Positions 1 through 64,000 of a stretch of DNA of 64,000 bases are shown here, piece by piece. The position numbers and the translations under genes are program-made. Under the pieces are notes generated by a model. That model worked only from the letters and a program-made list of their open reading frames with translations, was not told where the DNA came from and searched no databases. How positions within the stretch are numbered: position 1 is the first letter of the stretch; the number at the start of each line of letters is the position of its first letter. This DNA is from Thelocarpon superellum (taxonomy: Eukaryota): the NCBI GenBank assembly GCA_026025795.1, contig JAPEUG010000018.1:1-64000 (forward strand). The letters are read 5' to 3'.

Positions 1-230
1 GATCGATCTCGCCTGTTGCTCTCGTCCCTCCCGACGCTGGCCGTGGTCCAGTCGTCGAAGATGTCGTCATCTTCAGATGGATCAAGCGATGGCGAGGCCG
101 GCGGCGTGAGGAAATAAGAGAAGGGATTGTCGTCAATCTTGCTCGCACTCTGCTCGGGCTCGACGAGACGAATCTCCGTCGGTGAGTGCGCGAGATCAGA
201 CTGGGATTTCTGGCGCTTTATGAGTGGCAT
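1..230 (-). CDS. Hypothetical fungal protein, N-terminal part (runs off the left edge)
   Basis: ATG at 230 opens a stop-free frame to the window edge: MPLIKRQKSQSDLAHSPTEIRLVEPEQSASKIDDNPFSYFLTPPASPSLDPSEDDDIFDDW... The DDNPFSYFLTP + acidic segment resembles small uncharacterised Pezizomycotina proteins (from memory). Absent from the ORF track because it has no stop in the window. Confidence 0.45.
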   Translation of the reverse strand, partial: MPLIKRQKSQSDLAHSPTEIRLVEPEQSASKIDDNPFSYFLTPPASPSLDPSEDDDIFDDWTTASVGRDESNRRDR

Positions 231-3200
231 CTAACCCGGTGGAAAGGGCCGGGGCTGTTGCCTGCCGCTCCCGCTCCCGCTTGCGAGGCCCAGAGAGATC
301 GGGGCATCGGCGCCGATGGTCGACTTCCGACGCGAGGTCGGGCGATGGTAGAACCTGGAGGATCAAACACAACGAGAGTGAGAGAATGTGTGTGAGCGAG
401 AGAAATAGAGAGAGGTACGGGGGGAGAGAGAAGAGAGGACAAGGCCAGGTTGACTGGAAGTACTGCGGATGCTTAGCGATGGCTTCATCTTATGTAAAGC
501 CAGGGCAGAGAACGCTACGAATCGACATCGTCATCGATCAGGTAGGTTAGCATGATGACCGGCTTTTGCCTCGTCGTTGCAGTCACAAGGACAGGAGCGG
601 CGGAGGCGGGGGCGCAAGGCGTCGCTGTGCGGCTCGCTCAGAGGGTCGAGCCGGTGGAAGTTGGCGTGTGACTGCTATGAATAGACACGTGTGACTGAAG
701 ATAAACCCCCCCCCCTTATCTCGCTGCCTACCTAGGCAAGGATAGGACATTCCGGCCTGACCGGGTCAGAGACTTTGACTCCGCAAGCCTCGCGAGCAGG
801 AATGAGGGTAAGAGATACGATGTAAGATGGTCAGAGACTGCAGGCTGAGCTCGGAACCCGAGTGCCGTGAGGCCTGGTGGGGCTCGCAGGGCAACCATGA
901 GGCTGGATCGAGTGAAGCCGTGGTGCCATGGTTCATGCATGGGACCTATCGCGCGACCGGGCAAGCTGGTCTGGCGAAAGCTTAACATGGAGCGCAGACG
1001 TCCCCCCGGAGCGACCGACGTCCGTTCGTGCATGACGCAGGCACGTCCACCCTCCGGCCCACGCGGCGTCTCCCCACCATAGGATATCGGCCTCAGCCAC
1101 CAGCCAATGTTCGTCGAGAGTTGGCTCGCCAACATATGTGGCTTGGTCCGTCATCTGCAAAGACGTGACTAACTCGTCTTACGTTGACGGGTCATCACCT
1201 CCGCTCAGCAGACTGGTCTATCATTTACGGCTACGAGTACGACCGCCTATAGCAGCGCGCAGCAAAAGCTCCGACCACCACTTGCTCTCGAAGGTGTACC
1301 GCCCGCTATTTTTCCTCTCTCCCTCCCTCCCTCCCTACCTCGAACCTCCGCTATTGCCCTCGGTGGCTTGTGGATTCTGTGCGGCGTTTGATTATCCTCT
1401 TATCACCTGCTCGCGTCACAGTCTCCGGGATGCTGCGGGAGACTCTAGAGGAGATGCTCTTGTTGGCCATTTGCTCGTATACGTCTATTGGTACGCGAGC
1501 TAATGGTAGTGACTGTTTCCACTGAGCCAGAACCTGACGAAATTAATAGATAAGATACGTAAGCAACCCAATATGCAAAAGTGACCATTTCCAGGAAATT
1601 GCACCAGAGACAGGGATAGCTTTGAGGCCCCCCAACGGCAGCTGAGAAATGTTCATGTCCATCAAAGCCGACACTCCCCGAGCTCAGCAGGCGTGCAGCG
1701 TAGTTCCTTGGTCCTCGATTGCCGTCCTCCATCCGTAAGCATCGGCCCAAAGCGCTAATGCCAGCTGACAGAGAGAACGGTGGCTGAGATAGCGATAGCT
1801 GCAACAGGAACACGAACTGTGGGCAGCCACGCTCCTCCACCACATTTTCACCCTCCATTCGATACTTCTTGTCTTGACCGAGGCGCTCTATTTGGTTTGG
1901 CCAGACCGGACCCGCCAGAACTTGCACGGAGGACAAACGGACGAACATCTAGTCGATCGGCGCGCCACGCAAAGCGCGCCCGGTGGCCAGCCACCGGACG
2001 CGCCGTATGCGGCTCATCCGGCCTCGTTCTCTTCTATGGGATGAGGGAACACTAAGCCGGAGGTTGAATCCTGCTTCAAGCTATCGAGCCGCTCACTATC
2101 GCGGCGGCGAGTCGACCCCCTCGACTCCATCTCAACGAGTGGTGGTTGGGCCACTGGCGTCCACTCCATCGCCAGGCTTCCCATACAATCCCGTCCGTGT
2201 CCCCATGTGCCGTAACCACGACAGCCACCCTGATGCGACTTGCCCAGGATGACATCCCGCCAAACCGAGCCTATCTGAGGCCCCGCACACGGGCTCCGTC
2301 GGCCGTGACAAGGCGGCGGTGACAAAACGGCGGCAGAGAAGGGCGAGTTGGCCGGACTTCCTCGAGGACTTGATTCAACTTGACGACTCAACGCATCGAC
2401 TTTAAGCAGCGAGACGCCACGGCCACCTCGGACGCACCAGGAGATACCCTGAACCACGCCAGAGATTGAGGATCTCCAAGGGCGGCGAAGCATCTCCTTT
2501 TCATCTGAGGTTGTTGCTATCGGTGGCGGCTCGTTGCAAGGTGCGATGGACGTCCGATTCCGAATCATGGCAAGGTGTGTGGTAGTGGACCGCCCCGTGG
2601 CACTGCATTCGGTGTACCAGATGCCATAAGGGGGCCGGATCGCCGTTTGGGGCAACTGTACTGCGTCAGTTGGGACTGGCGTCTCCAAGTCCAGCCATAA
2701 CACTTCGTGATGAAGCGGGTTCCGAGAGCCTAAGTGCAGCGTCCGGAGGCGTAAATACGCCCTGCGAGTGAACCCACAGCTACTCCACCCCTTCGCGATA
2801 CTAAATCTTCCTGAAGACCCGCCACGGCCCCAAGACCACTAGGATTGCTCCGATGGCCATGACATGGAGAAGGGAGAGGATGAGCTCAAGGGGCCCCTCG
2901 GTGTCGCCAGAGATGTGCAGCTTGACTCCGCGAGCCTGAACAATCTGGAGTCGCGGGGCGGGTGAGAAGGACGAGAGAAAGGAGAGAGCATGGGAGACTT
3001 AGCCGTGGAAGTTCCAGGAAAGTGCAACACGGGAATGTCTGGCAGAGATGATATCGCTCCTGAGGATGTGGTTGTATGGTAGGAAGAGAAAATGAAGGAG
3101 AGGCGAAACGAAGAAGTTTCGCTGGGCCGGGACAGGTGCCGAGACCCTACAAATACCCACCGCCGGGACGGGATTCTGGGGCGCCCCTGATTGGTGGCGG

Positions 3201-6200
3201 GAGTGGATCATCGAAGTCCGACGTTCACGTAGTCCCGGATCACTTGCCCAGCAGGTAGCATGTCTTGATGGCCGTGGTCACAATGCATTGCGTGAGCTAA
3301 AGTCTCCGCCCTCGTTTTGTATGAAGGCCTCCATCGACGCCCGTGGTCAAATTTGACGGTTGGCTGGAATGGCAGGGTCCGGAGCACGGTCACGAGGAAC
3401 CGAGTAAAGCTTCTGGGATGCGGAGGACCTGGTAGCACAGTGCTCTCGTGCATGATACGCCAAGCATCCAAACGTTGGTAGGGTGTGATGGCACTTCACC
3501 CGGACCAGGGGCCGGCAGGATCAAGCAACGACGGCCAAGTAATGACGTAAAGCCCGCCTACAAGTCACCTGACCACCTGAGCAGATACCTAGAGCAGGTA
3601 CCGACCTCTTGCGTAAAGCGGCGGACGGAGAAAGCAGAACGCCAGAGAGGAGAGAGAGGCGGACGACCGAGCGGGATAAGGGGACGCTCTCTCGAGCCTT
3701 CTCAAGGGGCTCGTGAGCGACGAGGCCTGCCGGTCAGGTGTAAACGCGTGATATGCAAGCCCAGACGCGCACACGACGGTGGATTGTCAAACCGCTCCGC
3801 CACGGTCCCTCCAGCAACAGAACACCACACAAGCCTCGTCGAACGGCACACCCCTCCCACCCCAGATGCGCTTGGTCGAAGCTCCATGTGAAAACGCGAC
3901 AAGCCTGGCTGGTGGGGGGGAAATGGCTCTCCCAGCACCTGGTCCTGTCAACAGCCAGGGGTGGTAGGCGGGAGTAGGTAGAGGGGGGGCGGTGTAGGTC
4001 CGGTCAAGAAGGAAAGAGGGTGTGTGGACGAGCGACGATTAGGCTCGCGCAGGCGAATCCACGGGGGACCCAGGACTCATCGGCGCCGGGCAAACGAAAC
4101 TTGAGTTTCCTATCACACCGTGACAGGTCGCGGCGGACGAGGATGCTGAAACACATCAACTGGGTAATCAATCTATGAGACAGCCTCAAGGCGCCTGAAC
4201 GACTTGACTTCCTTCCCGATCGGGTCTGCCCGCGTCTCGAGCATCCCTCTGATGGCGGGGCGGGCAGGAAAGTGGCGTTGCGCGGGTTTGGCCCCAGCCA
4301 ATAGGCAGAGGTGAATTTGGGGAGGGAGGTGCCCACAGGAATTGAATTATTAATTAAGTGTGCCTGCCAACGAGCACCCGCCAGCGCCGGGCGAAGGGGG
4401 AGGGGGGGCCGGCGGACACGGTGTGTGGTACGCGTAGGGTAGGTCGCGCGCCCGAACCAGCAAACGACTAAGTCGGTGATGGAGGTGCGCTCGGACTGGA
4501 AGGCACCGACCGCGCGACGGAAATCCTTTGCCATTCCCCTCAGGAAAAGAATCATTAGTGCGGATCGCAGGTGCACGATAGCGTCGGGGGGCACGCCTCG
4601 AGGCGATCACGGGCCTCGAGATGTAGGCGTCGAGCGGAGGCGGACATGAATTTCCACGGCGCGTTAATGTCCCTCGCATTTTCCCATTTAGCCCAATTAG
4701 CCCATTTAGCCATTTACGACACGCTCGTGGCTGCCTAGGTATTTTACTCCCACTAGACGAGCCCTCATACAGGCGGGTGCCTCCGGCTGAATCAGCCACC
4801 AGCCACCTCCGGATAAGAGAGTTCATGATGTCAGGGAGCTTCGCAAGCGAAAGGACCGGCGCCGTCTCTTCCCTCCCCCCATCATCCCACTCCGCGCTCC
4901 CCATATCACGTATCCGGATAGGCATCGATAGCATCTGCATAAGAGCGACGTCGCGCTTGCTTTACCCTACCGTAGGGACCCTCCCCTTATACCCTACACT
5001 AGATAGTAGCACGGGCGCAGCGATTGGAAATCGCCAGGTATCGTGCCGATACACGATCGTGACGAGGTGACAGGAGCGACGTTTAAGTGGGCCGGCCGCC
5101 CTCACACTACGCCAAATCTTCGCTTAGGCGCATATGATCGGCCAGGACCTCAATGTTTGGGTCCGCCGCCCACCCTCCCCCCATCGTGCCCCTCCACCGC
5201 AGGTCCCTCGATCATTGCGTCCTGCCAATCTCAGTGACGGGCAAGCAGCGGCAGCGCTGACCCTGATTGCATTCGGCGCTGATGCGTTTCCGAGCGAGCG
5301 TGATGGTGCAGGCATGTTCGGGCCCCGGCGGCGGTGAAGCCGACTGCACCGCACGCGAAGCCAGCGAGGTGGTTGACGCTGGCACAAGCGCGCCCGCTCG
5401 TCAACACCATTGGTCGCGTGTACACCTGACTTAGCTCGCGCCTCACTCGCGCCGTGGTGATGGCGCGTCGCGAGTGTCCCGGCGGCGCGGGAAGGTGACG
5501 AACGTGGAGCTATGGAGGAGCATGCCCTTGCCCATGTGCGTTGCATCGGGCCAAGAACCGATGACCTCGGTCAAGATCATGATTCCCCGAGGGGCCTTGG
5601 GGTTCCTCGGCGGCAGGGCATCGCGGAGTTGCTCCACTACGGGAGCGTGGCCACGACTAGCGATAGTTGTGGCACTCATGCTCCGTACGCCAGGCTCAGC
5701 AAGAATGGAACATGCATTCCTCCGACCTTCTTCGACCGGTCGTATTCGGAAGGGAATGTACCCCTTTGTTGGGCTAGGCCCAGGCTTGTGCAACGTCAGA
5801 TGGTGGCGCTCCGCTTAAAGCCATGCCACTGGCGATTACGTATCCCCCGCCACGATATCACCCTCCAACATGCTATGGGGTTACATAGGCTTCGCGAAGA
5901 CAATCCCCATCCTTCAGTGCGCCGCCCACCGCCGTCCCACGGACCCGAACGCGAGGCCAAAAATGGCGACGGGATCCAACACACCCGCGAGCAGGCTCGG
6001 GATACATCGAGCCAGCGCAGACGGGGCCCGACGTTGGGTGTGACCTGCGACGGACCGGGTATCCCCTTCCACCAGTAAGAGACGGAGCAAGAGCCGTTGC
6101 TGGCACCAAAGCAATGACGTCCGCGCCGAGGACACCTTCAAACAGAACTGAATGTCAGGACGAGACTCGTCCCTCCCTCACACCCGAGGCGGTCCGAGAC

Positions 6201-6338
6201 TGTGGTGTCGGCCGCGGACGCAAAGCGCGGGTCTCCAAGCGCGGTTGGTCCGAGCAAAGCATGTACACGAACCAGGTCGGTCATGGCATTCCTTTCCATC
6301 ATAACCGCATCCACACCATTCACATCATCCCCACCATT

Positions 6339-6419
6339 CACACCAACACTCACACCCACACTCACACCAACACTCACACTCACACCCACACTCACACCCA
6401 CACTCACACCCACACCCAC
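6339..6419. repeat. Imperfect hexanucleotide microsatellite (ACACTC/ACACCC/ACACCA)n
   Basis: Directly visible CA-rich tandem run; it produces the THTHTH / PTLTPTL / VGVSVG translations in overlapping ORFs. Confidence 0.9.
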
Positions 6420-7051
6420 CTCTCGGTCAAAGCCTCTTGGAGCAGCCACTGCGCGAAATTGTTTTTCCTTGACCGTCCCCGTTGTGCTCGGTAACGCCGG
6501 GTCTGTTGGTCAAGTGCCGAACGCGGCATATCTCCATCCTTCCGAGACACCCACGACAGGGATACGCAGCTATTCCCTCGACCACCATGCGCCCCCCACC
6601 GTCAACGACGTGGTGCACTCGTACTGGTAAGGCTGAAGCCCAACACTCCGATGCACGTCGGCCATCGCATGTGACCCTGGGGAACGGCAGGCGAGACGTC
6701 GGACGTGCATCTCCCTGGTGTGGGTTCACGTCCCCACCACACCGGTATGGGGGATATAAGACGACGAGACATCTGCCCACCATAACCTCCGCGGTCTTGC
6801 GCCGTGATCGTCTTGCCTCGACTCGATTGTGTTGCCGTCCAGCCTCATCCGCCGCCGGCCCGGTACCAGGACATTCCTTGAGCGTGGCCTCTGCGAGCGT
6901 TCCTTCCTATCGTCGCGCCGCCCTTGTCGGATACTGCGTAGGCTGGCCATCTGTTCCACGGCAGCATTCTGTGTGCATAATCCCACGATCCACCGTCGAC
7001 AACATCGCTAACCCAAAGGGAAAAGACCAACTCCAATGGTGTCCACGTCTG

Positions 7052-8084
7052 ATGCGAGGTAGACGACGGCGACGCGGTGTGGCCGGTTCCGAAAACCGCT
7101 CCCGGCCAGCATCTCCATCGCCACGGCGCCTGGCAGTTCGTATCACCTCCCCGGCAGCCCCTCTCCGACGCTCGATGCGGATCTCGAGCCTTTCCGCGGC
7201 CAGCCGAGTGGAGCCGCTGGCGCAATCGCGCATACGGCCCGCGAACCTCAGCCGCCACGCGCGAGAGTCTGCCACCGTGGCCGCGAGGGCTGTCGAAGCC
7301 GAGCGGGAACGCTCGATGCGGCGCCAGCAGGCACGCCGGACCGCCGCTCCAGGGTCACCAGGTGATACCGGTCGGGACCCGGACGACTCGAGCACCGCGG
7401 GCCCTATTCCCCAGGAACGGCCAGAAGACGACCAGCGTGATGAAGCCAACCGAGCCTCGGGCGAGGGGGAGAACGGGTACGAGCTGCGAATGGTCGTGCA
7501 GCCACCGGCCCAGACCCGGCCTGGCATGGCCCTGTATCCTCCCGCCGTGCTCCGGCTTGAGCAGGGTAGTAGCGATCGAGAGGCGGGCGACGACCCAGGT
7601 AGAGTGTGGGCATTCGCATCACTCACGACCGAGGATGGCGGTGAGGTCCTTGCCCCGCCACGGACGGACTTGCTGCGCGGAAGCTTGGTCGACTCGGCAC
7701 ATCTCGTCGGGGACGAGCTCGACCCCGGAGATGCTGAGGCCGCGACCGCGCGGTCTGGTCCGATCACCAGCTACCTGGTCTTTCCTGGCTTGATCATTCA
7801 AGAACCGGGTCGCTATCGCATCCAGATCACCCTGGGCCGGATGGGCGGCGCGGCGCTGCAACGACCGACCTCTTTGCAGGGCGCCATGATCCTGCAGAAT
7901 GTGCAGAGTCGCATCGTCTGTATCGCCGACGATGCTGTTGCGGAGCCATTGAGTGAGTACGAAAGGAAAGCAGGGCGATGATCAGAAGGCTGATGCGCCG
8001 ACAGACGTGCACGAGCGAGACCTACTGGAGAGGCTGCAATCGAGTGACATTGCCATCCCGTCCTCACCGGCGGAGCGCAGTTGA
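7052..8084 (+). CDS. Velvet-domain-like protein (atypical), 2 exons
   Basis: YELRMVVQPP...LYPPAVLRL, LLRGSLVDSAH, YLVFPGLIIQEPGRYRIQITL and ILQNVQSRIVCI parallel velvet-domain blocks. Intron 7953-8004 (GTGAGT...GCTGAT...ACAG) gives the C-terminus NVHERDLLERLQSSDIAIPSSPAERS*. Start uncertain (ATG 7052 chosen; frame is open from 6482). Confidence 0.7.
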
Positions 8085-9215
8085 AATGCTGCAGCGAAGC
8101 ACGGAACGGGTCCACCGGTGGACGAGCGGCGGGAGCTTAGTGGCCGTGGCGGAGTTGCGGTTGGCGTGCAAGCGGGCAGGCGTGCAGGACGAAGGTAAGG
8201 TGGGATGAGTACGAGTACGGAGTTCCGGGGGCCACCCGCGAGGTACGGGATCCTCGGGTCGTTGATGACAACGGCGAATGACAAGTGACCAACCACCACC
8301 GCCGCGGCTCCTCCCTGCGGGGCCGCCCTTCCGCTAGTCCATATAGAGACTAGTCGGCTCACGGCGTCCCCGTTGGCGAAGGCTCCCATGCAGAACCACG
8401 TTGGACACGGCCAGCAACAACCCTGCCGCCTGCTGCGGTGATAGCCAGAAACAGAGAAGGAAAGCGCGCGAGCAAGGGGAGACCCTGACTCAGAGCCAGC
8501 GGTGAGGCCCGGTGAAGCGCAATGAAGCTGCGCGCCCTTGGCGGGACGCGACCGGTCACGGGACGCCGACTCGCTTACGCCTTCGGGGGAAACCCGACCA
8601 TGTACCGGCGAGATGGTCGACGCCCTCACCGGTCCTTGCCAGGGCTAGCCAGTGGGCTGCAGCCGTGCGCATGCACACAACTGCACCGACGGTGGGGGAA
8701 CTCTGGTATGACCACCGGCCGCACGATGAGGCTCTATTATTGCCGGCGCTTGTGACCGGGGTCGGAGAATCCCGGTCGCATGGTTCGGCATGACTCCGCG
8801 TTATGGTGCCAATGAGGGTGCTCAGGGCGCCGGCGACCGCCGCGATACATAAACCTCATGACCGACCATGCAGTTTCAGAGTCTCTGACAGTTTCGTGAG
8901 TGCGGGAACATTGTCCCTGGTCTCGATTCGTCTCGATTCGACTCGCTCGAACACACACAACACGTCGTCGCCGCAACATCGAACGTACATCAAGGCGAGC
9001 CTTGCTCGTCTGTCAATCCCCCGCCGACACACATAGCCTCGTGCACCACCCCACCTTACCTCTCGTCGCTCTCGACTCTCTCGACTAGACCCTCGACCCA
9101 CCTGCCATCCAATTGATCTCGACGCTGTCCTTTGATCATCATATTCGCACGCTCTATCTCTCTTCGGCACATTCACACTCTCTCCCTTCCTTCCCCAGAT
9201 CACCCATCCGCCGCC

Positions 9216-9770
9216 ATGAACCCCTCGTGCCCCACTCCATCTCGTGCCCGGCCGATCCCGCAAAAGCTCGACGCGAGGGCGCCCACTGTCTCCTCGCCCT
9301 CGTCACCGGCATCCCCCTCGCCATACACTCCTTCCTCCACGTTCTCCTCGGACTCGGCGACGATGACGGCCTATGCAACCGATTACTTTGGCGATTCCTT
9401 GCTGTCATCGCCTTCGGATCGCAGCTTCTTCCACCGGATCACCTCTTCCACCTTCCGGCACGGCTTTGATAGCGCTCCGTTCCGGCATGGCAGCGACGGC
9501 CCTCGGACCCGCAGCAAGTCTCCCTCAGCGTCACGTCGACCAAAATCTTGCAGCGTCGTCACCACGACCGAGCAGTCCTTCGTCTCGTCAAACGCCACAT
9601 CACCCGGCAGCCCGTCGACCGGGGTCCCTCCACCCTTCCACACCACGGTGCGGAAAGAGAAGCGGGCCAGTGGCACCTACACCGACTGTGGACGCCATAG
9701 CAACGAGTGGCTCTTTGGTGGTGTGAGCGTGCGCGAAACGGTCAAGGGCCTTTTTGAAGACCGCAAATGA
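9216..9770 (+). CDS. Small Ser/Pro-rich hypothetical protein with C-terminal CGRHSNEWLFGG motif
   Basis: ATG in good context (GCCGCCATG) after a CT-rich leader; 184 aa, low complexity, ending YTDCGRHSNEWLFGGVSVRETVKGLF, a motif type I recall from uncharacterised filamentous-fungal proteins. Confidence 0.7.
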   Translation: MNPSCPTPSRARPIPQKLDARAPTVSSPSSPASPSPYTPSSTFSSDSATMTAYATDYFGDSLLSSPSDRSFFHRITSSTFRHGFDSAPFRHGSDGPRTRSKSPSASRRPKSCSVVTTTEQSFVSSNATSPGSPSTGVPPPFHTTVRKEKRASGTYTDCGRHSNEWLFGGVSVRETVKGLFEDRK

Positions 9771-10143
9771 AAGTCTTGATGACGAAACTAGTGATAGGGC
9801 TCCAGCGGAGGCTCGTCTTGACGGCGGTCGTTTCTTTTTCCTTCTCTCTCCCCTCTTTTCTCTTTTCCCAACCTCCTGTCTTGTGTTGACACAGTTGAAT
9901 CGCGGGACGAGCACGGAGCCCTGGGTGGGTCGTTGGGCATATGGAATCGATGTTCCCGGCGCAAACGTTCCCTTGGTACAGTTTATGATGCTGTTATGAT
10001 CTACGTGAGGATGACGGACGAGCGGGGCGTTCGGAGACACGACATAGAATTTTTTGATGCAGGGAGGTTTTCGTCCTTCACGTGGGGAATAGATGAGGCG
10101 CACTTCTAGCGTAAAGAAAAAAGGCGACGAGGGTCTATTGCAA

Positions 10144-11626
10144 TCATGAAACGTATCTCCTCGGGTGACGAGAGCATTGTCGAGCCATTTCAAACTGCCG
10201 CGTCTCTCATTAGCGTCCGGTGTTACGGCGTGTCAATGCCTCATGCTTACCTGCTCGTCCGTTTGACACACCAGGCTTCGTCGCGCGGCGCCTACGTGAC
10301 CAATGTCTGCTACCACCTCGTCCGCGGGCGCGTCATTGTTATGAGCATCGAGCTCAAAACCAAGGCTTCGGCACTTCGCCATGACCTTGCCCCGCACTAG
10401 GGCGCTCTTCTCGCCAATGCCGCCGGCGAAGACCAAGGCATCGACCTTTCCGTCGAGCTTCACAAAGTACGAGCCGATGAAGCCAACGATGCGATCAACG
10501 AAAATGTCCACGGTCAGGCGGCACGACGCGTCGTCCGACGAGGCGATCTTGCCAAAGTCGGTGGTGCCAGTCAGGGCCTTCCATCCGGACTGTTTATTAA
10601 GAATTTCCTCCGCCTATGATGGTCAGATGGCGCCTGCCCACACGTGTTCTGGACAGGAGCGTGCTGCGACGTACCGTGCTAATGTGCATCTCTTTCGTGC
10701 TGCTCGGACTCAATTTGCCGGCGTCATGCGTGAAATGGAAGACCAAGCTACGACAAAGTCAGTCAGATGGATGAGACGCCTACGACCAAATCTTCGGCGC
10801 CTGCCGTACCTCGGGTCCACATCACCGCTCCTCGTGGCGCCTGGTAGGCCAGCCAAGGGCGTCAAGCCCATGGACGTGTCAAGCGACTTGCCCTGACGAA
10901 TGGCACAGGCCGACGCACCACTTCCCAAGTGCAAGGCAATGATGCTAGTGTCTTCTTCCTTTTGGCCCAGAAAGTGGGCAGCGGATCGGAGGATGAAGGC
11001 ATAGCTGATGCCGTGGAAGCCATACTTCCTCAACTTATTCTTCTGAGCTGTGGCAGGATCGATGGCATAGGTGCGCACGTAGTCCGGGATGGTCTGGTGA
11101 AAAGCGGAGTCAAAGAAGGCCAGGTTTCGGGTGGACGGTAGCTCTTGCATGCAGCTGCGAATAATAGCCAGCGCTGATGCATTGTGTCTGCCCCGCCCTT
11201 CAGTATGCCGCTCCACCGGGAGGGCCAGGAGACTCACAGAGGAGCCAGGTCCGTCAACTCCTCCAGGTGGTGGTACGTGTCTGAGTCAATCACCTGGGCG
11301 TCGGCGTAGTCCCCGCCGTGTACGATTCGATGGCAGGCTACGGTGATGTCCCTACGTGTGCCGATGTCGTCAAGACCTTCATCCTCCACCAAGCGGTCAA
11401 GCAGGAATCGGAAGGCCTCATCTTGGGAGGTGATGCGAGTTTCCAGCTTCTGTCCTTTGATCCGACGCGAGCCTCGCATGTATGAAAAGGTCGAGGGCGG
11501 TGCGGTCAAGCCAGCTACCTGGGTCTCGGCCAACTGCGTCGGGTCCTGGCCATGGTCGTGGGTCTTGTATACGGAGATCTTGACAGACGAGGACCCCGCG
11601 TTAATGGACAAAATGACCTGCGCCAT
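10144..11626 (-). CDS. ackA: Acetate kinase, 5 exons
   Basis: Motifs ILSINAGSSSVK, HRIVHGG, LAPLHN, FDSAFHQT, RKYGFHGISY, LHLGSGAS, TSMGLTPLAGL, TRSGDVDP, VFAGGIGE, TDEQFEMAR. Introns 11188-11237, 10748-10809, 10614-10674 and 10195-10250 all restore frame. Confidence 0.97.
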
Positions 11627-12169
11627 GGCGGACCGATGGCCTGACGTCTCGCAACGGTCACAGACCTCGGCCTGCTTTTATCCTGTTCCTGCTGTTACCA
11701 GCAGGTCACGCCACTCTCCGGGAAATGAAATATTCGCTCAATCCAGCCACACGCGGGGCACGGGGCCTCGGGCGGTGATAGAGGAAGCGACAGTCACAGG
11801 GATGACTTAGCAACTTCGCCAAGTCTGCTTGCGGCACCCGGCAGCTCCGTAATCCCCCTCACTCCATTCACTGGCTCTCACGGGCCAAGCGGATAGCCCC
11901 GCAATGGCACGCCTCGATGAGGACGAGTACGAGGACCCTCCCTCATCCCCGGTAGTCCAATGCTGCATCACTATCACCCCACTCGCCGTGGCCTCCCCAT
12001 CTCCTGCTCGTTCCACCTCGAGGCGGAAGCTCGTCCCTATTCATTGTACAAGCCTTCATCTGCCTATCCGTGGTCCAAGCATTGAACAAGGACTCACGAA
12101 GCTCTGCGAGACCTTCGATCATCTGCTTCGACCACCATCACCCTACCACGTCTCGACCCGCCAATCAAG
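11627..12169. promoter_or_regulatory. 543-bp bidirectional promoter region of ackA/phosphoketolase with two SYGGRG (CreA-type) matches
   Basis: Divergent ATGs at 11626 and 12170; GCGGGG at 11753-11758 and CCCCGC at 11897-11902. Short motifs in GC-rich DNA, so function is inferred only. Confidence 0.5.
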
Positions 12170-15049
12170 ATGCCCGCCGAGGTGATCGATCGTCCGAATC
12201 CTCAGCCGCTTCCCTCCAGGATCCCGGACGAGGTCTTGGCGCTTTCGGTCAAGCTTGACAAGACCAAGCTCGACCATGAAACCAGTCAGAGCTTGGACGA
12301 GTTTCGTCGCGCGGCCAACTACATTGCTGCTGGTATGCTGATGTCCTCTGTACATGCCCGACGTCCATTGTAGCTTGCTCACTGGTCATGTCCTAGCTAT
12401 GATCTTCCTGCAAGACAACGTCTTACTCGAACGAGACTTGACCTTTGATGACATCAAGCCCCGATTGCTAGGTAAACCAGCCTCATCTTCTTGCTGTCAT
12501 GTGGTGAAGTGACGTTACTGATCTCTCCCTCAGGCCATTGGGGGACCTGCCCCGGTCTCACCCTGGTGTATTCCCACCTCAACCTGCTAGTAAGCAAACA
12601 TAATGTGGACATGCTCTTCGTCGTCGGGCCCGGTCATGGTGCGCCCGCCATCCTGGCCACGCTTTGGATCGAGGGATCCATGGAGAAATTCTATCCCCAA
12701 TACGCTCGCACCAAAGAGGGTCTTCATAACCTCATCACGGGCTTCAGTACGCCCAAGGGACTCCCGAGGTAAGTTTCCGAAAAGCCGCCGACGACCGAAT
12801 CTGACCTTGCACGTAGCCATATCAATTCGGAGACGCCCGGGTCGATCCACGAGGGCGGCGAACTAGGTTATGCGTTGTCTGTCGCCTTTGGTGCTGTCAT
12901 GGATCATCCCGATTTGGTCGTCGCATGCGTCGTTGGTGACGGCGAAGCCGAGAGCGGTCCTACAGCAACGTACGTCAGCTACCATGATCGGCTTTTTGCC
13001 GCGCTGACATGATGCAGGGCGTGGCATGCAGCCAAATACATCGACCCTGCCGAATCGGGAGCAGTGATTCCCATCGTCCACGTGAATGGCTTCAAAATCA
13101 GTGAGCGGACCATCTACGGATGCATGGATGACAAGGAGATGGTGGCACTGTTTACGGGCTACGGATACCAGTGTCGATTTGTCGAGGACCTTGAGAGCAT
13201 CGACGCGGATATGGGCGCGTCCATGGAGTGGGCGCTGCAGGAAATTCGGCATATCCAACACGCCGCTCGATCGGGAAAGCCCCTCTTGAAGCCCCGCTGG
13301 CCTGTCCTGATCCTGCGCACACCCAAGGTGCGATACATTCCCGTGCTTTCCGCGAGTCCGGTCTAATCTAGTCCCGGCACAGGGATGGAGTGGTCCCAAG
13401 AAGGTACATGGAGAGTTCGTCGAGGGCTCATTCCACTCGCACCAAGTGCCGCTTATGGCCGCCAAGTCGGACAAGGGAGAACTCAAGGATCTGCAGAGCT
13501 GGTTGATGTCGTACAAGCCGCGAGAGCTGTTCAAGAAAGATGGCACGGTCACGGAGCACATGTTACGGATTGTGCCCAGGGATGAGAAAAAGCTGGGCCA
13601 GCGCAAAGAGACATATGACTCGTACCAGACGCTCAAGGTTCCCGACTGGCGCAAATTTGGGGTCAAGCAAGGGACGCAAGCCAGCTGCATGAAGACGATT
13701 GGCGACCTCCTCGATCAGGTGCTGGTGGACAACCCTCACACCATGAGGATCTTCTCGCCCGATGAGCTGGTCAGCAACAAGCTCGACGCCGTCTTTGACC
13801 ACACCGGACGGAATTTCCAGTGGGATGAGTTCTCCAATGCTCGTGGCGGACGTGTGATCGAGATCCTCAGCGAGCACACGTGCCAGGGCTTCCTCCAGGG
13901 GTACACCTTGACCGGTCGGACCGGTCTGTTTCCGTCATACGAGAGTTTCTTGGGCATCGTCCACACTATGATGGTCCAGTACAGCAAATTCTGTAAAATG
14001 GTACGTACGACTGCTACTGGTGACGGTCGCTTTGGCCAACGCTGCTAGGGACGCGAAACCGGGTGGCGAAAAGATGTGCCCAGCGTCAACTATTTGGAGA
14101 CTAGCACCTGGACTCGACAAGGTTGGTGGTGCCCCTCGCGCAACGGAATCGGAGCCTCGGAGGATTTCGCTGACCACGTCTGCCAGAACATAATGGCTTC
14201 TCGCACCAGAACCCGTCGTTCATTGGTGCGGTGCTCAATCTAAAGCCAACGGCGGCGCGGGTCTACTTCCCGCCGGACGCGAACTGTTTCCTGTCAACCA
14301 TCGCTCACTGCTTGCGGTCGAAGAATTACGTCAACCTCATGGTTGGATCCAAACAACCCCAGCCGGTATTTCTGTCGGTGGATGACGCCGACGCCCACTG
14401 CAAGGCGGGTGGGTCGACATGGAAATTCGCCAGCACGGACGACGGTCTCGCTCCTGACGTGGTCCTGGTTGGGATTGGAGCCGAGTTGACGTTTGAGGTC
14501 GTTGCTGCGGCGTCGATGCTACGGAAACTCGCGCCGCACCTGCGGGTGCGCGTGGTCAATGTGACGGATCTGATGATCCTCGGTCTCGAAGGCACGCATC
14601 CACATTCGTTATCGCACGTGGACTTCGATGCCCTGTTCACGGCAGACAAGCCCATCCACTTCAACTATCACGGCTACGCCAACGAGCTCAAGGGGCTTCT
14701 CTTCGGCCGTCCCAGACTCGATCGGGTCAGCATCGAGAGCTACCGCGAGGAAGGCAGCACCACGACGCCCTTCGACATGATGCTGCGTAACTGTGTCAGT
14801 CGGTACCACGTGGCCGAAGCAGCAGTCAAAGGAGCTGCCGAAAGCAATGAGCAGGTTCGGTTGGATATGCACCTTTTGCTGAGCGGGATCCGCCATGAAG
14901 TGCAGAAGTGTCATGAGTCCATCATGGCCACCGGGAAAGGTCCGTATCGCCTCCCAGCTCCGTGAAATGACATCGTACGCTGAGGCTGACAACCTACGGT
15001 GCCGACACATATAGACGCTGAGGGCACCTACGACACCCCAGAATTCTAG
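12170..15049 (+). CDS. xfp: Xylulose-5-phosphate/fructose-6-phosphate phosphoketolase, 9 exons
   Basis: Motifs [40 protein letters not shown] (TPP binding), [48 protein letters not shown]. Introns 12333-12396, 12472-12533, 12769-12816, 12970-13017, 13328-13382, 14001-14048, 14122-14186, 14940-15014; ends [11 protein letters not shown]. Confidence 0.97.
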
Positions 15050-15234
15050 ACAGGTTGGCACGGCGTAATAAGATGCTGGCACTCGTGGCCCGCGGCGTCC
15101 GATGGCTATGGAACGAGTAATGGTAGCACAGAAGGAAACAGCTTTCATGGATTTCATTGTGGCATGCGTTACGCATGCGTCCTCGTAGAATGTGCCGGAA
15201 CGCCACCTCTGCATCCGGGTCTTCCTCCGGACCC

Positions 15235-16004
15235 TTACAGATACTTCTTTCCGGCCGCCGCAATCCTGGCTCGAAACACATTCGACGTGACTGGCATATT
15301 CGGATCATAAAACGGATTCATCGTCGTCTTGACCCAGATCTCGAAAACATCGCTGAAGAACTGCCGGATGGCCTCCTCCGTGGCGGGGCTGGTGGGGTTC
15401 GCTGCGATAGAGGTCGAACTCCGTGACGGCGGCGCGGCGGCGGCAGGCAAGGAGGATATGGAAGCGTTTGTCCCGCTGGCGCCGCTGCCGGACGGAGGAA
15501 GCGTGGAAGCAGAAGGCGAGGCGGTGCTGGCGAGCGGTGCGCTGGGCGCGTGTAGCAGCAGGAACTTGACATCTGAGTTGTAGGACCCGTCAGCACGCTG
15601 GACATTGGCGGCGACCGCTCGACCTGGACTGACTCCCCCCCGTCAAGAAGCACGAGATGTAGTTATTGTAGAACCGATCGACTACTTTCAGGTACCTAAT
15701 TTGCTCCACACGAGCACCACTTAGCTTCATCTTCATAGCGGAGGGGCTAAGATACGGAAGAGGGAAAGTACGCCCGGCATCGAGGTGATGGGTATCGTCG
15801 CAGAGCAAGACGGACTCACATTGCCCCCGCAGCCCACTGGATCTCTTCGACCATATCCAAGCTACTGTGAACGATGAACTGATTCATGTGGCGAGCCGCC
15901 TCCGGAAACCGCGCGATTCCGTCTCCGCCCTGCTTCGACGTGCCGAATTCATGCTCGAACAGCGGGTTGTCCTTGGTCCCGACGATGGCGAAATAGTATG
16001 ACAT
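15235..16004 (-). CDS. TRS20: TRAPP complex subunit Trs20 (sedlin family), 3 exons
   Basis: MSYYFAIVGTKDNPLFEHEF, NQFIVHSSLDMVEE, MYLKVVDRF, NVKFLLLH, FFSDVFEIWVKTTMNPFY...KKYL*. Introns 15696-15819 and 15573-15633. Confidence 0.95.
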
Positions 16005-16722
16005 CTCTCGCTCCTACCACATGAGACTGGACATGAGAGCGGCGAGGTGCTGGAAGTAAATGGTGATACTACTCTATTGTCGAAGGGAACCAGACAGGGT
16101 TGGCACCGCCGTGTCGCATATTGCTTCAATCTAGCGTGCGGTGATTGGTCAAGTGGAACGCCGACTTCATGTCCGAGTCAGATAACCCCGATGCTTCCAC
16201 CTGTAGGTCTTTTCGAAAATAAAGCGTCACATATGTATAGCGCACGCACGTATGATGTACCGTCAGTCCATCTTGTTGGCAGCTGGCTAGAATGCATTGA
16301 TTGCTATTGTGGTGACTGTTAAATCCTGGTCGGGTCCGCCTTTATTAAATAAATAACTCGATTTAAGTAACATTTCCCGTTCCCATGTCCTGCTACTACC
16401 TATTAGAGATGTCATCTCCCAACCATAGGGAGAATATTAGCTGTGCTTCATATAAAGACGGATTTTTCATTGAGCCATCTAATAGCCTTCACTTCATAGA
16501 CTACGTACATGGCGAAGGTGACCTTTTCCACGACAAAATAAACGCGAGCGAGCGGGTTCCTGTTCGCGATGCTTTCGCCTCATCATCCCGCTACTAGAAT
16601 GACGTGACAAGGCATACTGAGATCACGTGCACCTCTCGGCTGAGGCCATCTCGAGTTTGTCGCCCACGCATGTACACTCCGGCACAAGCACCATCGCGCG
16701 GATCCCCAGATCTCAGCGCAGC

Positions 16723-17187
16723 ATGTTTGGCGCTTTTCGCCCAACGCAGGCGCTCAGCGGCGGATTACTCTGGTAGGTGAACTTGGAGCGCTTCCGCGTC
16801 CTGGCACTACCACGCTGACAGCCATCGTTTCCAGGAAAATTCCATGGCGTCTGTCGCGCCCACAGAAAGCACGCGTGCGAAAGCGATTACGAGCCGTCGA
16901 TAATGTGGTGGCGACGATCGATCAGGCTCTGGCGAAGCAGGGATTGAGTACCAAGGCGGTGGAGCGATGGAAGGCCGAGATGCCGACAGAGCCGGAGATG
17001 CTACCGAAGGACAAGTACACCATCTTCGACCGCAAGGCCAAGGGCTATCGCAAGGGCATTCACAGTACGTTGCGCTCATTCTGTTGGCTTGAGTATCAGT
17101 GTGCGCGATGGATTCTGACTCGGTGGCGTCATAGAACTACCCAAATGGACGAGAGTGTCGCAGAGGCTAAATCCTCCCGGATACTGA
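16723..17187 (+). CDS. MRPL31: Mitochondrial large-subunit ribosomal protein L31 (mL60), 3 exons
   Basis: Spliced product [42 protein letters not shown]...[39 protein letters not shown]; two GT-AG introns. Confidence 0.93.
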
Positions 17188-18337
17188 ATGAGAAAACCCA
17201 GCTTGGGTCCCGGAACAGCATGATTGGGAACAAGGAGTCATCATAGGGCTTGTGGCATCGACCTATGGGGTTCGACAGCAATGGGGCATGTGGGCTGGCG
17301 AGGCACAGATGTCATGGGAGAGCCGATGCGGCTGGCCTTGAAGCCTTCTCCTTGTGCATAGCAAGTAGATTGAGTGGGTCTGGACCAGGCTTGAGCACAA
17401 CGCACAGACAAGCGTCTTCCAAGACGATCCCCGCATCGATCATCCAGGTTCAAGGTGCATCGCATTGCAGAACTACGAAGGAACATCGTGCTCCGTGACT
17501 CACACGGTAGGGCGGATGGTCTGGACGCCCAACGCAATTGGCTGGAGAAGATGGGGAAGGGAGCGGGCGGGGGGTTATCACGTTGAGCTTGCTCGTGGAG
17601 AACAGGATGAGACGTGGCCAAAGGGCAGATGCACGTGGCATATCCTGGGAGCGATCATGCCGGTCAAGTTGAGAGGTGCGGCAAAAGAACGGCAGTGAAA
17701 GCTCCGTCATCGACTCGTCCCCGGGTCAGGTCAGGCACAGGTCCACCGGCGGCGCCGTTCCGTCCCCTCGACCGTGTTCAGCTGAGGTGTCGTCAGCAGC
17801 AGGCTGGGACTTGTCGTGACAGGAGCATGGCACGATCAGATGAATGCTTGGTCCCGAGGAGAAGACTGGGCTCGGAGACCGCGGTGGCTAATGCCGACGC
17901 GTTGCGAGGCAGTGACTACATCGAATCAGGAGCAGCGGTTAGCTCAGCCACGATCGGGGGCTTGAGGCGAGCCGAGCAACTGCCACGGGCGCCACGAGGC
18001 CGGGCCCATGTCTCGTCTAATTCGGGCCAAGGGTCAGGCAGCAGCCATGGGGGATCGCCCCAGTTGGCTGACGGGCGATAGGGCCCACCTAGTAGTGCGT
18101 ACGATCGCGGGAAAGTGGAGGTGCTCCGTCCGCTTAGGCGTCACCCGGGGCATCACACGGCCAAGTCATGGCCGGCAATACGAAGAACGAGCGACGTTCG
18201 TAGTTAGGCATCTATCTCAGCACCGGTATAACATGATCGTCGCAGCCCCATGCCCCGGCCCAGCACACGCATCATCAGACCTACTACCATCCTCACCGTG
18301 ACAGCCCGTAGGGTCGCCTCGTCGCCCCGGCCACACC

Positions 18338-21300
18338 ATGGAGGCCTTTCCCAGTCCGGGCCGGCAGCACCCGCTGCAGCGGCGACTGACAAAGATGTAT
18401 TCCGAGACCAAGCGATCATACGACACCGTCACCGAGCCCCCCAAGGTCGAGATCACGCCGGAGATGTCGTCGTTGCACCGCAAGCTACGCATCCAAAAGG
18501 ACCGCTTGATCACATGGGGGCTCGAGTGGAGCGATACAACTGCCGCCCAGCCCGGCGACATCGACGAGTCGCTCGAACGTGAAGGCTTCGCCTCCGTCGT
18601 CAGCAACGTCATGTCCTCCATCAAAGAGATCCTCGAGGAAGCCGAGAGGATGCGCTTCTCCGATCGTCCCACCGCGGCCGAGCCCGACAGCTACGGCGTC
18701 GGCGCCAAGTATGGCAAGACCCCGCCCAAAGAGCGCTGGTCCGCCGCCGATAAGCCCCGATTTCAAGAGCTGCTGCATGATCTCACCACCTCCATTGATA
18801 CCCTCTTCAACCTCTCCAAATCCCGCCGGCGCACCACCCACAGCCCCAATCCCAAGCGCTCGCCCGCCCCCGCCACGCCCGCCCCTTCAGCTGCGGGGAG
18901 CGGGAAGGGGCCGGCCGCGGCCGCGGTCTCGGCCTCACCACCTCTCCCGCGCGGTGGACTGGCTGGCCGCATCGACGTCTCCTCGCTGATCCTCCCCGAG
19001 GAGGCCGGCCGCGATACCCTGCCGCCCTACGAGACCATCGCCACACCGTCCAACTCGCGATCCATGGGCTACATCCGACGACCCCAGCCCGTGGCGCAGC
19101 CGTGGCAGAAGGATGGTCCGAGCGTGGCCACGGTGCCCGTCTTGATCGAGTACGCGCCTTTCGATCCCGTGTACGCCAGCACCGGCATCTCGCCTTCGAC
19201 CGCGCGCCTCGAGAATCTCGCCGAGGCCTTGCAGGACTCGGACGAATCGCCCATGTTACCTGGCACCCGCGTCCTCCATCTGATCGGCTACTTCGAGTGC
19301 CCCAAGCAGCCGCGCTTTGGCCTCGTCTACGAGCTCCCCGAGGCCGTCTTCAGCGGCCCGTCGGATCCCGAGAAGCCATTGGCGAGCATGGCCCCGTTCA
19401 CCCTGCTGTCGCTGCTGCAGGCCAATCCACCCGGGCAGAACGCGTCGGTGCCCAATCTCGAAGATCGGCTCCGGCTCGCCTTCAGCCTGGCCACGACCTT
19501 CCTCCACCTCCACACCAAGGACGTGACGCACCGCGACGTCACCAGCAACAACATCGTCTTCTTCCGCACGCCCCTCACCACGCGCTCGTCGTCCGGGCAA
19601 GATTTTGGCTGCGATCTCCGGAGTCCGTACCTGACCTCCTTCGATCTCTTCTCCGACTGTGACCTCGAGGAGCGGCCGGAGCAGCGCACGGCGCACATCT
19701 ATCGGCACCCGCGCGACCTGCGCACCAACCAGGCCACGCCGCAGCACGACTACAGCCTGGCCTTTGACATCTATGGTCTCGGCATGATCCTGCTCGAGAT
19801 TGGCCTCTGGATGCCTCTCAACAGTTTCTGGAAGCGCAGCTACAACATCGCCACCTTCCAGAATCGGATCGAGAAGATCTACGTCAAGAAGCTGGGCCAA
19901 AAATGCGGCGGCTCCTACATGCGCGCGGTCGAGAGCTGCTTGTCCGCCCCCGCCCGCGAGATGGCCCTCGCCGGCACGGGGCAGAAGGCCAACACCCAGT
20001 GGCACTTCTTTTGTACCGTCATCAAACCGCTCGAACGCTGTTGCGCCATCGACGACGCAGCCTCGGTGCCCTTTTCCGATTCGCTCGCCATCCCGACCCT
20101 GTCGACGTCAAGTTCGGTTGGGGAGGAGTCGATGCTGAAGTCCACCCTAGGGTCGCAGTCGCAGCCGGACGCCCCGCTGCCCGAGCCCATGGCCGTCGAG
20201 GGCGCGGATCAATCAGCGGCGACCCCGAATGTGGCCCCGGCCCCCGCCAGCGCGAGACTCAAGGTACATCCGGTGCAGGTGGATCGGGTGCAGCTGAACG
20301 AATGGCACAAGCACCTCCTGCCGCGACTGGAACGACTGCTGGAGAAGGTCCTGCACGGACCGACGGAAACCTTCACCATCGATCTCATTGGCATTGGCGA
20401 TACGGCGCAGACGGCGCGGCCCACGATCCTCATCACCTGCTCGAGCGTGGGCAAGGTGAAGGGGATCCTGAAGCGCCATTTCGCGTACGATCAGGCCGTC
20501 TTCGACCTCCGCGTGCGCAAGGGCAAGCTGCGACGCTCCCACGCCGGCAAATCCCGAGCCCGACAGGACGGCGCGGCCCCGCGATCTGCCATGCATTCGG
20601 GGGACGAGGACGACCCGGAGGTGATGAATCCATTTCATCAAGAGCGGCCCCTCTGCGGCGCGTCGATCGGGGCTTTCAAGGAGACCACGGAGCGGCACCA
20701 CGCGGCCGTGTCCTATGGCGGCGTGGTGTTGGTCGACGACGAACCGTACGGCATGACCGTGCACCACTTGCTCGACGATCCCAGCTCGGACGAGGACGAG
20801 GAGTCGGATGACGAGGTCAGCCCCGCGCGATCGAGTGGAATCCTCTCCTCCAATCGTCGCCGCCCGCCCCGATGGGCTCCTCCTCCGCCGCCGCCGGCTC
20901 CGACGCCTCCGGGTGCCTTCGAGGGCACCTACCTGTCGGACGTGTCCGACGAAGACACGGAGGATGAAGGTGACGCGAACGCCGAGCGGCAGCTCGTCTG
21001 GTCAGCGCTACATGCGTCCCCGCGCGATGCCGAGGATGAATATCGGCCGATAGAGACCGGCGACGCAGCCGGCATCCAAGTCGGGCAACAAACGGATTAC
21101 ATCATCACACAGCCGGCGCTCGACGATGTCGAGCAGGACTTCTTCCCCAACGAAGAAGACAAGAACGAGGAGCATCTGGAGTCGCATGGCTTCGGTACGA
21201 TCTACGCGTCATCGGGCATCCGACGCCTGGTGCAGGGTAACGAGAAGCATGAGATCGATTGGGCGCTGGTCAAGATCAAGCCCGACCGGCTGCAGCCGTT

Positions 21301-22049
21301 CAACGTGGTCCAAGGCGGTCGACGCTATTGCCATGATCCGGACGTGGCGCGCCGGCCGGCGCTGATCAGTCCGATCCCCCGTCATCCAAATCACGGGGAG
21401 GAGGATGACCTATACCCCCGTCGGGTGGCGTCTCTGGACGAACTGCCGAACCTCGCGGTGCACTGCCTGGGTCGCACCAGCGGCCTCCAAGGCGGCATCA
21501 TCTCGCCGGCCATGAGCTCGGTGCGGGTGGCGGGCCGAGCGACGACATCACGCAGCTGGCATGTCTTTGGCAAACTTGGAGGTGAGCCGCTCTCCCCCAG
21601 CGCCCTGGGTCGCGCACATGGCTGACCTGATGCATCTAGTGCCGGGCGATTCGGGCGCGTGGATCATCGACAACCAGCAGGGACGCGTGTGTGGCCATGT
21701 CCTGGCCTGGTGCTCACGTAACAAGTGGGCATACATCTGCCCGATGCAGATCTTGCTAGAAGACATGGAACGGACCTTGCCCGCGCGGCGCGTGACGCTG
21801 CCGGGCGGAGAGGCGCACGCGCTCTCCGCGCTGCCGTCGCGCAGCAGCGCACGGCGAAGCGACGTGGCGATGGCAGGGCTCGCGGACATCAATCAACTGC
21901 GTCTCGCGTCGCCCAGCCCCGAGACAGCGGAACGGTCGAGCAGCGCCGCGGAGACCCCCTTCCTCCGAAAAGACGATCCCGGTGTGGGCGGTTCTCGACA
22001 AGTGGCCCGGGAGGGACGGCATGTCAGCACCCAGACGGCCAAAGGCTGA
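18338..22049 (+). CDS. HeLo (HET-s/LopB-type) domain + kinase-like domain + trypsin-like serine protease fusion, ~1217 aa, 2 exons
   Basis: HeLo-type LHRKLRIQKDRLITWG...RWSAADKPRFQELLHDLTTSIDTLFNL; kinase-like THRDVTSNNIVFF, IYRHP, FDIYGLGMILLEIGLW; protease MTVHH, EIDWALV, GRTSG, GDSGAW. Intron 21582-21639 (GTGAGC...GCTGAC...TAG); exons 3244+410 nt = 1218 codons including stop. Confidence 0.85.
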
Positions 22050-23024
22050 GCGTTTGCATTAGTGGGAGTGGGGGAGCATCTTCGCGCCGTCGCGTTTGAT
22101 TGGAGATACCCCGGGAGCAAAGACACGGAAGGGGAATGGCAATAAGGAATTGCATGGCCTGGATGGCCCGAGGAGCGCCGATGCTGGCATTTGGGACTCG
22201 GCGCTGAGACCAGCTTGCATTGGATTTGCATATAAGATACTAGATTCTAATCGGCGCCTCTGTAATGCCTGGTCCGTCACGTCCTTCGCAGAAGAGTGAT
22301 TCACATCGCCTCGTCACGTACGAGTATGTTAACGTCCCCGTAGAGGTTCATGAGTGTAGGTCATCGCCAGTACGAGTCGGCTGACGTAAGCGTACGTACC
22401 GACTGCGTGACCTGGCAACGGCACGCCGATAGCGTGACGCATGTTGGTTGGGCCGAGTGGACGAGGAAAACCAAAACAAGATGGCCCCTGTCCGTGCCCC
22501 CCGCCCAAGCCCATGGGCGCTGGCAGACGCAGCACAGGCAGTAAACTACCGAAAGTAAACGGCGGGCTGATTCATTCATGCCTATTCCACCAACCAGCCA
22601 ACGCCCTCCGCCCGACCGTGTCCCACGACGCAGCCACGAGAACCGACGACGCCGACGACGCCGACGACACCGAACACCTGCACGACCCTGACGCCCATTA
22701 CCACCGCAGTCCAACCGACGGCGCCGCCGGCCCGGAAGCAGGACCCACGACCCTGACGACCCGGCCGCCTAGCAGCATCGCGACGAAACCGGGCCCCCGA
22801 CCCCCCAACGACACGTGCAGCCGTTTGAAATGGACGATCTCGCCAACGATCCTTCGCCGTCAGTATAGCATCGCCCCAAGAAGTTCGGCGACGACCAGCA
22901 CGCCACGTGCATCGCGGACATTCCCGCATCGCCGGCCCTGGACACAAGTCCCAGAGATTGAGACGATACCTCCGCCACCATCCGTACGCGGGGACACTGC
23001 GCCTGACGCCGGAGGGGGCGAACC

Positions 23025-24940
23025 ATGCCCTCCGCCGACGAGCCCCCGAGCTCGCCCGCCAGCGTGCCGGCGTTCACCTCGCTGGAAGAGTCGCTCACGT
23101 ATTACAAGTCGCAATACGAACAGCTCGAGGCCGAGCTGGCTGATTTTCAGGCCTCCAGTCAAGAGCTGGAGGCGGAGTTGGAGCGAGATGTCGAGGCATC
23201 GGAGAAGCGGGAGCGCCTTTTGAAGGAGAAGGTCGAGGGGCTGGGTTATGAGGTTGACGAGTGGAAGGTCAGCTTCCGGACGGATGCACATCCTTCCCGC
23301 CAAGCTGCCGTGCTGACCAGCGTGCTCCGCAGGCCAAGTATAAGCAGTCCAAATCGGAGGCGAATACGTCGCAGAACACCCTCCAGAAAGAGATCACCAC
23401 ACTGCGGGACGCCAACCGGACGATGCAGCTCAAGCTGCGCGACATCGAGGTGGCCAACGACGACTTTGAACGACAAGCACGAAACACGACGTCCTCCCTC
23501 GAGGACCTGGAATCGAAATACAATGTCGCGATCGAGCGCGCCGTCATGTTGGAGGCGGAGATTCAGGTGGGCGAGCAGGAGCGCGAGAGCCTCCGCATCG
23601 AGACCCAACGGCTGCGTGACGAGTTGGGAGACTTGAAGATCGAGGCGGAGATAACGCAGGGCAAATTGCGGCATCTCGAAGGCGCGGCCCAGCAAGAACA
23701 CCAGCACAAGCCCTCGCCGCTGACGGAGATACGTAACCCGCCGCACTCGCCTACGTCCGACCGATCCCTCTTGACCACGGGCTCCTCGCCCACCATGTCC
23801 ACGCCGCCGCGGCCCAAATCGGCCTCGACCTCAACATCGGAAGCGCCGACACCGCCATCACCGCCGACGTCGGAAGCGTCGGCCAAGGCAGCGGCCTCTA
23901 CCGCCAACCCTCCTCCCCCGGCAAGTCCGGCAGAGGTCGACAACACCACGCCACGTCCGTCGCAGTTCCAGCCACGACTTCCCCGTCACTCTCGTGGGCC
24001 ATCTATCCCCGTCAGCAGTGGCCGCGGCACCCCCTCGATCGCGCCCCGCAGCGCCACCGGTCGGGGTCAGGTGCGGGGCACCGCGGGCATGCCGTCCTCG
24101 GGCTCCTTGCGCCAGATCCGCGGCCTGATCGGACAGATGCAGAAGCTCGAGCAACGCGTCCACTCGGCCCGGTCCAAACTTCCCGCACCCGTCTGCACGC
24201 CGCCGCACGCCTCGCCCCGCAACGGCTCGGCCGCCGGACACCATCCTATCATCCCCTCGTCCGTAACGATGCGGAGCCCGAAGAAGCGCACCGGCGGCAG
24301 CAATATCAGCGCCATGTCTTCCGTCCACGACGGCGACGGGACCCCGACCGCCTCGGCCGCCTCGCGCCGCGTGAGCCGGCTGTCATATTGCGGCGGCCCC
24401 GCGGCGACGACAACGACGACGAACAACACGACGACCGAGCCTGGCGGGAGTCGACCAAGCAGCCGCGCGAGCATCTCCAGCCGCACCTCCATCAATCCCC
24501 ACGGGGGCTATCCCCGGCCGGGTAGTCGGGCCAGTCTGTCGGGCGCGCGCACCCCGCTGGGACATTTCGCCTCTAATGGGCCGGCGCTCGAGGGCCGGCG
24601 GCCACGCTCGTCGGTCAGTGGCAGCTACGCGGCAATGCATGGCCATGGACACGCAGCCAGCGTCGACGGCGTCGAGGAGCGTGACGAACGATTCTCCACC
24701 CCAACGCCGCGACGCAGTCTGATCGGAAAGGCCGATCTCGCGGGAGAGTCGGGCATCCCCACCCCATCGGGCATCCCGCGGCGCCAGAGTGGCGGGGGCG
24801 CCGCCTTCAAGCCCTTTGGCGGCCCCATGACGCCGGGCGTGCGACGGCCAAGCTCCAGCATGCAATTGCGCGACGTTGACGAGGACATGGCGCCGCCGGA
24901 GCGGAGGAAGAAGCTGAGCGGCGTCGGAGAGACCTACTAA
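23025..24940 (+). CDS. nudE: Nuclear distribution protein NudE (dynein/LIS1 regulator), 2 exons
   Basis: Coiled coil YYKSQYEQLEAELADFQASSQELEAELE...LRDIEVANDDFERQAR...LRIETQRLRDEL; SLRQIRGLIGQMQKLEQRVHSARSKLP; ends GETY*. Intron 23268-23332. Confidence 0.95.
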
Positions 24941-27041
24941 CCGTGGGGACGCGGGCGCTCGTGGGCGGCGTCGGGTGCAGCGGGTGGGGAGTGGCCATTG
25001 CCTTATCACGACCGTGGCAGGGATGAATGCCTTCATGTGGAGCGGCTTTGAGGCGTTTCAACGTCTTTATGGCGAGGTGAGGTGCACGTCGGCACGGCGT
25101 TGAGGATGGCTTCCGACGAGACCTACATTACCTTTGATGGCGCGTTCGCGCTTGCGTATCCGTCCATGGGCCATATACCCCATCGCTTTCGGACAGTATC
25201 CCTAGTAGGGAACGTCGAGCCCGTAACATACATCATTTATTGCATCGCATCGACCGGCATGTCGGTATTTCACTGCGTCGATGATCGCCCTGGGAGTCGA
25301 GCCCGGACCGAGCCCGGACCGTACGGCCAAGCATCACGCATCCGCGTGTGATCCGCGCCCCCCACTCCGGTCCCGAGCATCACCAAGACCAAGCAACGCA
25401 GTGCACTCACGGAGCTACGAAATAAAAACGATCGTCCGCAGATTCCTTGGTCTGTGTGCGAGGATGCGACACAATGAGAGTACACGACCGGCGTACGGGA
25501 TGTCCTAGATCTTCAGACGACATGCAAAGTTCCGGTCACAGTCAGCATCAGGAAGGCTCCCATGGTAGTGGATCGTACGACTAGTAATCTGAGGATAGCC
25601 GATACGTCTGAAGGACAATGTGGGGCCGGCGCTTTGGCCGCTGAGAACGCCGCAGGAATGGAGAAATCAGGTTGAGCTCTTGGGAGAGACGAAGCCTCCT
25701 TCGAACGACAACCAGCTTCGTCTGGAGTGCTAAGAGCATGCCACCCAAGCAAAAGTCCTGGGGTGTCGGGCCACACAGGGTACGAAAGTACCGACCCACA
25801 TTCATGATGAAGATTTCTATAATGGATACCTAATTCGTAGGACGGCAGCGGGTTGCGGTAATGTACCCCAGGGTCTCTGAGCCGGACTTGGAGATCCGAA
25901 TCCTCCGCACGCCACCGCATTTGACCGCTCTTACGATGGTCACATCTTTCGTGGGAGCGGCCGATACCGGTCGGTACGAGCAGGTTTGCTGATGATGAGC
26001 AAGCGCAGTTCTACCGTGCTCGAGCGATTCAACAATACGCGATCAGCACGCTACGGACCTGCAGCTTTTCTGCCATCGTCCCTCGCCACCGCGTCCTCTC
26101 ACTCCCCCGATTGTTCCATGTACCCCACCAACTCTGTTCTAGCATCTTCTTGGTCCTTCTCATTGCGGGCTCACCGCAAGGGAACGGTCGTCCGATGCGG
26201 TGCACATGGCCGGTGGTGCTCTTCGACTGAGCCTGTAGGCCGCACCCGTCGAGCGTCGTGACTGACTGCCGGGCCATCCCCGCACACCCATTGCCGGGCC
26301 GTTGCCCAACAAATGAGAGCTGCAGCGGCGACAGTCAGCGAGCGTCGACCTTGGCGGGGCCCCAGCACCGAAACGGTAGGTTAGGCGAAAGGAAGTGGGA
26401 CGTTTGGCGTGCTGGCGACCCCCAAGCTCGACAAGGTTGTCTCAACAACAGCTAAAGCTGCCCTACGTAGCGACTCTCCGGGCTTTTGGTTGGCTCCTCA
26501 TTTCATGCTGGCCCAGGAATGCCCACCACGGAAACGACGTAATGGGGACAGAAGTTTCGCAGTAGTTCTGCTCGTAGCTCAGGGCCATCCACCACCAGTA
26601 TCTTTTCCCTCCGATTTCCACTGCCAGGGTACGGTAGATCTGTAGACGATCCCCAACGTGACCCCCCGTCGCCCAATTCTTCCATCCGTCACAGATCAGT
26701 GCCTTGTTCCTTCGGCCACACTGCTTCATTACCCTCAAGGACATCGCCCAGCCTTGCGTCATCCTGCCGTCTCTCCTGACGAAGTCGGGCACACGACATC
26801 ACTGCCATCGATCCGTCCCTGTGGCACCCCTCGGCCATCCAACGGCTCTCACCTGGTCAGACGTGCCAGCAGATGACCGGTGCATGGGTGTGGCCATTGC
26901 TCCCTCGCAAGGCTTCCTCCTCCCACGCCCCCCTCCCCTAAATACCTCCTCCCCAGCTGGCGCCCTTGCCGCCGTGCCCACCGCTTCTCTCCCGCTGACG
27001 AGCTCCATCGCGGTCGCTCATCCTTGGGCTTCCCACCCATC

Positions 27042-30000
27042 ATGGCTGCGGACGACGTTCCCACCACGTCGAAGCCCGCGATGACCAACGGTTCGTCGTC
27101 ATCCCCAGCCAATGGCACCAACGGCACCCACGGCGCTCCCTCTTCCTACGCCGCCAAGCACAACCTCCCCGCCCACTTCATTGGTGGCAATCACCTCGCC
27201 GTGGCCCCGCCGGGTCGGGTCAAGGACTTTGTCGCCGCCCACGACGGCCACACGGTCATCACATCCGTCCTCATCGCCAACAATGGCATTGCCGCGGTCA
27301 AAGAGATTCGCTCCGTCCGAAAATGGGCCTACGAGACTTTTGGCGATGAGCGGGCCATCCAATTCACCGTCATGGCCACGCCTGAGGACCTTCGTGCCAA
27401 CGCCGACTACATCCGCATGGCCGACCAATACGTCGAGGTCCCCGGCGGCACCAACAACAACAACTACGCCAACGTCGAACTGATCGTCGACGTGGCCGAG
27501 CGAATGGGCGTGCACGCCGTCTGGGCCGGATGGGGTCACGCTTCGGAGAACCCGGCCTTGCCCGAGTCCCTCGCGGCCTCCAAGATCGTCTTCATCGGAC
27601 CACCCGGCTCCGCCATGCGATCTTTGGGTGACAAGATCTCCTCCACCATCGTGGCACAGCACGCCAAGGTCCCCTGCATCCCCTGGTCCGGCACCGGCGT
27701 CGACACTGTGCACGTGGACGAGAACAACCTCGTCACCGTCGACGACGACGTCTATGCCCGTGGATGTACGCACTCGCCCGAGGAGGGCCTGGACAAAGCC
27801 CGCGAGATTGGCTTCCCCGTCATGGTCAAGGCCTCCGAGGGCGGTGGCGGCAAAGGCATCCGAAAGGTCGAGAATGAGGACGAATTCATCGCCAAGTATA
27901 AGAACGCCGCGTCGGAGGTTCCGGGCTCACCAATGTTCATCATGCAGCTGGCCGGCAACGCCCGCCATCTCGAGGTCCAGTTGCTGGCCGACGAGTATGG
28001 CAACAACATCTCGCTCTTCGGCCGTGACTGCTCCGTCCAGCGGCGTCACCAAAAGATCATCGAGGAGGCCCCCGTGACCATTGCCAAGCCCGCCACCTTC
28101 CAGGCCATGGAGAAGGCGGCAGTACGTCTCGGCCGCCTGGTCGGGTACGTGTCCGCCGGTACCGTTGAGTATCTCTACTCGCACGCCGACGACAAGTTCT
28201 ACTTCCTCGAGCTCAATCCTCGTCTGCAGGTCGAGCATCCCACCACCGAGATGGTCAGCGGCGTCGACCTGCCCGCCGCCCAGCTCCAGGTCGCCATGGG
28301 TCTGCCCCTGCACCGTATCCGCGATATTCGTCTGCTGTACGGCGCCGACCCCCAGACGGCCACCCCGATCGATTTCGACTTTGCCCGCCAGGACAGCGTC
28401 AAGACGCAGCGCCGACCCACGCCTAAAGGCCACACGACCGCCTGCCGCATCACCTCGGAGGATCCGGGCGAGGGATTTAAGCCCTCGAGCGGTACGATGC
28501 ATGAGCTGAACTTCCGCAGCAGCTCCAATGTCTGGGGCTACTTCTCCGTCGGCACCGCCGGTGGCATCCACAGCTTCTCCGACAGCCAATTCGGGCACAT
28601 CTTCGCCTACGGCGAGAACCGATCGGCCTCGCGCAAGAACATGGTGGTCGCGCTCAAGGAGCTGAGCATCCGTGGCGACTTCCGCACCACCGTGGAGTAC
28701 CTCATCAAGCTGCTCCAGACGCCCGCCTTCGAGGGAAACACCATCACCACCGGTTGGCTCGACGAGCTCATCTCCAAAAAACTGACCTCGGAGCGCCCTG
28801 ACACCATTCTTGCCGTCGTCTGCGGTGCGCTCACCAAGGCCCACGTGGCCAGCGAGGCCTGTCTGGCCGAGTACCGCACCGGCCTGGAGAAGGGCCAAGT
28901 CCCCGCCAAGGACATCCTCAAGACCGTCTTCCCGATCGACTTCATCTATGAGGGGCACCGCTACAAGTTCACCGCGACCCGCTCGAGCAGCGATAGCTAT
29001 CACCTCTTCATCAACGGCTCCAAGTGCGCGGTCGGCGTCCGTGCCTTGAGCGACGGCGGCCTGCTGGTCCTGCTGAACGGACGCAGCCACAACATTTACT
29101 GGAAGGAGGAGGTCGGCGCCACCCGCATGAGCGTGGACGGCAAAACGTGTCTGCTTGAGCAGGAGAACGATCCGACCCAGCTGCGGACCCCGAGCCCGGG
29201 CAAGCTGGTCAAGTTTTCCGTGGAGAATGGGGAGCATGTGCGCGCGGGCCAGGCCTTCGCGGAGGTGGAGGTGATGAAGATGTACATGCCGCTCCTCGCC
29301 CAGGAGGACGGCATTGTGCAGCTGATCAAGCAGCCGGGCGCCACGCTCGAGGCCGGCGATATCCTCGGCATTCTCTCGCTCGACGATCCGTCGCGCGTCA
29401 AGCATGCGCAACCCTTCTCCGGCCAGCTGCCCGACCTCGGCCCGCCCCAGGTGGTGGGAAATAAGCCACCGCAGCGCTTCGCCCTACTCCACAAGATCCT
29501 GCAGAACATCCTCTTGGGCTTCGACAACCAGGTGATCATGGCCGCCACCCTAAAAGACCTCATCGAGGTCCTGCGCGATCCCGAGCTGCCCTACGGGGAA
29601 TGGGCCGCTCAGATCTCGGCCCTGCACGCACGCATGCCCCAGAAGCTCGACGCCAATTTCGGTCAGATCGTCGAACGCGCCAAGGCGCGCAAGATCGAGT
29701 TTCCGGCCAAGCAGCTCCAGAAGGTCATGGTCCGCTTCCTCGACGAGCACGTGGCGCCGCACGACGTGGACGTCCTCAAGGCCGCATTGGCCCCGCTTGA
29801 CGATGTCATGACTCGCTACGGCGAGGGGCTGAAGCCCCACGAATTCTCCGTCATCACTGGCCTGCTCGATCAATACTGGGACGTAGAGCACCTCTTCTCC
29901 GGCCGCAACGCCCGTGATGAGGATGTCATCCTGCGCCTACGCGACGAGCACAAGGACGATATCCCCGCCGTCGTGCAGTCGGTCCTGTCCCACAGTCGCA

Positions 30001-33000
30001 TTGGCGCCAAGAACACTCTGGTCCTGGCCATCATGGAGGAGTACCGGCCCAATAAGCCACAGGCCGGCAGCCTCGCCAAGTACTTCCGCCCCACCCTCAA
30101 GAAGCTGACGGAGCTCGAGTCCCGCGCCACGGCCAAGGTTGCCTTGAAGGCCCGCCAGGTGCTCATCCAATGCGCCCTGCCCTCTCTCGAGGAGCGCGCC
30201 GCCCAGATGGAGCATATCCTGCGGTCTTCGGTGGTCGAATCGCGCTACGGTGAAACCGGCTGGGAGCATCGCGAACCCAATTTCGATATCCTGAAGGAGG
30301 TCGTCGACTCCAAGTACACCGTGTTCGACGTCCTTCCGCTCTTCTTCGCCCACGCCGATCCGTGGGTGTCTTTGGCTGCCCTGGAAGTCTACATCCGCCG
30401 CGCCTACCGCGCCTACACCCTCAAGTCCATCGCTTACGTTCACGTCAACGAGCCGCCCTGCATCGTGTCCTGGGATTTCGTGCTGCGCAAGGTCGGGCAC
30501 GCCGACTTTGGCATGCCCATCACCTCCTCGAATCCCTCGACCCCCGGCACACCCGGCGTCGAAGGTGGCAACCCTTTCAAGCGCGTCAGCTCCATCAGCG
30601 ACATGTCTTACCTCGTCGATCGGACCAAGGACGAGTCCCCGCGCCGCGGCGTCATCGTGCCGTTGCAATATCTTGACGAGGCGGACGAGTATCTGATGCG
30701 CGCCTTGGAGGTGCTCCCGTCCACGGGCGCCCGTCGCAAGGCCAGCGGCTCTAGCCTACTCATTCCGGGCTATGCCGGCGGTCGCAAGGCACCCGAGGAG
30801 GAGCTCTCGGCGGTGTGTAACGTGGCCATTCGTGACGTCGAGACGGCCGACGACAGCGAGATTAGCGCGCGGCTGGCGCAGATTGTGCGTGATCACCGTG
30901 ACGAGTTGTTCGCCCGTCGGGTGCGTCGCTTGACCTTCATCTGTGGGCACCGAGACGGCTCGAATCCTGGCTACTTCACCTACCGTGGCCCGACGTACGA
31001 GGAGGACGACAGCATCCGGCACATCGAGCCCGCCCTTGCCTTTCAGCTGGAGCTACAGCGTCTCTCCAAGTTCCACATCAAGCCTGTCTTCACCGAGAAC
31101 CGGAATATCCACGTCTATGAGGCCGTGGGCAAGGGCGCCGAGTCGGATCGGCGCTACTTCACCCGCGCTGTCGTGCGCCAGGGTCGGCTCCGCGACGAGA
31201 TCCCCACGGAGGAGTACCTGATCTCCGAGGCGGACCGATTGATGACCGACATCCTGGACGCGCTGGAGATCATTGGCAACAACAACTCTGACCTCAACCA
31301 CATCTTCATCAACTTCTCCCCAGTCTTCCCGCTGGAGCCGCGTGAGGTCGAAGAGGCCCTGGCCGGGTTCCTCGAGCGTTTTGGCCGCCGCGCCTGGCGC
31401 CTACGCGTCACGGGTGCCGAAATCCGCATCATCTGCACCAACCCGTCCACGGGCATGCCCTATCCCCTGCGCGTCGTCATCACCAACACCTCGGGCTACG
31501 TGATCCAGGTGGAGATGTACGCCGAGCGCAAGTCTGACAAGGGCGGCGAATGGATCTTCCAGAGCATCGGCGGCACCAACAAGATTGGCTCTATGCATCT
31601 CCGCAACGTCAACACGCCCTACCCCACCAAAGAGTGGCTTCAGCCGAAGCGCTACCGGGCCCACCTCATGGGGACGCAGTACGTCTATGATTTCCCCGAG
31701 CTCTTCCGACAGGCTCTCCAGAACAGTTGGACCAAGGCCGTGGCCAAGCACTCGTCGCTACGGGAGAAGCAACCGCCGACGGGCGAGTGCATGGACTACA
31801 GCGAGCTGGTGTTGGACGACTCAGACAACCTCGCCGAAGTGTCACGCGAGCCGGGCACCAACACCCACGGCATGGTGGGATGGATCGTGACGGCACGGAG
31901 CCCGGAATATCCGCGGGGCCGGCGCTTCATCATCGTGGCCAACGACATTACCTTCAAGATCGGCTCCTTTGGTCCGATCGAGGACAAGTTCTTCCACAAG
32001 TGCACCCAGCTCGCCCGACGACTGGGGATCCCGCGCATCTACCTGTCGGCCAACTCCGGTGCGCGCATCGGCATGGCCGATGAGCTTATCCCGCACTTCT
32101 CCGTGGCTTGGAATGATCCTGCGAAGCCCGAGGCCGGCTTCAAGTACCTGTACTTGACGCCGGAGCTGAAGAAGCGCTTTGAAGACGGCAAGTCGCGCGA
32201 TGTCATCACCGAAAAGATCACGGAGGATGGGGAGGAGCGCTACAAGATCGTCACCATCGTCGGCGCGGAAGATGGCTTGGGCGTTGAGTGTCTGAAGGGA
32301 TCGGGGCTGATCGCCGGGGCAACCTCACGCGCGTACGAAGATATCTTCACCATCACGCTGGTGACGTGCCGATCCGTGGGTACGTGCTCTCTACTCCCCT
32401 TCTCTATTTCGTGGCTTTCCTGGCTCAATGACTCACGGTGCTTAGGTATCGGGGCGTATCTTGTGCGTCTCGGTCAACGGGCGATTCAGATCGAAGGCCA
32501 ACCCATCATTCTCACTGGCGCCCCAGCCATCAACAAACTGCTTGGCCGGGAGGTGTACACGTCTAATTTGCAGCTGGGTGGCACGCAGATCATGCACAAG
32601 AATGGCGTGTCCCACATGACGGCAGCAGATGACTTTGAGGGCGTTTCGAAGATCATGGAATGGCTGTCGTTTGTGCCGGACCGGAAGAACAACCCAGTGC
32701 CCATCTCGCCCTCCGTCGATCCGTGGGACCGCGACGTGACCTACTACCCCCCCACCCGGCAGGCGTATGACGTGCGCTGGCTGATCCAAGGGAAAGAAGA
32801 GGTCGAGGGCTTCGCCACGGGAATCTTTGACCGAGACTCGTTCCGCGAGTCTCTCGGCGGTTGGGCTCGGACCGTCGTGGTGGGCCGGGCTCGTCTCGGC
32901 GGCATCCCGATTGGTGTCATTGCGGTCGAGTCACGGTCGGTGGAGAATGTGACGCCGGCGGACCCGGCCAACCCCGACTCCACGGAGCAGATCACCAATG

Positions 33001-34017
33001 AAGCCGGCGGAGTGTGGTATCCTAATTCGGCCTTCAAGACGGCGCAGGCCATCAATGACTTCAACCACGGCGAGCAGCTGCCGTTGATGATCTTGGCCAA
33101 CTGGCGTGGCTTCTCAGGCGGCCAACGGGATATGTTCAACGAGGTGCTCAAGTACGGTTCGTACATTGTCGATGCCTTGGTCAAATTTGAGCAACCCATC
33201 TTCATCTACATTCCGCCCCTGGGCGAGCTCCGTGGTGGCTCATGGGTACGTTTCGTTCCCCCGTCGGGTCGGCAATGAAATCCGTGCTGACTAGGTGCCC
33301 TAGGTTGTGGTGGACCCCACCATCAACTCCGACTTCATGGAGATGTACGCCGACGAGGATGCCCGTGGAGGCGTGTTGGAGCCCGAAGGTATCGTGAACA
33401 TCAAGTACCGGCGTGAAAAGCAGCTGGAGACCATGGCACGTCTCGATGCCACCTACGCCGGCCTCAAGCGGTCTCTCAACGATGCCTCCGTCTCGGCGGA
33501 GCAGAAGTCGGACATCAAGACGAAGATGACGGAGCGTGAGGCCTTGCTACTCCCCGTCTACATGCAAGTATCGCTCCAGTTTGCGGACCTTCACGACCGC
33601 GCCGGTCGCATGCAAGCCAAGGGAACGATCCGACAAGCGCTGCGGTGGAAAGAAGCCCGTCGGTTCTTCTACTGGCGTCTACGGCGGCGCTTGAATGAAG
33701 AATATATTGTCAAGAAGATGAGCGGCACGTCGGGCCGCAACGTCGGCAGCCGTGACACGCATCTGGAGAAGCTCAAGGCTTGGTCGGGCGTGCCCCAATT
33801 TGAACAGGATGACCGAGCGGTGGCGATGTGGTACGAAGAGAACCGCAAAGACGTCTATGCCAAGGTGGAGCAGCTCAAGCAAGAAGGCGTTGCTCAAGAC
33901 GTCGCCACGCTGCTCCGCAACAATAAGGAGGGCGGGTTGAAGGGCGTTGCCCAGGTCTTGTCCATGTTGCCCGTGGCGGAGAAGGAGAACGTGCTAAAAT
34001 TCCTCTCGACCCAGTGA
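27042..34017 (+). CDS. ACC1: Acetyl-CoA carboxylase (multidomain, eukaryotic), 3 exons
   Basis: Biotin carboxylase (VLIANNGIAAVK, WAGWGHASENP, KASEGGGGKG, RDCSVQRRHQK, ELNPRLQVEH), biotin site EVMKM, carboxyltransferase (SANSGARIG, RSVGIGAYLVRLGQR, LANWRGFSGGQRDM, GGVLEPEG). Introns 32380-32445 and 33246-33303. An in-frame upstream ATG exists at 26880. Confidence 0.98.
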
Positions 34018-34247
34018 ACGACATCGTTCACTGGGCCTAGAGATGTCTGTATTCGTGTACTCCCTACCAATATAGAGACTCAGGGGGGAAAGGGGCAGAC
34101 GTGGGCGTTACTCGACGACCGCAACTACGTAATCTATGGTACTTTCATTACTTTCTGGCGATAAGAGACGCATCTGTGATGTTTCACGATTCTAGACCGT
34201 GTCGAGCTGTATCGAGCCTGTACGTGACGGACGGAACATACGCCACG

Positions 34248-34389
34248 CTCCCTCCCTCCCTCCCTCCCTCCCTCCCTCCCTCCCTCCCTCCCTCGCTCTC
34301 TCCCTCTCTCCCTCCCTCCCTACCTACCTCCCTCTCTCCGTCGACAGATCCACAGGCGTGCAGGTGCAGGTGCAGGCGCAGGTGCAGGT
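34248..34389. repeat. (CCCT)n microsatellite followed by (GTGCAG)n
   Basis: Directly visible ~230 bp downstream of the ACC1 stop codon. Confidence 0.9.
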
Positions 34390-35064
34390 GACACAGCCAC
34401 AGGCACATCTGGGCGCGTCTGGCCCGTCTGGGCCAAGATCAGAAACCGATAAGTAAACAGCGAAGGCACCGATCACCGATCACAGATCTCTTGGCGGGTA
34501 TATGCTCTGCCCCGCACGGCGACCCACACATTCCCCAATCCAGCACACGGTGCAGCAGTCTGTCCATCGCGGGACGTACGGTACGTGAGCAGCGTTCTTC
34601 CACCACGGGAGAGGGCGGGGGTACGGTGAGTGAGTAAAGTCAGCAGGGCCTAGTACCCCAGCGGCGTGACTGACGGCGGCGCACCCGGCCCGATTGGAAC
34701 CCTCTCGCATCTTGCATGCATGCTCCGTGGCGAGATCCTCATCGCGCCACCGACGCCCAAAGCGCCAAAGGGGGGGAAGGGGGCTAAGAGCAGGTGGAGG
34801 TGGATGTGGCAGCGGAGGTGGAGGGAGGGGTAGAAAGCAGGACGATGATAGGACGGGAGAGGTGCATGCACCAAGATAGGAAGGGAGAGGGCCTGCACCA
34901 GGATAGGATGGGAGAATGCGGCGCAAAAGAAGGCGTGCACTAGGATGCGTTCGAAGGAGCAGAGATGCACCACGATGGGAAAGAAAGGGAAGACATGCAC
35001 AAGGTGACCATTCCACCAACCGCAAAGACCTTCGCAACGCGCGGCACAGGCTCTCATTGGGCCG

Positions 35065-35090
35065 ATGCCATGCCATGCCATGCCATGCCA
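35065..35090. repeat. (ATGCC)5 microsatellite
   Basis: atgccatgccatgccatgccatgcca seen directly. Confidence 0.85.
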
Positions 35091-38000
35091 CGCCGTGCGT
35101 GCGACGGCGACGCTCCTCATCATCCGCCACCAGCCAGCAGCCATGACGACCGGGTACTGCGCGACGATGCGGCGACGCGCCGGACGAGGGCGACAGGACA
35201 GGAAGCAAGGCGGGAGGGAGCAGGGCGGCAGCAGACAGGGAGGTCTAGACTCTTCTCCACTCGCCCTTTGCCCCGCCGCTCCTGCCTCCCGCTCGTCCCG
35301 ATGACCGAACTCCTCCGCTCAACCCCACTTCGCGCCGCGGTGATATCAGAAAAAAATTCGCAGGCTTGTGTAACATGCGGCCGCTCCCGAGCCTGGGCGT
35401 TGGCCTGCCAGCCCCACCACCCTGCCACTCCGCTCGCTGCTGCTGCTGCTGCTGCCTCTTGGCGGACGTGCAGGCGGGCGTTCGGTCAGGGCCGAGGCAT
35501 CGCCCCCGGGTCCCGTCGCGGTCGTCCCCGAGGCCAGGCAGACAGGAGCCATGATACGAAAGCTTGGCGGCCCTTTCCCCCCTCCGACTACGGGCTGCCA
35601 CCGCAACTGCGACCCCGACCACGACTCCGTCCTTGGTAGGAGGGAAGGAGGGGAGGAGGGGAGGGGGTCCGCGCAATGGGGCACTCGTACGTGGACGCCG
35701 AGGCGCGCACCATCGTCATCCGAGGCTTTTCATCCACGCTCCCAAAGGATCCATCATCAAGACGTCTCATCACTTGGTGATAGGCGCTCGGTCTATCATA
35801 CCGATGGGCGTGATACGAGCCAGGCGCCCGACGAAAAACGAGTGGGCTGTACATCCAGACAAGAAGAGATAGATGCGGAGAGAGAGAGTCAGGAGCGATG
35901 TGCAGTCCCGGACGCGAATGTGGCAGGAATCGCCATCGTCTTTGCATCTTGCGCTCTTGCGCAGCTATGATTATCTTTCATGTCCCTTTTGGGCATTCAC
36001 ACCACGATCTCATCTTCTTTTTCTCCCTTCATGCAAGCTGCCACAGTACTCAGACATGGGCTGAGGAGCGAGGGAGAAGAGGGAGAAGAGGGAAAGAGGG
36101 GATAACACACACATAGCCTGCATTGTCCTATCGATACACGGTTGGCGATCAAACGGAAAGAAGCGCGATTGAACATGAGCACATCAGCACACCATGATGT
36201 GCTGTCTGTAGCTATCTTTATCCCACTGATCTTTGTCGGTCGACGATCATACGGCCATCCGGCGTGCGCCGTGCCCCGACCGGTCGGTCATGATCTCCCG
36301 TCGCGGCGGAGAGCCGGAAAACATGTGGCAGCGATGATCGGCCCCCCAGCCTCAGATCCGGCACGATTGCGGAGGTGGGCGTGAAGGGATACGAGAAGCG
36401 AGTCTCACGCTGAGCAGCGCGTCAGCCGATGGCCGAGGGGAGGAGAACATGTTTACCTGGCTGGTCGGTGGTTCGTAGGCCCGAGAATACCTCAAACGTG
36501 CCTCTCCTGACGATCCGTCGGGGCGTGGTCGGCCGGCTCCACTCAGGTGGGAGAAAAAGCGAGGCCGAGCGAGGAAGAGCAAGGAAGAGCGACGATCTTC
36601 GCCTACCACCACCTACCACGAGGAAGGACGCTCAACGCCACCACGAGGAAGAGGGTCGATCGTTGCCTTTTTGCCTCGACAGTACCGATCAAGACCGCGC
36701 GACCGTGCATTCAATGGCGGCGACGATCACGACTCGTACCGCGGCGGTACGAGTGCTATCATGCATTCGATAGGGCGGCCGACCACTACTGCTCTCGGAC
36801 CTCCCTTCTCAGTCGGTGCATCACAACAAATCCTGGTCGGCACGGTCGATTGGTACCCCGAAGAGCCGGTCGATCAATATTGGGCGTCGATATCGACCAG
36901 GGACACCGCTCATAAGAGCGACCGCTATAGAGGGATTCGGGGCGAGGGTTCGCTCAGGATCTTCACGGGCGTGGATCAAAGTGATCGGCGGAACGGAAGG
37001 AGCATCAGCCGTGACAAACGACAAATCCCTGGAACCTCGCCTTCCACCGCTATTCTTACCTGTCAGATCATTCGTCCCTGGGAGGGAACGGATCCTCGAT
37101 GCATGCAGCGCCCGGCTGACGTCCGTTTCGACCTATAATGACAGCCGAGGCCAGAGAATGCAAGTGCGACCCGCCGTGCTACCACCACCAGGAGCCCTCG
37201 TAGATCGCCCTCTTCCGCTCTACTACGCCCTCTCCGACGAGCCCGTTGGTGATATTCGCTGCTGTTATTGCATTGCACGATGCGGGCGCCAGGGGTAACA
37301 GAAGTGACGTCCATGACGAGGGTCAATACTAGCTTGAGCTATGGCCCGGCGGTTTCACCACCATGGAGGACGGACGGACGACTGGGCCGAGAAGCCGGTC
37401 GGACTGAGATCGCGCCGTAACAAAGCAGCACGCCATCATCGTCATCGTCATCGCCATCATCCATCTACGTGTAGCTGTGAGCCAGACGTGCCCGATTCTT
37501 GTTAGACTTGGCCCGCCGTCGCGTGTAACAGCTGCGTATTGCAACGCGACAGGACAGGGAAGACAATGGGAAAAGTTCCCCAGTCCCCACGCATCCGCCA
37601 CCGGTATGGCGTCTGGAGCGCGTGTAACCGCCGGAGTCCGGACTCGGATCGTAGGAGAGCATGGCCGGTCGTACGAGAACAGTTGAGTAATCGGAAATCC
37701 GATCGAGATGCAAAGTCGGCCCATGGTCGTACGGCGAGAAGAATGTCTGATGGACCCAATGCGTTCAAGTGAGGTACGGAGTCGAGCAAGATGACTCGCC
37801 TCACTGCTGTGCAAGGACCCGGAGGAGATGCCTCTCTCTGGACGAGCATGGTTTCGACCCAGGCCAGCTGACCCTCTGCACCTTCTTGCGTCGGCGTCCG
37901 TGTCCGTCAGGCGCGTCGGGCCTGTGCACCGCCGTGGATAGGGATGAGCTCACAGGGCCGGGCAGAAAATGGCATCGGCTTGGCTACGATTGTTTCTCGG

Positions 38001-41000
38001 CCATGCTCGGATTTGCCATTTTTCGCTTGTCCGGCTTGTCCGACCTGACCCCATGGCACGCTCACGCTGCCCCACACCGACGCACGCCACCCAAAGGGCC
38101 TGCGCGACGGTGTGGTCGGTACCATCCCAACCTCATCGGCCCTGCAGACTGTGCAGCAAATCTACACCCGCTCATGCACGTACCAGCTGCAGATTCTGCC
38201 GCTTGCGACGCTGGGCGAGAAGCATCGATGCAGCAGATTCAGAGACATGCCGACACAGACACGCCGAGACTAACCCCAGTTCAGGTAGCCTCATTGGTGT
38301 TGTGACGGGTACCGCACAGGCATGTATACCCAGGGGCCACGATGTTTGGGTGTTGGTTCGGCTGTCCGATCTGCCTTGAGTGGGCGAATCTTGTGCTTCA
38401 TCCCCGGTAACAGATATGTGAGGGATGAGTAGCTCGGTCCAGATCCGGCATCTTCGGCCGAAGAGTGACGTCTGGGCAAATGGTGCAATGCCTTTGTGAC
38501 GCAGATGCCGAACAGCACCTGGGCCGGAGAAGAGAAGAGTAGCCATCCGGACAGAACCTCCCGTCGAGTCTCATACGGGGAGAGCTTGACTCCGAATCCG
38601 GAACCGAGGCATGTTCTCTTCCTGACCCACAGCTTCCCAAGCTACCGGAGATCCTCGAGGACTGCTTGTAGGCACGTACGGCGCTATGATTGGCGAGCTC
38701 GTACGAGAAGAGCAGGGGGTGGTCCTTCGCGGCGACGACCGTGCGGCGCGCTGGTACGACGAGCATTTCTTTGCAGTCTCGCTCCAGCGAACCGACGGGT
38801 ACCGTACGGTCCTCGTACGCGGAGTGCATTGACAATGCTTCACCGTTGCGATCGCCTCACCTCGCCCCGGACCCAGATCAGCCGGATTCCAAGGTCCATT
38901 GTTCCGACCGAGCCGGTCATGGCTCAGACCCCCTTTCTCCTCCGTGGTTTTTGGGGTCTTGACGACCGACACGGACACGGACGGAAGCGGGCGGACATGG
39001 GTATATGGACATGGATGACCAAGTGACAGACACGGGCGCTAGGTGTTGACGTGGGCCAACCCGTTAGCTTCTCCCTTGACCGCTTGGCCGCTTGGCCACC
39101 AACTGGGCCGCGCTTGGCCGCCAAATGGGCCGCCTGGCCTCAGCTTGGCCGGACGGATTTCTCTGAAGCGGAATGGCACGCCTGGCCGCGAAATGGGCCG
39201 CTGGCCCGCCACATGGGCTGCCTGTCACCCGTCAAAGATCCCCTCGCTGCCGTCTACCCACGCAGCCTCAGCACTCGGTCCGACCCACTCCGATTGTTCT
39301 CATGTAATGGTTGCCTTTTCGCGCCTCGGCCTTGGCCCTTGGCCCCTCGGCCCCACTTTTACTCTCCCAGCAGTGGACAAGGACGGTCGCGATGCCTGCG
39401 TCGCAAGAGTTCGCCTCGATCAGGGCTACCTGCCCATCGCCCTAAGACGACCGAGAATGACGAATCCTTTACCTACAGCTCACGGCTGGCGGCTGACGGA
39501 TGACGGATGACGGGTGACAGGTGACGGGTCAAGGCGCGCAACTCGCAGGTCAAATATCGTAGCTACAGCAAAGCAGCCGACGGCTCGGTCGTAATTCTCC
39601 TATCGCAGCTGATATCGTTAAGGGCAAGGATGTCTAATATTGCATCGCACGTGTGTACTATCGTACGCGAGCGAGGATCAAGGATCTTTCCGTCCCAATA
39701 ATGCTCGCTGCCGCGTTATCGGTGTTCGAAACGCATATCTTATAGACGCACGGTCGTATAGGAGCACGGGATGGGGAATAACAGACACCCACCACGCCCA
39801 AGTCCAACCAACCGGCCGCCAGATCGGCCGCCAAGAAACAAGAAGGAATGCGGGAATGATGGCCCCCTCGCACTCGTCGCAAGACACTAACACGACTGCT
39901 TCGTTCTTGTACGTAACCTCCTGCCACGGCTGTCGTGCCACTCACACATCACCGAGCGGCGGCACCCCTCCGCAGGATGACATCGGGATCCTGCATCAGA
40001 TACACATGACGACTTCCTCGATCGATTCCGATTCGTGATGCTACTCCACCGCACATGGACGCCCATGGTCTCGCCCATCCAGCGTGTGTGACACAATAAG
40101 AGTCACCACGGCTTCCGTCTTCCTTTCATCACCCGTCCGTCCGGGAAGACAACGAGGGCCGTTTGGCATGGCTGAGGATAACTTGTGCGAATGTGGGCAA
40201 AGGAGGGGATGACGGGTCTCTACGGGGTAAGAGGTCCCTACTCGTAGCGTCTGCGGAAGCCAGACGCTAAGACGCGGCGGAGTCGCCTGGTCTGGTCCGG
40301 TAGGAGGACAGGACGAGTACGATGGACCCTGGACGCATTCACGTCTTGACCGGCAGAGGCAGAAGCAGAGAAACGCAGAAGCCGAAGCCGAAGCCAAAGC
40401 CAAAGCCGGAGCGCCAGGCCGTAAGCAAGGGGTGGGTCGGCAGACGTAACCCACAATGCAAGAGCTCAAGCTTTGCATGTCCTCGTGAATGCCCGGGCGG
40501 CCGTCGACGCTGGCGTGGTGACCGGCGCAATCTACCGCGCCCGCACCCTCACAGGCCCGGGATTACGATGCGACGGCAGCTCCCTTCCACGTCCCTTTCC
40601 ACACCCGCATCCTCCTGGCGTATCGTTCTCCTCAGCCGACACATCCGTCATCCTCCATTGGGATCGAGCCCGTGGCGTTCTGTCAGACGTGACAGGCGGC
40701 CAGAAGCGAGGACCTGCGTTTTTTCAACAGGGTGGCTGGCTCCGTGGCTGGCGCCTCCGCCCCCCCTCTTCGCCAGCCTATCCACCGCAGCGACCTGGCA
40801 GTACCTAACGCGAAACCCCGCCGACCAACGCTTGGTGGAAGGCTGATCTGGGACTCCGATGTCCCACTCCCTCCGTCTCTTCCGCCCGTCTTGGCTACTC
40901 TCGAGCAGCTAGCTGAAGCCTCACCCTTACCTACAGCATAAGACGGGCCTTTGACCTGCACGCCCTAAGAATGGGGGTCGGTCCGCACTGGACGAGAACT

Positions 41001-41970
41001 TGTGCGATAACAGGGATCAAGTGCTGAGCGTGGACCCTGGGCCAACCTACGAGGCGCTTCACTAGGCCCAGTCCGACGGCCTGGACGCACGCTCCTAGTC
41101 GATTACTACCTGGCCTTGCCTGCCGAACAACCGTGACGGCAGAATAATGCGCTGTCAATAACAAAGAGGCCTTAGTGGCCGACATGCCTTTTGCGGCCAT
41201 GTGGAGTAGTGGAGGCTGTGGACGCCGAACATGTACGGGGGAAGGTCTGGTCGATTGGCTTCGTCAAGGTCGGTCGGCCGATGCCTTGCGCGCTACGAGC
41301 ATGCCGTCGGCGTGCAGCCCCCGCTCAACCCTGGCTGCTTGCGGGCTGCTCCCCTGCCGCTCCGTCACGATGCCAGTTCCTGTCTTGCCTCGGAGGCGGG
41401 TCCAGTCTGCGAGCATGCCCCATGTTGACTTCCCTCTGCTACCGCGCCAGCACGGAAAACAAAATTGTGTCGGCAGTCTTAGATCAAGGGTGCGCAGTGC
41501 GCGAGGTTATGCGCGTGAAGAGGCGTGTCCCGGGTAGTGTGCGAGATAGTGCGCGAGGTGATGTGCAAAAATGCGAGGGAATGCATCCTGCGTAACGGTA
41601 AGTAAGTCGTGACGCACAAGCCTACCCCTGCCCGGTGCTGCTGCCCTGCCTACCCACCTGTCCGGACGAGTAGTCCCAGTACCACACTTCTGCCTGCCGC
41701 CGGCGACCGGGCCTGCCTGGCCGCACTACTGCTGGCTACCTCGTGAGCGGAGATCCTCGTTGATCCTCGTTGATCCTCGAGACTCGACATGACGCTACCT
41801 GCACTGCTGCGCTCCCTACTCGCGAGCGCGCCGGCCACTGCCGCTCCTCCCACGGACAGCTTCCTCATCGGTCCGCGCCCTCGCACGGCAGTCGGGCTGT
41901 GAAGTACCAGGCGTCCCAGCCAAGCCTTCAGCCATGGACTACGTGTCAAATGCGTCATGGTTTGCCGCGC

Positions 41971-42009
41971 GCACCTCGCACCTCGCACCTCGCCCCTCGC
42001 CCCTCGCAC
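41971..42009. repeat. Heptamer tandem repeat (GCMCCTC) ~5.5 copies
   Basis: gcacctc gcacctc gcacctc gcccctc gcccctc gcac seen directly. Confidence 0.8.
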
Positions 42010-45000
42010 AGCGCGGTCCAGCGCTCCCTAACCTCCGTCGCTCGTGCACTGCCCTGATCATTAATCCGCAACGCTCGTTCCCCTCATCCGAAATCATTCC
42101 CCCACAGAGTCGACCTCTTGATTCCCAATCCCTTCCGATCGATTGCCGCCCTTCCCGTGGCTCGATGTGTAGCTCTGGTCCGCGGCGGCCAGAGCACGGC
42201 GCCGTTGGAAGGGCATGGCTCTTAGTATTCGACTACCTCGAACTGACTACGGTCGGTCGACTCCGCTAGACAAGGAAGAGCATCGGTGAGACGTGGAACT
42301 ATGACTAACGAATCTCCATCGTCGCCATCGAACGTCCATCGTCCCGACTACAGGGACAATTGTGTGCCTGCCCGCCGAGCGGATCACCGGTCCCGACCAC
42401 GGGGCCTGGCTGCGTCGCGGTGAAGGAACGCGGACGGTAAGTCAAGGCCTTCTTGACGTGGACGTTGTGTCCAGAGCCAGGAGTGACGTCTGCCGATTGG
42501 CTTCGGCAAGTGGCACAACGTCCGGGATGGCCGAGGGACCCAGCACCGGAGTTCAACAGTCGCACTAATGGCAGCGGTTGAGACTTGGTCTGGGGAGCAG
42601 GTGGTGAGTTTGTGGGTCGTGGGTCAAGGGCGCGCGCGGGTGCCAAAGAGGCCTAGGGCGCCGTGGCCCGACCGTTCCCCGTCGCCAGGTTTTGTCAGCA
42701 TGGGTACACCTCTGGTCGTGACATGCCACATCCCAGCAAGCGCGACGTCGTCGAGCTGGTGCATCTCAGATCCGGTGCATGTTCGACGTCGATGGGCCGA
42801 TGCGGGTATGCATGCGTACCAAGCAAACTAGACGAGATCTGGGCCAGCCGGTCAGTTCCCCTCCGTGGCACCAGCTGCATCATTGGCGGCATTGGCGGCC
42901 TCACACCATTGGTTTTGGCTCGGGCGGGTCCTGCGTAGCCGTGGTCGGGGTGCGCCGGTCCGTGTACTGTACAACGTGGGTTGGTGGTATGTGCGAGGCC
43001 ACACCCAGCTGGGCCGTTGACCGTGCCGGCATCTGATGGACGCATCTGATGAAGGACGATGCGACTGCGAGCGCGCGTGCCGGAGGCGACCTCCAGCCAA
43101 AGCTGCCAGTCCATGCTGCCCTCGGCCGGAAGGTGAGCCCATGCTGGATGCCAGCGATCCGTCACGCGGGCGAGACACCAGAACGCGTCGACGGTCGAAC
43201 GTCGACTTACCGCTTCGCGTCGCGCCGACGGGCATCCTCGTCTGGTAGGTCCGAGCCAGGACAGGAGTCGGTCGTCGTTCGTCGTAAGAGCCCGGGCCAG
43301 GGCCGCAGCCAAGACTGCCGGGCAGGAGAGATGCGCGCGAGCGCGAGCGCGAGCGCGCGGACCAACGGAGCGGCGCGTCAAGCTCGCTGCCCCGGTCACT
43401 GGCGTGGGTAGGCTAAGGAACCTCCAAAATTAGGACCAAACGCTCGCCGAACGCACTCGCAACTGAGAATGTGGCTTTGTCGACTCCCTAGTCCACGACT
43501 TCGCTACCATCTAGCCCAAGGTAGGTAGCGACTGTCTCGACAGGGAAGGAAGGCCCCGTCCTTGGTCCGTCTGAATGTGGCGATCACCGCTCCTCCCACC
43601 GACCGGCGATCCCTGCCATGTTTCTGATGTCTTGCGCACGCCCAATTGATGGCCGTCCCAGACCCGAGTCCAGATCTGCCAGCCGGCCAGGGAGGGGATC
43701 CCTGCCCCGGTCTCTAGCCTCACACCCTACTCGTCCTGCCATGGCCCCCAGGCCCAGGCCAGGCACCTTGCAACCCTCCGCTCCAGCGACCATCCTCTGG
43801 CCCAAAACGGTGGACCCGTCCCTACCCCGGGGGCGCCTTCTCCTTCTAGTGGCGTGACCCCCGTTCAGAGACGCTTGCATCCGTATGGGATGGCGCATCG
43901 TCCTGGATCTGGGTGGGGACCACGCCTCCGACCAACGACGTACGAGGTAGCCGGCAGCGTGGGACCTTTTTTTCCTGGAACCCTACTTGTAGAGCTGGGC
44001 CAAGCCAAGGTCGCCAGGCCACTCTTCGTCCGCGCCCTTCCCCGTCCCCTCTTTTAACTCTCGTGTCCTGCCTTTCTCTCCCTCCTCTCTCCCACCTGGG
44101 CGTACGGTATCCGCGCCTGCCCTGCTCGGATCATCCCGATCCCGATCAAACTCTCTTTCCCCCATGTCCGGCAACGGCGACCATTGGTGACCTTATCTGG
44201 CCCACCCTCCCCGTGGGCCCCGTCCCACCCTCCTACTCCCCCCCCCCGCCCCGCCCCCTCGCGAACCTCTGTCCTCAAAACACCAGACGCACTAGACGGG
44301 CTCCAAGCGTCTTCTGACAATGACGGAGTCGGGGATTTAAGCCTACGCTAAATGCTACTGGGCGTGGGAAAGCCCTGTCAACCTGCGTGTTGATTGCATT
44401 TTTGAGGCCCCATATATGTGCTCGGCCCACTGCCCGCCACAGCCACGATCCTTACTGCCACCGTCCTAGTAGTGTCGCCGTCCATACCCTCTCCTCTCCC
44501 TCCTCTTCCTCGTCCTCCGTCTTTTCCGTTTCGGCCGCACAACTTCCCTCGAATCGTCGCACCAGTCCGCCAGCACCGGTGGACCCAGCGTGGCCGAGAA
44601 GCGGCGTCAGGTACCCAGGTTGCCAAGGCTGACGGGGCCCTGGGTCATGTAACCGCACGTCGACGTACATGACATGATACATCCACATGTACATAATTGT
44701 GCATGATAGTCGCCTACCTGAGCGCCTGGCATTGGCAGTGGCACGCATCCTCATCGGCTGATGCGCTTGCCTGCGGGGCTGCTTTAGCCATCGTCTCCGT
44801 CAGCTATCTTTGGACACGACCCCTCCGATCCTCCGACCATCATCTACAAGTACGACGGCTTGTCCGGCGCTGCCTCTCGGCTCTCCTCTTACCGACGTTC
44901 CGGACTGCTCCTCAGCATCAGCATCTTCCTCGTCACCTGGAAGTCCCCAGACACTCCTCTGGGGCCGGCACCGCTCGACATTCGTTCCTTGAGGCCTTGC

Positions 45001-45356
45001 CGTCCTCACCTCGTCCTGGTCCGGTCCATGACTGACGCACCTCGGCGAGCTTCACTCCTTTCCTTGACCGAGGTACGTCGACGAAAGTTTCTTCTCATGA
45101 GTGTCCTGGCCCGACTCATCCTCACTCTACCATTCGCTCTTCGACGAATGTCTTTGACCCTACTCCTTGCGTACTGGGGCTCCAAACGAAGGGATGTACC
45201 TGGTGACTGTCTTGGGTTGGATCAACGTGGTTTTAGGGACAGTGTCCTTCTGCCCGTCTCCAGACTGATGGTGTGTCTACAGCTTCCGTGTCTGGACCCC
45301 CTCTAGAATCAGGCGGCGGCCTGGAGACTCGCAGTTGCCAGTCTTGTCGACGGTTT

Positions 45357-46808
45357 ATGGACCGTCTCCCTCCTCCCAAGGAAAATCCAGAGGTCAAGCC
45401 AGAGGCCAGGCCAGAGGGTATGGCTACGATGGCGCTCTCCATGCCCGCCTCGACGACGCCATCTGCATCTTCGCATAGCATGATGTTACCTCCGATTCAT
45501 GAGGTAAGTGGATGCCAAAGCGGTCCCAGGTAGTCCTAACTCGCGACAAGGCTGTCCCTCAGATTATCTCGACGGGCGCGCGAGATGCGCGGAGTGGCTC
45601 AATCCACCTCTCCCATCGTGCCAACTATCCCACTCTTAGCACCGACTCTCGTACGGTGTCACCATCGTCGTATCCGGCGTCACCGGTACCGAAACGACGG
45701 CGACTCTCTCCTCAGCCGTATGGGCCGGAAACGTCGCTACCCCGGATCTCGTCCTTGCAGTCTACCGACTCGGAACGAACGGCATTCTCTTCGGGATGGC
45801 CCAAGAGTCCACGAGGTGCCGTTGTGCCCTCCGTGTCAGAATTGATTGGGGGCAAGGCGCCTAGCTCAGGGACATCATCCTCACACTCGGACATTTCTCA
45901 TGGTCGGCATCATTCGTCACCAATTCGGTCGGCTCGACTTCCAAGCCATCGAACGGTTCATGAGCCTCCCAGTCCAAGCCGGTCTGCACCACAGGCGGAC
46001 GTTACTGTCGAGGGCCGGCTGGAGGGCCGACTAGAGGGCCGACTGGATGGTCGTCTGGACAGTCGACTGGAAAGCCAATCAGACGGCCGTCTGGAGAGCC
46101 GACTTAAGAGTCGATTGGAGGGTCGATTGGAGAGCCGACTGGAGCGTCTGGACACGCATCGCGGACGACCAGTGGATCTCGTCCCTCAACGACTGGAACG
46201 GTCGTACACGTCTCCTTCACTGGATACCAGTCGATACGGGAACCAGAGTTACCAGTCGCTCAGCTCCGGAGACTCTTCAACGAGCCGGACCTTTCATCAT
46301 GGTTCGCAGCCTTACTCGCCGAGCCATCATGATCGTCGGCATTCGCCCTACAGCAGTCCAGTGACACAACGTCCCGATCGATCGCCATATTCGAGCAGCG
46401 ACCGACAGAACCTGAGCTACGAGTCCTTGGGAGAATATCCGGGGGAACAACGGAGCAAACGACGACGAGGGAACTTGCCCAAGTCGACGACGGACATTCT
46501 GAAGAATTGGTTCCACGAACATCTCAACCATCCGTATCCAAGCGAAGAGGAGAAGCAGATTTTGATGTGTCAGACGAGACTTACGATGAGTCAGGTATGT
46601 GTGGAAGAGTGTCCGAATGAGAGAGAAAGCGATGAATGATCCTAATGTATTGTTGGTCTAGATCAGCAATTGGTTTATCAACTGTCGTCGACGCCACCTT
46701 CCCTTTTACAATCGGCAGATTCGAGCGGAGATAATCGCCCAAGCTCAAGAAAGAGATGAAAGGGAGGAGCGACGAGGCGAGAGCGATGAGGGGAGGGTCG
46801 CTACGTGA
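45357..46808 (+). CDS. TALE-class homeobox transcription factor (Cup9/Tos8/TGIF-like), 3 coding exons
   Basis: KRRRGNLPKSTTDILKNWFHEHLNHPYPSEEEKQILMCQTRLTMSQ|ISNWFINCRRR (PYP loop, WFIN). Introns 45504-45550 and 46595-46661; stop TGA 46806-46808. Start could instead be ATG 45420. Confidence 0.9.
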
Positions 46809-47500
46809 TCCGAGAGCACGGAGACCAGAATGATGCGAAGACATTGGGGGTATCAAGGGTATACGACGTGACGTGGAAGCGGCCGGGAGGCATGTCAACC
46901 ACCGCCCCGGTGATTGGATCAAGTCGACTCTGATCGGGTGTAACCGGTCGCGTTGAATCTTGTGTCACATTTTTTTATTTTTGGCTCGCTTTCTTTTGTT
47001 GGTGGTGTTTCGGTTTTTGGAAGGGGCGGATGGTTTGTGTTGTGGGGAGGTGCTTTGACTTGACTCGAGGAGGGAGAAAGAAATGGATGATTGTCTTGAA
47101 CAGATCGGCGGGAATGGCGAAGGACCGAGGAAAAAAGGAGGGTGTACAAAGAGGGAAAGCAGCATTGGCGGCATCATTAGCGACATGATCTGCGAGTGCA
47201 TATGCAATGGCGGCGGAGAGGGGAGGACAAGAGGGAGGAGAGTGAGGAGAAATGAACTGATAATCGAAAGGATCGAAAGCGACAAGGACTGGGAAAGGGA
47301 GGGCAAAGGAAGGGGAAGGAAACATACCATATCAGGAACCCCCTAGGATTCAACACGACTTAATGAGAATATATCTAATAACGAGTCACTTCCTTTTCAC
47401 GACACTACAGTACCACGCGATACGACACGATCCATAAATAGGACTGATGACAGAAGTGCTGTTTTTATGTTTTTATGGGAAATATGTCCGGCTTCGATTC

Positions 47501-47578
47501 TAGTGGTAGTAGCAGAGGTAGTAGTGGAGGTAGTAGTGGAGGTAGTAGTAGTGGTAGTGTAGTGTAGTGGTAGTGGTA
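47501..47578. repeat. Imperfect (GTA/GTG)n trinucleotide run just 3' of the NUP82 stop
   Basis: tagtggtagtagcagaggtagtagtggaggtagtagtggaggtagtagtagtgg... seen directly. Confidence 0.8.
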
Positions 47579-47579
47579 C

Positions 47580-50500
47580 TCACGGAGTAGCAATGAAAAA
47601 AGGAGCAGAGGAAGAAGAAGAAGGAGTGAAAGACGAAGATGAACTCAACCGCTCAAGTCTGACCCTCGAACCCTCCACCAGCGCCGCTTCACGCTCTAAT
47701 AGGTCCATGACTTGATGTAGTTTCGCCTTGCGGATCGTCGTTGGGATTCCTCCTGTTCCTGTCGCCGTCCCTGTCCGCGTGCCTCCTCCTCCTCCTCCTC
47801 CTCCTCCTCCTCCTCCTCCTGCTGCTATTTTCGCGTTGGATCTAGGCGTGGCTGTGGGCGTGCGCGTTAGTGTCTGCCGATGTGCGTGCGCGCGCGGAGG
47901 CGTGGATGGGTGGGCGGTGGACGTGTTGGTGCTGGTACGACGAAGTGGGAGAGGTCGAGGAGAGCGCGATGGAGATGGAGATGGTGGGATAGAAGACGGC
48001 GTTGGTGAAGACGCCGGCGCCGCTGCTGGCGTCAGTGACGACGCTTGCTTGAGGAGTTCCGTCGCTAGTGCTTTCGCCTTCATGTCCCCTTTCATCAGTA
48101 TTTCTTTGGCTTCGCGCGGAAGGGAGACGCGAATATACCTCTTGAAATCGTTGCCATGGCTGCATCTTCATCTCCGCCTCTGCCCCAGCCTCTGCTTCCT
48201 CTCTCTCTCTGCCATTGTCTGACGGCGTATTCCCCGCCACCACCCCACTCAACTCCTCCACCTCCTCCATCCACCGCACCTCCCGCTCACTCAACTCGCG
48301 TCCTCCGCTGCGCGCCAGACGTCGTCGTAGCCGATCATACCGCGCGCCGAGCTCTTCCTGTCGTACTCTCGCAGCCTCGATGCGGCTCTCGAGCCCCACG
48401 TTCCCCGTTCGTTTCTCCGCACTTGGCTCGTCACCCTCGTCAAAGTCCTCGCCCAGCACGGCATCGATGCGGCCCGCTACTTCGTCGGCCCGCTTGATCT
48501 GCTCGTGGAACTCGCCCTGCAATCGCTCGCATCGTCGGAAGAGCTCGGCGGCTGCCACGCCCAACTGGTAGGTGTGCTGACTGAGAACCTTGTGCGCTTC
48601 CGTCATGAGGATGAGCGTCGCTTGCGACAGCCGGATCTCTTCCGTTAGCGATCGCCTCTGCCGGCCATGAGCCCGACTATCGAGGAGTGAAGCGAGTGGT
48701 GACGGCGCCCACAGCGTCGATGGAGGCTGGTAGATGGCGCGCGACTTGTGCGGTACCACGGCGCGCTCGTGCTCCCACGTCACTCGCCCTTGGTTGGCGA
48801 GGCCCTGGAAGGCGTTGACTTCAGGAAGGTCAAAGGACACGCCCACCGCTTGACCACATGCTTCGGTCAGGAGAAAGTAACCCAGGTCCGAATCGCGGAA
48901 GACAACGCTCGCCGTGAGATCATCGCCCTCTGGCTCTGGCAGCTTCACCTCGGCCACTCTCTCTCGGAGTGTGCGCCCGTCTCCTGTGAAGATCTTCATC
49001 CGGAAATCCAGTCCTGCGTCGCCGCTGCTGGACAACTCGCTCTCCAATCGCTCTATCCAAGGGGAAAAGGATAGGAAGGTCACGGCCTGTCTGTGCGTAG
49101 CGAAGAGCGAATAGCGTGAGTACGGGTCCGGGCTGAACACCGGCCAGCAGTCTTCTGGCGAACGCATCTCGCTCGCTCGTTGTGTATCGATGGATTCGAA
49201 GGTCAGCAGTGTTGGGGGATCCCTGGTCTCATCCTGCTTCTTCAGCTTGCTCTGCAGAAGTTCAGTGTCTATCATCCCTCAACCTTGCTCGATGTATCTC
49301 ACCTTCTTCGTAGGCAACCAAGCACCCTCGACCCCATCCACGTCCAAGCAAACATGCACACGTCCGGTGCTGGTAATCAGACACACGATCCCGACGGAGA
49401 CGCCATCCTCGGCCTCCCCGTCCCCGTCCCCGTTCTCCGAGGCAAGCATCGGGTCTTCCCCGAACATCAGCTCTTCCTCATCCAGCTTCGCTCCAATCAC
49501 GTGGATATCCGTGAACAGGACCTCGTGATCGTCGTCGCCATCATCCGGTGCAGGGTCCAGAAGAAACGGACCCTGAAGTCGCGGTATGGCGCCTTGAATG
49601 ATGGGTCGGGTGAAGACCTCAATCTCCGGATCGAACTCGGACTGGCCCGGCAGATAGGCGGGTTCCTGGTTGTCGATTTCCGAGATCCACGCATATCGCT
49701 GCTGGCAATCCAACACCTCTCGGGCCGATGCGCTTGATGTCGACCGGACCGCGTTGAAGTCCGACACGATGGAGACGGAGAGGGAGGGGATGAGCGCCGG
49801 TGGGGGTTGCCACTTGGTCGGGAGCAGCGGACACAACGCGTAGACGTCTCCCTCCCGCATGGCCAGCCATAGAGTCATGGGCGCCCAGCCCTCCTCTTTC
49901 CCATTCCCCGTCCCTCCAAAACAGGTCGACGCGACTTCCATGTCAAAGGAATCGGGGGAGAAGCCTTTGTTCTTGCCCAGATTGGTTGCGCCAAAGTCTT
50001 GATCGGACGATGTGCCGTCCACCAGCTTCTTCAGATCCAGCGCCATGCTGGGGCTGTCAAAGGACCATCGATTGTCGGGATTGAGCTCCCACACCCGGAC
50101 GACGGCATCGGTGGTGACGGTCACCAGGCAGCTGTCCGAGACGCCGAGAGGATGCCACAATGCCGAGGTGACGGGGGGCTGTGAGAGTACATGGGTGGTC
50201 GGCCCCAAAGTATGGGTCTTGAGTCGTATCGGGCCCGTGTCTGGGCCTCCGAGGTGGGAGGAGTCGGGCAGAAGCGCAACGTGGACAGTGTGCGAGGTGA
50301 CGATGGCCAGGAGATGTCCTTTTGGCGATGGGATCAGCTGCCGGATGGGCTCCGACACAGGTACCTTCAAGCTCTATATACTCCGTAAGTACACGGTCGT
50401 GGGGATGTCTCCCTTCCATCAATCACCTACCCGGTAGGATGCGGTCTCGTCATCTTCCATCACGTCGGACCCCTTTTGACTCTCACGATGGCGCCGCCGA

Positions 50501-50751
50501 TGTCCTCTCGCCTTTCGCTGCTCAGCCTTTTCTTCCCAGTCGTTCTTGAGAGATGCAAGGTCGGCCCAGCGGATCTGGGTGCCCACGGCCACAAAGACCT
50601 CGGTGCCGCGGCGAGCGAGGGTGCGACGAGGTCCGGCGGCGGGTGCTTTCAGGGCACTGGGCCGACCGCGCGAGCTTGGCGGAGCGAAGAGCTCGTGCCC
50701 GGGCGATGGCCGGCAGAGCCACGCGGGCGTGGAGCTCAAGATCTTGGGCAT
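47580..50751 (-). CDS. NUP82: Nucleoporin Nup82, 4 exons
   Basis: MPKILSSTPAWLCRPSPG, RGTEVFVAVG, LWHPLG, AVVRVWEL, WAPMTLWLAMREGDVYALCPLLP, coiled-coil AAAELFRRCERLQ and C-terminal VMDLLEREAALVE. Introns 50374-50430, 49252-49302, 48078-48138. Contains (CCT)13 at 47782-47820 encoding poly-Gly. Confidence 0.88.
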
Positions 50752-51255
50752 GGTGTGCAGAGTAGCTGAAGCGGATGACGGAGTGCAGGTCAAGCTACAG
50801 CTCTCCCTCAGCTCGAGCGCGAGGCGGTGGAGGGGGCGAGGTGGAGGAGGGTAAGAGTTGAAGGGTCATTGCGGTGCTCTTGACTGCCGCAAGAATATGA
50901 GAGAGGGTGTTTGGTCGATGTCTCTCACCATACCCGCTTGCTGTGCTGTGCCGTGCTGTGCTGCTCGCCGGCTCTCCGGCTCCCCGTCTGCACAAAGCAA
51001 CACGTTCGGACGGGGTTCGGCTGGTTCAGGCACCCAGACGCCTAAACGCCTAAACGCCCGGGCGTCCATTGCTAACTGGACGAGGCGGCAGTTTGTGCCG
51101 GCACAACAGACGGTGGGAGCGCTACCTGCCCCGCTACCGCGGATCAGGTTAGCGTGGTGGTTCAAAGTGACGCGGAACTACCAAGTACCACAAAGACAAA
51201 CAGCGAGAGCTGCCCAACCAACGGCTTCAGAGCTTCCACGTTCTAACCAGACAGC

Positions 51256-52045
51256 ATGCCAGCCACAGTCCGGAATACTGTAGATCGGCTGGACAAGCCC
51301 AGTGCTTACTATCTAGCTAGGGTCGGTGCCAATCATGCCCATCCCGCAATGGCGAGGCCGGTGCTAACGCGAGGTGCGGTCGCGCAGAACAAGAAGCGCA
51401 AGTTTGATCGTGATCGCGATGATCGGGAGAAAAGGGAGCGCTCGGTGGAAGAGGCTCCAGAGGATCCATTAAAGGATGCCACGACCCTCTACGTCGGGAA
51501 TCTGTACGTTGGTTGCCCCGAGCTAGCGCATCCACCGTCCGTGCCAACCGTACCCCGGCAGCTCCTTCTACACGACCGAGGAACAGATTCATGAGCTCTT
51601 TGCCAAGTAGGTCTCCTGCCGCGAGGACGCGGGGCCATGTGATGTATCTGACCATCACAGGTGTGGGGAGATCAAGCGCCTGGTCATGGGTCTGGATCGG
51701 TTCAACAAAACTCCGTGTGGCTTCTGCTTCGTCGAATATTACACACATCAAGACGCGTTGGATTGCATGAAATATATTGGCGGCACCAAGCTGGATGAAC
51801 GAATCATCCGCACCGACTTGGACCCGGGCTTCCAAGAAGGGCGACAATATGGGTACGTCGCATGGTGTGGCCGGGTTGAGGGGATGACGAGCCTGGTCGA
51901 GCTGACGCATCCTAGACGAGGCAAGTCGGGTGGACAAGTGCGCGACGAATATCGGGATGAGTACGATGCCGGACGGGGTGGCTTTGGTCGCGCCATCGCC
52001 GCGGAAAGACTCAAGGAAGAGGAAGAATATGGCAAGGGCAAATAG
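51256..52045 (+). CDS. CBC2: Nuclear cap-binding complex small subunit (CBP20), 5 exons
   Basis: [82 protein letters not shown]. Introns 51322-51387, 51504-51561, 51607-51660, 51853-51915. Confidence 0.97.
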
Positions 52046-52148
52046 CGAGGCTTGCGTCGCGATGCAATCCGTTCATCACGCCCCTCGCAGGGTCTATCTC
52101 TCCATCTCTAAGTTCGTCGGGTCGTAACGTAACGAGGAAATCGCCCGG

Positions 52149-53072
52149 TCACGGGGGCGGAGCAGTCTCTCGCCGCTTCAGGATGGCTGCTTCAACGCCC
52201 CGCAGCCACCAGATGTGGATCCGCGCGTCACCCGTCAGCTCGGGATGAAAGCTCGTCCCAAAGACATTCCCTTGCCTGACCGCAATGATGTTGCCCGCAC
52301 TTTGGTCTGGGCCCCCGGAAGTTGCGGGAGTCGGCATAGTCCCCGTCCGCATGCCCAAGGTAGCCATGACCTCGACCGCAGCGCCAACGTGCTCGCCCGC
52401 CGAGGCCTCTTCTGCCGTCCGAGAAGGGGCAATGACCGTGTCCGCTCGCTGCTCCTCGTCCGAATGCGGCCCGACGATCGTAGGCAGAATCTTTTCGACC
52501 ACTGGTGCGCGGATGAAGATGGCCCGGAACGGGGTCCCATCGACCTCAGCCGCCCCATCCAAGCCCTGGGTCAGGAATGGCAGGTCGAGCTTCGCCTCGA
52601 AGCTCTCCGTCTGTCGACCAAAGTGGTTTCGATTGACGCGCACATCGAGGCCCCCGATGAGATCCTGACCGCCCTTCTTGGTGCGATTGGCACTCTCGGC
52701 CAAGAGAATCAAGCCGGCACACGTTCCCCATGTGGGCTTCCGCCGTACCCTGTCCGTAGCTCAGCCGGTATTCCACGACATCTGTGCTGACCCGTGGCGT
52801 GGAACGTACTTGACAAACTCTCGCAACGGTTCAAGGAAGTTCGAGCGAGATGCGACCAAGGCCATGGTCGTACTCTCGCCCCCAGGAATGATCAAGGCGT
52901 CGCACCGTGCAAGCTCTCCTGCGTTTCGCACTTCTGTAAACTGCCATTCCGACTTGCTCTGGTGTTGCGCTTGCAGTGTCTTTGCCGCCACCCGAAGTAG
53001 GTCCACATGTTCTCGAAAGGCTCCTTGCAAGGCCAGCACGCCAACGGTGATGCAATCCACTCTTGTTGTCAT
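52149..53072 (-). CDS. SNO1: Pyridoxal 5'-phosphate synthase glutaminase subunit (SNO/PdxT/PDX2; pyroB-like), 2 exons
   Basis: VGVLALQGAFREH, IIPGGESTT, WGTCAGLILLA (catalytic Cys), RNHFGRQTESF, FIRAP, TSFHPELT. Intron 52750-52809. Confidence 0.96.
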
Positions 53073-53566
53073 CGCATCATCTGCATCGGCGGTGAGGCGT
53101 AGTGATGGCAAAAGTACATCTGCTGTCGACGAGCGGATGTTCATGCGTCATCGGAGACTCGGCAAGACTTTCTGTCGATCGGCGGGGAAGAGACGAACCC
53201 TCTCCTCTTCTGCCATGGACAATGCTTTGCGTGAGAAAGCATCACCAGCCTTCTTCTTGACAGAGGTCACGTCTCATCGATGCTGGCAGCCCCATCGAGT
53301 CGATTACATTGTGACTGCGAAGCCACCGCCCCTTCCATCTTGCGTAACTTGTGGAACGTCTACGATCCGATTCCTACCTGCACCGTTCTCGTGTCTTCAT
53401 CCGCGGACGTGTTTGACGAGCCTGCCACATCTCTGACGTGCATTTCTTGATGCCCGTCGTGACTGAAAATTGACGAGGTCGTACGACATGCTGCAAGCGC
53501 CCGGAAGCAATGCATCGCCCGACCAGTCCAATGGAGAGCTAAACGATCCATCTCCGTCCGCATCTA

Positions 53567-54656
53567 ATGGCTTCTGCACTGGCAATGAACGACCCACAAG
53601 TGAACAAGATGATCCGCTGGCTACTCGACACCCGCCAACTCTGGCGTGAGGGCGACTTTGTCACAGAGGTACCTCCGATTCCCATCACCATCGCCGTCAT
53701 CATGATCATCATGACCATCAAGCTCAGACGCTCAGGCCCAACCTCATCTAAACCTCCTCCCGCAAGCCGAGCAAGACGCCATATTACGCTATCGCTTCCT
53801 GCGAGACCGTTGCATGGCGTTGGGCTCCAAGCTGGTCAAACGCCTCGCCATCTCTCATCTAAGCGGCGAGAGCTTTAGGGAGATCCGGATCGGCGAGGAC
53901 TCGCACCGCAAACCGATCCACATCCCCCGCAGTCCGGGGGGTCCAGCCGTCTCCTTCAACGTATCCCATCAAGCCGGACTAGTGGTGCTAGTCGCGCTGT
54001 GTCCACGGGAGAAGAGCCCAGCGAGCGTCGGCGTCGGCGTCGGCATCGGCATCGGCATCGACATAGTATGCGTGAGCGAGCGCGACGACGCACAGCAGAT
54101 GACGGAGCAGGGCGGCTTCGACGCCTGGATCTCCACGTATGCCGAGATCTTCTCGGAGAAAGAGCTGACGGAGCTCAAATCGACTCTTGCTCCACCGCTG
54201 AACGAGGTCAAGCTCGAGCTCCATCCCCGCCTCCGTCGCTTCTACGCCTTCTGGGCGCTGAAGGAAGCCTACATCAAGATGACGGGAGAAGCCCTCTTGG
54301 CTCCGTGGCTACGCCATCTTGAGTTCGGCGCGGTACGTGTGCCTGTGCCGGTGCCGGTACCGGCAATGGTCCAAGGGCCTACGTCGGACGGCGTCGGGAG
54401 CGACGGTACTCCGAGCAGCGACGAGGCCACAAATGAGCATGTATTTGGAGATTGCACGCGCTCGATGGAGATATGGCTACATGGACGACGAGTCCACGAC
54501 GTGCGGATCGAACTGGTGGCGCTAGGGCCGGACTTTATGGTCGCCACGGCGATATCTGCTCCTGCCCATGCACGGCAGGAGGGAGACATGGATGAGGATT
54601 CCTTTCCTGTTTTTGATCTCATCACCCTCTCTTCCTTTGATGATCTTCTCGGCTAG
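53567..54656 (+). CDS. npgA: Sfp-type 4'-phosphopantetheinyl transferase, 2 exons
   Basis: RWLLDTRQLW, RYRFLRDRCMALGSKL, FNVSHQAGLV, GIDIV, FYAFWALKEAYIKMTGEAL. Intron 53669-53735. Confidence 0.93.
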
Positions 54657-54936
54657 AAGAGGGACTGTCATAGACGTGAATGGCCACTCTGGTCTCTGGT
54701 CTCACAATGCACGTGGACGATGTAGATGAGCGCTTTTTGGACTCTATTAGGCCTCCTCACGCCACTTTGGTGGTTTCGCACCCCCATGAGTCCGTTCGCC
54801 ACCGTCGCCGCCGATGATGGTGATGATGCAGCAAGGGAATCGTCGCGTCCCTCTCCCAACATCTCTCATGCGTGCGTTCATCTCGACTTGGAGATGAGAA
54901 TGCTCCACTACTCCCTCCTCGAAGCGGCCTGACCGG

Positions 54937-56165
54937 CTAATGGCATAGCTCACTCATCATTTGAGCAAGCGGCTGTTGCGGTCGTCGTCGAGTGTTGTAC
55001 GGCGAGCCGGTCGACAAGACACTCGCGGATTGGCCGGACGTCGGGCTGGCTTCCTTGGCGGCCACGGCAGACTTGGCGACGCCATGGGCGCGTGCCTCTT
55101 CCGTGAGTTTTAGAAGCTCGGCAAGCATCTGGTCTCGTGTGTCTTTGACCAGGTCGTCGACGTCGGCCGGGGTGAGATTGTCGGTTGGGATGGGTGGAAG
55201 GACTGCAGATCATCAGCCATTTGCGCGGGGTAGGAAACCGGTCATGCTCATACTGCGAACGGGGATGTGTCCGGCTTCGAATCGCTTGCTCTTCACGTGC
55301 AGAATATTGGAGTAATTCGCCACGACCACGGGCACCACTGGCACTTTGGCCTTGACCGCAAGATGAAAGGCGCCTTTCTTAAACGGGAGCAGGTCGGGCT
55401 CCGCGAAGTACGATCGTGTTCCCTCGGGGAAGATGAAGACGCTTTGCTGCAGAGCGTGGCCTCGTCAGTCCACTTGAGCGGATGGATTCCTGACAGACCG
55501 CCCCGACCGACCTTGTGTTTCCGCATTTCTGCGGCTGCCCCGTCAAACGCCGCCATGGCAGTGTCACGATTCCCGCGGTCGATGAAGACGGTCCTACTTA
55601 GCCACACTACCAACGTTCAGCGTCAATGCCATGGTGGGTGGGATGGGACGGGACGGAGCAACATACGGAACCAGCCAAAGACGGGCACGTATGCCAAGCT
55701 CTTCTTCGCCGTCACGCTGCAAAAGGGAGGGAAGATGGCGCCCAGCATCAACACATCAAGCTCGCTGCTCATCACCCCCACCACGTCAGACTCTTTCAAC
55801 CACCCCGGGTGACATGCGGGACCGGCCAAAAATACGTACGTCTGATGATTCCCAACAAAGACCACTGGACGCTCCGTCAAGTATTCCGTGCCCGTCACGT
55901 CAAAGTAGACGCCGGTCGACAAGCCCATGATCAGTTGGAACAGGCGTGCCACCGCCCATTGACTTGCCCCACCATAGCCGACGAGGCGGAAGATGATGGA
56001 AACCACCACGCCATACGCCGCGCTCAGGAAGAAGCAGAAGTAGGAGGAAAGCAGCCGACCGTAGAATCCCGCCCTCGGGACCGCGAGCGCGAGGGCCATG
56101 AGCAGAGCCGTCACGCCGAGGTAGCCTCCCAGCGCGTAGAGGAAGTAGTCGAGCACGCCGGGCAT
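54937..56165 (-). CDS. SLC1: 1-acyl-sn-glycerol-3-phosphate acyltransferase, multi-exon
   Basis: N-terminal TM segments; NHQT|ELD split by intron 55765-55839; AKKSL, VFIDR, IFPEGTRS, FKKGAFHLA, LPPIPT. Exact C-terminus uncertain. Confidence 0.92.
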
Positions 56166-57216
56166 GATGTGCGCGGGGTCGGCCACCGAGATATGGCCCT
56201 CAAGCTGGCTGGCGCGAGGCGGGAGCGACCGGGTCGAGCGACCACAACTGATCCGCGCCGGTCAAGCGTCTTGGTCGTCGTCTTTGCACGGGTACGAGTT
56301 GATGGGGTCACTCCGTCGCGCACCGTCGGGCGCCGCCGATGAAGCGTTGCCGATAGCTTACCGGTAGCGAGGGCCGCGGTGCAAATGGGTGAATCCTACA
56401 GATTTCAACGGATCGTGGTGTAACGGGGCGGCTACGAGAGGCAAGCGGGGCGCCACAACTCTGCACGGCGCCTCCCGCACCACCGGTCATCAAGGACCTT
56501 GCCATTGCGCCATTCCGCGCCGCTTGGAGAAGCTGGAGTGAATCGTTACTGGGACGGCACCAAGAATGAAGGCGAGGTGATTGGTAGATGACCACGAAGG
56601 TCACCAGACGTCGTTGGCACGAGCACGTGGTCGAGCGTGATTCCCCCTCCCGCTCGACCCGCCCTCTATTCCCTCTGAGAAAGGTCGCTGACTACGGCTC
56701 CTGGTGCTGATCATGGCTTGCGTATGCACTGGAGCAGGGTAGGCTATTCCTCCAAGGGCACGCGGGCCTCCCTTGGCCACAGCGGCGGAGCTTCCGTCGC
56801 AGCGCGGGCGATGGCTTGTACCTGCTCGTTGCACGTACCGAATCCATAGAACTGCGAGGAGAGCAGCCCAGCTGCGCACCGCAATCTACCATCCAAGCAC
56901 TTCTTGGAAGAGGCTCTTCATTAGTCTGGAGACGATGCTCGCTTTCCTGTCCTCTTTCTTCTGCCTTCGTCACGCAGTGGCCATGAAATCATCATGCTCG
57001 GTCGGCCGCCCCGACGCCAATGCTCCCAATGCCGGCTATCCCTGAATGGTCATGGGCCCGACCCCCCCGTCGAGACGCACCAGGGGCGATGCTGTATGTA
57101 CCTCGCACGGGCACCAATGCAATAGAAAAAGAAGAATCGCCACGGTCCTTCGCCGGCTCCATGCAGATGTACACCAGTGCGCAAAGGATGACCACGCCCT
57201 GGCCGGATCCCGCTTG

Positions 57217-59959
57217 TTACGACATCTCGGCATCCTCAACCTCGTCGTCCTCCAACGACTCGATGGCGCCTTTGATGTACTGACCAGCCTGTGCAATACG
57301 TCAGTCGGGCCCGCGGTGAGCGTCATGCCATCCTGAGCCATACCTTGGGATCAAGATTGAGCGCAATCGTGAAATGCTTGATGGCACTGGCCCGCTGTCG
57401 TAGCGTCTTGTAGAGCTTTCCCAGCAGGAAATGCACTTTGGCATCGTCGGGCGCCGAGTCCTTGAGGATCTTCAGCTCGACCAAGGCCAGGTGGGGCTCT
57501 TGCAGCGCCATGAGCACCCGTGCTTTGTTGAAGCGTGACTTGGACGACGTCGCGTCCAAAGTGCATGCCTCGGCGTACTGCACCAGCGCTGCCCGAGGGT
57601 TCTTGAGCTTCTCCAACACCTGCCACCACCATCAGTCGGAGGCGCCGTCGGACCATGACGACGGCCCGTGCTTACCATGCCGATGCAGAACACGAGCACC
57701 GCGTTGGTGGGATTGATCCCGGCCGCGGTGCGGAAGTGTTTCTCCGCCACGTCGTACTTGCCCATCTTCTCGTAGACCTTGCCCAGCCCGTACCAGGCGT
57801 TGTAGTAGCGATGGTCCGCCGCCACGCCGCTGCGGTAGGCCACCAGCGCCTTGTCGAATTCCTCGTTCATCATGTGCTCGTGGCCCTGGTGCGTGTAGGC
57901 GTAGGCGAGCGTCGGGTCCAACTGCGTCGCACGCTTGAAGCACTCGAGCGCTTGATCATGGTCACGCTGCAGCGAGAAGGTGTTGCCCACGGCACACCAG
58001 GCCTGCGGCGACAGCCGATCGAGGTCGATGAGCTCGTGCGCGAGATAGGCCAGCTCCACCTCGTCCTTGAGGTGCCAGAGCACCGTCGAATAGATCTCCA
58101 TGTCCTCGAGCCGCGCCGGGGCCAAGGTGCGGACCTTGCGGAAGTGTTTCTCCGCCTCGCGATACCAGCCTTTCTCGTGATACGCGCGACCCATCTGCGC
58201 CAGCACCCACGTCGTATCCCGCTGCGGCGTCACGAGGGACTGAAACATCTGGAGCGCCTCGGTGCAGTGGAAATGCGCGAGCGCAAAGTATCCGCCGCCC
58301 AGCTTCGCGAAGAGATCGAGCAGCCACTGGATGGCCTCCATCTTCTTCGACGGCTCCGGCGAACCAGCCTTTCCGCCCAGCGCCGCCGACGCACCCGCGC
58401 CAAAGAGCGCCTGTTGGTTTTCCTTGGCGTCCACCTCGCTGGGCTCGCCCGCCTTCCGGTTGCCAGCGACCGTCCGTCCCATCGTCGACCCGCTGGCGGT
58501 GGTTCGTCCTTTGGCGCCAGGCGCTTTGGCTTTCTTCAGCTCGCGTCCTTCCCGAAGACCGAGGCTGCCCGTCGACGCGGCAAACTTGCTGCTGGTCGGT
58601 CGGATCTGGTTGAACAGCCGCACACTCCGTCGTTGCGGCGCGGCGCTGGGATCAATCTGGGATGCCGCGCTCTGCGTCGCCTGGCCCGAGATGTTCCTTT
58701 TGCGCTCGCCGCCGGCCGCTACGGAGCTTGAGGTCCTCGAGGCCTCGCCCAGCTCTTCCATTTCTCCACGGACCGGCCCGCGCGCCCGCGCCGTCGCGGC
58801 GCGAAGGCGCGTGGTGTTATCCCGGCTGAAGTCCATCCCAGCAAAGTTTCGATGTTTCCTCAAGGGCGCGTGTGGTGCATCCATGGCTTCTACGACCGAC
58901 ATGCCGCCACCGCCACCACCACCGCCACCTCCAATATCAGGGCCGAGATGGAAACTGCTGTCGATGCCGTGGCCGGTGCCGGTCGGCGTCTCCATCATGT
59001 CGAAAGCGAGTCCCCCACCCCCTCCCAGACCGGTGGGAGAGCCTTTGTTGGTCGAGGTGCTCTCATTGAGCTTCTGGAAGAGGGCCGCGCTGCCACCCCC
59101 AAAGCCCGCCCCCGCATCGCTGTTGGGGCGAGATGGCGGAATGGAGAACGGGTCGGCGTGGGCGGTGGGTTGCAGCGGATTCTTGTGCTGCGACTGCAAT
59201 GGGCCTCCGTTGGGCATGCCGTCCTCCATCAGTGACGCTGGCTCCGGGTAGGGGTCGGATGTAGAGGACGAGAGGTACGCGAGCATTTCGGGTGTCATCA
59301 CGAAAATGTTCGGGATCCGGATGTTGGCACCTGATAGCCTCGTCAGCGGCGAGAACGTGGGTGAGGCACGAGGCCCGCTCTCACCTGTGTGACAGAGCCC
59401 GAGAAAGGCGTCCCACATGAAGGGATTGAGCTTCAACGCTTCCACGTAGTAGTCGATCGCTTTCGTCGGGTCGCCATATCCATGCCAGAGCTTGCCGAGG
59501 AGGCAGTACACCGCGGCCGCATCGGGCAGATGTCGCCGCGTGGTCTCGGAGTGTTTGTCTGGTATGCCAACCACATCAGTCGGGTGGTCAAGACATGAGA
59601 ACCATGCGCTCCGGCTCACCCCACGAGTTGCGTCCGGCCCACTGGGACCGGCTGCGTTCTAGCGCGCCGATGCCCTCCTTGTGTCGGTGGGGCCGCTGGA
59701 GACACGACTTGGCGTAGATAAATGCACACCCGACATGCGTCCCTCGCATACCCATCGGCTTGCTGTATTCATACGCCAACTGGTACTCACCCAGGCGGAA
59801 GTGACAGAGCGCGACCAGGTGGGAGGCCTCAGCCGAGCGCATCTCGTGGGCGTAGAGACGGCCGGACAAGAAGAGGGCGTTTTGCAAGAAGTCATTATCG
59901 AGGTAATAGTAAATGAGGTGGCGAAGCTGACTCGAGATGTGGGCGTTGGAGGGAGACAT
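57217..59959 (-). CDS. CDC27: Anaphase-promoting complex TPR subunit Cdc27/BimA/Nuc2, 5 exons
   Basis: MSPSNAHISSQLRHLIYYYLDN, LPDAAAVYCLLGKL, ALKLNPFMWDAF, APQRRSVRL, MEIYSTVLWHLK, SPQAWCAVGNTFSLQRDH, HYYNAWYGLG, FTIALNLDPK|AGQYIKGAIESLEDD...MS*. Confidence 0.95.
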
Positions 59960-61104
59960 GCCGGAGGTGGACCTCACCGAGGAGGGGCTTGGGAGGCCGA
60001 CACGCCCCGTGTCGGCGCGTTGACCGTGGTGACGGGGACGCAAACGGAGGCTGAGGTGCTTGTGCACACCTCATCGAGGGTGAGGGACGTTCAGCCGGAC
60101 CGTGGAGGTCTCGCGGTCGACTACAGTGCGCAGTGGCCGGCCGGGATGTGCATGAGGGCGGGAGGGGCCGAAGGATGACCGATGCCAAAGTGTAACGGAT
60201 CAGCTTCACCAGGGGATTTCAAGGACTGGATCAACAGTAGCTGCGGCGTCACCGCGGAGGAGCCACTTGGGTGGCCGTCGACAATCGGAATGCTCGGGAC
60301 CCGCGCTGAATTCCTCCGTTGATCGGCCGAAGAGTCTCCCGTGTCCGGGTGCCGCCTTTGGAGAACCGCGCGCCTCAGGGTCCGACCGTGGTCTGTGAAG
60401 CGTGCGGGGTGACAGATTAGGGGCGGAGGCAAAGGGAAGGGAGAGAAGCCAGAGACGCCCTACTACTCCAGATTCATCGGCCTCAGCGCGCTGCTCCCAA
60501 ACTCCGTCGCATTATTTGCCTTCGAAAGTGCGGAGGGACCCTCGTACTCTCGGAGTCGAGATGTTGTGGCCGACGGTCGTGCTCTGCATGCTGATTGGGT
60601 ACACAAACACCCACTACCGCCACCTGCTCGCCTCGGCTTGGCCGGTGACGGCCTGTTGCCAGCCGCAACCGCCACTCACCCACGGCCACTCGCACCACCT
60701 CTCGTACACAGCAGATCAGCCTTAGTAAGTTGGCATAAGAGAGACCACGCGCTGGGCACAAAGAATGATAGATGTGTGTGGTACATGAAATCATGGTACA
60801 GGGACTAGGTGCGTCTTCGAGAACGTAGGATATCTCAAGACCGAAATACTCTTGCCGGTAGCAGCTCTGGGTAGCCTGTCCAAGCACGAGAACAGGCGTT
60901 AGGCGCAGTAATTCTCGTGGGTGAGCACCCGTAAAGTCCGCTAGCCAGCACTATGGACGGGCCGCTGTGGTTGACCTCGTGCTCAACAATGTCTGCTCTG
61001 CAGACTACACCTCGACCTGAATAGATCCAGACGAGCTCACATACCAGCTGCCAGAGTCCTGTCAGGGTTCCCACTAGCTCGTGGGACATGAACGGCCATT
61101 TACG

Positions 61105-61748
61105 ATGGCTCAGGTAATGGCTAAGTCTGCTAGATCACGTCGTGCTTGAATCTCATGCGGACACAGAAAGCAGCAAAGCAGACGGCGAAACGGAACACGG
61201 CCGTATTGAATCGCACGCATCTCATTACTGCCGCCGTCCACGCGTGGTTCTTGATCCTGCGATATCTCCTGGGCCTCCATCGGTCGGCATCCATCGTGCT
61301 GTATGTCTTGTTGTCCGTCCCCGCCTTAAGCATTGAGCTCTGGCTAGAGCGCATCGGTCGACCCACGCACGTGTCGGACACGGGAGAGCTACGACGGAGT
61401 GGGGAGGATCTGGAGGCAAAAGGCTTGACGGAATATCTGTGGGACGTGCTCTACTGGTCCTGGGCTTGCATCGCGCTCGCACCGCTGCTCGGTGGCTGGA
61501 CGTGGTGGTTATGGGTAAATCCTGTCCGAGACCGAAGCCAGGGACATGGGTGCGTTGGCTAATCTTTGGTGGTGCAGGCTGTCATCCCCCTCTACTCCGT
61601 TTGGCTGGCCTATTCGATGTTTGGTAATCTCCGCCACGGGATCATGGGGATGAGTGCGCAAGGAAACACCGTGACCGAGGCACAGGGCGGCAGCAACCGA
61701 CAACGGAAGATGGAGAAGCGGGGAGGCCTAAAAACTACTTATCGGTGA
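61105..61748 (+). CDS. SND2: SRP-independent ER targeting protein Snd2/TMEM208 (DUF788), 3 exons
   Basis: 9-nt first coding exon ATG GCT CAG, intron 61114-61166, then KAAKQTAKRN...GRP...SGEDLEAKGLTEYLWDVLYW...IPLYSVWL...SNRQRKMEKRGG. Confidence 0.88.
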
Positions 61749-61867
61749 CCTGCTCCAGTCTAAGGATTCGATCACGGAGAACGCAGCGGCTCGCGATGGT
61801 ATGGTACAGGGCGGAAGGGTGCTTGTCCCGGGAAGCTGATCACGTTTCGGCATGGTCCTGAGGACCT

Positions 61868-62993
61868 CTAGAAGCAGAAGACCTGGTCCCCGAGCTTGCT
61901 GACCGGCTTGGGTTTTTCGTAACCGAGAGCGTCTAGCGTCTTCTTCATCGCGCTGACCATGGGCGGCGGCCCGCACACCAGCATCTTCATGTCCGGGGCG
62001 GGGGCGGGAAGGTGGGCCTAGGCAGCCATCAGCACCAGCCGAGAAGAAGAAGAAATGCATGACTCACCTTGATCATGTCTCCCGTGACAAACCCTACGCC
62101 ACCAGTCCAGTTCTCGGGGGCGTTGTTCAGCACGTAGTGCACCCGAAAGCCCGCATCCTCCTTGACGAGCTGGTCGAGATCCTCCCGCAACAGGATATCT
62201 TCCACGTTGACGTTGGCAAAGATCAAATCCACCTCGGTCGTGTCGGTGCCCCCGTTCTTCGGACGACCTCGGATGATGGCGCGGATGATCTGTAACATGG
62301 GCGTGATCCCGGTACCACCAGCGATCATACCGAAATGCCGGACCAGATTGGGTGTGTACACCATGTTTCCCTTGGGACCCTTCACCTTGATTGTCTCGCC
62401 AACCTTGAGCGAGGCCATGTACTTGGAGATGTTGCCGGTAGGGTAGCTTTTGATGAGTAGATCAAAGTATCCGGGATTCTCGTCCGACGAGATGGGCGTA
62501 TACGACCGAACGATTTCCTTGGGCTGCTCCGGAAGCAACGCCGCGATGGAGATATGTTGGCCAATGGGGAGCCCCAAGATGTCCGCCGCCGACGGTAAGG
62601 CAAATCGGTAGCTGCAGCATCACTTAGCTAGGGCGCTCGAGATGTCCGGGCAGAGCTGGGTTTACGAACATGGCCACATTGTGCGAGATGATGGTCTTCT
62701 CCTTGAGGGGGAACTCCTGAAACTTGTCCGGCTTGAGAACTTTTTTGGTCACTGATCCCACGCATGCCACTTAGAATCTTTCGCAAGTCACGCACAGCCA
62801 TCTCACGGTCAGACGTACTATTGTTGTAGAGCTTCCACGCGCTGAAGACCACGGCGAGCGCCACGGAATACCAGACCCACTCCATCTTGCAGATGGCCGT
62901 GCCGGTGACCAGTAGCGCCGAGGGAACGTAGATGCCGTTGATGTATTGGGGTGCAAGCCAAGAATTAGGCAATCGTTGGTACGGTTTGGCCAT
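61868..62993 (-). CDS. CBR1: NADH-cytochrome b5 reductase, multi-exon
   Basis: N-terminal membrane anchor; [58 protein letters not shown]. Confidence 0.95.
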
Positions 62994-63309
62994 ATTCAGG
63001 GAGTCGCGACGGTCAAGATACCGAGCACGAAAATTTGGCTTGTCGAGCTTGTGACTCGTTCGTTGGCCGAAATCTTTCGGTTGAGATCTTCATGGTCGCT
63101 TCGGGCAACACGCGTGCGCCGTAGTCAACGGCGCGCAGCCTGGCGCCACAACCTTAGCACGGTAGCTTCAGAGCTTCATCATTCAAGAGATCATGACATG
63201 TATCGGAAGAATCGTATTACCAGCGGACCAGAACACGCCTGATATGTCGGCGTCCATTGATACTCAGGCACAGCCATCTAATCACCGCCGTCTACACTGT
63301 CCGGCCGCA

Positions 63310-63972
63310 TTACTCGTTTCTGCTGCCATGATCCTCAGTCCCAAGCTCATCCTTCCACCATTCCCTAAACAACACCAGTCGCTCTGTCCTCACGCGTGCC
63401 ATTTCCCTCCCAGTATTGGTTTTCATCATACTTTCCAGTCGTTCTAATTTTTCTTCAACGTGCGTGATCGCGTCGTCCATCCCCCGATCCCCTTTCGCTC
63501 CGCCGAAGGTGAAACACCTCCCAATGCCGACAGCCCCAATCGCGTCCAAGCGGTCCGCATCCTGCACCGGGCCCAGCTCGGGTAAGCGTGCAAGCACCGC
63601 GGCCACCCCTGTTGGGTCTTTGTTCTCTCTCGAGTAGCTAACCGCGTTCACCACTTCCTGCACTCTCTCGGCCAAATCCAAGGGCGCGTCGGCAGACAGG
63701 AGAAAGTCCCTGGCCAGACGCGTGCCATCATGACCGAGGGGGAGATATTTCCGGTCTCCGACGTCGTGAAGAAGTGCAGCAAGCGTCACGACGTTGAGAT
63801 CGTACTCGGCATGGGACCCGGAGTGGGACGGGAAATCGGATGCGGACTCGGTGCGAGCGATATGACGAGCAAGGCGAAGGACGCGCTCGATATGTGCATA
63901 GTCATGGGAGGCGTCGTAGTGAGACATGTGTTGTTTGACGTAAGTTTCTGTCTTGGATATGAGTGCGGACAT
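63310..63972 (-). CDS. HD-domain metal-dependent phosphohydrolase (YpgQ-like), intronless
   Basis: SHDYAHIERV, AALLHDVGDRKY, VSYS, VQDADRLDAIGAVGIGRCFTFGG, MKTNTGREMARVR. Confidence 0.9.
   Translation of the reverse strand: MSALISKTETYVKQHMSHYDASHDYAHIERVLRLARHIARTESASDFPSHSGSHAEYDLNVVTLAALLHDVGDRKYLPLGHDGTRLARDFLLSADAPLDLAERVQEVVNAVSYSRENKDPTGVAAVLARLPELGPVQDADRLDAIGAVGIGRCFTFGGAKGDRGMDDAITHVEEKLERLESMMKTNTGREMARVRTERLVLFREWWKDELGTEDHGSRNE

Positions 63973-64000: not shown

Follow-up and report, generated by a model that had tools for sequence, protein, structure and literature searches.

The window analyzed here is a 64,000-nt stretch of contig JAPEUG010000018.1 of Thelocarpon superellum, and at positions 18338-22049 of its + strand the open reading frame (ORF) list and the sequence give a single gene with one 58-nt intron and a product of 1217 aa. 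An ORF of 1095 aa (18338..21625) and a frame-shifted ORF (21561..22049) are the two halves of this gene, spliced at 21582-21639 (Table 1). Exon 1 holds 1081 codons and one further base, and the intron is therefore in phase 1. The spliced product is identical to the database protein P0003 of 1217 aa, which reads ...FGKLGVPGDSGAW... across the junction, and its N-terminus is common to homologues, with M1 kept in at least 90% of 32 sequences. The intron splits the Val codon of G/V-P-G-D-S, five codons upstream of the catalytic Ser S1086. According to the papers on the signalling protease SltB, the single intron of Aspergillus nidulans sltB has its donor at nt 3413-4 and its acceptor at nt 3479-80, placing it after 1137 codons and 1 nt, ahead of Ser1142 (PMC4557415, PMC4985261). 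Place and phase thus match, after codon 1081 here and after codon 1137 in sltB, with the Ser five codons further on in both.

We see next to no chance that two or more separate genes have been taken for one by an artefact of the gene model. A single open frame of 1081 codons carries all three domains as far as Asp974, the sole join is a 58-nt intron with canonical signals at a conserved position, and the same collinear architecture recurs in hundreds of species. The genomic neighbours of the gene are housekeeping genes, with no het- or NLR-type cluster around it.

Table 1. Features of the gene, in coordinates of the window
Feature	Position	Strand	Basis or remark
Exon 1	18338..21581	+	Codons 1-1081 and first base of codon 1082; ORF list, sequence, translation P0001
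HeLo-type helical bundle, aa 16-167	18383..18838	+	Model helices 16-31, 41-64, 75-82, 85-107, 138-167
Pro/Ala/Ser-rich disordered linker, aa 168-235	18839..19042	+	pLDDT <50 over 169-207; composition
Pseudokinase, bilobal kinase fold, aa about 236-572	19043..20053	+	Contains DUF7580 match, aa 354-538
Catalytic-loop remnant HRDVTSNN, H398-N405	19529..19552	+	HRD and Asn retained in Thelocarpon superellum, not family-wide
Ser/Ala/Pro-rich disordered linker, aa 575-640, predicted self-cleavage zone	20060..20257	+	pLDDT <50 over 575-640; placed from SltB cleavage near Met692 (aligns with L641)
Conserved alpha/beta module, aa 641-738 ("SltB-CR" of the SltB papers)	20258..20551	+	Model residues 3-100, pLDDT 84-96
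Chymotrypsin-fold serine protease, aa about 769-1128	20642..21779	+	Spans the intron
Tandem His H809-H810 (MTVHH), proposed catalytic His site, H810 favoured	20762..20767	+	Each His in 308/309 sequences
Acidic and Pro-rich disordered insert, aa 812-905	20771..21052	+	Splits first beta-barrel between His and Asp; composition
Catalytic Asp D974 (HEIDWAL) = SltB D1036	21257..21259	+	306/309 sequences, gaps in the other 3
Intron, phase 1, 58 nt	21582..21639	+	GTGAGC donor, CTGAC at 21622-21626, TAG acceptor
Exon 2	21640..22049	+	Codon 1082 from its second base, codons 1083-1217 and the stop
Catalytic Ser S1086 (GDSGAW) = SltB S1142; G1084 = SltB G1140	21651..21653	+	Pairwise alignment
Disordered C-terminal tail, aa 1140-1217	21813..22046	+	pLDDT <50 over model residues 509-579

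The HeLo bundle and the pseudokinase

An earlier note on this DNA had read the chain as a HeLo domain, a pseudokinase, a prodomain-like segment and a trypsin-fold protease with a His/Asp/Ser triad, and this reading holds, with Pfam matches for the HeLo and kinase-like parts and with structure prediction and fold search for the kinase and chymotrypsin folds; the codons of H398 (19529), H809 (20762), D974 (21257) and S1086 (21651) lie where that note had placed them. The HeLo profile (PF14479) scores 33.1 bits against a cut-off of 23.2, with its best stretch over aa 43-106 (nt 18464-18655), and is found at E≤0.01 in all 32 aligned homologues; the Aspergillus protein P0343, used below as a proxy, scores 24.4 bits, barely over the cut-off of 23.2. 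In HET-S, a hydrophobic first helix is used for membrane insertion. The mean Kyte-Doolittle hydropathy of residues 1-35 is -1.31 here, and the best 19-residue window in residues 1-180 reaches 0.66. Such a hydrophilic N-terminus means that a hydrophobic first helix of the HET-S type is absent, as had been noticed before. When the N-terminal 640 aa were modelled, kinases filled the match lists of both VIA and Foldseek, so these lists are uninformative on the bundle; neither MLKL nor HET-S was among the best 50 VIA matches or the listed Foldseek matches. An Atlas feature search returned a match to HeLo clusters with a score of 0.90, which is a lead only.

The pseudokinase is matched by DUF7580 (PF24476) with 45.3 bits over aa 354-538 and by Pkinase with 15.3 bits, the latter under its Pfam cut-off. 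A bilobal kinase fold is present by structure prediction and fold search, and sequence searches of the structure database gave kinases alone and weakly, with a best E of 0.056 for the single sequence and of 0.00031 (CLK1) for a full-length profile. The Gly-rich loop, the VAIK Lys and the DFG motif had been reported as missing, and we indeed find no Gly-rich loop, VPVLIEY at the VAIK place and LTSFD at the DFG place. At none of positions 266-272 does Lys rank among the five residues seen most often across 309 family sequences. The catalytic-loop His, H398, is kept in 305 of them and N405 in 280, and position 400 carries Asn in 155 and Asp in 116. Judged by these residues, the HeLo and pseudokinase half is predicted to be unable to phosphorylate.

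The bundle stands ahead of the pseudokinase, and the prodomain therefore has an MLKL-like layout, with a HeLo-family helical bundle leading into a pseudokinase, as in the MLKL proteins of animals and plants; unlike the present protein, MLKL and HET-S are both without a protease. A report of a HeLo domain at the start of the SltB pseudokinase prodomain was not found in the literature searched. On the profile evidence, then, the "enigmatic" SltB prodomain of more than 600 aa appears to open with a HeLo-family bundle, which is an addition to the picture of SltB.

The protease half and its active site

Structure prediction and fold search show a double beta-barrel of the chymotrypsin type in the second half of the chain. 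A profile of this half, made from 17 sequences, gave nothing meaningful against solved structures (best E 1.7, Rab-43), and evidence for the protease fold thus comes from structure only. In the model, the HH pair starts a helical turn right after strand 164-169, where the fold has its His57, and D974 directly precedes strand 338-342, where the fold has its Asp102. The insert between them has block-mean pLDDT values of 32-55 over model residues 181-270 (protein about 819-908). With His, Asp and Ser at canonical positions, the topology suggests that the triad residues would lie adjacent to each other.

The alignment of homologues confirmed that the proposed triad is conserved, with H809 and H810 in 308 of 309 sequences, D974 in 306 of 309, and Ser in 241 of the 245 sequences without a gap in the S1086 column (another residue stands there in 4, and 64 have a gap). 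A loss of the Ser from these 64 homologues was considered and rejected, as 57 of them end no more than 40 residues past the intron position, as is the case for unspliced gene calls.

Which His is catalytic is a point where our reading departs from the one in the literature. The SltB papers name H939, H1008 and H1033 as candidates and report a partial loss of function for H1033Ala (PMC4557415, PMC4985261). By pairwise alignment, H1033 corresponds to H971 here, three residues upstream of D974. The HH pair (H873/H874 in SltB numbering) falls outside the 900-1192 segment that was modelled in the 2016 work (PMC4985261), and it was not found as a catalytic His site in the literature searched. Most likely, the catalytic His of the SltB family is in this invariant pair, H809/H810 in the present protein.

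The nearest structural likeness of this kind is to rice NARROW LEAF 1 (NAL1; PDB 7y77, 8pn2, 8pmi), whose ATP-binding and protease domains the predicted structure resembles in fold. The VIA alignment pairs model residues 10..500 with NAL1 89..446 and starts at the first residue of the NAL1 ABD (aa 89-172). In the predicted structure, the module at aa 641-738 is equivalent to this ATP-binding domain and is a candidate for nucleotide binding. NAL1 has the same HH pair, in which H234 is catalytic and H233 is regulatory and tunes activity. However, sequence identity is 17%, with no sequence-level match in the protease-half profile search, and NAL1 lacks a HeLo or pseudokinase half, forms a hexameric cage and has no self-cleavage described in the text available.

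The earlier note had also pointed to Ssy5 of Saccharomyces cerevisiae (S64), and the SltB authors draw the same comparison, on 25% identity over 68 aa only (PMC4557415, PMC4985261). Ssy5 is likewise a chymotrypsin-like signalling endoprotease that processes latent transcription factors and whose large prodomain is still needed once it has been cleaved away. Unlike the present protein, Ssy5 has no HeLo bundle or pseudokinase as its prodomain, and it is located peripherally at the plasma membrane. The S64 profile (PF08192) had no match at E≤1 in the exon 1 and exon 2 products and none at E≤0.01 in 32 full-length homologues. A link between NAL1 and Ssy5 was not found in the searched literature, where the two papers naming NAL1, Aspergillus and serine protease together deal, judged by their titles, with other subjects.

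Orthology to SltB and the proposed processing steps

The gene belongs to the SltB family. P0003 is collinear over all three parts with P0343, at 39.4% identity over 1155 columns, where P0343 is a 1272-aa Aspergillus protein taken as a proxy for A. nidulans SltB; it stands for a cluster at 90% identity and is named for another Aspergillus species. The proxy matches 18 of 22 numbered SltB residues (S1142, G1140, H1033, D1036, F1126, G1156, W722, K703, K707, M692, N544, Y568, E743, T972, H1008, K257, K690, and K693) and mismatches at 939, 1037, 1046, and 1049, with Asp at 1036, 1045, and 1048. The equivalents of N544, Y568, W722, E743, H1008, H1033, D1036, G1140, S1142, and G1156 are identical in the present protein. 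Six of the seven mutation-tested SltB residues are kept, as S1086, H971, G1100, N503, Y527, and E677, and F1126 is replaced by T1070. The order of an N-terminal helical region, pseudokinase, linker, conserved region, acidic insert and chymotrypsin-like protease is that of A. nidulans SltB, from which the present protein differs in being 55 aa shorter. Of 7998 candidates scored, 660 were homologues at E≤0.001, and a further count gave 2594 representatives of clusters at this threshold, including 206 with E≤1e-30, which is much more than chance would give. All named homologues are Pezizomycotina, the group to which SltB has been reported to be limited.

SltB (AN6132, 1272 aa) was described in 2015 and 2016 (PMC4557415, PMC4985261), and the earlier statement that no functional study of this architecture existed was mistaken. 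The three-domain architecture is real, but as the counterpart of the already studied SltB it does not make a new type of system. In A. nidulans, SltB acts in the tolerance of cations and of alkaline pH by processing the transcription factor SltA (PMC4557415, PMC4985261), and a Ser1142-dependent, mainly intramolecular autoproteolysis near residue 692 parts its pseudokinase from its protease. Doubly tagged SltB gives two fragments, with very limited trans-cleavage; the S1142A protein is uncleaved and null and leaves SltA unprocessed; deletion of Phe1126 is null; and the 692-1272 fragment is non-functional by itself, the pseudokinase half being required (PMC4985261).

By analogy, the 1217-aa chain would be made as a zymogen, whose protease (Ser1086, Asp974, and a His that is most likely H810) would cut its own chain, mainly intramolecularly, in the linker just upstream of residue ~641. 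The HeLo and pseudokinase half would serve as a prodomain or scaffold of unusual size, still needed for activity after the cut. The primed enzyme would then cleave the C2H2 zinc-finger factor SltA to an active short form, which would turn on genes for tolerance of high cation levels and alkaline pH, sltB included. SltA is a three-finger factor of the ACE1/SltA type, and its cleavage region in A. nidulans is near K384-R385/Y375 and Met400. We infer that the cut falls at this place, that the catalytic His is the one given and that the same steps run in Thelocarpon superellum. It is very probable that the gene is the sltB orthologue of this lichen-forming member of the Pezizomycotina and that the reading as a zymogen that cleaves itself and processes SltA is correct, the latter steps being carried over from A. 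nidulans.

A diverged function, in which the SltB fold is kept but, in Thelocarpon superellum, cleaves another substrate or has a purely scaffolding role, could be read from the Thr in place of SltB Phe1126, from the poorly conserved cleavage-zone linker, which is 15 residues shorter than in P0343, and from the HRD...N of the kinase loop, which is HGN in Aspergillus. We find this very improbable, as neither the candidate triad nor the oxyanion Gly is altered, the active-site motifs are near-invariant across the family, and SltA and SltB are reported together in all Pezizomycotina examined.

A possible freed fragment and the cell-death reading

A second alternative is that self-cleavage frees a HeLo-pseudokinase fragment that acts on membranes like MLKL, in cell death or in endosome or vacuole remodelling, instead of or besides SltA processing. 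The HeLo match, over its cut-off here and present in 32 of 32 homologues, and the MLKL layout would fit such an effector, and a 2025 review mentions fungal HELL-kinase/pseudokinase fusions. An N-terminal GFP tag destroyed SltB function (PMC4985261). The sltB delta-N544 and E743K alleles are reported to suppress ESCRT/vps deletions with cation tolerance and both cleavages unaffected, and there is therefore room for a second function. However, the N-terminus is hydrophilic, with no 19-residue window above 0.66 in residues 1-180, all SltB forms, the N-terminally tagged ones included, are described as cytoplasmic and without membrane association (PMC4985261), deletion of sltB is reported to give stress sensitivity and not a death-related phenotype, and housekeeping genes surround the gene. 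We consider an MLKL-like effector quite unlikely. The protein also differs from the HET-S/HELLP/MLKL group in that its N-terminal helix is hydrophilic, it has no prion-forming motif and its characterised orthologue SltB is cytosolic and processes a transcription factor.

The cell-death switch proposed in the earlier note is thus without support, the output of SltB being SltA processing, and it falls together with the supposed absence of prior work. The domain reading stands, and the idea that the chain cleaves itself probably does as well, in agreement with the Ser1142-dependent autoproteolysis of A. nidulans SltB (PMC4985261).

In conclusion, under the preferred reading as SltB, the gene itself is unremarkable, an orthologue of a fungal signalling protease that has been characterised already, and it adds three testable points to the SltB picture: the HeLo bundle that opens the prodomain, the NAL1-like fold of the protease half together with the conserved region after the cleavage site, and the HH pair as the most likely place of the catalytic His. 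It is conceivable, if unlikely, that in the SltB family an MLKL-type module of fungi (HeLo plus pseudokinase) has been joined to a protease of the NAL1 type and that the freed fragment has a second, endomembrane job. If true, this job would explain why loss-of-function alleles of sltB, and of sltA, which drives sltB expression, rescue ESCRT/vps deletions even with normal cation tolerance and cleavages, and the NAL1 and SltB proteases would be one ancient ATP-binding-domain-plus-protease class that processes transcription regulators.

Gene structure and orthology

On sequence grounds, the 1217-aa protein is the orthologue of Aspergillus nidulans SltB, which has 1272 aa and contains a pseudokinase and a chymotrypsin-like protease (PMC4557415, PMC4985261). 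The claim that no functional study of this architecture existed was wrong, since SltB papers appeared in 2015 (PMC4557415) and 2016 (PMC4985261). As a numbering-equivalent proxy for A. nidulans SltB we used P0343, a 1272-aa protein obtained when the homologue search was repeated from a Eurotiomycete representative; it heads a 15-member 90%-identity cluster and carries the source name of an Aspergillus species. It has 18 of the 22 residues numbered in the two SltB papers, with misses at 939, 1037, 1046 and 1049 and Asp at 1036, 1045 and 1048. The proxy and the 1217-aa protein are collinear (39.4% identity, 1155 columns) and agree at SltB positions N544, Y568, W722, E743, H1008, H1033, D1036, G1140, S1142 and G1156, whereas SltB Phe1126 is replaced by Thr in T. 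superellum. The named homologues come from Lecanoromycetes, Dothideomycetes, Eurotiomycetes, Geoglossomycetes and relatives, which fits the published restriction of SltB to Pezizomycotina (PMC4557415). For two homologues the precomputed lists give extra Pfam domains (WD40-type repeats for P0013, a Diaphanous GTPase-binding domain for P0016), and these may be merged gene models and not true fusions.

With 1081 codons and one base in exon 1, the intron falls within a Val codon of the window sequence, in phase 1. The predicted spliced product matches, at 100% identity, the public-collection protein P0003 (source name: hypothetical protein, Thelocarpon superellum metagenome-assembled genome), in which the splice junction reads ...FGKLGVPGDSGAW... 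The start codon is supported by the conservation of Met1 and the next block, common to at least 90% of 32 aligned homologues, and every codon position in the earlier note agreed with the window sequence. By its published coordinates (donor nt 3413-4, acceptor nt 3479-80; PMC4557415), the single sltB intron follows 1137 codons and one base, 5 codons ahead of Ser1142; the intron here has the same position and phase, exactly 5 codons before the catalytic Ser1086, and could serve as a splicing-level switch. The donor of the equivalent sltB intron is used alternatively in four Aspergillus species, resulting in truncated products, and in A. nidulans this depends on the nitrogen source (PMC4557415). 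With the intron retained, the frame would continue to a stop at 21625 and give a 1095-aa protein that keeps the catalytic His and Asp without the catalytic Ser.

Features of the SltB orthologue and its neighbours in the window
Feature	Position	Strand	Remarks
ATG-initiated frame	18338-21625	+	1095 codons; ORF list
Second frame	21561-22049	+	ORF list
Intron	21582-21639	+	58 nt; GTGAGC donor, CTGAC at 21622-21626, TAG acceptor
N503 codon	19844-19846		SltB N544 equivalent
Acidic insert	20771-21052		94 aa
XFP_C	14339-14965		phosphoketolase C-terminal domain
Mitochondrial ribosomal protein L31	16980-17246
NudE homologue	23025-24940	+	NUDE_C, 149.7 bits; downstream of the sltB orthologue
Acetyl-CoA carboxylase, most of it	27042-33278		2078-aa ORF; biotin carboxylase, BT, central and carboxyl-transferase domains
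Homeobox KN protein	45512-46639
TPR-repeat protein	57472-59418	-

The HeLo bundle and the pseudokinase

The earlier observation of HeLo, pseudokinase and protease domains in one chain was confirmed by Pfam, by the predicted models and by a family alignment of 309 proteins of at least 1000 aa, drawn from 378 homologues after exclusion of shorter ones and of P0001, a duplicate translated from the exon 1 frame. Pfam HeLo (PF14479) scored 33.1 bits (cut-off, 23.2), and all 32 aligned homologues matched it at E≤0.01. The model of aa 1-640 (mean pLDDT 73.4, pTM 0.61) has helices at 16-31, 41-64, 75-82, 85-107 and 138-167, and HeLo clusters came top at 0.90 in an Atlas feature search with aa 1-175, which is a lead only. 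By its Pfam match, the N-terminal part of the SltB "pseudokinase prodomain" is a HeLo-family bundle, which adds to the published picture. The silence of the SltB papers on HeLo may be due to the score in the Aspergillus proxy, which is just 24.4 bits and close to the cut-off, and our literature search never found fungal SltB and HeLo together in one paper. Aspergillus orthologues appear in databases as, for example, "HET-s/LopB domain protein," so automatic annotation already detects the domain. A 2025 review describes some fungal HELL domains fused to kinase or pseudokinase domains, in a passage that does not name SltB. Residues 1-35 are hydrophilic (mean hydropathy, -1.31), and the value stays at or below 0.66 in every 19-residue window of residues 1-180, which bears out a caveat already raised about the N-terminus.

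The kinase-like domain corresponds to Pfam DUF7580 (45.3 bits), while Pkinase, at 15.3 bits, fell under its cut-off. Its translated sequence contains no glycine loop, beta-3 lysine or DFG. Across the 309 family proteins, none of positions 266-272 has Lys among its five most frequent residues, and the HRD aspartate position is occupied by Asn in 155 sequences and by Asp in 116; HRD...N is retained in the T. superellum lineage. Judged by these residues, the domain is a pseudokinase. N503 belongs to the helical C-lobe of the kinase fold, in contrast to the 2015 suggestion of a separate region between domains for N544, whose deletion (sltB57) suppresses a vps32 deletion with no cation phenotype (PMC4557415).

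The protease half and its catalytic residues

No solved protease matched the C-terminal half at the sequence level in single-sequence and profile searches of solved structures, and Pfam S64 had no match in the exon products or the 32 homologues. The structural match to the rice protease NAL1 starts at residue 89 of the latter, exactly where its ATP-binding domain does (aa 89-172, followed by a protease domain at 184-458 with the triad H234, D291 and S385; PMC12012508). The conserved stretch that follows the cleavage site in SltB is therefore the counterpart of the NAL1 ATP-binding domain, and the protease half is NAL1-like, a further addition to what has been published on SltB. Our literature search found no paper tying NAL1 to Ssy5 and, among the matches listed, none joining NAL1 with SltB.

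The model of aa 639-1217 (mean pLDDT 74.9, pTM 0.75, 280 residues at pLDDT≥90) has low confidence in the acidic insert and the tail. The H809-H810 pair starts a helical turn right after first-barrel strand 164-169 (model numbering), which is the His57 position of the fold. D974 comes immediately before model strand 338-342, the Asp102 position, and S1086 precedes model strand 451-454. H971, the equivalent of SltB H1033, is three residues N-terminal to D974, at about position 99 in chymotrypsin numbering, a substrate-pocket position, which would agree with H1033A being only partly defective. In the family alignment, H809 and H810 are each found in 308/309 sequences and Ser1086 in 241 (gap in 64, another residue in 4). 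Of the gapped sequences, 57 stop no more than 40 residues past the intron position, as expected of unspliced gene calls, which suggests that the intron is common throughout the family.

The SltB papers named His939 (2015, PMC4557415) and then His1008 or His1033 (2016, PMC4985261) as catalytic candidates, and the modelling they report covered residues 900-1192 only. The His-His pair corresponds to H873-H874 in P0343, where it precedes the acidic insert and thus falls outside that segment, and it is because of the insert that modelling from residue 900 missed it. NAL1 shares the pair, and its second His is catalytic (PMC12012508). From topology and analogy, not measured distances, we favour H810 as the catalytic His. 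The insert itself is disordered and Asp/Glu/Ser/Pro-rich and is located within the first beta-barrel, where it separates the catalytic His from the Asp; it is variable in sequence among family members, and its presence is constant in the alignments.

Proposed working and genomic setting

In A. nidulans, doubly end-tagged SltB gives two fragments, with cleavage near Met692; S1142A abolishes cleavage, has a null phenotype and leaves the transcription factor SltA as an inactive 78-kDa form, and H1033A is defective in part only (PMC4985261). On its own SltB 692-1272 shows no activity, and very little cleavage occurs in trans; the authors regard the N-terminal half of >600 aa as a prodomain or scaffold that is still required after cleavage (PMC4985261). 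By analogy, events in the T. superellum protein would follow the same order, with self-cleavage inside the disordered Ser/Ala/Pro-rich linker at aa 575-640, just ahead of the conserved block from about 641; in the alignment, L641 is opposite proxy residue Met692.

The A. nidulans data thus uphold the self-cleavage and signalling part of the earlier interpretation but not the death switch. A membrane or cell-death role for the HeLo-pseudokinase protein appears very improbable to us, although the bundle-plus-pseudokinase layout resembles MLKL, GFP at the SltB N-terminus destroyed function (PMC4985261), and the suppression of vps deletions by sltB alleles such as delta-N544, leaving cation tolerance and both cleavages intact, is unexplained (PMC4985261, PMC4557415). 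Against such a role are the hydrophilic N-terminus, the cytoplasmic location of all SltB forms (PMC4985261), the null phenotypes, which concern stress tolerance (PMC4557415), and the locus itself, whose neighbours are housekeeping or regulatory genes, with no NLR or het-type genes among the ORFs scanned in the window. The NudE gene appears to be spread over two overlapping frames and hence probably has an intron too.

As an orthologue of SltB, the protein adds modestly to the understanding of this family, through a HeLo bundle in the prodomain, a NAL1-like protease half and a candidate for the catalytic His.
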